Notes under the pieces: model-generated
What the model saw: the letters and a program-made list of their open reading frames with translations, nothing else
Told to the model about the DNA's origin: nothing
The model's database searches: none
Shown: positions 1 through 64,000 of the stretch, piece by piece
How positions within the stretch are numbered: position 1 is the stretch's first letter
Layout of the letters: every line of letters begins with the position of its first letter
Origin: Dictyostelium discoideum
Lineage: Eukaryota
DNA: 64,000 nt
Reading direction: 5' to 3'
NCBI GenBank assembly: GCA_000004695.1
Contig: CM000153.2
Span: 3,744,001 to 3,808,000 of the forward strand
Made by a program: the position numbers and the translations under genes

Positions 1-1
1 A

Positions 2-1340
<1,339 letters not shown>

Positions 1341-1412
1341 GTATATTTTATTCTATTCTATTACATTAAATTATTTATTTAAATACTAATTTATTTATAT
1401 TAAAATTATTAG

Positions 1413-1591
1413 ATTTTTGTCCAATTTGCCAATCAGAATTTGTTAATCCATACTATTCGCCATGTAATCACACTTGTTGCTTTGAATGTTGGAATCAATG
1501 GTTGTCACTAAAACTTGAATGCCCAGTTTGCAGGGAAAGATGTCGTATTAAACAATGTAAACCCTTAACAAATCTTGATTCCCAACAATAA
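1413..1591 (+). CDS. RING-finger protein, exon 2 (C3HC4 RING-HC: CPICQSEF..CNHTCCFECW..CPVCRERC), stop TAA 1589-1591
   Basis: AG acceptor at 1411-1412; the Cys/His spacing matches a RING-HC domain. Confidence 0.65.
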
Positions 1592-1814
1592 AGAAAAATA
1601 AATAAATAAATAAATAAAATAAATATTATACAATAAAAACAAAAAACAATAATAATAAAAAAAGAATGTAATGTTTGATTGTGTATATGTATATATGTGT
1701 ACTTTATTGTAGTATGATATGAATGTGTATTTATTATTATTATTATTATTATTATTTGAAGGTGTTAATTGTGTTAATTGTGTGTCTGTGTGGTATGTAC
1801 TTCTTTAATGTTTA

Positions 1815-2030
1815 TTAATTATGTACGAATAAAGAATAATCTTTAATTTTGAATGATTTTAACATTGTTAAAAATAATTGTTCAGATTTTGATTGATCAT
1901 TTGATGGTGTTAAATTTTGAACGACCGCCACACTGCTACTTGTTGGTGCTAATGCAATAGCTTCATTAAAGGTAATTAAAAGGTCTGTTTTTGATTTTTC
2001 TAATCTAACCAATGCCATATATATATTAAT
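1815..2030 (-). CDS. Mog1/RANGRF homologue, exon 2 (..KSKTDLLITFNEAIALAP..), stop at 1815
   Basis: CACAG acceptor at 2031-2035. The phase-0 junction restores the [11 protein letters not shown]-like motif of Mog1. Confidence 0.7.
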   Translation of the reverse strand: MNIYMALVRLEKSKTDLLITFNEAIALAPTSSSVAVVQNLTPSNDQSKSEQLFLTMLKSFKIKDYSLFVHN

Positions 2031-2070
2031 CTGTGTATTATTATCATTTAAATTATTGTTTGAATATTGG

Positions 2071-2101
<31 letters not shown>

Positions 2102-2248
2102 AGTAGAAGAAGAAGAATATGTGTCAAGATGTAATCCTATTATTACTTGTTTTTTATGATGATGATGATGATGATGTTGTTGTTGTTGTTGTTGTCGTCG
2201 TTGTTGCTGTTGTCATCATAGATTATTGATAAAATAAAAAAAACCTAC

Positions 2249-2620
2249 AGTATTTTCAGCGGTTTCATTAAATTTGGCTATCTTTTGTTGTGCTAATAAA
2301 ACGTATTTTGGAATGGATGCATCAAAATTTGGCATTTCAGCTTGTGTTAATTCTCTAAAGTTTAAAATCACTGATTTATCAGTGGAGATACCTGCATCTT
2401 CAACAAGGACTTCATAGTGATGTTTGATGGCATTTGCATTTGAAATATGGTCTTGGAATTCGTTTAATTCAATGATTACACTTTGATCTGATTTCTCATC
2501 AGAGAATAATTCTTGATGATCTGGTATATGTCTATAACTTGTAACATCAATGAATCTTCTTGGTATATCAATTTCAATTGCTCCACCATATAATTGTCTT
2601 TTTTCAAAAGTTTCTGACAT
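2249..2620 (-). CDS. Mog1/RANGRF (Ran guanine-nucleotide release factor) homologue, exon 1
   Basis: RQLYGGAIEIDIPRRFIDVTSYRHIPDHQELF..DQSVIIELNEF aligns to human RANGRF (PLFGGAFSAILP..DVSDLRPVPDNQEVF..DQSLIVELLEL). GTAGGT donor (minus strand) at 2248. Confidence 0.8.
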
Positions 2621-2933
2621 TTTTTTTTTTTAATTAATTAATTTTAATTTTAATTAAATTTTAAAATGTTTTTATATTAATATTTAAATAATTATTTAAA
2701 TAATTTATTTTGTGTTTGTATCTGAAAAGATAAAAAATAAAATATAAAAAAAAAAAAAAGTAAAAATTTTAATTTATATTTTTTTTTTTTTTTATTCCCG
2801 AAAAATCTTCAAAGTGTTGAAGAAATTTTGTTTATGTAATATTTTCACGGGTTCTCAAAAAAAAAAAAATATAAAAATAATTAAAAAATAAAAATTAAAT
2901 AATTAATTTAAAAATAACAAAAAAAAAAGATAT

Positions 2934-2966
<33 letters not shown>

Positions 2967-3166
2967 CAAAAATACTTGACTATTTTGTAAACCTTAATGG
3001 GTTCTAAAATTAAGAAAATGGATATTTATTTTATTTTTGTTTTATTTTTGTTTTGTTTTATTTTATTTTATTTTTTTAAATAAAAAATTTAATTTTTTAT
3101 TTTTTTTTATTTTTTTTTTTTATTAATATTTATTATTAATTTAAATTTACATGTAATAAAATAAAA

Positions 3167-3718
3167 ATGAGTAATAAAATTAATAATTTATTTATAGAAT
3201 TATCAAAAGAATTAATTAAAGAAAAAGAAGAATTGGAAAAAGGAAAAGAGGAATTGGAAAAGGATAAATGTAAATTCATGTCAATGAGTAAAAGAATTGA
3301 ACAAATAAATGAGAGTGAACCAATTACATTATATATTGGAAGTGGTGGTAATAATAAATATATAACAAGAGTATCAGTATTAAAAAGGTTTCCAGATTCA
3401 TTCTTTGGTGTAATGTTTTCAGGTAGACATCCATTAAAAGAGTTTAATAATAAACCTAGGTCATATTTCATTGATAGGGATGGAGATTACTTTAATTTCA
3501 TTTTAAATTATCTTCGTGGTGATAAAATACTAATTCCAAAAGATAATTTCATTTTAAAAAAATTAATAATAGATTGTAAATTTTATATGTTACCAGAATT
3601 AGAAGAAAAATTTAAACAAGAATATTTAAAAATTAATTCAAATTATCATTATAATAATAATAATAATAATGGAAATAATAGTAATATTAATATAAATAGT
3701 ATTTTTAATAAAAAATGA
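3167..3718 (+). CDS. BTB/POZ (KCTD-type T1 tetramerisation domain) protein, single exon
   Basis: ITLYIGSGGNNKYITRVSVLKRFPDSFF..SYFIDRDGDYFNFILNYLRGDKILIP is a canonical K+-channel-tetramerisation-like BTB fold. Confidence 0.75.
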   Translation: MSNKINNLFIELSKELIKEKEELEKGKEELEKDKCKFMSMSKRIEQINESEPITLYIGSGGNNKYITRVSVLKRFPDSFFGVMFSGRHPLKEFNNKPRSYFIDRDGDYFNFILNYLRGDKILIPKDNFILKKLIIDCKFYMLPELEEKFKQEYLKINSNYHYNNNNNNGNNSNININSIFNKK

Positions 3719-4195
3719 TTAATTAAATTAATTAATTTCCATTTTTTTCTTTTTTTTTTTTTTTTAAAATCATTTTTTTAATTTTTTTTTTTTTAAAAAA
3801 AAAAAAACTTTCGTTTATTTATTTATAACTAATTCAAGAATATGAAAAAACGATAGAAAATTAAAATTTATTTTTTTTTTTATTTTTTTCTCAATTTTTT
3901 TTTTATTTTTTATTTTTTTTTTCCAAATTTTTTTTTTTTTTAAAAAAAATCGTTTTTTTCGTTTTTTTTTTTTTTTTTAATCTCTTTGAGAATCACAAAC
4001 AACAAATACTATTTCTTTTTTTTTTTTTTTTTTTTCATTAAGAATCCATCTTTTTTTTTTTATTAACCGCAATATAAAAATATTATCAAATAATATTTTT
4101 TTTAAAATTCCAAATTATAATAAATTTTTAATAATTAAAAAAAAAAAAAAATTTTAAAAAAAAAAAAGGGGTGGTCTCTCAACAAATTCAAATCA

Positions 4196-4256
4196 CTCCC
4201 CACCCACCCACCCGTCTTTCTATAATAACATCACCACAACCACCATATATAAAACG
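4196..4256 (+). promoter_or_regulatory. C-rich box (CTCCCCACCCACCCACCCG) plus TATATAAAA, about 50-100 bp upstream of the HEATR1 ATG
   Basis: Seen in the sequence. Resembles the C-rich/CA elements and TATA-oligo(dT) architecture of Dictyostelium promoters. Confidence 0.35.
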
Positions 4257-4301
4257 CAAAAAATAAAATAAAATTAAAAAATAATAATAAAAATTTAAAA
4301 A

Positions 4302-4759
4302 ATGACAACATCATTAGATAAACAATTATTACAAGTTAAAGAAAAGATACATTATGTAGATGTATCAAAGAAAAGAGATTCATTATTATTTGGAGCAGTT
4401 GAAGCAGCCAATATTGATTTAGATTCAGTGTTGGCAATGGGACAAGAAGGTTTAAGTGAATTGATAAATATAGATTCAAGATTTAAATGTTTTCAATTGA
4501 CATTGTTTTCCGATAATTCAAAATCATTCAATAGAGTCTTGGAGAACAAAGAAGAAAATAACAAAATTGATATTGAAATTAATAAATTTTTAGAATTACA
4601 ATCAAATTATTTCCTTTTATCTTCCGCTCATAAATCATTAGAATGGTTAATTCGTAGATATAGAATTAATGAATTCAATATAGATTCAATCATCTCCTCA
4701 ATTATACCTTATCATGAATCAAATATTTTTGCTAAATTTTTATCAATTTTAAGATTTGA
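4302..4759 (+). CDS. HEATR1/UTP10 (U3 snoRNP protein 10) homologue, exon 1
   Basis: The N-terminus (LLFG..EAANIDLDSVLAMGQEGLSEL..FLLSSAHKSLEWLIRRYRINEFNIDSIISSIIPYHESNIF) matches the HEATR1/Utp10 N-terminal domain. GTAAGT donor at 4760. Confidence 0.85.
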
Positions 4760-4851
4760 GTAAGTAAAAAAAAAAAAAAAAAAAAAAATTATATTCTTTT
4801 ATTAATTATAAAATTTTCTTTTTTTTTTTATTTTATTTTATTTTAATTTAG

Positions 4852-5131
4852 GTTTAATAAAAAATGGCAATTTTTAACAGGAGTACAAGAAAATAAAGTT
4901 TATATACCAAGAGAATATTTCATTGGTGTTGTTGGGTCACATCCATTCTTTTTAGAATTTATTTACAGTACAATTGAAAATTATGATAAAAAAGATGTCA
5001 TGTCAAAACCGTTAATCTCATTTTTTACCGCTTTTTTAATTGAACTTTTATCTGCAAATACTACATCATACATTAGAGATACTTTATCATGTTTAACAAA
5101 ATGTTTAAAGAGTAAAAATAGTGATTTACAA
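4852..5131 (+). CDS. HEATR1/UTP10 homologue, exon 2
   Basis: AG acceptor at 4850-4851 and GTAAGT donor at 5132; FNKKWQFL matches the NNSKWFFL region of HEATR1. Confidence 0.8.
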
Positions 5132-5380
5132 GTAAGTAAAATTTATCTCAAAATTAATAACCCCAAGCATATGCAAATTTATTTTTACACCTTTTTTTTT
5201 TTTCAAAAAAAAAAAAACGACCGAAAAAAAAAAAAAAAAAAAACTCAAAATTTTATTTTTTTTATTTTTTTATTTTTTTTTGAAAAAAAACCGATAATGC
5301 GTGATCTCACAAAATGTCTTATACTAACATTTTTTTATTTTTTTTATTTTTTTTTTTATTTTTTTTTTTTAATTAATTAG

Positions 5381-5580
5381 CTTTCAAGTTATATGATCCT
5401 TAGTATTATTGCTTCAAAGGTTACACTTTCAAAGGATGTAATTGAATTATTATTTAAAACTACATTGAAACATTGTACCAACAATTTTAGTCAAGCTTTC
5501 ACCTTCTTAATGGTTTTATTCCAAAAACAAAAGTTTGATTCATTACCAAATGAAACCTTAAAAACTTTAGTATCAATTCC
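5381..5580 (+). CDS. HEATR1/UTP10 homologue, exon 3
   Basis: AG acceptor at 5379-5380 and GTAAGT donor at 5581; the phases are consistent. Confidence 0.8.
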
Positions 5581-5661
5581 GTAAGTAATTAACTTTTTTT
5601 CTTTTTTTTTTTAAAAAAAAAAAAAACTAAAATCTAACATATTTTTAATTTTTTTTTAAAG

Positions 5662-5971
5662 AGCACTTTTTGAAATTTTATTAGATTTCAATTCACAAGA
5701 GAAATCATTAGATAGAGTATTATTAATTTTATTTAAATATTTATCAAAGAGTTGCATTGAATCAGCAGAAAGTTATACATTGTTAAGTCAATTAATTGAG
5801 GAGTTGGTTCCAATTTCAAATCAATACCATGTTTTAATCTTTAATACTTTAACAAAATCATATTTAGCAACTACTAAAAATTCAAGTAAAGATGAAGTTG
5901 ATGAATCAGTTATAAATATTTTAAGATCATTAAATTCTGAAGTTGTTCAAGATGAATTTAAAAAACTTTCA

Positions 5972-6010
<39 letters not shown>

Positions 6011-9000
6011 CAAAAACTAAATGAGATTATAAAATTACAAAAATCAGTACTTCAACAAAAAACAATTACAACATCATCATCAAATACTATTTTCTTAAAA
6101 TTACAAAGTAATATACCATCAGAACGTAAAGAAGGTTTAACATTATTTAAAAAGGAGTATTGTTCAAAAACAGGAAAAGAAAAAGAAGAGACAACAACTA
6201 GTACTGATTTCAATAGTATTTCAAAATCATTTTCATCAACAATTTATCAACGTTTAATTGATTCTGATGGTTCAATTGTAAAGGAAGCTTGGAATTTACC
6301 ATCATTAAATTTAATAGTTTCACCAAAAGAATTATTAAAAGCAAGTATTGAATTCTTTAAAGTTCAATCATTCTTAAATGATAAGAAATTATTAGATACA
6401 GTTTTATCAACAATAACAAGTGTAGTTGTCAATCAATCTTCAAATTCTTCTTTAACACCAGATTTTGTTTCAATTTTATTACCACAACTTTTAGATATTT
6501 CAACCACTACCACTACCACTGCCACTTCAATAATAAAGAAATTAAACAAAGATATTCATCCAATTTTTAATAATATTACATCATCAAATATAGAATCATT
6601 AATTAAATCAATTTCAACAAATTTAGATAAAGAATCAAATATTACTTTTATAAATCAAATTTCAAAATCAACTTTTTCAACTTTTAAATCTGATATTTTC
6701 ATAATATTAATTTTATTAAATTCAATAATAAGTTGTAATAATAATAATAATAATAAGAAAAATAATAATAATTTAATTTACCAAATGTTTAATATAATAG
6801 TAGAAATTTCAAAATCATATTTATCAAAAGAAGAATCAATCATAACTAATATTAATAATTTACAAGAAGTTTATAAAATAATTAATGAAAATAATAATAA
6901 TAATTTTAATTTAAAACAACAAATTAGTTTAATTTGTTCATTATTATCAATAGCGATTGATTCTTTATTTACAATTTCACCAGAACAATTTATGAAACAA
7001 CTTCAAAATTCATCGTTATCATCTTCATCAAATACAATTGAGGAGAAAATGATTAAAGAAATTCAAAATATTTGTAAATTAATATTTAATAGTAAAATTA
7101 CAAATATTGATTTAGTATTAAGAAGTATTGTAAAGAAATTCTTTGGTAATCAATTAGTATTCTTTAAATTTTTATCACAATTTTGGGAAGTCAATGAAAA
7201 TAGTGAAAATCAAGATATTACAACCATTTATCAATCACTTTGCCTTAGTGGAATTTTAGTAAACTCAAAATCATTCAATCGTTACCTTATAAATAATAAT
7301 CAAGCAGTAGCTTTAATTCCATATTTATTATTATTAAAAAATCAAGATTCCTCAATTAGATCAACTTCCCTTGATTCAATTCAAGAGATTTATAAACAAA
7401 TTAAGTCTTCATCAATTGAAGCATCATCTTCAACAACAACATCAAATAGATTAAATTTCTATACATCAAATCAACCAACTATTGAATTAAAAGTTTTAAT
7501 TAAATTCTTGGCTCAATTGGTTCAATATAAGAATGAAATTACAATGGATAAAACATTTTTGGATAGTTATTTCTCAAAAGTTTTATTCAATTCTCAAATT
7601 AGTTCAAGTTCTAAAGCTTCTTCAAGTAGTGATGATGATGATGATGATGATGACGATGTCGATCAAGATGTATCAAAAATGACTAAACAAGATATTGAAT
7701 TAATTGGTAAATTCTTAATTTCAAGTTCATTACTTATTGAATCATTATCAAGTAGATTAACAATGTTACAATCATTACAATCTATTAAAGATGATGTTAC
7801 ATTTGTTGAAGTTACCATCAACTATATTAGCCAATTATTGGAGAATGTTAAAAATGCCACTCTTACATATGATGAATCTTTAATTTTAGATATCCTCTTA
7901 AAGAGATTAGGTCAAACATCAGTACTTACAAATCCAAAAACCAAGAAACAATCATTATCATTATTCATTTCATCTTTATCAATTTCAAATGAATTAGATT
8001 TGACTATTGCTGGTGGTGGTAATGATAAACCAATTAAATATACACCATTGGTTGCCTTAATTGGTTCAATTAATAAATCATTATTATTAACTGTACCAGT
8101 TAAAGAACAAATTGGTATTGTTGAAACAGTACTTTCTTATTTCTTCTCTGAGAGTAATCAAATTAAACAATTGGCAAAGAATACTTTATTATCCGTATTA
8201 GTCGATGCAACTGTTATTTTACCAATGTTATTACCAGAGAAACAACCACAACAACAACAACAATCTACAACATCTTTACCAATTCCAAGATATAATTCAT
8301 TATTTGAATTGATTAGATTAAATTCATCAAAAATTAATGGTATTTCAATTTTAGTAACACCAATTTTATCAATTATTAAAAAGATGGAAACTAGTATTGT
8401 TGAAAATGTTGAAAAGGATGCATTGGAATATTGTAAACAATTGGCTATGGCATCACTTGGTTCAATTATTGATTGTTCCAGTGTAAAGGATGTTAAGAGT
8501 TTGGAAACTTCATTTGATATTTCAATTATAATTAAATGTGTTGAATCATCAAATAATCTTCAAACTTGTAGTAGTGCATTAATATTACTCTCAAACATGG
8601 CTTCTAAATTCCCACAAAAATTATTCAAATTTATGGAATCAATTATAAAGATGATTAAATTCGTATTGACCAATGGTGATGATAATTTCTCATTCATGAT
8701 CTTGGAGAGATTCTTAATTCAATTATTACCAAGTTTGGTCAAACAAGGTATTTCATTGGTTCAAATCTTTAAATTATTCTTGGATTCGTTCTCTTCAATT
8801 CCAAAGAAATTCCGTTTACAATTATTCAATTGTATTTGTCAATCGGTCGCTTATAAACAGTTACATATATTGTTTAGTTTAATTCTTACAAAGAAGATTC
8901 AAGATTTACGTATTATCACTAATAAATTGAAACATTTAGATAAAGATACCATAATGAGCTCTGATGAACAAATTAAAGAAGAGATCGATTATGAACAATT

Positions 9001-11437
9001 CAATGAATTCATTTCACAATTCTCTGATCAAATTCCAGTATTGGAAATGTCAACAAGTTTAGGAAGCCTTTGTCAATCTATTAATTTAATCTCAATTGAG
9101 TCTGGTAATTGTGTTGAAGCGCTATCAGAAGAGGAGGAAGAGATTTGTTCATTACTTTCACGTAATAATTCAAAGGATAATCGTTTACTTCAAGCCAATA
9201 CATTGGATTTCATTTGTGAACGTTTATCATCAAAACTTTATTTGGACAGTTTCAGTTTCGATTTAACTAGTCAACAAAAAGAACTCGTCGAAACTAAATA
9301 TCTCGGAGCATTTGAAAATCTTTTAATCCTTTTGAAAAAGACCACTGAATATAGCGAGAAAACATCAAATATCAAACTTAATGGTAGTGCCAATAGTATT
9401 AGTATTGCAAGTGGTAAGGATAAATTCATAAAGAAACTTTTATCCTCAATTAATCTTTGTATGGATCGTTATGGTCAATTACTTAGTGTCAAAGGTTTCA
9501 TTAGTACAATCACTCAATTACTTAATCATAGTGATAGTAATGTACGTCGTCGTTCATTGGTTATCTTTAATGAGAAGATTACATTGGTCAAGGATGATCT
9601 CACTCAAGACCAAGTCAATCAATTCCTCTCACTCATTGATTCGTTCACTCGTATCATCGATAGTCAAAATGAAACTGAAACCAATAAACAAACATCACTC
9701 TTGTCATTTGAAATTTTAGCACGTAATTTCTCGACTACCAATGCCACCGCTTTCCTCTCACAAATTCCAATCATCATTAAGTCCATGGGTCATAGCAGTC
9801 ATCAAGTGGTTTCCTCATCTTTGATTTGTATCGCTACACTTTGTTGTGAACTCCAAGCAAAGACCATACCATACATTCCACAGTTCTTCCCTGTCTTATT
9901 GAATACCCTCACTGGTAGCTATAAAACCAACGTTGAAGAAGAGAATGAAACTCGTACTCTCTTACAAATTAGTTGTATCAGTTCATTGGAGATGATGTTG
10001 AATACAATTTCAAAATTCCTTTCACCTTATTTACCACAATTGTTAAATGCATTACTTCATCCACGTCTCACAAGTAATAGTATGTTATCTGGTAAATTGT
10101 TTGCTCAAGTTAAACGTTTATTAAATATCTTAACAAAGAATGTAGAATTCCGTCTCTTATTACCTGCAATGTTTTCTGCTTACGAATTTGCCGTTCAATC
10201 TGAAAATGATTTATCTTTGATTTGCTTATTCGATTTCGTTGGTGATATCTCTGCAAATTTAGGTCCAAAAGATATTGCACTCCATCATAAGAGTATCTTT
10301 AAATTCTATTTACAATGCTTTGAATTCCGTAAGAAATATAAAAATCGTGTAAAGAATGCTGATAAAGTTGAAGATCATATCATTAGTTCTTTCATGACAT
10401 TAGTTATGAAATTAAATGAAAACCTTTTCAAACCATTATTTATTAAAGTTTTAGATTGGGCATTAAATATTCAAAATGGTCAACAAAATGGTAAACATAC
10501 TGATGATGATGATGAAGAAAATGGAAGTGATGATGAAGAAAGTGATGAAGATAAACCAAAGAAAAAGAAATTGGTGAATGGTAAATCAAAATCAACGAAA
10601 ACTCAACCAGAGATTTCAAAAGATAATTTATTATTCTTTTATAAAATTGTAAATTCTTTAGCATCAAACTTAAAAACTATTTTTGTACCATACTTTGGAT
10701 ACTTTTTTGATGATTCAATTCGTCAACTTCAAAATATATATAGTAATATTCCATTTTCACAACAACCACAACAACAACCACAACAACCAACTGTAAATGA
10801 TAACACCACCATCACACTTTTAAACAATAATAATAATAATAATAATAATAATATAAATAATAAGAGAAAGAAGAATCAAAATATAACGAATACAACAACC
10901 ACTAACAATAATAGTAATAATAATTTAAATAATAGTAATAATAATAATATTGATCAAGATGAATCAATTTTATGTTTTGTAATTTCAGCATTAGAGAAAT
11001 GTTTTATGTATGATACTGATGGATTTTTAGATAAACAAAAGTTTGAACAAATTTTACCAGCACTTGTTAATCAATTAGATAATCAAATGGGTACAGTTGA
11101 AAGTTATAAATTAAGAGTTTCACGTTACATCGCCCCAACCATCACTCAATTGGCTGTTGTTATCAATCAAGATCTCTTATGGAAACATTTGAATCATACA
11201 GTTTTAATGAAAACAAGATCACCTTATTCAATCGTTCGTTACTCTTCAATGGTTGTAGTTCAATCACTTCACAAGAAGATGGGTGAACAACTCTTAATCC
11301 TTTTACCAGAAACAATTCCTTTCATCTCTGAATTATTAGAAGATTCAGTTCCAGAAGTTGAACAAATAACTCAAGATGTCGTTAAAATTATTGAAACTCA
11401 TCTTGGTGCAGAAGAATCAATTTCTTCTTATTTATAA
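5662..11437 (+). CDS. HEATR1/UTP10 homologue, exon 4 (5.8-kb terminal exon with the BP28 C-terminal domain)
   Basis: AG acceptor at 5660-5661. The C-terminus (LPALVNQLDNQMG..YKLRVSRYIAPTITQLAVVINQDLLWKHLNHTVLMKTRSPYSIVRYSSMVVVQSL..LLPETIPFISELLEDSVPEVEQ) matches the HEATR1 C-terminal domain. The four exons total 6714 nt, or 2237 aa. Confidence 0.9.
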
Positions 11438-11841
11438 ATAAATAATAGTTTTAAAAAATAATAATAAAAAAAAAAAAAAGTAAAAAAAAAAATTAAATAA
11501 TTTAAAAAATAAAAAAAAAAATAAACATATAAAAAAAAGAAATAATAATCAAAAAAAAAAAAAAAATACAATTTTTAGTTTTCCACTTTTTTTTTTTTTT
11601 ATTTTTCAAGTTTTCCACCTTTTTTTATTTTTTTAAATACAGATAATAATTTTTTTATTTTTTTTATTTACAATTTATTTTTTTTATATGAAAGTTATAT
11701 TTAATGTTAATACTTTTTTTTTTTTTTTTCTTTTCTTTTTCTTATTTTTTTTTTTTTTTTTCCTCTATTTCTTTAATTAAAATTTGAAATTATTATTATT
11801 ATTATTTTAAAAAAAAAAATTATATTATTAAAAAAAGATTA

Positions 11842-12206
11842 TTATTTTTCTGGATATCTTTGTTTTAAAACTTCAACATGATCTCTAATTTGAATATTGA
11901 AAATATTCATTCTGTGTTCTTCGATATCGAGTCTAATTTTATGTAATTCATTTTGAATTTTTATAATCTCTGGGATTGGTTCATTCTCTGGTGGAATGAC
12001 TAAAGTTACCATTAGATCTGGAGTGGCAGCATGAGTTGGTGGTGGAGCACCCATGGATAAATTCTTTTTACCACCACTTTCGATGGTGATTTTAGCAATA
12101 CGAGATTGAGCAGCGATCTCTTCCTTTCTTAAATCTAAAATATATTTTACAAGGGTTTTAACTTCTTCAGTTCTTTCTTGGGAAATTAAATTTACATTGA
12201 ATACGA
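11842..12206 (-). CDS. PH-domain protein, exon 3 (C-terminal part; stop at 11842)
   Basis: TATAG acceptor at 12207-12211. The phase-1 junction is consistent, and the three exons total 855 nt (284 aa). Confidence 0.55.
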
Positions 12207-12327
12207 CTATACAAAAAATAAATTAAAAAAAAAAAAAAAAAAAACAATTAAAAAGATTTTACATATTAATATCTATCAAATTTAAAATTTCCATAATCTA
12301 TAAAATAAATAAAAAAAAATTACTTAC

Positions 12328-12787
12328 AACCATCTTTTAAGAATAATTCAATATTATGTTTAAAATCTTCTTTAGACATATTACAATCTAAAATTTGATT
12401 TAATAAAGTTTGTTTTTCAACTGGAAGAGTAAAAGTGATTTGAGTTAATTTGAGGGCCACGCATTTACAAATTTCAAAGAATCTACGGAATGGTTTAGGT
12501 TCTTCACCTTTTATTAAAAATGTTCTACCAGCTCTATGTACAATTTGGAATGTCATATCGGTATCATCTAGAATGGTCTTAACTTTTGATGGATCACATT
12601 CTCTAAGATCAATGTAACCTTGGGGCTTCTCTGGACTGGTTAATAGAGTTTTAGTTTTATAATAGATAACAAAACCTTTATAAAGAACAAATAATCTTGA
12701 CAAGAATCCCTTTTTATTACCACCTGCTTTTTTCATAACAGTAGAATAAATAACCTTATCTTTAATAGATTTATAATTTAATGCTTG
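12328..12787 (-). CDS. PH-domain protein, exon 2 (pleckstrin-homology fold: KKGFLSRLFVLYKGFVIYYKTK..GYIDLREC..FQIVHRAGRTFLIKGEEPKPFRRFFEICK)
   Basis: TAG acceptor at 12788-12790 and GTAAGT donor at 12326-12327. The sequence has a typical PH-domain pattern, and its N-terminal MRLERDE motif recalls the sesquipedalian/PHETA N-terminus. Confidence 0.65.
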
Positions 12788-12900
12788 CTATTAAAATTAA
12801 AAAAATAAAAAAAAATAAATAAATAAAAAAATTAGTAACCAAATATTTTTACATTTTTTTATTTTTATTTATTATTTTTAAAAAAAAAGTAATAACTTAC

Positions 12901-12930
12901 TAATAATAATTCATCTCTTTCAAGTCTCAT
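12901..12930 (-). CDS. PH-domain protein, exon 1 (MRLERDELLL)
   Basis: ATG at 12928-12930; GTAAGT donor (minus strand) at 12899-12900. Confidence 0.5.
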
Positions 12931-13043
12931 TTTTTTTTTTTTTTTTTAGTTTTTAATAAATAAATAAATATTATATATTGTTTGAAATATATTATTTTTT
13001 TTTTTTATGTGAATATTTTAATTTAATTAAATGATTAAATAAT

Positions 13044-13081
<38 letters not shown>

Positions 13082-13179
13082 TGTTTTTTTATTGTATTTT
13101 CAAACAAATTTATTTCAACCAATGGTTATTGCAAAAATAATAAAATTAATATTGTTTGTTTTTTTTATTTTATTTTTTT

Positions 13180-13210
<31 letters not shown>

Positions 13211-15155
13211 AAAAAAATTGAAATAAGATCCCCCAGAGATAGATTTGAGTGAATAAAAAGAAAAAGGATTACAGTGCCACAATAAATATTTTTTTTTTTT
13301 TTTTTTTTTTTTTTTGTGTGGTAAAGTGTGGGTGTGGTGAGTGGGTACTTTTTTTTTTAATTTGTTGGTATTCTATTTAAATAAATATTATGTATAAATT
13401 TATTTATGAAAGATTTTATAATAAAAAGGAGAGTGGGTGAATTTAATTGTGCTTGGGAGTTTTTTTTTTTTTTTTTTTTTTTTTTATGTGTGCTTGATTT
13501 CCACTACTATTATTTTTATTATTTACTTCCACAATTAAATATTTTTTCTTTGTAGTTAGTGTTGAATTATAATGATGTTATATGATTTTTTGTTTGCGAG
13601 AAATAAAAGTAGTAAATTAATGTGTGAATGTATGTTTTCTAATATTAAAAAAAATAAAAAAATAATAAAAATAATAAAAAATAATAAAATAAATAATTTT
13701 AAATTTTTAAAAATAAAAATAAATAAATAAATAAATAATAAATAAAAATAAATAAATAAATAATATTGTTATTGTTATTATTGCCAATTAATAATTTATA
13801 ATTTCAAAAAAAAAAAAAAAACAATTGAAGTATTTAAATACATTTTGTTTGATGGTAAATTTCATTCCATAAAAAAAAAAAAAAAAGAAAATAAAATAAA
13901 AATAAAATAAAATTATAAAAAAAAAAAAAAAAAGAAAATAATAATAATAATAATAATGGTAATAATAATAATAATAATAATTATATTAATAACCACAACC
14001 TATTTTAGCCAGTTTATATTGTTTTAGTGTGGGTTATCATATGACAGTTTTATTTTGATTTTTTTTTTTTTTTTTTTTTTTTTAATCACACACTACACAC
14101 TCACACCACCCAAATATAAAAAAAAAAATAAAAAAAAAAGAAAAACAGCTTCAAGTTGTGGGGGTAATAAATCAAAATAACCCAAAACAACAATTCAAAT
14201 ATTTGAAACTATTTACTTGCCAAGTGGCAGGCTTTAATCAATAAAAAAAATAAAATTAAGTTTTTATTTTATTTGAATTTAGTTCTAAAAGAATTCTTGA
14301 GTGGGGTATTTTGATTATTTTAGTTTATTTTTAGGATGGTAATGTTGTTGTCGAGAAAATATATATAGAAGATCTCGATGTTGAAAAAAAAAAAAAAACT
14401 ACATACACATATATTTTGATGATTGATTAGAGTGCTGTTTTTTTTGTTGTTGTTTTTTTTTGTTGTTGTTGTTAGGTAGCGATTAAGATTATGATGATGA
14501 TGATTATTATTTTTATTAATCAATTTTTAAAATAAAATTATAATGAAATATGGTGTGTGTGAAGGGGCGTGTGTATTATTTTAATAGGATGAATGTAAGT
14601 GGGTGTGAATTTTATGTGTGTGTTGTTTGAACTTAGTGTGTCATAATATCATTTTTTTTGTGGTTTGTTATTTTATAATTTTTTTTTTTTTTTTCCTCTG
14701 TTCTATTTTTAACAAAACATAAAAAAAAAAAAAAAAAAAAATCAATAAAATCACCACCCTTATTATTTTAAATCAAAAATTTAAGTATATAAATATAGAA
14801 ATTAAATATATAATAAATAAATTAAAAATAACAACACCAACTATACAAACCATACATTTTATTATTATTATTATTGTTTTTAAAATTTAATTATAAAATT
14901 AACCAAATTAATAAATCAATCGATAATCAATAAATATATAGCGCTTTTGAAATAAGATTAAAAGATAATAAAATTTAAAGGAAAAAAAAAGAATTTCATC
15001 CTTATTTCAAGTAATTTTAGTGTTTAATTTATTTTTATTTTTGATTGATTAATATCACATTTAAAATCCTTTTTTTTTTTTATTTTTATTTTTAAATTTT
15101 TTAATACTTTTCCACTTTTTTTTTTCTTTTTTTTTTTATCTTGAATCTTAATTTA

Positions 15156-15220
<65 letters not shown>

Positions 15221-15607
15221 TTCGAGTACCACTTCTTTTCTGATTATACTCATTTCACAAAACAAAAAAAAATAAAAAAATAAAAACATAAAACATTTTC
15301 AAAGTTTAGAGTTTTTTTTTTTTTTTTTTTTATTACTGGGTATGTATTATTAATTTTATTTTTAGTAACTATTACCAACAATATAACAACAAACCAAAAC
15401 TATAATGAAAAAATATTAAAATGAATATAATCCAATTAATAAATCAATCAATAAAACCAACAAATTAAAAAAAAAAGAAAAAATTAAAGGAAATAACCAC
15501 CCTCTTACATAGTGTTGATAAAAAAAATGCACTGGAAATAAAAATAATAATGATAATGATAACAATAAAACTAGGTCGAGATTATACACAAGATTTAATT
15601 AATAAAT

Positions 15608-15636
15608 GTGGGAGGGGAGGGGTAGGGGGAGGGGGT
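15608..15636 (+). promoter_or_regulatory. G-quadruplex-forming motif GGGAGGGGAGGGGTAGGGGGAGGGGG in AT-rich intergenic DNA
   Basis: Five or more runs of at least three G within 29 nt; this is exceptional in a genome of about 78% A+T. Confidence 0.4.
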
Positions 15637-16092
15637 TTAAATGGGATTTTTCTTTCCTATGAGGGAGTGGTGTAAAAAACAGTTTTTTTTCTTTTAAAAT
15701 GTGTGAGTAGTATGGTTTTTTTTTTTTTTTTTTATTTTTTTTTTTTTTTTTCTAAAACTATGAATACTAACCAAAACAACACAAACCACACAATTATGCA
15801 TTTTAAAAATCATTTGATTTTCTATGTGAAATCTATATTGATTTATATTCTATATATAGTATGTTTTTTTTTTTTTCTTTTTTTTTTTTTTAAAAAAAAT
15901 ATAAAGAGAAACTGATTGATAATTCAGATAATAGAAATAAATAAAATTTTTTTCTTTTTTTATTTTCATACACAGATTATATGATGAATAATTCAAATTC
16001 ACCAATGACTATTTTTGTAAATATTATAATAATAATAATATATTTGGGTAACATTACACAATTAAAAGGATGGGTGAATTTTAATATTAGAT

Positions 16093-16130
<38 letters not shown>

Positions 16131-16197
16131 CATTACTTTTAATAACTTTAAAAATAAATAAAAAATATCTTTTTGAAAGTATTTTTAAATTTTTTCA

Positions 16198-16231
<34 letters not shown>

Positions 16232-16459
16232 CGACTAAATTAAAAAATAATTGAAAAAATTATCAAAATTTAATTTATTAGCGAAAAAAAAAAAAATGAA
16301 AAAATTAAAAATTAATATTTTTTTTTTTTCCCACCTTGCCAAAATAACAATTTATATTTATTTGTTATATATAGTTATTTAAATAAACGAAAAAAATAAA
16401 AAAATAGTTTAATAAATAAAAATAAACAAAACAAATAAAAAAATAAATAAATAAAAAAA

Positions 16460-16566
16460 ATGAAAACAGTTACATTAGCAACATGTAACTTAAATCAATG
16501 GGCAATGGATTTCAAAGGAAATCTTGAAAGAATAATAGAATCGATTAATATTGCAAAATCTAAAGG
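16460..16566 (+). CDS. nadsyn1: Glutamine-dependent NAD+ synthetase (NADSYN1), exon 1
   Basis: [35 protein letters not shown] matches human [36 protein letters not shown]. GT donor at 16567. Confidence 0.85.
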
Positions 16567-16631
16567 GTAAAATAAAATTTTTTTTATTAAAAATTTAACC
16601 TATAAAGTTTATTTTTTATTATTTACCTATT

Positions 16632-16698
<67 letters not shown>

Positions 16699-16699
16699 G

Positions 16700-18734
16700 A
16701 GCAAAATATAGATTAGGACCAGAATTAGAAATTTGTGGATATGGTTGTGAAGATCATTTTTTAGAACAAGATACAATGTTACATTGTTGGCAAAGTTTAG
16801 CAGTAATATTAAAGGATCCAGAGTTAACAAAGGATATTTTAGTTGATGTTGGTATGCCAGTATTACATAAGGATGTTAGATATAATTGTAGAGTCATATT
16901 ATTGAATCAAAAGATTTATTTAATACAACCAAAGAAAGCCATGGCAATGGATGGTAATTATAGGGAAGGTCGTTGGTTTACACCATGGATTAAACCAAGA
17001 GTTGTGGAAACTTTTTATCTTCCAAGGATCATTAGTCAAATCACTGGTCAGGATGAATGCCAAATCGGTGATGCAATCATTTCAACACTTGACACAGCCA
17101 TTTCGTCAGAGACATGTGAGGAGTTATTTACACCAAATTCACCACATATTCAAATGGGTTTAGATGGTGTTGAAATCTTTACCAATGGATCAGGTTCACA
17201 TCATCAACTTAGAAAATTAGATACACGTGTTGATTTAATTCGTTCAGCCACCTCGAAATCGGGTGGTATCTACCTATACTCGAATCAACAGGGTTGCGAT
17301 GGTAGTAGATTGTATTATGATGGTTCATGTATGATCATGATCAATGGTGATTGTGTAAGCCAAGGTAGTCAATTCTCTTTGGTAGATATCGAAGTTATAA
17401 CTGCAACTGTAGATTTAGAGGATGTTAGATCGGTTCGTGCTAGTTTTATGGCACGTTGCGCTCAAGCTAATCTCACTAAAGAATTCCCACGTGTACGTTG
17501 TCCAATTCAATTGACTCATATAGATTATTGTCATCCACCTGATAGAGTGATTCACATCAATTACAATACACCAGCCGAGGAGATTGGTTTTGGTCCAGCA
17601 TGCTGGCTTTGGGATTATCTTAGACGTTCAGGTTTATCAGGTTACTTTTTACCCTTATCAGGTGGTGCTGATAGTGCTGCCACTGCCGCTATCATTGGTA
17701 TCATGTGTCAATTGGTTATATTGGATGTTAGTAAAGGTAATAAACAAGTATTAAAAGATGCGCAACGTATCACAAATTCACCAGAGGACTATATACCAAC
17801 TGATTCAAGGGAATTTGCATCACGTTTATTCTTTACAGCTTATTTAGGTAGTAAAAATAGTTCAAAAGAAACTAGAGATCGTGCAATGGAAATTGCAAAA
17901 GATATTGGATCAGTTCATAAAGAAGTGGATATCGATGATATCTCTCAATCATTCAATGATGCATTCTCACAGATCACTAAAAAACAACCACAATTTCGTG
18001 CTCATGGTGGTACACCACGTGAAAATCTTGCATTACAAAATGTTCAAGCTCGTACTCGTATGGTTCTATCCTACCATTTGGCATCACTATTACTTTGGGA
18101 ACAAGGTCGTCCAGGTTCTCTATTGGTTTTGGGTTCTGCAAATTGTGACGAATCATTACGTGGTTATATGACAAAATATGATTGTTCATCCGCTGATATC
18201 AATCCAATTGGTGGTATGTCAAAAATTGATTTACGTTCATTCATTGAGTGGGCTGGTAAATTCAGAGATATGAAATCAATTCTCTCTGTACTCACAGCAA
18301 CACCAACCGCTGAATTAGAACCAATCACTGAAAACTATACACAATCCGATGAAATTGATATGGGTATGACCTATGAAGAATTATCAATATTTGGTAAATT
18401 AAGAAAAGTCAATCGTTGTGGTCCAGTTTCAATGTTTGAACGTTTGGTTGCAGATTGGGCACATTTAGAACCATCAGTTGTGGCTGAAAAAGTTAAACGT
18501 TTCTTTTATTATTATGCAATCAATCGTCATAAATTAACAACTTTAACACCATCCTATCATGCTGAAGGTTATTCTCCTGATGATAATCGTTATGATCATC
18601 GTCAATTCCTTTACAATTCAAAATGGGATGTTCAATTTGAAACTATTGATAAAATTGTATTAAGATTATCTCAAAGACCACAATTAAAAAATACTGTAAA
18701 CTGTCCAAATCAAGCATCATTAACTCAACAATAA
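16700..18734 (+). CDS. nadsyn1: Glutamine-dependent NAD+ synthetase, exon 2 (CN-hydrolase and NAD-synthase domains)
   Basis: AG acceptor at 16698-16699. GAKYRLGPELEICGYGC..SGGADSAAT..GSANCDESLRGYMTKYDCSSADINPIGG aligns to NADSYN1 along its length. The two exons total 2142 nt (713 aa). Confidence 0.9.
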
Positions 18735-18794
18735 AATAAACAAAATAAATAATAATAAAAAAATTAATTTACTTTTTTTTTTATATACTGGTGG

Positions 18795-18830
<36 letters not shown>

Positions 18831-18916
18831 ATTTTATTTTTGAAGTTCGTGTGGATATAAGAAATAAAAAAAAAATATTGTAAGAGAAAGAAGAATATCG
18901 ATTATTTATTTATTTA

Positions 18917-18965
<49 letters not shown>

Positions 18966-18998
18966 CTACAAGTTCTTTTTTTGATTTAATAAATTCTT

Positions 18999-20041
18999 TC
19001 AAAGTTTTGAAGAAATTGGAGAATTTGATAATAATGGTTCATGTTTATTTGGATCTGTTGAATGAAACATAACTATACCATAATCTCTTGGATCTTGAAA
19101 GAAAGGACGAGTTGAAATTTTTTCACGTAAAGATTTATCAAGATTACCCATACAAAAATGAAGAGTAAAATTTAAACTTTTAATACCTGGTAACAATGGA
19201 AATTGAGTTTCAATTGGATCAGTTTTAGCCAAACCAATGAATAAGTAATCAACTTTATGTTTTAAACAATCATTGTGTACAAATTTTAAAAGTTCATGAA
19301 ATAAATTAATACCACCATCCATTGGAGTTTCATTAGTATAACATGCATACAATTGTAAAAAATTTAATTTACCATGATTAATTGGATGTCTATTACCATT
19401 ACCATTATAATTTATATTATTTTGAAACTGATTCTCTTGATTCTCTTGTAAATTATGTGGATTATAATAATAACTTTGATTGTTTGAATTTAAAAAATTA
19501 AAAGAATCATTAGTTGATGATGAAGGATTTCTATTACCATAATTTGAAACATTTTGTTTTGAACCATCTAAATTAACTAAAGTACAAACTTTATTTTGGT
19601 CCCATAAACTTATTGATGCTTCAATGATTTTTCCATTTGGACAACGGTAAGTTGCGAAATAAGTTTGTTTCCAATATTTATTTAATATTAAATCTTCGAA
19701 ATCAACAGGACACATTTCATAGTTGTTAAAATATTGATTAAATTTTTGTTTTATGAATACAGTATCTTTTTCAATCCAAATTCTACATGCTCTATTTCTA
19801 TTCATATAGATTAATGGTGAATGATTGATTGCAATATCCAATTTCCATGCATGTTGAATTTGATCTATAAACTTAACCATACCAGTACTCTCATAATATC
19901 TATCCATATTAAAATGACCTGTACTTGTTGAACTATAAACAATTGGATCAAAATTCCAATGTTTTAAATAAACTCCTGTTGCATGTGCTGTTAATTTCGT
20001 TAATATTTTATAACTTCTATATTTTGGTTGAACAATTGCAT
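18999..20041 (-). CDS. Asn-rich hypothetical protein, exon 3 (possible acyl-CoA N-acyltransferase-like segment; stop at 18999)
   Basis: TATAG acceptor at 20042-20046. ORF 18999..19907 extends upstream in frame to the acceptor, and the three exons total 1614 nt. Confidence 0.55.
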
Positions 20042-20042
20042 C

Positions 20043-20086
<44 letters not shown>

Positions 20087-20156
20087 AATAAATATTAATT
20101 AATTAATTAATTAAATAATTATTAAATAATTATTTTAATAAATATGGTATACATAC

Positions 20157-20303
20157 CAAATGAATAAAAAAATATTCTTTCTTTTCCATTAAATTTTAAT
20201 TTTTTTTCTGCAATACAAATTCCTCCTATAACAGAATTATCGAATTTATCTTCTGCTACAAACATATATCCATTTTGACTCATTGCTCTTCTAATGGAAT
20301 AAT
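20157..20303 (-). CDS. Asn-rich hypothetical protein, exon 2 (DYSIRRAMSQNGYMFVAEDKFDNSVIGGICIAEKKLKFNGKERIFFYSF)
   Basis: TTTTAG acceptor and GTATGT donor; both flanking junctions are phase 1 and consistent. Confidence 0.5.
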
Positions 20304-20402
20304 CTAAAATTTTAAATTCAAAAAAAAATATATATTAATATATTAATCTCTATATATAGATAAATATTGTTTTTTTTAAAAAAAAAAAAAAATAATAATT
20401 AC

Positions 20403-20826
<424 letters not shown>

Positions 20827-21386
20827 TTTTAAAATTTTCTATTTTTATTTTTCTGTTTTTATTTTTATTTTTATTTTATTTTTTTTTTTTTTTAATGAAA
20901 AGTCGATTTAACCGTATAATGGTTTTTTGATTGTTTTTTTTTTTTTCTTTTTTTTTTTTTAATTAAAATATTATTATTTATTCAAAAAAAAAAATATAAA
21001 CACATAAAATGGTTTGGAACTGTGTGTATTTGGTGTGTTTGCGGGTGAAGTGTGGCGAATGCTTGAAGAATATATAATTAACTAAAATTAAAAAAAAAAA
21101 AAAAATTACTTAAAAAATAAATATGGTTTTCTAAATTAATTTTTTTTTATCTTTTTTTTGTTTTCTTTTTCTTTTTCTTTTTCTTTTTTTCTTTTCTTTT
21201 AATATTATATTTCTTTTAAATGTTGGAATTAACAATTGATGATGATTATTAATTATAGTAATTGTACACTTTAATTTATTGTCTAAATAATAATTTTTGT
21301 ACGGAGGTTATAGTACGCACCAAAACCGTGGGTGTGATTTGTTGCTGTTGTGGTTTTTATTTTTTGTGCAATTTACTATTGTAGTT

Positions 21387-21434
<48 letters not shown>

Positions 21435-21847
21435 TATTTCCTTATTAAAAAAAAAATAAAAAAAAAAAGAAAAAGATTTAAAAAAAAAAAAAAAAATATA
21501 TAAATTAAAATTATTAAAAATAAAAAACATCAATTATAAGACTATTAATAATAATGATAAAAAATAATAAAAATAATAATAATTATAATGTTTATGTTGT
21601 TGATAAAATTCATTTTCTCAAAACATCTAAATTTTTGATAAAAGAAAAGACAACAATTAATTAATTTTTTTTTTTATTTTTTTTTTTTTTTCAAATCAAA
21701 AAAAAAAAATACATAATATTATTATTGTTATAGTAGTAGCAGTAGTAGTGTAGAAGTTTATCATGGGTATTAATATTATTAATATTATTATTTGTATTTA
21801 AGCATGTTTAAAATATATATCTGTTTCACATTAATATATTTTATTTT

Positions 21848-21880
<33 letters not shown>

Positions 21881-22300
21881 TTGTTTTCATTTTATTTATT
21901 TTATTTTATCTCTATTTTTAATTTTTTTTTTTTTTTTTTTTTTATTTTATTTTATTTTTAATTTTTTTTTTTTTTTTTTTTTTCCTTGCCGATAAGTAAT
22001 TAAAAGAACATTTAATGTATATATATATATATATATATGAATATATAAGTATATGTTATGATTATATGTGGACATACAAAGTAAAAAAAAATAGTGATTT
22101 TAAAAACCACACCACTCAATCATTTTTTTTTTTTTAATATGAATGTATGTATATACAAAAAAAAAAAAACTCATATTAAATTATGACAGAGGTAGAATGG
22201 TTTTTAAAAATAGAAAAAGATTTTATAAGTCTTTGGTATAACAATTTAATCTTTTAAAGGTTGAAGATAATATTTTTTAAAAAATTATTTTTTGGAATTT

Positions 22301-22335
<35 letters not shown>

Positions 22336-22538
22336 TATATAAATAAGGAGTGGTGTGTTTGTGTGTGTGTGTTTGTGTGTGTGTGTTAAATTTTTAAGTG
22401 TTAGAGTATGAGTGGTTTTATGTTTTTTTTTTTTTTTAATAAATTTTACAATTTTAAATCAAGACATACCTCTTATTGTTTACTACACTTTTTTAATTTT
22501 GTTTTTGCTTATTTTTGATTTTTTATTTTTAATTTTTT

Positions 22539-22572
<34 letters not shown>

Positions 22573-22886
22573 TATTAACTTCTATTACTATGATGTGTGT
22601 GTGATATATCATTTATTTTGTGGATTTATAAATATTGTGTGTGTTAAAAAATCAAAAAAAATAAAATAAAAATAAAAAAAAAAATAAATATGTAAAGTAT
22701 TTATTATGAATATAATTATTATTGATTTATAAACTTTTCATCAAAAAAAAATAAAAGATTAAAAAAAAAGGAAATTGAAAAATAGGGGGGAATTTTATAA
22801 TATTAAATCGTTTTTATAAATAAAAAAAATAAATAAAGAATTTAAAAATAATAAATTAAAAATAAATAATTAAATTAAATAATTGT

Positions 22887-22918
<32 letters not shown>

Positions 22919-23160
22919 TTAGGTTATTATAAAAAAAAAATAAAAAATATACATATGTATACAATATAATTCTATATACCTCTTAAGAAAATAAAAAAAA
23001 AATCAAACTATTATTAGTATTGATTGATTAATTATTTATTAATTTTGATAAAAAAAAAAAAAAAAAATAAAATAAAATAAAACAAAATAATTTAATTTTT
23101 TAGTAACGGGAAGTAACTTAATTTATTTATCTTTTTTTTTAATTTCCATTATTTTATTCT

Positions 23161-23270
23161 ATTTTTATTTTTATTTTTATTTTTATTTTTGTTTTTATTT
23201 TTATTTTTATTTTTATTTTTATTTTTATTTTTATTTTTATTTTTTTTTATTTCATTTTTATTTTTATTTT
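23161..23270. repeat. (ATTTTT)n hexamer tandem array, about 17 copies, intergenic
   Basis: Seen directly in the sequence. Confidence 0.85.
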
Positions 23271-23427
23271 TTGTAAAAACACATTGTTTAACTCGTGTGA
23301 ATTTCTTTATTTAGGAATGAAAGTATTATAATTAATGAAATCTGAAAAATATTTAAGAAAAAAAAAAAAAAAAAAAAGAAAATAAAAAATAAATAAAATA
23401 AAAAAAAAAATGAATTTTTGAAAAACC

Positions 23428-23458
23428 GACGAGCATTTTAGCTCGTTTTTTTTTTTTT
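23428..23458 (+). promoter_or_regulatory. Hairpin (ACGAGC/GCTCGT stem, 6-nt loop) followed by a T-run, 80 bp upstream of the Urb2-like ATG
   Basis: Perfect 6-bp inverted repeat seen in the sequence. Confidence 0.3.
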
Positions 23459-23529
23459 CTTTTTTTTTTTTTTTTCAATCATTTCCCCAAACTTTCTTTT
23501 TATAAATTACCTTTTTTAAATGATATAAT

Positions 23530-23902
23530 ATGTCATCAAATAAATCTTCATCCAAAAAAAGAAAAAATGAGATAAATTCAAATGCCACTCACAATATTTT
23601 ATCTGTTACCACTAATAACAATAATAGTGAAAAGCAAACTAAAAAATTAAAATCTACTCTTTCAGAATCAACCACAACGAAAACTATCACCTCACCACAA
23701 CAACAACAACAACAACAACAACCACAACAAACCCAAAATAATAAAATAAATATTAAAGAAATCTATAATATATTTAATAATACAAATAATGCAAATAATA
23801 CAAATAATTCAAATAATAACAATACAGTTAGCGCAGACACATGGGATGGCACAACTCCAATTGAAAATTTAACAATTGGACAATTAATATCCTCACTAAA
23901 TG
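23530..23902 (+). CDS. Large nucleolar-type protein (Urb2/Npa2-like), exon 1
   Basis: ATG at 23530; GTAATT donor at 23903. Confidence 0.6.
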
Positions 23903-23963
23903 GTAATTATATCTTAAAAATATATTATCCTTTTATATATATATATATTTCAGCTATACTAAT

Positions 23964-24005
<42 letters not shown>

Positions 24006-24019
24006 CCAAAATTTTATAG

Positions 24020-25075
24020 GCAGACAACATAATCTTAGAATTATTGTTGCAGAGTATATGAATTCATTGAATAGATTAATCGGATTTACAGAAAAAACAC
24101 CATATCTCCTAAATTGGGTTTTAGATAATTTATCAAAATCATTTATAAATTGGAAACAACCTGAGAAATCTGAGCAATTAATTCAAAAAGGTATTGAACC
24201 ATTATTCTTTGAGGAAAGATATTGGACATTATTAGAAAGTTTGGTTACAAAACAAATTTCATTACAACAACAACATCAGCAACAACAACAACAACAACAA
24301 CAAAATGATACAACAAATAATTCAACCTCAACATCTAATTCTTCAAATTCAATTAAATTGTCAAATGAATATTTACAATTTATATTTGAAATTATATTAA
24401 ATAGTATTAGAAATATTGATTTAAAATTAGATATTTTCAATTCAACAAATTTACAACAACAACAACAACAACCTATCATTATATCAAAAAAGAAAAAGAA
24501 TATTAATATTCCATATCAACTTACAACATCACCACCACCACCAATTAAATTATTAGAATTTTCAAAAAGAATATCTACATTATTAATTAAAATATTTTCA
24601 AGTGATGAATTAATGAAAGAGATACCATTATTATTAGAGAATTTAATTCCATTATCAATTAAATATTTAAGAAATTCAAAAGATTTATTATTAAAAAATG
24701 AATCAACAATAATCTCAATCATTGATTTATATCAAACTTTATTCCAATATTTATTAGTTCAAACTAAATTAGGTATAAATTATAAATCAATGTTTACAAC
24801 AACTTTATCAACACTATTACCACATATAATAACACTTTTAAATACTTTGGAAAATATATCATCAATAATTCCAACATCATCTCAATTGATTGAAACAATT
24901 GATCAATTTTTAAAATGGACATTATATCATCCAGAATCTCATTGGGATTCTTACTCTTTTATTTTATTCTCTGATTGGTTAAAAAAGATTGTAAAAGATA
25001 CAACATCAAAAGAAAAAAGTAAAGAAAATGAAAAATTAAAATCAAAAGAAAATGAAAAAGAAAAAGAAAAAGAAA

Positions 25076-25107
<32 letters not shown>

Positions 25108-26416
25108 GAAAAAGAAAGAGAAAAACAAAAAGAAAAAGAAAAAGAAAAAGAAAAAGAAAAAGAAAAAGAAGATTTACAAATTTATCAACCTCAATTAATT
25201 TTAGATTGTTTATTACAAATTATTAATGGTAATAATCAAGTTTTGAATAGAGTTGTTTGTTTTAATGAAAAAGATACAGTATCTAGTATTTTAGTGAATT
25301 CACTTTATAAATTTTTAATTTACTTTATTGAACAATATGAAAGTTTTGGATATAGACATTTTAAAGATATAGTACAATGGTATGATAGTGCTAATCATAA
25401 GGATGAAAAATTCATTGAGTTTGCTTACTTTAGAAAATTATTTTCATTAATTAATACACCAACTCTATTATCAAATAATCCAACCTATTATGAATCGGTT
25501 GCAAAATTATTAAATCAAGTTTCAATTTTAAATATCTTTCATATTAGTAATCGTCATCAAGTTGATTATCTTTCAAACACTGTTGCAAATAGTTTTTATT
25601 TATACCTTTCAGCATCAAAGAATAATAATCAAAATAATCAAAATAATCAAATTAAACAAGAAATTATATTGAATGGTATTTATAAATGTTTAACATCAAT
25701 AATTAAAATTAGTAATACATTAATTGGTAATAAATTAAAGGATATAATTTTACCACATATTTGGTCAAATAACATATCAACATCAACAACAACAACAACA
25801 AAAAATACTAAAAATGGTGATTATGATGATGATAATGAATCATTATTATTTAATAATGGAAGATGTGAATTTTTAAAATCAACATTTGATAGTTATTTTG
25901 AAATTCGTCAAATGGATACACTTTTAACAATGGTTTTCCAATCTATTATTAGTGTACGTTCATTTGGTAGTGATAGTAAATTTTCAATTAATCAAGATTT
26001 CTTAAAGCATATTTCAAAATTATTCTCAAATTTACCATTTGGTCAAGTACCAATCATTTGGAGTTTATTTTTAGAAGAATGGCAAGGTTATTATATTACT
26101 CAATTAAATGAATCAAATAATAAAAGTTTAGGTGATGATAATGACCAAAGTATGTTGGACCCAATGTTTTCATATCGTTTAGAATACTTTATTAAACTTT
26201 GGTCAACTTTTCTTGATGGTATTACAATTTCATCATTTGTTTATAAAATGATTTTACAATTATTGCCAAATACTTTTCAATCAATTGTTGATCCAATTTT
26301 AAATGAAATTTATAAATCTTCTTCTGCTTCTTCTTCTTCTTCTTCCTCTTCGAGAAAATCTTCAAAATCATCTTCAAAATCATCTTCCTCAAAATCATCT
26401 TCTTCGAAATCAAATG

Positions 26417-26476
<60 letters not shown>

Positions 26477-29344
26477 GTATTATAAATTTATTAAAATTAT
26501 ATTCAAGTTTTCTTCAAGTTCATTCGTTTATACATCGTCAAACAATTATAAGTGGTAAAAGTGGTGAAAATGAATTTGGTTATCATCCTCAACAATTTTA
26601 TTATTATCAATTATGTGAAAAAGAATTAGAATTTAGTAAAGTTATTGAGTATTTAATTAATAATAATAATTTTGAAAATAATTATTCAAATAAATTAATA
26701 GCATCAAAATTATTAATTCAAAGAGTTCAACAACTTCATTCAATTTTATCATCAGTTTCAATTGCAAATTATAAAAGAAATATTAATAATAATAATATTA
26801 GTAGTAATAATAATAATTATAATTATATTAATCAAAAATCAAATAATAGTAAAAATATTGAAAATGATAAAATTAAATATATTTCATCATATTCAAATCA
26901 ACAATATTCACCAAAAGATATTGAATATGAATTAATTGATATAGTATATTATTTATTAAACAATTTCATTAAATTAATAAATGATAATAATCTTTTATTT
27001 AAAAAGTTCAATACTTTAAAACAACAACAAATTCAAGATAAATTAGAACAACAGGATAACAATAATAAAGATGAAGAAAATGAAGATAAAGAAAAAAAAT
27101 TAAATTTATTAATTTATCAAAGTAAATTATTAATTGATAATATTAGTACATGGTGTGAATATTCAACAATTGAAAATATTCAAAATATTTTAAAATTCAT
27201 TATTTCACCGCCAATTGAAATTAATAATGATGATAATAATAATAATTGTAAATTAAAAACAACCAACTCAATAACAACAACATCAATTTATAAAGAATTT
27301 CAAAAATTATTATCAAATCCATTATTTTTTGAATTAAAAGTTTTTCAAAATAATTTTCCAATTGTGTTATGTCAAATGGAACGTGATATAATTACTAAAG
27401 AATTAATTAAATCAAATAAATTATTTGAAAAAGTTACAGAAATATTTAATGATGTTCAAGAAAGATTAATTAATAGTGGTAGTCTAACACCATCAAATAC
27501 ATCCTATGCTGAAATTATTATTGAAATTCAAGAATGTTTTTCAAAGAAAATTACATTAAAAGATTTTAATTTATCTGATACTTCAAAATGGGAAAGATTA
27601 ACATGGTTAGTTTCATTGGCACCAAGTTTTCATCCACTTTATATTCCAATTGAATTAATTGGACCATTAGTATTATCATCAATTGCAATTAATCATATTG
27701 GTGTTTTATTATTAAAACAAATTCAAGATACTTCAACCATTGATAATAATAATAATGAAAAAGATTTAGATTATATTTATAAATTAATTTTATCATCAAG
27801 AAGATTTATTAAATTTTGTTTTGAAAAGGATCAATCAAGATTAGTTCAAATTATACCAATGAATGTTTGGATTGATTTAATTTTTAGTTCTAGAATGTTT
27901 GAATCAATTGATACAAAATATCCAATTTTATTTACAAGTTTAGAAATTCAACATCATTATAATACTGAACTTTGGAAGCATTCACCAATGGAATTAAAAA
28001 AATTATCTGATAAAATTTTAAATAAAAAATCAAATAATAACAATAATAATTCTGCAGCAGCAACAACAACAACAACAACAACAATAACAACTTCACCAAA
28101 AATTATTTCAACAAATTTAGATTTTAATACAATTAAACCTTATTTAATTGCTGGTATTTTAAAATCAATTTCAACAACAAATTCAAATAATCAAATGTTA
28201 TCAGATATTTTACCACCAGATCTTCAATCAATTATAAAGAGTGTTGAACCAGATATTTCAATATTTTATGAGAAAATGTTTAATCATTGTTCAAGTAATC
28301 CAACATTTAATAATATTGCACCATTCTTTAATGAATATCAAGCTGAATTCTCTTTATTGGTTTATCATCTTTGGTATCAATTATATTTCAATGCAATTGA
28401 TAACGAATCATTATCAAAATTATTAATAACTGTTTCATTCTCTGGTGTATTTATTTCTGGTTTATCAAGTAAAGGTAGTGGTTTAATTACTTCTGTTGAT
28501 AAATATTCTTTAATTCTTCAAAATTCAATTATATCATTATTAGATTTATTCTCACGTTGGTATAGTAAAATACCTGCAAATCAAAGTCAAACAAGCTCAT
28601 CATCATCGTCATCATCGCCAATGATGATTGATTCATTGCATGCATTATCATTACTTTCAAAAATGTTATCTTTATATCCAGAGGATTCTAAACTTTATAA
28701 ATCAATTTCAGCTGCAATTATTCAATTCTTCCAATTAAATAATCAATTAGGTTACCTTTTAAATTCAATTACTACAACTATGGAATCATCATCAACTTTA
28801 TCATCGTCATCAACTAATTCAATTGCAATTCAATCTCAATCATTTAATTTACTTGGTTATTTTATTAGTTCAATCATTGGTACAAAACGTATTAATTTAT
28901 TAAAGAATCCAATTAAATTAGTTACTGCAATTGTAAACATTTTAAATCAAACAAACTCTGAATCATTAATTGTATCAGGTATTAATTTACTTTGTAAATT
29001 AATGAGTGTCAATGTTATTGATGTTCATGGTGAATCTATTCCAATCATTTTAAGTGTAATGAGTTTCTTTTCAAGTCCATTCATTTATTCAACACCAGTT
29101 AGAAGTATTGCAAGTTTTAGTACTGAAATCATTCCAAATTGTCCAATGTCATTATTTATTAAAGAGAAATTATCTGCTGATAATAATATCAATAATTTCA
29201 GCAGCAGCGGCAGTAATGGTTTGAAATTTAATAACATCACACCTTTAATTTTAAATTCACTCTATAAATTACTTTATATTATTCTTAAATTTAGAAATAA
29301 TGAATTAACAAAATATTTACCATCTTTTGTTTCTTCTTTAAGAT
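24020..29344 (+). CDS. Large Urb2/Npa2-like protein, exon 2
   Basis: TATAG acceptor at 24015-24019. The ORF is continuous to the GTACGT donor at 29345. Confidence 0.65.
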
Positions 29345-29435
29345 GTACGTATTAAATTATTTTTATAGTTTTATTATTATTCAGTTGCAAAAAAAAAAAA
29401 ACTATTAAAATATTAACTAACTTTTTTTTTTATAG

Positions 29436-29623
29436 TTTTATTATACTCAGTTGCAAACGAAACAAATAAATTAGGTAATGAAAAATCAATTAAAAAAGTT
29501 GGTAGATTATTAGAATTATTTAGTTTAAGTAAAAATTGTGATCAATATTTCCAATATTTAATTGTGGATTATGTTCAATTAATTAGATATTCAACAACTG
29601 CAATCAACAATGCAAATAATAAC

Positions 29624-29673
<50 letters not shown>

Positions 29674-29887
29674 TAATAATAATAATAGCAATAAGAGACA
29701 ATATGTTGGTCCACAATATCATCTATCAACCGAAATGAGAAATTTACTTTTGCCTGGTGTGTTCTCTTTAATTCAACAAACAAATAATAGTAGTAAAGAA
29801 TTATTTAATGCTTTGGAAGATACAGGAAAAGGAATTTTCCAAAATATTATTTCTCAATATCAATCATATAAATATACTGGAAAATAA
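29436..29887 (+). CDS. Large Urb2/Npa2-like protein, exon 3 (conserved C-terminus ..LLPGVFSLIQQ..LFNALEDTGKGIF..YKYTGK)
   Basis: TATAG acceptor at 29431-29435. The phase-1 junction gives ..SLRFLLYSVANE.., and the three exons total 6150 nt (2049 aa). The Urb2 assignment is from recall of the C-terminal motif and is only moderately certain. Confidence 0.55.
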
Positions 29888-30332
29888 ACAATTTTATTTA
29901 GGGATTCAGAATACTCTTTTTTTTTTCATTTTAATATATTTTTTTTTTTTAAACTTAATTTTTTATTAAATATTTAATATTTTAATTTTAATTTGTTTTG
30001 TTTTATTCTTCTTCGTTGTACACAGGGTCACAGGTTTCCCGCCATTTTTTGAAAATGGGGTCTATCCCTTTAAAATAAAAAACAATATGCTAAAAATTTA
30101 TCTCTTTTTATATCCAATGTTGAATTAATATTATCGACGCATGTCAAACTCTACATTATCAAAGATATCAACCAATGGATTACAGAGGTTGACCATCCTC
30201 ACCAATTGCAGTGGGTGTAATTGGAGCCGTGTTATCTAATGAATTTGGTGTGTAGTATTTTAGTCTCCAATTTATTTTGAAACTGTGAAAGTTTCCTGTT
30301 GTTATTGTTGCTGTTGCTCTTTCTGTTTTTGA

Positions 30333-30370
<38 letters not shown>

Positions 30371-31166
30371 AGTATCTTGGTAATATAGGTATTTGTGGTG
30401 GTGTTTCTAATGTTGTATTTGTTAGTGTTGTTTGAACATTTCGATATTGATAGTATTTTAACCATGTTGGTTTGTTGGGTGTTAAAGCAGAAAAAAAATT
30501 AAGATGGTAAAAGAAACATTAACTCAAACCACAATTTTTAAAAAAGGATTTAATGCACTTTTCCAAAATAGTGTTTGAATTGATTACCATAGAATTCCAA
30601 CACGTAAAACACATTCAACAAAGAGAGAGACTAGAATTGCAGAAGCATTAGGAAGAGGTAATTTCATTAGTGCTAAGGACAATCGCTAGATAACATAATT
30701 TTATACGCATAAAATGTTTTTTAAAAAAAAAAAAAATTAAAAAAATAAATTAAAAAAAAAAAAATAAACGGTGTTCTCTTTTTAATAAATATGCATTTTC
30801 TGTTTGTTCTTGTTTATTTTAAATAAAGTTATAAATAAAATTTTTAATTAAATTAAAGAAAAAAAAAAAAAAAACAGAATGGTTGCATTCATTTTTTTTA
30901 CTTTATATCATTTTGTGTATTTTTGAGAGCTCTATTTTACAAACTAAATTCATACTAAAAATAAATAAAATTAAATCGTTCTTAAAAAAAAAAACCAAAA
31001 AGAAAAAATAAATAAAAAAAAACATTAGAGAATATGGATAATAAAGGGGGGAATATAGTATAAAATTTTTAAATAATTAATTAATTTTTTTTTTTCCTTT
31101 TTTTTTTTAATAATAATAATTTTATTACTATTTATTTTTTTTTTCAAAATAAAAAATTTAATCCTT

Positions 31167-31204
<38 letters not shown>

Positions 31205-31455
31205 AAAAGGAAACAATAAATTAAAAAAAACAAATAAAATAAAGTAATAAATAATAAAAAAAAATAATCACAAAAAAAAAAAATGATCAAAAAAAAAAAA
31301 TATTCATAAAAAAAACGAATACTGTTCCGGCTCGTTTTTTTAAAAAAAAAAAATTGGCAAAAAATTTTTTCAATTTTTTTTTTTCAGTTGACGACCTCTC
31401 AAAATCAATTAAAATTTTTTTAGTTTTGTTTTGTTGAATCCTTAATACATTCAGA

Positions 31456-31458
31456 ATG
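31456..31458 (+). CDS. rpl18a: Ribosomal protein L18a (eL20), putative one-codon first exon (ATG)
   Basis: ATG followed directly by GTGCGT. This is the only in-register way found to supply a start codon to exon 2, so it is tentative. Confidence 0.35.
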
Positions 31459-31763
31459 GTGCGTATGCTATGACAGATTTTTTATATCACTATAATTATA
31501 TAATAATACATAAATAATTAGAATATATATTTAGATCAATAATTCAATGATTGTTATAAAGATTGACAAAGATTGATAATAATTGATGATAGATTATTGA
31601 TTGAGATAAAAATTTAGATATTGGATATAGGATACAACATAAAACATCATCATCATCATCCATCAATATCATCAACAATTATGATAATAAATAATATAAT
31701 AAAATGAAGTTATGAGAATAGGATACTAATAGAAATAATTACAAAATAATTTTAAATAATTAG

Positions 31764-32276
31764 CCTATCCACGAATTCCAAGTTGTTGGTCGTCACGTTC
31801 CAACTGAAAGAGATGCAAACCCAAAAATCTACAGAATGAGACTCTTTGCTCAAACCTCAATCCACGCTAAGAGCCGTTTCTGGTATTTCTTATCAAAGAT
31901 TGTTAAGATGAAGAAATCCACTGGTGAAATCCTCAACGTCACTGAAATCTTTGAAGATAAACCACAAAAAGTTAAGAACTTTGGTGTATTCATCAGATAC
32001 AACTCTAGATCTGGTACCCACAACATCTACAAGGAATACAGAGATCTCACTCGTTGTGGTGCTGTTTCTCAAATGTACGACGAAATGGCCTCACGTCACT
32101 CTGCTCGTGAATCATCCATCCATATCATTGATATCAAGGAAATCGCCGCCTCATTAACCAGACGTGCCAACACTAAACAATTCCACGATTCAAAGATTAA
32201 ATTCCCATTAACTCACAGAATTGCTAAATCAAAATCAACCTTTGTTGCCAACAGACCAAATACCTTCTTCTGTTAA
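31764..32276 (+). CDS. rpl18a: Ribosomal protein L18a (eL20), main exon
   Basis: TAG acceptor at 31761-31763. [81 protein letters not shown] aligns closely to human RPL18A. Confidence 0.9.
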
Positions 32277-32480
32277 ATTTAGATTTTAGGTGCCATATAT
32301 ACTAAATAAAAGGGATAGTTATTTAAAAAAAAAATATATTAAAAAATAGGTTTATAGTTGTGCAATTAATTTTTTTAAATAATTTTACAACATTTTACAT
32401 TTGGTTTTTCTTAATTTGGTTTTTTAGTTCATCTTTTAATTTTAAATAATTTTTATTATTATTTTATTGTCTCTTTTTAT

Positions 32481-32999
32481 TTAAATTAATTTACATGTTT
32501 TAATTTTGAATTCATTTTCTTTAAGAAGATTTTTTGATTCTTCTTTTTTAATAAGATAAATAATAGATATTATTATTACCAGAGCAAAACATACAGAACC
32601 TACTATTATACCAGCTAGTTGAGCTTTAGTTAATTTGGAATCGTTAATGGTAGTACAAATTGAATTATCACTTGAGGATGCAGATTTACTATCAATCAAA
32701 ACAGAAAAATCAGGATCTATGATTATTGAATTTGCATAATTTGGTAAAATGATACCAATGAATGATTGAGATGATGACGAACTTGAAATTGAGTTGATTG
32801 ATGAATCTAATAGTTCATTTGATTTTGTTTTTACTAGAAAGTCAACTATTGCTCTTTTAATAAATCTACCATATAAAGAATGATCATCAACTTTAATTTT
32901 TAAATAATTTGATATATCATAGAATTCATCAGTTTTTTCACCAAATTGTTTATCTGAACAAATATCATCAGTCTTTGAAGAAGAAAGTGATGCAGGCAT
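32481..32999 (-). CDS. Hypothetical single-pass membrane protein (TM helix LAGIIVGSVCFALVIIISIIYLI near the C-terminus)
   Basis: ORF 32481..33047; the first ATG is at 32997-32999, and there is no database-style homology. Confidence 0.4.
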   Translation of the reverse strand: MPASLSSSKTDDICSDKQFGEKTDEFYDISNYLKIKVDDHSLYGRFIKRAIVDFLVKTKSNELLDSSINSISSSSSSQSFIGIILPNYANSIIIDPDFSVLIDSKSASSSDNSICTTINDSKLTKAQLAGIIVGSVCFALVIIISIIYLIKKEESKNLLKENEFKIKTCKLI

Positions 33000-33151
33000 A
33001 ATCAATTGTAATCCATTTAATTTATTTTTAAATTTATATTGGGACAATTCAATTGTTTATTTTATAGTTGATGGATTCATTGTTAAATTTTGATTTGCAA
33101 ATATAATATTACTCTTTTCTTTATTTATAAATTATTTAGACGATCCTTTAA

Positions 33152-33525
33152 TTAATAAAATTCAACTTGATTGTTCATTTGTTGATGATTCGTTTGAAAA
33201 AATGAATCAGTCTGACTAAATCCTGATGAAAATCCTTGACTATCATAAAGTTTAATAAAAGTGATTACATAATTTTGAGAAGCGCAAACATTTGAAATAT
33301 TAACTACAATTTCATATTGACCTAAAAATTCATCACCACCAATTCTTGAAAGAGTTGTTAATTGATATTTATAAATTGATCCATCCAATTCACCCCTAAC
33401 TATAATTTCACCACCTTTAAATCCATTAATCTGATCTTCAATCTCTAATAACCATTTTACATAATTTGGATTAATTGAACTACTTTTAATAATTTTTTTA
33501 AATATTGGCCCATATAAATCAAATT
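33152..33525 (-). CDS. Hypothetical protein, exon 2 (stop at 33152)
   Basis: TTTTAG acceptor at 33526-33531. The phase-1 junction joins ORF 33591..33845 to ORF 33152..33388 in frame. Confidence 0.45.
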
Positions 33526-33601
33526 CTAAAATTAAAAATTTTAATTTTTATATATTAGTGTTTTACTTTATATATATTAATTAATTTTTTTTAATACTTA
33601 C

Positions 33602-33833
33602 TTGAAGAAGTTACATTTAATTGATAAGAATCAGATAAATAATAACTATAACTTGAATATAAACCCATAACAAAAGCATATGATAATTGTCCACTTTTAA
33701 AATTTGCAGGAATAGTAAATTCTACTTGAAACATTTTAATTGTTGAATTCCATATCGCATAGTTGGTTTTATCTACATTTTGATCATTAAATATAGCAAT
33801 TGAGGCATTTGGATCGGTATGATTTAAATGCAT
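33602..33833 (-). CDS. Hypothetical protein, exon 1
   Basis: ORF 33591..33845. GTAAGT donor at 33600-33601 (minus strand); the first ATG is at 33831-33833. Confidence 0.4.
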
Positions 33834-34074
33834 TATATTGTCCACTGATCTATTAGTTGTATCGATATTATTAAAAAGAAAAGATACATTTTTAATTTTC
33901 TAAATTTATTTTTTTTTATTTTTTTTTTATTTTTTTTATTTTCGAAACCAGGAAAAAAAAAATAAAAAATAAAAAAAAACTAATAATAATTATAAATAAA
34001 ATTTAAGGTATAACATAAAAATGAATATCGCAAAATAATAAAAAAAAAAAAAAATAAAATAAATAAAAAGTAAT

Positions 34075-34114
<40 letters not shown>

Positions 34115-34593
34115 AATTGGTTTTGTTATGGAAAATTATTTTTTTTATTTTTCCAATTTTTATTTTTATTTTTATTTTTATTTTTTTTTTTTATATCTTC
34201 TGGAGGATTTTGAGCATTTTGATTGACGTCATAAAAAAAAAAGTCATGCTTTTTGATTTTTTTCCTATTTTTTTTTTTTTAATTTTTTTTTTTTTTCCTT
34301 TATTTTAATTTTAATTTTTTTTTTTCTTTATTTCAATTGTAATTTTTTTTTATTTTTTTTTTATTTTTTTTTTTTTTTTTTTTTTTCTTACCTTTCAAAA
34401 GTCTTCATCATGTATATCCTCTATAAAAAATAAAAATAAAAATAAAAATAAAACTCAAACATAAGAAATTAAAAATATCCCCCCCATCGTCTACTTAAAT
34501 ATTTAAAAAAATCCAACACATTATTTTTTTTTTTATTTTTTATTTTATTTTTTTTTTTAAAAAATTATTTTAAAAAATTATTATTTAATTTAA

Positions 34594-34645
<52 letters not shown>

Positions 34646-34773
34646 TTTGTTATATTTAAATATATCATAAAAATTTGAGAGAATAATAATAATATTAATA
34701 ATAATAAAAATAAAAACAAAAATAATAATAATAATAATAATAATATAAATATATTAAAAATTATTATATAAGG

Positions 34774-35232
34774 ATGTCAGGAATCTATAGTAATAATAAT
34801 AATAATATAAATAATAATATTAATATAAATAATAATGATATAATTAATATAAATAATAGTAATAATATAAAGAATGTTATAGACCTTGGATTAAATCAAA
34901 ATAAATATTTAGTAGAACCGGATAAAGGTTGTTTATTTACGGCACAAACTACATTTAAAATCCAATATTCACCACAAATTTCACATGTCCTAACATGTAG
35001 AGAATATACGAAATCAGTCGAACAATTAAATTCAACAATAGAGCCTTTATTATCAAGTTTTAGATTAAACAATCTTTTATTCTTATTTATTTTATTATTC
35101 ATTCCATCAATTATTGTCACAGCGATTAATGCAAGTTTAGGAAAATTATTTTTGCCTTCTGTAATTGTTGGTGGTATTTCATTTCTAATTATAATATTTG
35201 CAATATTTAGAAAATCATTTTTACATAGAAAA
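34774..35232 (+). CDS. GOLGA7/Erf4-family (palmitoyltransferase-complex subunit-like) protein A, exon 1, with a two-helix TM hairpin
   Basis: KIQYSPQISHVLTCREYTKSVEQLNS resembles GOLGA7 [30 protein letters not shown] donor at 35233. Confidence 0.55.
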
Positions 35233-35289
35233 GTAATTTATTATTTATTAAATAAAAATAAAAATAAAATATTATATATATATTAACTG

Positions 35290-35322
<33 letters not shown>

Positions 35323-35330
35323 TCATTTAG

Positions 35331-35595
35331 CTTGTTCAAGGCATATCTAGAGATATTAGAGATTTTAATAAAAGGTTTCAAAGTCGTCAAGTTTTATTAG
35401 AATATTTAGTAACTACAAAATTTAATCAAAAGAATGGTAGAGAATATAGTATTAGTTTACATTTAATTTATCCAATAATAACATTAACTCCGGGAATGTT
35501 TTCAATAAATCAACAACAAGAACAACAACAACAACTACAGCAAAAACAACAAAATAAATCTCAAGAATTAGAATACCCACCCCCATTATCGATTC

Positions 35596-35630
<35 letters not shown>

Positions 35631-35696
35631 ACAGAACAAAATTACTATGATGAAGAGGATAACTCAAATGAAAACTCTTCACTTTTACGATTTTAA
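35331..35696 (+). CDS. GOLGA7/Erf4-family protein A, exon 2
   Basis: TTTAG acceptor at 35326-35330. ISRDIRDFNKRFQSRQVLLEYLVTTKFNQKNGREYSISLHLIYP resembles GOLGA7 [37 protein letters not shown]. Confidence 0.55.
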
Positions 35697-36013
35697 ATAA
35701 TAAATAATCAAAACAATTTAAATAAAATTGTTTCTATTATTATTTAATATAAAAAAAAAAAAAAAAAATTTATTCTGATATTTTGTACCAGGATTAAAAT
35801 TTTAATACACTGTCGTGATTTTTTGGGTGTTTTTATTTTTTATTTTATTTTTTTGGGTGTTTTTATTTTTTATTTTATTTTTTTTTTTAATTTTATTTTT
35901 TTTTATTTTTTTTTTTTTTTATAAATTTTTTATTTTTATAATTTTGCTTTTTCTTTTTTTTTTTGTGACTTTATAAACAATAAAAAAAAAAAAAAAAAGA
36001 GGAAATTAAATAA

Positions 36014-36487
36014 ATGGGATCTGAAGACCAACAACTACAACCACAAAATAATGGACCAATATACGGTCAACCAACATTAAAACAACAACAATTATACCAA
36101 CAATTAAATTCTCTACAACAACCACCACCACCACCACAACCAATTATAATTAGTTCAATAAGTGGAATGGTTCCAATTAGTAAAATTAAAATTAGAAATA
36201 ATGTAAATTGTGTTGGGAATTATACAACTTATAAAACTGATTACCCATTTGATTTGAATGGTGTAATGAGTGCTAAAGAATATATTAATTATATCAACGA
36301 TTTCAATAAAATAGTATCAATCAAAAAATATCCAATCATTACAATTGTGGTTCTCCAATTACTTTTAACTCTTCTAATAGTTATATTTGCAATTCAAAAT
36401 CTTTTCATACCTTTAGTAGTTTCCTTATCAATTTGTATATCATTTTCCTTTATTATAATAATTTTATCAATTTATATGGTTAGAAAG
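36014..36487 (+). CDS. GOLGA7/Erf4-family protein B (tandem paralogue), exon 1
   Basis: Same architecture as protein A (soluble N-terminal region plus TM hairpin), with a GTATGT donor at 36488 at the equivalent position after ..VRK. Confidence 0.5.
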
Positions 36488-36502
36488 GTATGTTAAACAT
36501 TA

Positions 36503-36579
<77 letters not shown>

Positions 36580-36661
36580 TTTAATAAATTGGTATAATAA
36601 TTCACATTTGTACTAATTTCATTTTCAATATTTATTTATTTATTTATATTTTCAATAATAG

Positions 36662-36967
36662 ACTGCTAATGGTATGAAGGATAAAGTTAAGGAAGTTAAT
36701 CAAAATTTATTAAATCGTAATATTTATTTTGAAGCTACACCAAAATATGTTACAAGTTCAGGAAAGAAATTTCATGTTAAATTATCAATTCATTTCCCAA
36801 CATTAGGATTTATTGTTCCACAACCAATACCACCACCAATGTATCAAACAAGTTTTCAACAACCATCTTCAATTTTAACAACACCAATTTATCAATCACA
36901 AACTAACCAACAACAATACATAAATACAATTGATGAAAATCATGAACAACAATCTTTATTAAAATAG
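36662..36967 (+). CDS. GOLGA7/Erf4-family protein B, exon 2
   Basis: ATAG acceptor at 36658-36661. NQNLLNRNIYFEATPKYVTSSGKKFHVKLSIHFP parallels exon 2 of protein A. Confidence 0.5.
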   Translation, partial: TANGMKDKVKEVNQNLLNRNIYFEATPKYVTSSGKKFHVKLSIHFPTLGFIVPQPIPPPMYQTSFQQPSSILTTPIYQSQTNQQQYINTIDENHEQQSLLK

Positions 36968-37231
36968 GGTTTTTGAAATCCTCTCTTGGATATATTTAAT
37001 TAAAAAAAAAAAAAAAAAAACTTTTGAGAATTACAAATCGTACTCTTTCAAAAGATTCATAAAAATAAAATAAAAAATTTTAAAAATAGAATTTATTTTC
37101 TTTAAAAATTTAATTATAGTTATTGTTTAATTTTAGAAAAACATTTAATTTTTTTTTATTTATACATATTACTGAATAAATAATTTATATAAGTTAACAA
37201 CTTTATTATCAATTTATACCTTTTTTTTTTT

Positions 37232-38967
<1,736 letters not shown>

Positions 38968-39043
38968 CTATTTTTTTTTTAAAAAAAAAAACAATTAATA
39001 AATATTAAATAATTAAAATAATAATAGGATAGGGTTAATTTAC

Positions 39044-39192
39044 CTTTACCAGTACCAAAATCAGAGATTTTAGCACAAACTAAATTTTCAATATTATAAG
39101 AAGCCATTAATATATTTTCTGGTTTTAAATCACGATGAATAATATCATTTTCATGTAAATATTCTCCACCTTTTGCTATATCAATTAAATAT
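39044..39192 (-). CDS. RLK-A kinase exon (HRDLKPENIL catalytic loop and DFGTGK)
   Basis: CAG acceptor at 39193-39195 and GTAAAT donor at 39042-39043. Confidence 0.8.
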
Positions 39193-39197
39193 CTGGG

Positions 39198-39228
<31 letters not shown>

Positions 39229-39293
39229 AATATAAATATGAATAAAGAAAATAATATTATTTATAAAAAATTTAATAAAATTAAATTATTTAC

Positions 39294-39700
39294 CTTATCT
39301 TTTGAGGAATTGTTATTTTAATATCTTTTCTATGAATTAAATCATTTAATGTACCTAATGGATAAAATTCAGTAACAATACCAAAGTTTTGATTAAAGAA
39401 TAAACAACCAGTTAGCTTTACAATATTTGGATGTTCTAATTTATCCATTAAACTAACTTCCCTTTGAATTTCAAAATGATTAAAAGTACCAAGTCTAAAT
39501 AATTTAACGGCTATTGATTGTTCTCTCCATAATCCAGAATAAACTACACCAAATGTACCTTCAGCTATATATGATTTAAGTATAATTTCATCGAAATCTA
39601 GATTTGGTGATGATTCACCCTCTATATGGATATAAAGAAAAGTTGACCATTTACAACTTCCATCAAATGATTCTATACATACTCCAATCTTTTCTAAATA
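39294..39700 (-). CDS. RLK-A kinase exon (subdomains I-V: AEGTFGVVYSGLWREQSIAVK..HPNIVKL)
   Basis: TATAG acceptor at 39701-39705 and GTAAAT donor at 39292-39293. The three kinase exons total 2292 nt and stay in frame. Confidence 0.75.
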
Positions 39701-39746
39701 CTATAATTTAAAATTTAATAAAATTAATAAAATTTAATAAATCATA

Positions 39747-39812
<66 letters not shown>

Positions 39813-39821
39813 TTTACTTAC

Positions 39822-43260
<3,439 letters not shown>

Positions 43261-43331
43261 CTATAAAAAAAAAAAAAAAAGTTGTTAGGATCACTATTTA
43301 TTTGAAAAAAAATAAATAATAACAGATATAC

Positions 43332-43562
43332 CTTTTGTGACTGCAATATTTGCTTTTAATTTTGGTACACCACTAAATGAAAGTGGTATAAAATTTTCAG
43401 CATTCTTATTATTCGGTATAGTATTATTACATATATCAGGATAGTACAGATTTTGAAAATTTAAATTATCATCTATATCAATTGGTTTTCCTGAAAATAG
43501 TTGAAATTTATCTATTCTATTTAAATTATAATATTCTTTTGGTGTATTTATTATTATGTTAC
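43332..43562 (-). CDS. RLK-A exon 2 (ectodomain N-terminal part)
   Basis: AAAG acceptor and GTATAT donor; homologous to RLK-B exon 2 (..LYYPDIC..). Confidence 0.55.
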
Positions 43563-43622
43563 CTTTAATAAAATTGAAAAGTTAGTAGAGGTTTTTTAAC
43601 CGAAAAATATATCAATAATTAC

Positions 43623-43680
43623 CTTTGGAAAAGATATTTATGCTCAAACATAAAATTAACACTTTGAGAAGTAATCCCAT
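43623..43680 (-). CDS. RLK-A exon 1 (signal peptide MGLLLKVLILCLSINIFSK)
   Basis: ATG at 43678-43680; GTAATT donor at 43621-43622. Confidence 0.55.
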
Positions 43681-43906
43681 ATTAAAAAATCGAAGGTAAA
43701 GAAACAAAATTTTTGAAAAAAAAAAAAAAAGATTTTAAAAAAAAAAACGATAAAAAAAAAAAGATTTAAAAAAAAAAAAAAAATTGGTGGCCAAAAGATT
43801 AATAAATACATCAAAAATTGTTATTTAAATTTTAAAATGAATTTCATTTTTTTACCTTTTTTATTTTTATTTTTTCGTTCGTTTTATTACATTTTATTTT
43901 ATTTTT

Positions 43907-43945
<39 letters not shown>

Positions 43946-44416
43946 CTTTTTTTTTTCAAAAAAAAAAAAAAAAAAATGTAACGTTTTATTAATAATTTCT
44001 ATTAGTTTTAATTTCTTTAGAAAGTCAAAAAAAAAAAAATTAAATTAAATTAAACAATGTTAAACTTTTTTATTTTCTTTTTTTTTTTTTTTTTTCGTTT
44101 TAAACTTTTTTCTTTTTTTTTTTTTTTTTATAAAAAATTTTTTTTTTTTTTTTTTTATTTTTCTTTTTCACCTCCAACAAGCCAAAGTTGCTTTTATTTT
44201 AGCAATTCCTCCAGGTATCAATATAAAACAATGAAAGACATACATAAGCAAAATATAATGGATTCCCTCAGGTTTTCTCATTAACTTGGGAAAGATGAAT
44301 AAAAGACAGTTATTTCAATTGGTTAGATTTTTAAATTTTTCTTGGTTTCCGAAGAATATTATTGGCAATTTACAAATTTTTTCTTTGGAGATTTCGATCA
44401 AAATCGTTTTACAAAA

Positions 44417-44465
44417 ATGAAATATCTTTGGTTATCTTTGTTAACTTTTTCAATTATTTTAAAGT
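44417..44465 (+). CDS. Secreted paralogue of the RLK ectodomain N-terminal module, exon 1 (signal peptide MKYLWLSLLTFSIILK)
   Basis: ATG at 44417; GTAATT donor at 44466. Confidence 0.55.
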
Positions 44466-44551
44466 GTAATTATTAATTCCTTACAGAATTTTTCATTTTT
44501 AAAAGGATGATACTAATACTCTTTTTATTTTTTTTAATGATAATATTATAG

Positions 44552-45603
44552 ATTCGTATTGTCAAGAAATATACACATTTGATTGGTCATCTCCACGTGT
44601 CAATATTAATGGACACTCACATTTTAAAGTTGATTACTATCCAGGAACTACCAATGCAAATTATAAGGGTGACTTTTTTCCAGATGTAGAGTCAAATCCA
44701 AATGTAAAGAAATATTATTTCACAGCAGATTGTACCATCGATTCAAATACAGATTTCTCTATTCCAGGTTTTATTACACCGGCTTTGAATAAAACAGATA
44801 ATCCTTTTCCACTTATTACAAATTATAATTCAGTTTTAATTGTACCTTATGGAATGACAGTTACAATCAGTGGTTACATTCAACCAATTCTAACGTTATT
44901 AATTAAGGGTAAGGTTGTCCTCAAACCAACTGTAGTAACCAGATATTGGGCTGGTAAAACCATTATATTTCCAACAGGTGTATTCGAATCAGCTCCAACA
45001 TCATTAGCTTTCAACCATTCAATTAAATTTTATAGTCCCTCATATTGGGAGTTTCCAGAGTGGGACCCACTTCAAACATCAACATTTATTTCATTGGGTG
45101 GCACTGTTACTCTCACTGGTTTGAATTCAGATTCTATGTGGACAGGTAGAAATAGTTCATTCACATCATATGGTGGAACCTTTTTAAATACCCCATTCCC
45201 CTTCGACACTGCTAACAAACCTGTATTCAAAATGGGTGGAACAAGAGATACATTTGGTAATATCAATTATGTAATGAATAATTATTATACCTCATTTAGC
45301 CCATCCACAGGTCCGAATTTTTTAGAAGATACAAGTTTTGCTGGTGCAGGTTACATCCTTATGCGTCCATTTACTAAAAACCTTTTCATTACAGGTGAAG
45401 CAAATTGCTCAATGGTATTTACATTAAACTCAACAGTTAATATCCAGAATAGCGTTTTTTTTGATGTTGGCCACACTTCACCAGAATTATTAGATGATAA
45501 TATAATCAGTTCAACCTATAGTGTAACCAAAAGAGGAAATAACATACCAGATAGATACCCAATTACTTTATTACATAACCAAGTTGATAAAAATTATCTC
45601 TAA
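44552..45603 (+). CDS. Secreted paralogue of the RLK ectodomain N-terminal module, exon 2
   Basis: TATAG acceptor at 44547-44551. The two exons total 1101 nt (366 aa). The motif EFPEWDPLQTSTFISLGGTVTLTG parallels RLK-B KFPLDPMGYFPGILALGGSLTLIG. Confidence 0.65.
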
Positions 45604-45730
45604 AAGGTATGTTATCACCAGGATTGGTGGATTTTATTACGACTGTTGTTTTTTTATACAAACCTTTGTAAACAGAGGATACATTATTCTTTGCAAGTAA
45701 ACTATGATATTCTAAATCATTAAGATCAAA
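45563..45730 (-). CDS. RLK-B degenerate kinase remnant, terminal exon (subdomain I-II equivalent without GxGxxG: LAKNNVSSVYKGLYKKTTVVIKS; premature stop)
   Basis: Aligns to RLK-A AEGTFGVVYSGLWREQSIAVKLF. Its 3' end overlaps the opposite-strand gene at 45563-45603. Confidence 0.5.
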   Translation of the reverse strand, partial: FDLNDLEYHSLLAKNNVSSVYKGLYKKTTVVIKSTNPGDNIPFRDNFYQLGYVIK

Positions 45731-45797
45731 CTGAAGAAAATAAAGTGTAATTAGTACGATGTTTAAGATGCTAATAATATATGATTTTTTCACTTAC

Positions 45798-45872
45798 ACG
45801 AGTAGATAATTCTGATTCAACTTGAATATATAGGAATGAATGCATTGACTCTGAACTTTCTATTGTATTAAA
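45798..45872 (-). CDS. RLK-B juxtakinase exon (FNTIESSESMHSFLYIQVESELSTR)
   Basis: Homologous to RLK-A LEKIGVCIESFDGSCKWSTFLYIHIEGESSP; CCAG acceptor and GTAAGT donor. Confidence 0.45.
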
Positions 45873-45954
45873 CTGGACAACAATTTTTTCAAAAAACTAA
45901 AAAATAATGATTAGAATAAAATTTAAAAAGTTTAATGTTAATAGATCTGCTTAC

Positions 45955-46041
45955 TTTGGTGGTGCAATTTAGTGTCAAAGAGAGTTTTACAGCTTTTTCA
46001 GAATTTGGCTCCAATTCAAAATGATAATGATCTGCAAAGAC
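45955..46041 (-). CDS. RLK-B cytoplasmic exon (VFADHYHFELEPNSEKAVKLSLTLNCTTK)
   Basis: Homologous to RLK-A FFEIYPGKTEIGEIDITLICSTK; TTAG acceptor and GTAAGC donor. Confidence 0.45.
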
Positions 46042-46075
46042 CTAATTATTAAAAAAAATTAGTAAATTGTAAACT

Positions 46076-49000
46076 CTAAAAATATTCATGTACATTATAA
46101 CCTACATTACCAGTTCTAGAGTCTCTTGGAAGAATAACTTTAACAAAAATGGTTGAGCTTGAAATATTGGAAATGAGTAAAAAATTTGAGTATTCTTTAA
46201 ATAATGTTGCCTTGAGTCCTTTGAGGTTGAAATCTAAAATCTTACTACTAAATCTCAATGGATTGTTAGGGTCTGAAAGTTCGATTAAATTAGATCTTTC
46301 TAAACGAAACATGAATGATGAGGTTCTAAATGAATCAACAATTGGTAACTTCAAAGGTTTTAGTGAGGTACTTGGTGGAAGTGGGAGTGGTGGAGGTGGA
46401 GGTGAAGAGGAGGGTATTGAATGTTGAGGGGAATCGGGACTAATCTGAGGTGTATCAACTGGTAAAACTATTTGTTCATCAGAATTAATTTCTGGATTTT
46501 CATTTATTGGGTCACATCCAATTTCATTAAAATGTGGATTTAAAGCTTCTGGTGTTTTAGTTTCCAATGGAGGTAGCGGTGAGATTAGTGTATAGGGTGC
46601 AATCTTTGGCTTGACTAGAGATTTTAGAACTGGATGAATTTTGTTTGGTATTTCTTTTTGTTCATTTCTTTGTTGAGGAGTTGCAATACTTTCAGATTTA
46701 TTTTCAATATTTGAATTTGATGTTTCTATTGGTTCAATAGTTGTCATTTCATTTTCTATATCAGCTGATTTAAATTTTTTAAATTTCTTTTTATAAAATA
46801 ATCTTCCAAGCATTACCGATGATGCCACGACTACAGCAGAGCAAATAGGTAACACTATTGTTAATAGATTAAGTGTATTTTCATTGGCTGGTACATCTGG
46901 AATGGCTGTTGGATCAGGTATTATTGGGGGAATGAAAAATATGTTTGATGAATAGATTGCCATTGATGTTAAATAAATATCACCTCTTGTTGTAAATGCT
47001 ATATTAATCTTTTCTAATGAATTGGTATTTTCATATTTGAATGTTATGTTTTTAAATGTTGGACCTTGATTGCTTTGTAATGGTTCTAATACATAAACTG
47101 GCTGATTGTCAATGTAAACTGATAATAGACTAGCATGCTGATCAATTGGTACATGTGTAAAAAACAATTGAATTTGACTGATTGTAGAATTACTGTTGAT
47201 TGCTGTTGTGATGATTACTGGCTCATTGGAATTTAATGATGTTACTCCACTTGAAAATAAACTATTCAATTCGTCAGAAGAAGTGACATTTGGTAAATTT
47301 GGTACATAATTTGAATTTTCAGATATTGTACAGTTGCTATCTGTTTTTGTTTGGCATCCACTTTGAAATAAACTACCATTAACTATAAACTGTTGGTTAG
47401 CAAGGTCAGGATTTGCCATACTCCATCCAGAATAAAATGTATACGTTTTTAATACTGTAATCTGTGGGAAATCTATAATGTACAAGTAGTCTGATGATAG
47501 AGAATTTTTTATTTGAACTCTTACATTTGCTGAACCCTCTTTATTTGGTCCAACCGATACAGGTAATATACATTTATTTGATAATACATTGAAATCGACT
47601 GTTCTATTTTGAATAGAATCATTATCAGAAGTAAAAATACATATAATAATATCTTGAAAAGCATAAATTAATCTAAATTGGATTACTATATTGAAAGTCA
47701 ACCCTGAAATTACTTGGAGTGGAGAATTTGGATAAATTGAAACGATTTTAATTCGATCCAATGTAATTGGGCTACTATAGTAATAAGGTGTTATCACTGA
47801 TCCATAAATTTGATCTTTTAGTTGTTCAACGCTATCATTTGATGGATAGTATAAATATGAATTTTGGATATTTGTTGACAAGGATGAGACATTTTTAATT
47901 ATATCTTTACTTGTTAATGGTAATTCAATGCTAGAATTTATAATATCTAATCTTTTAACGCTACCATCTAATTTAAAATTTTCTGTGGCAATAAAATCCT
48001 TCAATATTAAAAAATTGCTATCTAAATTCGCAACAATTGGACCTATTGCAACTAACCCATTGATCGTATATGTATTTGGTTGATTTCCATTACTATTAGC
48101 TACAAAAAGGTTGAAAATAGTTGAGTTAAATAATGTAATATTAGATATTTTAAAATACTTTGGATTTATTAAATAAAAGTCAACTGGACGTTGAACTGAA
48201 CTTAAAACTGAATCAGAATCATTATAACATGGTGCGTAACAGTCCCTATCAAATGATGTTACACTTGATCTATTCGATATGAAATTAAAGTTAAATATAT
48301 TTAATTGACCAATAAAAGTATCATTTTCTGATTTGATGTTTGGTGAAAGCGAATATAAACCATTACCACCCTCATATCCATAATCCATGCTTTTGGCTGA
48401 TGTATTCAATGATCTTGAATATGGGACCAAAAAGTAATGATTATTTTTTGATCTAATGTTTTCTGTTCCAAATTGGGCTATTAAATTTGAACCTGAATAA
48501 CTTGATATAATATTGGATGTAAATTCAACATTTGATGCGAAAAATACAATTGGTGACCTTCTTGGATCTTTTTCAAAAATAACACAATTTTTAATTACTG
48601 CGTTGTTTGAAAATTCAATGTATAATGAGTTTCTGTATCTTTGGTTGCTACCCTTAATAATATCAGTGACAATGTTTTTATTATTGGGTGAGAATATTAA
48701 TTTGTGATCATTATATTCTTCATTTAATGTTCTACCATCACCATTTATAAAAAAATTTTCAATATGCACTTTAGTATCTCCTGTAATGAAAATTGATGCT
48801 CCAATCGATTCATCAATTTTCTTTACAGAATATCTGTTGGAGATTCCAGTATTCATTTCGTCGATAGTAAATTTTATAAACGCTACTTTCATTACTTTTT
48901 CATTGCCTATTGGTGGGCAACCGCTAATGTTTACTATGGTTCTAGTAGAATCCATAATAATACTGCACAGTGAACCAAGAGGATTTGAATCTGAGAAGAT

Positions 49001-49403
49001 TTTAATTTGATAAAGTTTATTAATATTATCTCCAGGAATACTTGAGAATGGTGGAGAAATCCGTAAAGTTGTTTTTGATAAAACCTGGGCTGAATAAATC
49101 AGTGGGTAATTACCAATAAGTGTTAAAGAACCACCCAATGCAAGAATACCTGGAAAGTAACCCATTGGATCAAGTGGAAATTTTGCGGGATTAATGATGT
49201 TTAAACTATTATATTCTTCAAGAGAGAAGAACAAAAGTCCTCTTTTAATTGTCACCGATCCACCTGGTAAAATAACTAATGAGTGGACCATAAAACTATA
49301 AATACTTTCTGGTATATATAATGAGCCCTCCACAAAAGTGTAAAAATAAAAAAATTTTCAAACATATCTGATTGCGGAAATACGCTAAGGGTCAAATTGG
49401 AAC
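46076..49403 (-). CDS. RLK-B ectodomain (about 900 aa, beta-helix-like repeats), TM and cytoplasmic Pro-rich exon
   Basis: ORF 46076..49333 (1085 aa). TM helix LLTIVLPICSAVVVASSVMLGRLFY followed by KKKFKKFK. A likely GTACAT donor at 46092-46093 is used instead of the in-frame stop at 46076. There is a 1-nt frame offset within the T-runs at 49335-49360 relative to the exon-2 phase. Confidence 0.7.
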
Positions 49404-49470
49404 CTATAAATAAATAATAAATGTTAAAAATAGTTTTAAAAAATATAGATTTATAAATTTATTACAATAC

Positions 49471-49689
49471 CTTTTGTAATTAAAAATTTATTTAATGTAA
49501 GATTAGCGTCTAGGAAAGTATAAAAAGTCATTAGATCACCTTCAGCGTTTGGCAATGCGCCAGCGCATATATCTGGATAATATAAATCTGCATCTGTTTG
49601 TGAAATATTATTTGATTCAATATTTGAATGTGGAAATCTTTTTATACGTTTTAAACCATAATAACCTGGTGGTGTTGTAATAGTTTCTT
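49471..49689 (-). CDS. RLK-B exon 2
   Basis: ETITTPPGYYGLKRIKRF..LYYPDICAGALPNAEG..; AAAAG acceptor and GTATTG donor. Confidence 0.55.
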
Positions 49690-49775
49690 CTTTTAAAAAT
49701 TTAAATATAAGTGTTTGATTTTTTTATTTTATTTTATTTATTTTATTTATTTATTTTTAAATTGCAATACTTTAC

Positions 49776-49854
49776 CATCTGCATTTGAATATAAAATAAA
49801 TATGGATAGAAATATTAATAGTATAATAGTCTTTTTAAAAAAGTTATTTTTCAT
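49776..49854 (-). CDS. RLK-B exon 1 (signal peptide MKNNFFKKTIILLIFLSIFILYSNAD)
   Basis: ATG at 49852-49854; GTAAAG donor at 49774-49775. Confidence 0.55.
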
Positions 49855-50130
49855 TTTCTTTAAAATAAAAAAAGAAAAACAAAATTTTGTGCGACAATCG
49901 GAAAGATTTTGAAAAGTGATTGAAAAAAAAAGAAAAATAAAAAAAAAACATAGTTTTTTTTTTTTATTTTGAGTTTTTTTTTTTTTAGATTTTAAAAATT
50001 TTGGAAATGAAGATATTTTGAATAAGTTGAAAACCTAATATTTGAATGAAGATCCATCTTGTTACGTATCTCAAAAAAAAAAAAAAATTATAAAAAAGAG
50101 TGAATAAATAAATCATTTTAATTTTATTTT

Positions 50131-50428
50131 CTATTCATTTGAGTTTTCATCACCCGAATGATCATTATTATAAAATGAATTTTCTGAAAATGGTGTACAT
50201 TCATTATTATTATTATTCTTATTATTTATAATTGATTCTTCAATTTTATCTTCTAAATCATTTTTTGAATATTGGAATTGAGCACGATCTAAATCTATAG
50301 TTCCTTCTTGTTTACTTGTTCCATTTATGAAATCATCTGATGTAATAACAGTTTTTGAATCACCAACAATTGGTTCACCATTATTTCCTAATAATTCATT
50401 TGCACCTATTTCCTCTTGTTGTTGTTGC

Positions 50429-50486
<58 letters not shown>

Positions 50487-50579
50487 GCTGTGATTGTGTA
50501 TTTAATATATCTGGTATCTTTAAATCAAATGCTCTAAATTTACCAACATTACTTAAATGTTCATTCTCTAAACGGAAAA
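50131..50579 (-). CDS. XPR1-like exon 4 (FFRLENEHLSNVGKFRAFDL, then a poly-Gln tail)
   Basis: TTTAG acceptor at 50580-50584; matches XPR1 FFRLENEHLNNCGEFRAV. The four exons total 2760 nt (919 aa). Confidence 0.85.
50403..50500. repeat. (GTT)n on the plus strand, equivalent to (CAA)n poly-Gln in the XPR1-like tail
   Basis: Seen directly in the sequence. Confidence 0.9.
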
Positions 50580-50672
50580 CTAAATAAAAAAATAAATAAA
50601 AAAAGAATAAATGATTAGTATTTGTACTATTAAAATAAAAAATAAAAAAAAATAGTAAATTAATATACATAC

Positions 50673-50984
50673 AATTCCATTGAAATCTTCTAGTTACTTC
50701 GATTACAGCAGTTGCCAAAACAATTAATTCTTTAGTTCTTGAAGAAAGTGCTTCAAATGAAACATTAATAGTCCAAGATCCCCTCATCAATGTATTTGTA
50801 ATCATTGCGAAATAATAAACCCATTTGTGTCTATAAAACAAATGATCACGAAGAAGGAAATTACGACTATGAGTTCTTAAAACACCCCAATCCATTAAAA
50901 AGTCCCACCCTAATGAATAAATTGTACTAACAATTGATATAATTATCCATAATGCTAATGTACCTTTCTTATGTGACGAGTCAG
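50673..50984 (-). CDS. XPR1-like exon 3 (EXS domain, part)
   Basis: WIIISIVSTIYSLGWDFLMDWGVL matches XPR1 [30 protein letters not shown] donor at 50671-50672. Confidence 0.85.
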
Positions 50985-51072
50985 CTATAAAATTAAAAAA
51001 ATAAAAAACATGTTAATAACTTTTTATTATTATAATAATTATTACTACTACTACTATTATTATTAAACTTAC

Positions 51073-51589
51073 TTAATAATTTTGAATTTGCGATTGAACT
51101 TGTAACAGTTGATAACATTGTTAATGAATATTTACCAAAATTCATCATATGAATATTTTGTTTTGTATCTTTAAAACGACGAAGTGATTGTAAGGCACGA
51201 AGTAAAGGTGGTACACAAACTAAACAAGGTTTAATATATGGATTAATTCTCCAGCAAATATCACCATCTGTCCAAAGATCTGAAACGAAAAAGCAAATGA
51301 CATACTCTAAATCACTTAATACAATTGATAATGAAGTAAACTGATCACCAAAAAAGAAATCTTTGAATTTCACAGGTAAAAATGGTGCACTGAAAATTCT
51401 TGCAAATGTATGAATTAACCAATATCTACTTGGTCTAAATATAATATTGAATGGACAAAACACAATAAATAATACTATAGCAATCAATAAAAATGGGAAA
51501 AGTATCGGTAATTTCCCATCAATATGTATTGCCAAGTATGTATATAAAAATAAACTAAGTGTCCATAAAAATGTTAAACCACTTGCTAA
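51073..51589 (-). CDS. XPR1-like exon 2 (EXS domain, part)
   Basis: FARIFSAPFLPVKFKDFFFGDQFTSLSIVLSDLEYVICFF matches XPR1 [39 protein letters not shown]. Confidence 0.85.
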
Positions 51590-51695
51590 CTATATATATA
51601 TATACATAATAAAAAAATAAAAAATAAAAAATAAAAAATGTTAATATGTGCGTGTGTTTTTTTTTGTTTTATATTAATTAAAATGAAATACTTAC

Positions 51696-53177
51696 AAATA
51701 AAATATGATAATGCGTTATATTGGTTCTAGCATCCCAACCTAAGATTAAAAACAAATTAATATTTTTACCAGAGGTGACATAGAGTAGAATACCAAAATA
51801 CCAAAGTAATAGAATTGGTATACCAATCATACGATGGAGCATAAACATTGATAAAAAGTGTAATGGTGTTGGCGAATCAAAATAAATGATGGCGACGTTA
51901 TTAATCATATAACGTATACAAAATATAAAGAGAATTAGGCTCATACCAGATAGACCACCTGTTAAGAACACCACTTTCGGTGGTGCATTATATTCTTTGG
52001 GTACACGAAGTTTGGCCATTGCATTTCTTCTATTACCATGCTTGAAAGTGTTTGTATACAATGATTCGATTTCACGTTCGATAACAACCAACTTTTTAGA
52101 CTTGACAAAGTATTGCTGTTGAACTAACTTCATACCATCTACTGAACTATCAGATTGTAAAACTTTATCATACTTTTTAAATATCTTTCTAAATGCAATC
52201 ATATTCAATGAAGTGTATTCTTTTAATGCTTGAATCTCTCTATAGTTTTCCTCCATTGCTCTCTTTAATGATCTTCTAATTTTACCCAATTTTAAACTAC
52301 CCGGGTTCCAATATGTTTCTGCATTTGCTGCATGTGCAATAGCTTTTACTGCCATTGCTGATGGTGATGATGATGATGATGATGATGGTGACGATTGGGC
52401 GTATCGTTGTGAATTTGATGAGGCACCACCGACACCATCATCTTTTATAGCTGATGAAGTTAAATTTGAACTATTTCTTTTCTTTATAATTGAAGGATTA
52501 TAAAATAAATGAGAGAATTTACCTAACCTTGGTGAATCCTCACTAATTGCATCTTTTAAACTTTTTGAAGAACTATTTTTACAAATTTCACTCATTGCTA
52601 CTACCTTTTGTTTAATATCATTGAATTGATGTATAAATTCATCTTCTTGTTGTTTAAAAAATGTATTCACTTTATCAAATTCCTCCTGTAACATTGAATC
52701 AAATTTCTTTTCTTCTCTCTCTATATTATTCTCTCTAATTATTACTGGTCCTCTTTGAATAATTGAAGATTGACTTAATGGATTACTATTATTACTTTTT
52801 ATACTACCTCCACTTGAATTAATTATTGTTTTAGAATTTACATTTGTTGTAGTTGTTGATGATGATGATGATGATGTTGCTGCTGTTGTTGTTGTTGTTG
52901 TTGTGGGTTCAATGCTTTGTAATGGTATTTCTATTTGTGATTGTGATTGTGATGGCGATGATGACGATTGTGATGGTGGTGGTATTTTTGATATTGATTT
53001 ATTTATTGGTATTGCTGTTAATTCTATCTGTATCTGAGATTCATTTCCAATATATAATTCCTCTTCTGTTTTTGCTCTTTTAATTGATTTAATTTGTTTT
53101 TTAAATGATTTATAAAAAACATATTTCTTTTTCCACGCACTAACTTGCCTTCGTTGTAAATATTTTCCAAATTTCAT
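51696..53177 (-). CDS. XPR1/PHO1-like SPX-EXS phosphate exporter, exon 1 (SPX domain plus first TM helices)
   Basis: MKFGKYLQRRQVSAWKKKYVFYKSFKK is the SPX N-terminal signature. NAMAKLRVP.. matches XPR1 QKAMKRLRVP. GTAAGT donor at 51694-51695. Confidence 0.85.
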
Positions 53178-53596
53178 TTTATATTATTATTATTATTATT
53201 ACTCTACTATTATTTTTTTTACTATTATTGTATTATTATTATTTTAAAAACTATTATTATTACTGGTTTAATTTTACAAAATTATTGTACTTGTATAAAA
53301 ACATTAAAAAAAAAAAAAAAATAAAAAAAAAAATAAAAAAAATAAGAAATTTGAAATTTAATTCTTTAGAATGAATAAAGAGGGAGAGAGAAATATAAAA
53401 TGTTTTTATTTAAAAAAAATGGGTTTTTTTTTTTTTGTGTTTGTGCAGTATGTAGGAAATATTATTTGTGTAATTATAGGTATGTGTGTGTGTGTATGTA
53501 GATTGTTTTTATTTATTTATTTTTTATCTTTTTTAAAATTAATAGATAAAGAAAAAATTTCATACTAAACTGTACAATTTTTTTATTTTGGTGATA

Positions 53597-53628
<32 letters not shown>

Positions 53629-53952
53629 CTTTTTTGTTGATATGAATTATTCAATAATAATTTCTAAAGAAATCGACAGTGTGAATGTTGTTAATTAAAA
53701 AAAAAAAAAAACTGGTAATATAAAAAAAAAAAAAAAAACTGGTTATGTTGGGAGAAAAAAAAAAAATAATTGAAAATATTACGTGATTAATTATTATTGA
53801 TTGGTGTGAATGTTTGTGTGCAATATTGCATGGGTGCGATAATTTTTAATTGAACTTTCAGACATTTACTGAATATGAGTTTTAGACCAATATTGTGAGG
53901 GTATTTTTTATGAAATTTAATTTTTTTTTTTTTTTATTTTTGAAATCAAAAA

Positions 53953-53989
<37 letters not shown>

Positions 53990-54483
53990 ATTTAAAATAA
54001 AAAAAAAAAAAAAAATAATAATAAAAATAAAAAAAGGGATAAATACTATCTAAACAAATAATTAAAAATAAAAAAAAAATAAAAAAAAAACAAAAATAAA
54101 AAAAATAAAAATCATAAAAACGTGCATTTTTGACATTGATTTTTTTTTTTTTTTTTAAAGGTTATAATAATCGTACTTTACATTGAATTGCACAATGCAA
54201 CCAGTTTATTTTTAATTTTTTTATTTTTATTTATTTTTTTTTTTTTTTTCAATTTTCTGGTATTTTTTTATTTTTTTTCTGTTTTTTTTTTTTTTTGGAC
54301 ACCCTCCGCATTAAGTAAATTTTAGATATATTAAACAAAATCAATAATTTTTGGATCCACCGGTTATTTAAAATAAAAAAACAAAATAAAAAAAACAATA
54401 GAAATTAAAAAAATAATAAAGGAATATATTTATTCCATTATGAGAAAAAAAAAAAAAAAAAAAACCTTTTTTGGGATGTTTAG

Positions 54484-54517
<34 letters not shown>

Positions 54518-54876
54518 AAAATTTAATTACTGATTAACTGTAAAATAGAAATAATGAAATAAAATTAAATAAAATAAAATAGAATAAACGAAATTGCGAA
54601 TGTGAATCTTTTTTTTTTATTTTTTTTTTTATTTTATTTTTTTTTTTTTAAAAAGGTTTTTTTTTTAATTTTTTTTTTTTCTTGTTTTTTAAAATTAATT
54701 TTTTTTTTAATTTTATATTTTTTTTTTTTTTTTTTTTTTTTAAAACCACTTGTTAAATATTTCACTAAAAATCTATTTATATTAATATATGTAATAATAA
54801 TAATAATAACAATACTAATAATACTAATAATAATAAAAATAAAAATAATAATAAAAATTAATAATATTAATAAAGA

Positions 54877-54885
54877 ATGAGTAAC

Positions 54886-54948
<63 letters not shown>

Positions 54949-56168
54949 CCTAATAATAATAATAATATTAATATAAATGTAGATCATAGTTATGATGATG
55001 TTGATTTTAATAATAAAGATCCATTATTTTTTTCAAGTGGTAATGAATATATGTATAGAGCAGATGAAGATGATTTAGAATATGATGATGATGAGGATAC
55101 AAATGATGGTGGTGGTGGTGGTGGTGGTGGTAGTGGTAATGGTGGTAAAAAGAAAAAGAAAAAAAAGGAATTTTTAATTGATGGATTTGATGAGAATTCT
55201 GAATCATTAGTTAGATCAAAAGATAGTGATACAATTGGTTATAGAATAAGGAATAGATTAGAATATTTAGAGAAAGGAACAAAGATAATCATATTTGTTG
55301 GTCTAATTACATTGACGGTTGTATTATGTTCAATTGGGTTATATTTCTATGCAAAAGATCATAAATCACCATTAGTAAATTACATTCATCCAACACCAGT
55401 TATCGTTATATCATTGGATGGATTTAGATGGGATTACTTAAATCGTGGCTTAACACCAAATATAAAGAAACTCATTGAGGATGGGTCATATCATGCCAAC
55501 TACACGATACCACAATTCCCAAGTAAAACATTCCCCAACCATTATTCAATTGCAACTGGTCTTTATCCAGAGAATCATGGTATCATCTCCAATCATATGT
55601 ACGACCCAATATTGAATAAAACATTTGATATCAATAAAGCATCTGTAACCGATTCAGAATGGTATTGGGGTGAGCCAATTTGGGTGACATCTGAAATACA
55701 TGGTATTAAGAGTGCTTGTTACTTTTGGCCTGGCTGTGGTGTCATGATAAAAGACCGTTTCCCAACCTATAATAAATTACCTTTTACAATGGATATTAGT
55801 GCTAAAACCGTTTTCGATACTGTTTTCAAATGGGCTCAATTAGATGCATCTGAAAAACCCTATTTATCAATGGCATACGTTCATGAAGTCGATGACGCTG
55901 GTCATATCTATGGTCCAGATTCTCAACAAGTTAATGATGCAATTGCATATTTAGACACTCAAATAGGTTCATTAATCGATCAATTAAAATCTACAAATCA
56001 ATATAATTCAACAAATTTAATCATTCTCTCTGATCATGGTATGGCAAGTGTTCCAAAGAATCAATCAATTTATTTAGATGATTTAACAAATGATCCATCA
56101 TTTTCAACAAAATGTTATATTCGTGATATGTCTCCAATTTTATCAATTTTTCCAATTGTTGGTGGTTT
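54877..56168 (+). CDS. Ectonucleotide pyrophosphatase/phosphodiesterase (ENPP) family protein, exon 1 (cytosolic Asn/Gly-rich tail, signal-anchor TM, catalytic core)
   Basis: ISLDGFRWDY..TFPNHYSIATGLYPENHGII..YFWPG.. are ENPP/alkaline-phosphatase-superfamily motifs. GTAAGT donor at 56169. Confidence 0.85.
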
Positions 56169-56185
56169 GTAAGTTTATAAAATTA

Positions 56186-56220
<35 letters not shown>

Positions 56221-56266
56221 CTCTTCTCTTTTTACTAATTTATTTAAATTTTTAAAATTTATAAAG

Positions 56267-56675
56267 GAGTATTGATGAAATTTATAAATCATTAACAGCA
56301 AATAGTGATATAAATATTAAAATTTATAAAAAAGAAGATTTACCAAAAGAATTATTTTTTAGTTTAAATGAAAATAAAAGAATTGCACCAATTATTGGTA
56401 TTGTTAATTTAGGTTATACACTTGTTCAAAGTAAAAGTACACCAACTACTTCATGGGAATTAGGTAATCATGGTTTTAATCCAAGTTTTGAACAAATGAA
56501 ATCAATTTTCATTGGTCATGGTCCAAATATTAAATCATTACCAATCGATGATCAAAATTTACCACCATTTAAAAATATTGAAATTTATAATTTCATTTCA
56601 ACTTTATTAAATATAAAATCACCTTCTCCAAATAATGGCACAACTTTATTAACTGATAAACTTTATTTAAAATAA
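56267..56675 (+). CDS. ENPP family protein, exon 2
   Basis: AAAG acceptor at 56263-56266. The GNHGF and HGP motifs continue, and the two exons total 1701 nt (566 aa). Confidence 0.8.
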
Positions 56676-56785
56676 AAATAAAATAAAATAAATAGTTTTA
56701 TTTTAAGAGGTTGATTTATTTATTTATTTTTTAAAAAATACAATTTTATTTTAATTTTATATTTATTTATCGATAATTATATATA

Positions 56786-56817
<32 letters not shown>

Positions 56818-56825
56818 TAAATTAT

Positions 56826-58279
56826 TTATTTATATTTATTCATAAATGATTGATGGAAATCAGCGATTCTCTTACAAACACCTTCAATTGCTTCTTCAGA
56901 AGGTAAGAAGGTAGTTCTAAAATGCCAAGTACCATCTTTTTGACCGAAACCACTACCTGGTACAACACAGATACCAGTGGCTTCGAGTAATTGAATACAA
57001 TAGTAAGCATCTGGTGCTTTACCAATTGAATTTGCATATTCTACAGCTTTAGCTGGAAGACGAATTTGTGGGAAAGCATACATTGCACCTTCTGATGGAT
57101 TACAAGTTACACCTTCAAGATTATTTAAAGCATTTGTTAAGAGATTTGCACGTTTTTTTAAAGATTCATAGATATTATCTCTTTCTTTAAGGTAGAGATC
57201 ATGTGATTGTTCACCAGCAACTGGTGGACGAACCATTAAATCAACAACCAATTGACCAATAACATTTGGACATAAACCAATTGATGCGAGTTTATAAATT
57301 TCAGCTTTAACATCTTGAGTGACACCATTTAATTCCATATAACCACCACGTTTACCACATTCACCAACGAAACCTTTACTAACTGAATGGAATGAAACCA
57401 TCTCTAAATCTGCATAATCACCACCCATATCTTTGACAACCTTTTTGAATGAGATGAATGGTTTACTCTCTTTGACATAAACATTCTCTTGATAGACTTC
57501 ATCAGCCAATAATACTACATTCTTTTCTAAACAAAACTTGACAATCTCTTCCATATTTGCTCTATCTAAACATTGACCAGTTGGATTACCTGGATTGATG
57601 ATAACGAGTGCACGTGGATTAATACCCTTTGAAACTGCATCATTGTAGGAATGCTCCAATTGGGAGATCTCGAGTGACCAACCTTTCTCTTCATTTAATA
57701 GGTACCCTAATTGACTGCCATTATATAATTCAATGGTGGCACTGTAGAGTGGATATTGTGGAATTGGAATTAAGATACCGTCTGAACGATCTTTAATTAA
57801 AAGTTTCAAAATACGTTGTACACCAACTGATGCACCATCTGTAAGGAAAATTTCGGATGGATCAGATTTATGTCCATCACGTCTCTCTATGAAATCTGCA
57901 ACTGATCTTAAAACTAAACCAATACCTTGACTATTGGAATAGGCACCTGTTGTATTATTAATTGATCCTAATATCTCTTTAGCACGTGAGATAACATCGG
58001 CTGGATATATCTTTTCAACGTATGGATTATCTAATAAATCTGGACATTCAACTAATGATACAACTTGACGGAAATAAGTTAATGGTTTTTGTTTCAATTG
58101 TTGTGGATTACCAATATTACAATAGACAATCTCTTCAAATGGTAATGTTTTTGTGCCTTCTGTTTTTTGTTTTTGTAATTGATGTGAAATTGCTTCTGCA
58201 CGAATAACTAATTCACCACGTACTGCATATTGTGCATTTCTTACATTTTGGCAAATATTATCAATTGTCATAGATTTTT
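56826..58279 (-). CDS. Alanine aminotransferase (GPT/ALT, PLP-dependent), exon 2
   Basis: AQYAVRGELV..IPIPQYPLYSATI..INPGNPTGQ..LADEVYQENVY..SFHSVSKGFVGECGKRGGY..GICVVPGSGFGQKDGTWHFRTT aligns to human GPT/GPT2 along its length. TAG acceptor at 58280-58282. Confidence 0.9.
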
Positions 58280-58331
58280 CTATTTAAAAAGAATAAAAAT
58301 AAAAAAAAAAAAAAAAAAAAAATTAGTGACC

Positions 58332-58364
<33 letters not shown>

Positions 58365-58413
58365 TCGTAAAAAAAAAAAAGTTATCAAAAACTAGATAAT
58401 TTTTTTTACTTAC

Positions 58414-58564
58414 TATGTGTCATTTTTTCAAAATTAGTTATATTATTATTATTAATTATTGTTGTTGTAGTAGTATTTGAAAGTGGTTGAATAATTGTTG
58501 AAGAGGGCTTTACTCTGTTGATGGGTGGATTTGATAATAAAACTTTTAAACTTCTTTTGAACAT
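58414..58564 (-). CDS. Alanine aminotransferase, exon 1 (presequence-like MFKRSLKVLLSNPPINRVKP..)
   Basis: ATG at 58562-58564; GTAAGT donor at 58412-58413 (minus strand). Confidence 0.6.
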
Positions 58565-59078
58565 TTATTCTGAAAAAAAAAAATTTTTTTTAAATTAAAA
58601 AAAAAAATTAATTTTAATATATTAAAAATTTAATAAAATAAAATAAAATTAAATTAAATAAAATTTAAAATAATCGATAAACAGATTATTATTATAATGA
58701 TGCGTAAATTTCAAAAAAAAAACAAAATGAAAAAACACAGTGTGCAAGATTACAAAAAAAAAAAAAGAAAAAAAATTGAAAAAAAAAAAAAATCGATAAT
58801 TATCATAATACCCATTGCAAAACTTTTTACTGGGTGGTAACATAACAAGTAATATGTCATTATCGCATTTTTAAATGATTTTCTATTATTATTATTATAA
58901 TGGTAAGTTTTATTTATTATTTTTATTTTTATTTTTTTTTTTTATTTTTATTTTTTTATCTTTTTTTTTTTTATTATTATAATAAATATATTTTTTGTAT
59001 TTTTTTATTTATATCTTTTGGATAATTAACAAGATATTAATACAATTACATTATTATAATAATAAATGTATAATTTTA

Positions 59079-59112
<34 letters not shown>

Positions 59113-59717
59113 GTATTATAAATTTTTTTTTTTTTTTTTTTTTTTTTTTGATATTTAATAATTGATATCGATTACTTTTTTTTTTTTTTTTTTTTTAATT
59201 AACCTTAAAAAAAAAATAAAAAAAAAAAAAAAAGAATGAATGAAAGAAAGAAATAAATAAAATAAAAAAAAAAAAAAAAAAAAGAAATGAAGATATTATT
59301 AAAACTTTACATTATTTTATAATTAAAAGAAATTATATTAAATTATTATTTTTTTTTTTTTTTATGATATCAAATTTTTTTTTTTTTTTTTTTTTTATAC
59401 ACAAAAATTTTATAAAAAAAAAAAAAAAAGAAAATTAAAAAAATTAAATTTAAAAAAATTGAAATTTAAATTCCCCATATCAGGGGTAACTGTTGCATGT
59501 AAAAACAAACTTATCAAAAAAAAAAAATAAAAAAATCAGGGGATGAATTTTTGACAATAGGTTGTGCCATGTGGAATTTTCGATTATACCATTTACCAGT
59601 ATATTTTGTTTTTAAATTAAAAAAATAATAAAAAAAAAAAATAAATAAATAAAAAAAAAAAAAACTAACAAAACAGGGAAATCAATTTCAAAATTTATGA
59701 TAATATTGTTTCGCTGT

Positions 59718-59753
<36 letters not shown>

Positions 59754-61569
59754 TAAAAAAAAAAATAAAAAGAAATTTGTTAATAAAAAGATATCAATTA
59801 CCTTTTTTTATTAATTACTTGTATATAGTGTATGTTCTATATACAAAAGAAATTTCTTTTCTTAATTTTTTTTTTTCTATGGTTTTTTTTTTTTTTTTTT
59901 TTTGATTTTTTTTCTTGTAAACCTTGAATTAATGCCAAACAAAAAACTTTTTTTATCAACAATTAAAAGAAGAGAAAAAAAAAAAAACTGTTTAAAAAGG
60001 GTGATGTATATTTATAATAAAGCTTAAAAAAAAAAAAAAATAAAAATAAAAAAAAAAAAAAAAATTAAAAATAAAACAAATTTTTTTATTTTAAAACAAA
60101 TCCCTAAAAGGGAAAAATTTAAAAAAATATATTTTTTTTTTTTAAAAAATTAATATTTTAGATCCCAGTGATATCCAAATATATATAACCTATAGCATAT
60201 ATATATAAATTTTTACAATTCATAATTTCATATTTTTTATTGTTTTTTTTTTATTTTTTTTTAACCATTTTATGATTTTAAAAAAAAATAATAAAAAAAA
60301 AAAAAAATAAAATAAAATAAAATAAAATAAAATTTTAAAAAGGAATAAATGTAAAATAATGAACATATGGTCTTTATAATAGTAATGGGTTAAATTATTT
60401 TTTTTTTTTTTTTCTTTTTCATTATAATTTTAATAAGTTCCTATTCGTCTTTTTATTTTAATATTAACCATATTAAACAATACCTTGTACTAATAAATTG
60501 GTTCAAGTTCACAAGCAGGTGAAAAAAAAAAAAAAAAACACCAAAATGTTAACATTGATATCAAGGAGAAAATTTGGTATTTCCTGGTAGGAGATTAGGG
60601 TGTTGGACGATATTAAAATTATAATTATAGGTTAGTTTGATTTATTCCATAGAAAAAAAAAAAGTTATTTTTTAATTTATTGCCGGGTTATGAAAATTAG
60701 CCAATAAACATTACTGAAATAGTAAAAAATATTTACCACACCATTTTTTTTTTTTTTTTTTTTGAATAATTACACTTTTACCCCTCAATTAAAATACAGA
60801 TTTGGTTTTTATCAAATGAAATAAAAAACAAATAAATTTGTATTTTTAGATTTTATTTTTAGATTTTATTAACAATTTTTTAATTTATCTCGATATTATT
60901 TTACTGTGGATAAAAACTTTTTTATGTCAATAATTTTATTTTATTGTTTTAAAAAAAGAAATGATTAAATAAATTAGTAATACATTATTAAAAATTATTA
61001 AAAAATGAATATATATTTTTATATTTGGTTATAAATTCTTTTATTATTTTTTTGTTTAAAAGAGATATTAATTTATTTATTTGTCTCCCACAAAAAGTAA
61101 AATTTAACAACATTAAAAAGTTGAAAAACGAATCGATATTTGGGAAACCCAAAAAAGACTCCATACTTTGAGATGGGAAATTTATTCTTGAGCGGCAATG
61201 ACACAATCAAAAACGATAACCTCTCAAAAATAAGTGGTGAAGTTATATTTGACACAGAACCTGTGGTACATCACTTCCCGTTTATGGCTTTAAGACCACT
61301 CGTCAAAAAAAAATTAATATGATCACAATAATTATTTAAATATAAAACTATTTAAAATAAAAATTATGGGAAAAAAAAAAAAAAAAAAAAATTATTTTCA
61401 ATTTTATTTTAAAATTTTTTTTTTTGGTTTTTAGGTTTAAATTAAGACTGGTCAAAAAAAAAAAAAAAAAAAAAGTTTTCAATTTTTTTTTTTTTTTATT
61501 TTATATTTTTTTTTTTTCAAAATTAATTAAATAATCTTTTTTTTATTCATATATATATTTTTTATAATA

Positions 61570-61600
<31 letters not shown>

Positions 61601-61603
61601 AGA

Positions 61604-62072
61604 ATGTCAGCATTACCATCAATTGATGGAAGTGTTACGGAATGGACAAATGATATGTTTTCACCAGAGTTACAAGCAGCAATTAGAGATATTGTACCAG
61701 TGACAGATAGAGATTTCGATAAACATGATTTTAATCCAGTAGCATATATTAATGATAATTTCTCAAATGAACAATCATTAACAAGATTAGATAATTTTAT
61801 GAATAGATTAAAATTAAAAATTATAAAAATCGATGAAGAGATCATTCAAGAAGTTAGATTACAAAGTATTAGTGGTGGTAAAGGTAAAGAAGATTTAGAG
61901 AATGCTAAAAGATCAATTAATGAATTGTTAACTAAAATCACTGATATTAAATCAAAAGCAAATCAATCTGAACAAATGGTAACTGAAATTTGTAAAGATA
62001 TTAAATCTTTAGATTATGCTAAAAAAAATTTAACAACTGCAATTACAACTTTAAAAAGATTACATATGATGG
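61604..62072 (+). CDS. vps53: VPS53 (GARP complex subunit), exon 1
   Basis: SPELQAAIRDIVPVTDRDFDKHDFNPVAYINDNF..EQSL..KSEQMVTEICKDIKSLDYAKKNLTTAITTLKRLHMM matches the human VPS53 N-terminus. GTAAGT donor at 62073. Confidence 0.85.
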
Positions 62073-62194
62073 GTAAGTTACTAGTAATGGTACTACTACT
62101 AGTAGTAGTATTAGTATTAGTGGTAGAGATATACATATAACTAATCTTTTTAATTATTATTTATTTATTTATTTTTTTTTTTTTTTATTAAAAG

Positions 62195-62847
62195 TTATGG
62201 GTGTTGAACAATTAAAAGAGATGGTTGATAAAAAACAATATGGTACAGTTGCAAAATTATTAGAAGCAACAGCACAATTTGCAGAAGGATTTAAAGATTA
62301 TAGAGAATCACCAAAAATTTATGCATTAAATAAAGAATTGGATAATATTAGATCAAGAGTTAAAGATCAAATTTATGAGGATTTCAATCAGTATGTACCA
62401 TATACGAGTAATCAAATTAAACCAAATGAAGAGAATAGATGGAAAAGTTCATGTTATGTTATCGATGCATTAGGTAGTGAAGTTAAAAAGGATTTTTTAA
62501 GATGGTTTTGTGGTTCACAATTATCGAGTTATAAGAAAGCATTTGGTAGTCAATCAGAGAGTTATACATTGGATAGTACAGATAGAAGATTTGGTTGGTG
62601 GTCAAGACAAATTAAAATATTTCGTGAAGAGTACGCTTTAGTATTCCCACCAGAATGGTGTATGGAAGAACAAATCAGTTATGAGTTTTGTATTCTCACT
62701 CGTTTAGATCTATCAGAGGTTTTATTAATTAATAAAAATTCAATTGAAGTACCACAATTAATTAAAGCATTAAAGAAAACTTTAACTTTTGAAAATAAAC
62801 TTTATGAATTATTTGCTCAAAATAATCAAAAATTATCATCACCAACT
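62195..62847 (+). CDS. vps53: VPS53, exon 2
   Basis: AAAG acceptor; RQYGEVA and ..FPPEWCMEEQISYEFC.. match VPS53. GTAAGT donor at 62848. Confidence 0.85.
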
Positions 62848-62920
62848 GTAAGTTTTATTTTATTTTTATTTTATTTAATAAATTAAAAAAGGTATACTAA
62901 TGTGTATTATATTTTAAAAG

Positions 62921-64000
62921 ATGTCATCAACACCAAGTAATGAAAGTGAAAATAATTCAGATGATTCAGATCAAGATGATTCAGATGATGATAATGGTGA
63001 AAATCAAGTTGATGGTGAAAATAATAGTAATAATAATAATAAAGGTAATAGTGAGGATGCAATTAGAAGGAGATGGGAAGCTAGAGTTGAAAAGGATAGA
63101 AAAAGAGAAGAAGAGAAATTACAACAACAACAATTACAACAACAGCAACAACAAGGTAAAGACGTTAATAAACAACAACAACAACAACAACAACCAATTG
63201 AAATACCAAAATCCTATGAAAGATTTAAAGGAATTATATCATCATCCTTTGATCCATATATGGATTTGTATATAAATGAAGAGGATAAATTAATTGGTGA
63301 AGTATTGGAGAAAGTTATGGCAGAAGAGAAATGGACATTATCAGATGAGGAAGCCAATAAGATCTTAACAAGTTGTACAGATTTAGTATTCCATTTCATA
63401 AAGGTTAGAAATCGTTGTGCTGAACTCACAAAGGGTGAGCCATTCTTTAACCTTTATCATCTATTTAGAAAGTATTTAACCCAATATGCCAATATAATCT
63501 CTGGCAAAATTCATACAGACGTTGGTAGAGCACATGATGTTCAAGAGGATAAAACTATTTGTCTCATTATTAATACCGCCGAATTTTGTAGAAAAACATC
63601 TGGTCAAATGACTGATGGTTTCAAGAAGATTATCGATGAAAAGTATAAAGAGTCAATCGATTTAAAAGATATTCAAAACGACTTCTCAAGTATCATTGCA
63701 AAGGGTGTTAAAGCATTGGTAAGTGGTATCGAAGCTAAACTCGACCCACATCTCCAATCGATGACTCGTATGGAATGGGGCGAACGTTATCAATACGTTG
63801 GTGATAATTCACCATATGTCAATGAAGTAGTTCAAATTATTTCAGATTCATCTCAATTAGAAGTGGCTTGGTTGTCACCTGAACATTTTAGATACTTTTG
63901 CGATTTGTTTGCTTCTTCATTTGGTTTACGTATTCCTCAATCAATCTATAAATGTCGTGGTATCTCTGAAATTGGTTCACAAGGTATCCTATTGGATATT
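62921..64000 (+). CDS. vps53: VPS53, exon 3 (3'-partial, continues past the window end)
   Basis: AAAG acceptor at 62917-62920. The frame is open to position 64000; ..MEWGERYQYVGDNSPYVNEV.. matches VPS53 ..MQWQNVEHVGDQSPYVTSV.. Confidence 0.8.
   Translation, partial: MSSTPSNESENNSDDSDQDDSDDDNGENQVDGENNSNNNNKGNSEDAIRRRWEARVEKDRKREEEKLQQQQLQQQQQQGKDVNKQQQQQQQPIEIPKSYERFKGIISSSFDPYMDLYINEEDKLIGEVLEKVMAEEKWTLSDEEANKILTSCTDLVFHFIKVRNRCAELTKGEPFFNLYHLFRKYLTQYANIISGKIHTDVGRAHDVQEDKTICLIINTAEFCRKTSGQMTDGFKKIIDEKYKESIDLKDIQNDFSSIIAKGVKALVSGIEAKLDPHLQSMTRMEWGERYQYVGDNSPYVNEVVQIISDSSQLEVAWLSPEHFRYFCDLFASSFGLRIPQSIYKCRGISEIGSQGILLDI

Follow-up and report, generated by a model that had tools for sequence, protein, structure and literature searches.

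A GC-richer island between an Urb2-like gene and rpl18a in Dictyostelium discoideum: a possible relic of lineage-specific coding sequence

The spacer between an Urb2-like gene and rpl18a on chromosome 4 of Dictyostelium discoideum AX4 holds an island of unusual base composition. It occupies positions 30000-30720 of the window (the whole stretch of 64,000 nucleotides that was analyzed), corresponding to chr4:3,774,000-3,774,720. All positions refer to the window unless another locus is named. The features of the island and its two flanking genes are as follows.

23530-29355 and a second exon ending at 29887, plus strand: Urb2-like gene.
30004-30150, minus strand: L piece, the sole part colinear with D. 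cf. discoideum; its codon score has p = 0.25, without a codon footprint.
30183-30518, minus strand: M segment, a 112-codon open frame without ATG, T/A/N/P-rich and with AAC-type repeats.
30232-30465, minus strand: ORF of 77 aa, N/S-rich.
30306-30370: hexanucleotide microsatellite that reads (GCTGTT)n along the plus strand and (AACAGC)n along the minus strand.
30395-30403: short run of triplets, (GTG)n / (CCA)n, whose copy number varies among assemblies, by +3, +6 and +9 nt.
30504-30692, plus strand: R segment, on the strand opposite to M; an ORF reading MVKETLTQTTIFKKGFNALFQNSV, an in-frame TGA, then IDYHRIPTRKTHSTKRETRIAEALGRGNFISAKDNR and a stop.
30590-30628, within R: inverted match to D. 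cf. discoideum (locus L001, about 8610-8648).
30699-30760, minus strand: promoter-like context of long T runs and AAAAAACATTTT, followed by an ATG at 30710-30708.
ATG at 30710-30708, minus strand: 20-codon ORF, MRIKLCYLAIVLSTNEITSS and a stop.
ATG at 31457, exon 2 at 31764-32276: rpl18a.

The original prediction had described a GC-richer island of about 0.7 kb, and this was borne out by the composition of the window. The G+C content of 30000-30720 is 0.325 (32.5%), compared with a median of 0.163 for the 309 non-coding 300-bp windows of the 64 kb, and the ten non-coding windows highest in G+C all fall within 29951-30451 (maximum 0.36); the island is the richest non-coding stretch of the 64 kb. 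CG dinucleotides, also predicted, are present (9 in 721 bp) but not enriched, with 18.5 expected and an observed/expected ratio of 0.49. The plus strand has a GC skew of up to +0.5 and an AT skew down to about -0.47, making the minus strand A/C-rich; CA/GT-rich runs occur inside the island, a local hairpin (CCATTTT/AAAATGG) is found at 30043-30059, and A-rich DNA lies on both sides. The repeat given in the prediction as (GCTGTT)7 at 30325-30372 is approximately right: TRF placed the array at 30306-30370 (period 6, 10.8 copies, 86% matches), and six perfect GCTGTT units lie at 30334-30369. The three peptides quoted as broken ORFs could all be located, these being the 77-aa ORF, the 112-codon frame and MRIKLCYLAIVLSTNEITSS. 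Note that an A/C-rich minus strand leaves its three frames nearly stop-free from composition, so that the length of an ORF here is weak evidence.

Signals of the kind expected at the ends of a Dictyostelium gene are found at both margins of the island on the minus strand. The T runs and AAAAAACATTTT upstream of the ATG at 30710 are promoter-like, and an AATAAA is present in the L piece at 30007-30002; the T runs with their ATG and the AATAAA may function as such signals. A spliced C-terminal exon, GIDPIFKKWRETCDPVYNEEE and a stop (30066-30003, minus strand), was tried and rejected, as the 116-nt GTAATC...AAAG intron candidate breaks the frame and the Trp codon is a stop in the assemblies L003 and L004. 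Read-through of the in-frame TGA in 30504-30692, as in a selenoprotein, was also rejected: there was no SECIS/Rfam match, and indels of 1-5 nt break the frame in relatives.

The neighboring genes have features of their own. In the last intron of the Urb2-like gene, a 21-nt segment of the 3' splice region, TTTTTATAGTTTTATTAT, is duplicated at 29357-29377 and 29424-29444, 67 bp apart, which gives two alternative acceptor-like sites. The first exon of rpl18a apparently comprises no more than the ATG; the intron after it has 304 bp and starts with GTGCGT (31457-31763). The block at 31301-31456, preceding the rpl18a ATG (AACGAAT, GTTCCGGCTCGTTTTT, and further on CAGTTGACG and CTCAAAATCAATTAAAATTTTTTTAGTTTTGTTTTGTTGAATCCTTAATACATTCAGA), is 79-96% conserved in all group-4 species sampled, and the spacer outside it is not conserved; the block is probably the core promoter and 5' UTR of rpl18a. 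Downstream of rpl18a, a ComC-family gene (32481-33900, minus strand) encodes 1348-1418 aa in L004, L010, L001, L007, L008 and L009. In the window and in L002 it lacks about 1.1 kb at 33123/33147 and a further 2.1 kb or so at 33898, both missing from inside the gene, and the gene call there consists of two small fragments; the gene looks truncated in the lineage of AX4 and L002. An exact look-up of two window ORFs, of 172 aa (32481-32999) and 160 aa (36014-36496), found no record in the protein collection.

To place the island among relatives, orthologous loci were fetched through rpl18a, giving ten related loci with a total of about 205 kb. The Urb2 C-terminus used as a query for orthologous loci returned none, probably from saturation of the candidates by low-complexity words. 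The island was distributed as follows.

L002 (D. discoideum group): 100% identical.
L003 (D. discoideum group): 90% identity.
L010 (D. discoideum group): 87% identity.
L004 (D. discoideum group): 81% identity.
L001 (D. cf. discoideum): partial and rearranged.
L007 and L008 (D. citrinum): absent.
L009 (D. dimigraforme): absent.
L005 (D. firmibasis): absent.

Including the window, five D. discoideum-group assemblies carry the island, and its presence in four other independent assemblies rules out an assembly artefact. No island was found in D. purpureum, where the locus is not syntenic. In four assemblies of the D. discoideum group the Urb2-to-rpl18a spacer measures 1484-1709 bp; it has 2143 bp in D. 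cf. discoideum and 614-724 bp in the outgroups, and in a 9-way alignment the outgroups are almost wholly gapped over about 30028-30800. The short outgroup spacer and the alignment gaps indicate that the island is an insertion on the D. discoideum stem.

The partial match in D. cf. discoideum consists of two short pieces. The L piece (30007-30137) is colinear with L001 8113-8241 and 83% identical over 131 bp. In the R segment, 30590-30628 matches L001 in plus/minus orientation (85% identity over 39 bp, E = 6e-7), and the inverted stretch of L001 is 87.5% identical to L004 over 48 bp. The 39-bp match marks a local inversion separating two lineages, D. discoideum and D. cf. discoideum. An extension of the homology past about 30150 was considered and rejected, the alignment score being no higher than that of shuffles, and the remaining, equally G+C-richer stretch of L001 is unrelated to the island. 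A 107-aa gene is called at the equivalent place in L001, and its stop aligns with a stop at 30110-30108 (minus strand) in the L piece. This counterpart comprises two ORF pieces with a coding-like score of +0.10 and third-position G+C of 0.13-0.15, separated by an AT-rich gap; every 107-aa reconstruction reads (ATT)29 as a 29-residue poly-Ile, which makes the gene model weak. A second copy of the L piece, about 110 bp long, is found at L001 19234-19322, 11 kb away. At L001 18613-19487 there is a tandem duplication of the gene found at window 36014-36496, the junction being about 870 bp of novel DNA, and this junction contains the L-piece copy as well as an (AAT)n run.

We determined rates of evolution by comparing the window with L010, L003 and L004.

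Island: 0.058-0.082 substitutions per site; 1.7-2.2 gap openings per 100 bp.
Urb2: 0.040-0.050 substitutions at third codon positions; 0.4 gap openings per 100 bp (whole CDS).
Neighboring intergenic DNA: 0.050-0.117 substitutions per site; 2.5-2.8 gap openings per 100 bp.

The island evolves at the neutral rate, with an indel density like that of intergenic DNA. Substitutions in the candidate frames are evenly spread over the three codon positions (5/6/3, 4/1/4 and 7/6/7). Indels of 1, 2, 4, 5, 7, 19 and 37 nt occur in the island, and outside the two microsatellites the length of most is not divisible by three. Indels of 1, 4 and 5 nt destroy the R frame in L003, L004 and L010, and the M frame is broken differently in each of the same three assemblies. 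The ORFs are unlike in every assembly, and long ORFs are lacking in a majority-rule ancestor. L004 has GTG in place of the ATG at 30710, and the ORF that starts there has 20, 53, 59 or 0 codons depending on the assembly. A current gene would have an intact ORF conserved in frame and an excess of third-position substitutions; the island has neither. The hexamer repeat, a short tandem unit whose copy number varies among assemblies as in a microsatellite, is 108 nt longer than the window's in L003 and 48 nt shorter in L004, a range of about 2 to 30 units. Polarized substitutions run from G/C to A/T at 0.078 per site and in reverse at 0.029, from only 27 events. The implied equilibrium G+C of about 27%, compared with 13-16% in intergenic DNA, comes from counts (27 substitutions) that are too small to interpret.

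Codon usage was examined by testing codon scores against composition-matched shuffles, with the best of six frames taken. The M segment (minus strand) has a codon score of -0.03 and G+C by codon position of 0.37/0.53/0.16, and it differs from shuffles at p < 0.001 in its part 30373-30518 and at p = 0.004 in its part 30183-30305. The R segment (plus strand) has a score of -0.04 and third-position G+C of 0.18, also with p < 0.001 relative to shuffles. The significance of M and R resembles that of real CDS controls; non-coding controls (two catalogued lncRNAs and two intergenic stretches) and the L piece gave p values of about 0.05-0.25, all at least 0.046. The codon-like character that had been predicted for the minus strand is found in 30183-30518 as a codon-usage footprint (p <= 0.004 relative to shuffles), although the periodicity of the M segment is partly due to its degenerate (AAC)n make-up. 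The footprint occurs together with disabled frames (stops and frameshifts), the combination that characterizes a pseudogene or gene relic.

Similarity to known proteins was sought with the masked translations of the island (three minus frames and three plus-strand ORF stretches). These gave no match at E <= 10 among 5.8 G proteins. The 112-codon frame had no match by HMMER among 1.84 G representatives, and Pfam gave only sub-threshold noise for all island ORFs and the L001 peptides. The exact island ORFs are absent from the protein collection, in which a 41-aa control from the same window, DDB_G0285945, is present. A conserved core, GGGRAACCTNTGACCCTGTG, was set aside: its 12 metagenome matches fall on contigs with 43-63% G+C and could not be lengthened, and a viral scan found none.

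The island was also analyzed as a possible RNA gene and as a possible transposon. Rfam gave no match at gathering thresholds in the whole window and none at E <= 10 inside the island. The DUSE motif (CCCAYAA) does not occur near the island; its nearest instance is inside rpl18a, about 1.3 kb off. Folding energy relative to shuffles gave z = +0.23 for the plus strand and -0.61 for the minus strand, with no excess stability, and in the L piece, the only conserved part, the consensus fold has -6.8 kcal/mol with a covariation term of +0.11 kcal/mol and one doubtful pair. There are no tRNA genes in the 64 kb. No terminal repeats (TIR or LTR) were found, the only inverted repeats being AT-rich and of low complexity. 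A search for target-site duplications had been suggested at the borders near 30000 and 30720; the longest word common to both borders has 8 nt and is no better than in shuffles, so that none stands out beyond chance. No second copy of the island exists in the 64-kb window, and in the ten related loci there is only the L001 duplicate of about 110 bp. By element class, the island has no adjoining tRNA gene and no ORF1/ORF2 similarity as would be expected of TRE5 or TRE3, no terminal inverted repeats and no target-site duplication as would be expected of the DNA transposons DDT, Tdd and thug, and neither LTR/ITR structure nor gag/pol or recombinase similarity as would be expected of LTR or DIRS elements.

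Evidence on transcription comes from the AX4 catalogue of 621 lncRNAs and 162 antisense RNAs from growth and development (Rosengarten et al. 2017, PMC5295588). Catalogue positions were converted to window positions with an offset of 3,744,000, with which DDB_G0285845, DDB_G0285945, DDB_G0285899 and DDB_G0285901 each land on ATG...TAA, and which puts the window at chr4:3,744,001-3,808,000. The conversion is confirmed by the 41-aa product of 15550-15675, which bears the name DDB_G0285945 in the protein collection. The island is missing from this catalogue, the entries of chr4 skipping from 3,757,897-3,758,727 to 3,804,164-3,805,314. The catalogue left out models joined to a neighboring gene by the tiling path (PMC5295588), so absence from it suggests, without proving, that the island is untranscribed in AX4. 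The supplements of PMC5282741 have no entry at chr4:3.773-3.775 Mb. Identity of the island with the lncRNAs at chr5:1,448,325, chr4:1,756,449, chr4:3,893,613 or chr4:3,757,897 was rejected on account of unfitting neighbors or flanking genes. Elsewhere in the window, the catalogued lncRNAs DDB_G3971565 and DDB_G3970525 correspond to 13897-14727 (minus strand) and 60164-61314 (plus strand), with G+C of 20-21.5%, and the antisense RNA DDB_G3972459 lies at 15322-15863, over the 41-aa gene DDB_G0285945 at 15550-15675.

With about an even chance of being correct, our best explanation is that the island consists of the rearranged remains of lineage-specific coding sequence, which decay neutrally and carry a slippage-prone hexamer repeat. 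Under this explanation, about 0.7-0.8 kb of coding or coding-derived DNA would have been placed between the Urb2-like gene and rpl18a in the shared ancestor of the D. discoideum group, arriving after the split from D. citrinum. The source would most likely have been a small orphan gene, specific to the lineage and encoded by the minus strand. Later rearrangement would have inverted the 5' part, now 30504-30692, relative to D. cf. discoideum, and would have left the middle wholly different between the lineages. Any intact reading frame would then have been lost and neutral drift would have followed, while the AAC-type hexamer may have expanded and contracted by slippage. The higher G+C would be a legacy of origin, not upheld by selection. 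We infer that a genuine gene was the source, that the minus strand was its coding strand, and that the AX4 side is where the inversion took place. The island is restricted to one lineage, changes at the neutral rate, carries frame-breaking indels and a codon footprint, and is without homologues, a known RNA family or the hallmarks of a TE. Among the three origins put forward in the original prediction, a decayed small gene is the best supported, by the codon footprint, the disabled ORFs, the neutral rate and the lineage-specific locus. A transposon or retroelement remnant is not supported, given the lack of TE-protein similarity, tRNA gene, TIR/LTR, TSD and second window copy; nor is a structured ncRNA, given the lack of an Rfam match, DUSE, stable fold or covariation and the neutral evolution. 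As no parent or homologous protein was found, the term gene as used here draws only on composition and signals.

Some observations fit an island that was never a gene at this place, either what is left of a mobile element lacking ORFs, or filler DNA patched together in repair or template switching. The island is an insertion relative to three sister species, its middle differs wholly from that of the D. cf. discoideum lineage, with one short piece inverted, and A-rich DNA borders it on both flanks. The L001 copy of the L piece, about 110 bp long and sitting at a tandem gene-duplication junction within about 870 bp of novel DNA, runs counter to the reading as a coding relic and hints at repetitive or templated DNA. 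We nevertheless consider such an origin unlikely. No TE-protein similarity exists among 5.8 G proteins, the 64 kb has no tRNA gene whereas TRE elements target tRNA genes, terminal inverted and long terminal repeats are lacking, border words (8 nt) are no better than in shuffles, and there is no further copy in the window or in the roughly 205 kb of related loci save the L001 duplicate; moreover, the codon footprint of M and R would not be expected of filler that never coded. It is still less probable that the island is a functional, fast-evolving minus-strand transcription unit, either a young lncRNA or a young gene for a small protein such as the 77-aa N/S-rich product or a secreted short peptide. 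The promoter-like T runs with the ATG at 30710, the AATAAA at 30007-30002 and the gene call at the corresponding position of D. cf. discoideum would suit such a unit, as would a G+C well above the 17% of lncRNAs and the 13% of intergenic DNA (PMC5295588). The catalogue of AX4 lncRNAs and antisense RNAs does not contain it, though it lists two other lncRNAs of the window; substitution and indel rates are neutral, the ATG is lost in L004, the ORFs are unlike in every assembly, and none is in the protein collection.

An enhancer or insulator of rpl18a or of the Urb2-like gene is very unlikely. The rpl18a start codon is about 740 bp downstream of the island, which contains CA/GT-rich runs, and G+C-richer motifs are typical regulatory marks in AT-rich Dictyostelium spacers. 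It is, however, absent from three sister species in which the rpl18a promoter block at 31301-31456 is conserved at 79-87%, and its evolutionary rate is neutral; at 0.7 kb it also far exceeds the known Dictyostelium elements in length. We consider a structured non-coding RNA gene to be the least credible of these alternatives, with hardly any likelihood. A G+C-richer island within an AT-rich spacer and the hairpin at 30043-30059 are what might suggest it, and against them stand the empty Rfam search, the want of a near DUSE, fold z-scores of +0.23/-0.61, the lack of real covariation and the neutral rate. In all, a functional ncRNA, a current gene and a classical transposon are not supported.

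The relic of coding sequence that we favor can be compared with known kinds of Dictyostelium DNA. Many pseudogenes have been reported in D. discoideum (PMC5282741). Like unitary or orphan-gene pseudogenes (the '_ps' models of dictyBase), the island has disabled frames, a residual codon footprint and neutral rates and is confined to one lineage; unlike them, it has no intact parent or orthologous protein that could be found, and its two ex-coding pieces lie on opposite strands. It is similar to the intergenic lncRNAs of D. discoideum (PMC5295588) in being intergenic, about 0.7 kb long (the lncRNA median is 628 nt) and without a long ORF, but it is uncatalogued and has a G+C of 32.5%, compared with a median of 17% for lncRNAs (13% for intergenic DNA). 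As a short G+C-richer insertion in an AT-rich spacer of one lineage, the island resembles relics of non-autonomous transposons (thug, DDT-S) and TRE fragments; it differs from these in having no TIR, TSD, tRNA gene or TE-protein similarity and no multiple copies in the window and the ten loci. AAC-type triplet and hexamer repeats and poly-N/Q/T tracts are reportedly found in D. discoideum coding sequence. The (AACAGC)n of the minus strand is like such coding repeats in giving NS, TA or Q runs and in its highly variable length, and unlike them in lying outside any intact ORF.

The favored relic may also be one state of a D. discoideum-group orphan gene in a birth-and-death cycle, a minus-strand small protein or lncRNA still made in some lineages, with rearranged dead alleles in others. 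We think this improbable; if true, the D. cf. discoideum model or a short AX4 peptide or RNA, for example, would still be active. The island itself is ordinary and of little importance, although its length-variable hexamer repeat is a possible strain marker. It provides a dated example of gene-like DNA appearing and eroding between two conserved genes, absent from D. citrinum and rearranged in D. cf. discoideum. These data also suggest that in an AT-rich genome an island of conspicuous composition need not be a concealed gene, RNA or transposon, and can instead be a young insertion undergoing neutral decay.

Follow-up and report, generated by a model that had tools for sequence, protein, structure and literature searches.

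The apparent kinase stub at the 3' end of the Dictyostelium discoideum gene RLK-B is very probably a deletion scar that truncates RLK-B and its convergent neighbour at once, which would make it an ordinary gene loss and not a designed kinase-less receptor. The window, by which we mean the whole 64-kb stretch of DNA analysed, belongs to chromosome 4 of strain AX4, and RLK-B is a 100% match to gdt5 (DDB_G0285895 / Q54MK0), whose product is named "Growth-differentiation transition protein 5" in UniProt. The gdt5 protein shares 38-47% identity with kinase-bearing GDT paralogues at 66-99% query coverage (41% for gdt4), and 34% identity with gdt9. It has the signal peptide, the gdt extracellular domain and the single transmembrane segment of the GDT family, the first and last of these identified by reading the sequence, but the C-terminal intracellular ePK domain is missing in AX4 except for ~41 residues. 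The features of the locus are listed below.

49854-49776 and 49689-49471, minus strand: gdt5 exon 1 (signal peptide) and exon 2, separated by an intron, in agreement with the annotations P0001 and P0029
46103-49403, minus strand: gdt5 exon 3, encoding the ectodomain, the transmembrane segment and the proximal cytoplasmic region
46042-46102, minus strand: tail intron 1, GTAGGT..TTAG, conserved, GC 0.16
45955-46041, minus strand: mini-exon a, VFADHYHFELEPNSEKAVKLSLTLNCTTK, a predicted piece of the ASH/MSP-like domain
45897-45954, minus strand: tail intron 2, GTAAGC..TTTTTAG, conserved, GC 0.17
45798-45896, minus strand: mini-exon b, FFEKIVVQFNTIESSESMHSFLYIQVESELSTR, the predicted final two strands of the ASH/MSP-like pre-kinase domain
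45731-45797, minus strand: tail intron 3, GTAAGT..TTCAG, position kept in all orthologues, GC 0.24
45587-45730, minus strand: gdt5-derived part of mini-exon c, encoding FDLNDLEYHSLLAKNNVSSVYKGLYKKTTVVIKSTNPGDNIPFRDNFY, the sole remaining kinase sequence (beta1-beta3)
45563-45586, minus strand: gdt5 read-through tail, QLGYVIK and TAA at 45565-45563, antisense of the neighbour gene and with neighbour homology in all loci
45587/45586: deletion junction, exact position from contig L006, homology switch in L001, L003, L004 and L005
44417-45586, plus strand: truncated convergent neighbour, with exon 1 at 44417-44465 (signal peptide), an intron at 44466-44551 and exon 2 from 44552
45587-45603, plus strand: neighbour read-through tail, ..D KNYL and TAA at 45601-45603, antisense of the gdt5 stub

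The intact arrangement of the two genes is kept in six other genomes or contigs. In five other genomes the gdt5 orthologue is 1,561-1,574 aa long and its Pfam kinase domain is complete, and a convergent gene of 1,032-1,042 aa lies 20-41 bp downstream in each. When the window is compared with the locus L001 by blastn, positions 59785-45590 align with 1-14268 and positions 45584-43919 with 17233-18862. L003, L004 and L005 show the same breakpoints, and AX4 is short by 2,953-2,964 bp. The exact junction comes from the Logan contigs L006-L008, whose gdt5 side shows 2 mismatches in 1,388 bp (99.86% identity) and ends exactly at 45587; past this point they continue with an open kinase frame and the full-length neighbour. 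The L006 protein is 100% identical to AX4 gdt5 through ...PFRDNFY and then runs with NEIRILSKL... into a full kinase. At the junction itself AX4 is blunt, without filler, where 2,958 bp stand in the intact allele (1450-4407 of L006). On either side the sequence has retained its ancestral order and orientation, and what is absent forms one contiguous segment. No microhomology or repeats were seen at the junction, so replication slippage and NAHR are unsupported as mechanisms, and the deletion was presumably made by blunt end-joining.

These comparisons indicate how the present structure arose. In the ancestral state, two convergent genes ended with their stop codons 20-41 bp apart: gdt5, running from signal peptide and gdt ectodomain through transmembrane segment and ASH/MSP-like domain to a TKL kinase, and a gene for a secreted protein of ~1,035 aa. 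A single blunt-ended deletion of 2,958 bp on the AX4 haplotype then took the coding sequence of gdt5 from alphaC through its stop, two introns included, along with the 26-bp spacer and the neighbour codons from 363 to the end. Each cut frame now runs on into antisense sequence of its partner and meets a TAA by chance, after 24 nt in gdt5 and 17 nt in the neighbour. The gdt5 frame and the plus-strand ORF that ends at 45603 do overlap by 41 nt, the overlap with a convergent gene that the earlier note had pointed out. The overlap is each cut frame crossing the scar to its chance stop, and both it and the apparent kinase stub exist because the two frames read across the junction.

In other genomes the convergent neighbour encodes a secreted protein of ~1,035 aa with a hydrophobic tail at its C-terminus; in AX4 its codons 1-362 are left. 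The sequence abutting the gdt5 stub had been taken for the 3' end of a plus-strand gene; it is actually codon 362 of a ~1,035-codon gene. AX4-specific changes in the retained third are few (7 N : 4-9 S in the branch pN/pS), and a Pfam search of the neighbour protein matched no family. The N-terminal third of this protein is hypervariable, with deep allele classes that are incongruent with the species tree. At a paralogous locus, too, GDT genes lie next to members of this family of ~1,000-aa secreted proteins.

In the DNA alignment with L001, L003, L004 and L005, every gdt5 intron covered is conserved. The three tail pieces are bounded by GT..AG on the minus strand, lie 3' of the annotated AX4 stop (TAG 46078-46076), are indeed colinear with RLK-A and show ~90% DNA identity to full-length orthologues, so the downstream mini-exons that had been proposed from colinearity with RLK-A are real and conserved. 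Two of their boundaries are revised here. The first donor lies at 46103/46102 (GTAGGT) instead of 46094/46093, which brings TGN/VFAD onto TGI/VFAD in the orthologue alignment, and exon b starts at 45896 (TTTTTAG/TTTTTTGAAAAA, FFEKIVVQ...) instead of 45872. The annotated stop falls inside tail intron 1; L001 and L003 carry the same TAG, within the spliced-out intron.

Mini-exon c retains ~41 of the ~256 kinase residues (~16%, with 84% lost), and a Pfam search of the AX4 gdt5 tail returned 0 families at E<=0.01. Judged against the kinase families PF00069 / PF07714, the GxGxxG motif is replaced by AKNNVSS, the beta3 lysine is present in an aligned VVIK, and the alphaC glutamate, HRD, DFG, activation segment and C-lobe are absent, the frame stopping 7 codons past the junction. 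KNNVSS at the glycine loop, VVIK at the beta3 lysine and the stop at TAA 45565-45563 are thus all present as the earlier note described them. The absence of the catalytic loop, DFG and C-lobe also holds for the whole 64-kb window, apart from the paralogue Gdt3_ps (34-50% amino-acid identity). The substituted motifs had been read as signs of a dead kinase, but the same loop occurs in orthologues with complete kinases: the glycine-loop region of D. citrinum P0005 is identical to that of gdt5 (LLAKNNVSSVYKG), and the glycine triplet is absent in every gdt5 orthologue that has a complete kinase with HRD/HCD and DFG. The degenerate loop KNNVSS and VVIK are therefore ancestral to the gdt5 orthologue group and not products of decay. 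The intact alleles and orthologues (L006-L008; P0002-P0006) share with AX4 the exon-intron structure, the ectodomain, the ASH/MSP-like domain and the degenerate glycine loop, and differ in going on with alphaC, HRD or HCD, DFG and the C-lobe, 248 residues more than in AX4. Lacking alphaC, catalytic loop and DFG, the beta1-beta3 stub should be unable to fold or catalyse.

A kinase N-lobe spread over all three mini-exons, as had been suggested, is not what the orthologues show; the Pfam kinase domain of P0003 (residues 1273-1528, E 6e-49) starts in the third exon, and only this exon is kinase. A 148-residue pre-kinase segment that includes mini-exons a and b is predicted to form an ASH/PapD/MSP-like beta-sandwich (pLDDT 86). 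Foldseek matches the model with probability 1.00 and TM 0.5-0.6 to CEP192 (6fvi), OCRL1 (3qbt), HYDIN (2e6j) and VAP-A (1z9l). The likeness to ASH/PapD-like/MSP domains is one of fold only, at 8-18% identity and with no Pfam family match. According to this model, mini-exons a and b would finish the ASH/MSP-like beta-sandwich and not a kinase N-lobe.

A second lesion lies upstream in gdt5. Exon 3 carries a net 1-bp deletion at ~49337-49331, where orthologues read ACACTTTGTGTGGA and AX4 reads ACACTTTTGTGGA; it falls in the conserved ...TLCVEGSL... and adjoins a T-run. With the normal exon-3 acceptor at 49404/49403, translation ends at a premature TAG (49278-49276) after 141 residues. The frameshift is seen in AX4 and in the assembly L002, and contigs L006-L009 stop short of the site. 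The two public annotations P0001 and P0029 span it with different "introns". The additional stretch that P0001, the AX4 model, splices out has a coding-like GC of 0.32, compared with 0.09 in the true intron, and the bridging acceptor is non-conserved, its use deleting ~33 conserved codons. Frameshift or nonsense lesions masked by a coding-like intron or by ORF truncation are described for Dictyostelium kinase pseudogenes (PMC1420674). AX4 gdt5 shows two of the signs used there, a masked lesion in a conserved region and intron positions in common with a functional parent or orthologue. Because the exon-3 frameshift ends translation after so few residues when the conserved acceptor is used, AX4 gdt5 is most likely a null allele, a pseudogene like its neighbour Gdt3_ps, and because of the same frameshift the production of any transmembrane gdt5 protein is in doubt. 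With the exon 3 ORF open over 1,085 codons and all splice sites intact, a cryptic acceptor of the kind presupposed by the annotations might still allow some of the protein to be made. For the large exon, pN/pS reaches 0.56-0.59 on the AX4 branch, versus 0.25-0.33 on sister branches. We downgraded this rise as proof of a pseudogene, the deletion being far younger than the AX4 branch; as it predates the very recent deletion, it may instead reflect fast evolution of the ectodomain.

The loss of the kinase is recent, because the intact allele is nearly identical to AX4 up to the junction, and the kinase pN/pS of 0.10-0.19 in the L006-L008 lineage indicates that the domain was constrained until recently. 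The earlier note had named remaining kinase exons turning up elsewhere as something that would refute its reading, and in a modified sense they do, at the orthologous position in other strains, this near-identical allele included. The "D. discoideum" genomes ACTFIR and ACTFIW were rejected as conspecific intact alleles, being only ~90% identical to AX4. Exact-product look-ups for the AX4 paralogue P0163 and the AX4 exon-3 ORF gave no matches, nor did a literature search on gdt5, DDB_G0285895 and the SRR accessions.

An artefact of the reference assembly or sequencing could in principle explain the junction or the frameshift, since the latter adjoins a T-run and AT-rich DNA such as that of Dictyostelium is prone to errors. 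However, L002 (GCA_054883475.1), an independent, chromosome-level, AX4-like assembly, has the same deletion and frameshift with 0 differences over 45563-49854, and we give this explanation a negligible probability. Between L002 and the window there are 13 substitutions and some indels in homopolymer length, none of them within gdt5 or the neighbour coding sequence that remains, and the L002 annotation likewise has a 366-aa neighbour and a truncated gdt5. A rearrangement, by inversion or translocation, with the kinase exons and the 3' part of the neighbour surviving elsewhere in AX4, also seems highly improbable. The sequence searched amounted to the 64-kb window plus 24 kb of L002, and a protein search with the missing kinase part yielded only distant kinases of <435 aa and did not recover its own source protein, which leaves this explanation some room. 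Against it, the collinear flanks lack exactly one contiguous segment, no trace is found in the window beyond the paralogous Gdt3_ps kinase, and the AX4 kinome survey names Gdt1, 2, 4, 6, 8, 9 and Gdt3_ps and no orphan gdt5-like fragment (PMC1420674).

Alternatively, AX4 gdt5 might still work as a receptor-like or decoy protein that lacks a kinase, its mRNA being spliced through all three mini-exons to end in a short dead-kinase tail, possibly in the manner of kinase-dead Gdt1. The open exon 3 frame, the GT..AG borders kept at orthologue positions in 3/3 tail introns and an AX4-branch pN/pS still <1 fit such a protein, as does the case of Gdt1, which is scored inactive and for which a growth-differentiation phenotype is nevertheless reported, as relayed in the kinome paper (PMC1420674). 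We regard it as unlikely, because the frameshift parts the signal peptide from the ectodomain unless the non-conserved acceptor drops the ~33 conserved codons, and because a blunt deletion that wrecks the neighbour simultaneously is not a tailored domain loss. Moreover, the existence of a near-identical allele with a complete, constrained kinase means that the stub had almost no time to gain a role, and Gdt1 retains a complete degenerate kinase fold whereas AX4 gdt5 keeps only a small fraction of one. Of the receptor-like protein with a dead kinase stub that the earlier note envisaged, the short non-functional N-lobe fragment stands, but it is part of a deletion scar and has a frameshift upstream. 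The deletion scar thus remains our preferred reading.

Two relatives put the scar in context. RLK-A is Gdt3_ps, a known pseudogene whose N-terminus (MGLLLKVLILCLSINIFSKG...) is given in the supplement of the kinome paper (PMC1420674). Like gdt5, it belongs to the GDT family and the same gene cluster, and by our own reading both genes have frameshifts in the conserved ectodomain that are masked by bogus annotated introns; unlike that of gdt5, its kinase domain is complete, IAVK, HRDLKPEN and DFG included. Gdt1 (Zeng et al. 2000, cited in PMC1420674) is scored inactive, with "multiple insults", in the kinome table (PMC1420674), and the gdt1 growth-differentiation phenotype is cited there through references 20 and 21. 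It resembles AX4 gdt5 as a GDT-family receptor-like protein without catalytic competence, but its kinase is degenerate at full length (ALLK, QKTLRARN, DLT), whereas gdt5 has a beta1-beta3 fragment and a frameshift.

The AX4 gdt5 model of 1,176 aa, with its intronic stop and its bogus frameshift-bridging intron, misdescribes a deletion allele, and the 366-aa "gene" next to it represents one third of the original. The scar reveals no new kind of receptor; it illustrates that what looks like an overlap of convergent ORFs or a "vestigial domain" can arise simply when frames run on past a deletion junction. The adjacency and hypervariability described above for the secreted-protein family recall polymorphic recognition pairs such as tgrB1/tgrC1. 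By analogy, gdt5 and its convergent neighbour could be imagined as a co-inherited module of a receptor and a secreted partner, a speculative reading to which we assign a low probability; if it were true, laboratory AX4 would be a naturally occurring null for both members of the module. Work on GDT proteins and the growth-to-differentiation transition in AX4-derived strains is carried out in a background without the gdt5 kinase; this kinase is complete and under selective constraint in at least some other isolates.

The window is very AT-rich, and its minus-strand ORF 46076-49333 is 100% identical to DDB_G0285895 of D. discoideum AX4 chromosome 4, named 'Growth-differentiation transition protein 5' (gdt5) in UniProt. 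This is the gene called RLK-B, and it lies beside two others:

44417 onward, plus strand: convergent secreted-protein gene (the neighbour), whose start codon (ATG) is at 44417 and whose exon 2 begins at 44552, after an intron spanning 44466-44551
~37232-43680, minus strand: RLK-A, which is Gdt3_ps, its N-terminus MGLLLKVLILCLSINIFSKGNIIINTPKEYYNL... being the same as the entry in the kinome paper supplement (PMC1420674)

That supplement recognises Gdt3_ps as a pseudogene with IAVK, HRDLKPEN and DFG, and the Dictyostelium kinome paper gives Gdt1, 2, 4, 6, 8 and 9 as kinases, with gdt5 not listed (PMC1420674).

We compared the locus in five genomes, namely two ~10%-diverged 'D. discoideum' assemblies, D. 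cf. discoideum, D. citrinum and D. dimigraforme. All five share the gene order aminotransferase, phosphodiesterase-like gene, SPX-EXS gene, gdt5, convergent gene and Gdt3 orthologue; their gdt5 encodes 1,561-1,574 aa, and their convergent gene encodes 1,032-1,042 aa and starts 20-41 bp past the gdt5 stop. The blastn results show that the window is colinear with these loci but for one block of 2,953-2,964 bp that the window lacks. Homology on the gdt5 side stops at 45587-45590 in three loci (the match to a further orthologous locus, L005, ends at 45625), and on the neighbour side it begins at 45584-45586. The exact junction was set from the Logan contigs L006-L008, which carry an intact allele and whose species identity is based solely on 99.86% identity over 1.4 kb. 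Window 45587-46974 aligns to L006 4408-5795 over 1,388 bp with 2 mismatches, and the match breaks off precisely at 45587/45586. The missing block is L006 1450-4407 (2,958 bp). On the plus strand, the junction reads as follows:

Window: ...AACCAAGTTG / ATAAAAATTATCTC...
L006, neighbour side: ...AACAAAGTTG / CTGTCAAC...
L006, gdt5 side: ...CTCATT / ATAAAAATTATCTC...

The ends at 45587/45586 are joined bluntly: comparison of the window with L006 shows neither microhomology nor filler. A search of the 64-kb window for the missing parts of gdt5 and the neighbour found only the paralogous Gdt3_ps kinase, at 34-50% amino-acid identity, confirming that the remaining kinase sequence is absent from the window.

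In L006, the frame continues past ...PFRDNFY as NEIRILSKLRNKNVV...HCDLKLDN...SDFGNSK... up to ...YYNRKNIK and a stop, and no lesion was found in this kinase continuation through two further introns. The kinase pN/pS on the L006 lineage is 0.10-0.19, indicating purifying selection on the kinase in the D. discoideum lineage. The deletion is recent, and some at least of the sampled isolates do not have it. Past the junction, a TAA closes the gdt5 frame after 24 nt (45565-45563) and the neighbour frame after 17 nt (45601-45603). The 41-nt overlap (45563-45603) that results is mutual read-through and not an evolved antisense arrangement. The neighbour matches the 1,042-aa protein of the orthologous locus L003 over that protein's residues 1-362, at 86% identity, before it ends in DKNYL and a stop. 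The earlier note was therefore right that gdt5 overlaps the convergent gene, but not that this is the gene's 3' end, since ~680 residues are gone, including the C-terminal hydrophobic tail. The neighbour family, found in dictyostelids only, lacks any Pfam domain; a member in D. purpureum carries the label 'G8 domain-containing'. A single deletion thus hit both genes and destroyed them together, producing both the end of the kinase stub and the 'overlap'.

The three GT..AG-bounded pieces downstream of the large gdt5 exon (mini-exons a, b and c) are present, and the translation reads ...PRDSRTGN/VFADHYHFELEPNSEKAVKLSLTLNCTTK/FFEKIVVQFNTIESSESMHSFLYIQVESELSTR/FDLNDLEYHSLLAKNNVSSVYKGLYKKTTVVIKSTNPGDNIPFRDNFYQLGYVIK and a stop. 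All three tail introns occur at the same positions in four full-length orthologous loci, and GC is 0.16-0.24 in the introns vs 0.26-0.35 in the mini-exons. Two boundaries proposed earlier had to be moved: the alignment places the first donor at 46103/46102 (GTAGGT) instead of 46094, yielding TGN/VFAD in AX4 as TGI/VFAD in the orthologues, and the start of mini-exon b at 45896 (FFEKIVVQ...) instead of 45872. The AX4-annotated stop, TAG 46078-46076, falls within the first of these conserved introns. L001 and L003 carry the same TAG, and there splicing removes the intron, giving a protein of 1,561-1,562 aa.

The Pfam kinase domain of the orthologue P0003 spans residues 1273-1528 and starts at the Y of LEYHNLLAK, in the third mini-exon. 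Only mini-exon c thus carries kinase sequence, contrary to an N-lobe spread over all three. AX4 gdt5 retains ~41 of ~256 kinase residues (beta1-beta3), a stub unable to form an N-lobe because it has no alphaC and nothing past it, and the tail alone gives no Pfam family match. Mini-exons a and b are part of a segment conserved throughout the GDT family and predicted to be a beta-sandwich (pLDDT 86), with ASH, PapD-like and MSP domains as the best structural matches (CEP192 6fvi, OCRL1 3qbt, HYDIN 2e6j, VAP-A 1z9l). KNNVSS had been taken as a sign of decay, but orthologues with complete kinases have AKNYLSS, AKNKISS, AKNNISS or AKSSNSF at this position, and D. citrinum (P0005) has AKNNVSS, the same as AX4. 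All of these retain VVIK, HRD (HCD in two lineages), DFG and the GT.AYLSNE motif. The orthologues uphold the mini-exons and introns as conserved, and the kinase ends at a deletion; the stub is a passive remnant and shows no specific degeneration. The catalytic loop reads HCD in L001 (P0002) and the AX4-like intact L006, and HRD in L003, L004 and L005; HCD is a non-RD form, seen here in a kinase that is otherwise under constraint and that lacks all glycine-loop glycines as well.

A second lesion lies early in exon 3, where orthologues have ACACTTTGTGTGGA (T L C V E G) vs ACACTTTTGTGGA in AX4, a net one-base loss at ~49337-49331. From the conserved acceptor 49404/49403, AX4 reaches TAG 49278-49276 after 141 residues. 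The frameshift is bridged differently in the AX4 annotation P0001 (...ITK/ESIYSF) and the other public annotation P0029 (...ITKG/IGSLYIP). P0001 drops ~33 conserved codons, with a coding-like GC of 0.32 in the additional sequence that it splices out; masking of this kind was described for Dictyostelium kinase pseudogenes (PMC1420674). Both lesions are also seen in L002, an independent chromosome assembly of AX4 type whose gdt5 is identical to that of the window throughout, so neither is a reference error.

Judged from these genomic comparisons, with deletion and frameshift combined, the most fitting description of AX4 gdt5 is probably a null allele or an unprocessed pseudogene beside Gdt3_ps. 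The receptor-like protein with a dead kinase stub proposed in the earlier note would still require the frame to be restored by a cryptic acceptor. Pseudogene status receives weak support from the large exon, where pN/pS is 0.56-0.59 on the AX4 branch vs 0.25-0.33 for L001 and L003 (Fisher p 0.002 unpolarised, 0.046 polarised); the three flanking genes, with 5-8 AX4-branch changes each, offered too few for a difference to emerge (Fisher p 0.29-1). The deletion is far younger than the AX4 branch, and the excess could reflect a frameshift of greater age or just rapid evolution of the ectodomain.

The Gdt3_ps ectodomain has two apparent 1-bp frameshifts (window ~42975-42990 and ~42500-42515, minus strand), both colinear with gdt5 sequence; the first reads ...SAKPVR-stop / LDKAPEWDQ and the second begins ...VFFGWNTKC-stop. 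They fit the published pseudogene status, despite the intact kinase motifs. Its C-terminal tail (37232-38914, minus strand) consists of several hundred residues of Asn-rich NDNSNNY-type repeats, from which spurious long ORFs arise on either strand.

The N-terminal third of the neighbour is hypervariable (window 44552-45586, plus strand; L006 549-1449; L001, L003, L004, L005 and L011). AX4 differs there by 7.3% (dS 0.135) from the L006 haplotype, to which it is otherwise 99.9% identical, and L001 and L011 are only ~81% identical to AX4, L006 and L003 and nearer D. citrinum (87%), a grouping at odds with the species tree. The C-terminal two-thirds are ordinary (94-95% identity), the switch lying at ~residue 350-400, near the AX4 breakpoint at residue 362. 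Omega is 0.3-0.46, with no positive-selection signal; the variability suggests old allele classes or introgression. The assemblies ACTFIW and ACTFIR, labelled Dictyostelium discoideum (L001, L011), are 97% identical to each other and only ~90% identical to the AX4 window across 14-20 kb, housekeeping genes included. This is far above usual within-species divergence, and they are therefore probably a cryptic sister lineage. At paralogous loci, too, genes for GDT receptor kinases lie next to members of the ~1,000-aa secreted-protein family (ACTFIZ_008345/008346, ACTFIY_000498/000499, ACTFIY_000759/000760 and D. firmibasis L010 1481-11194, the last in divergent orientation), so the two genes may have been duplicated together.
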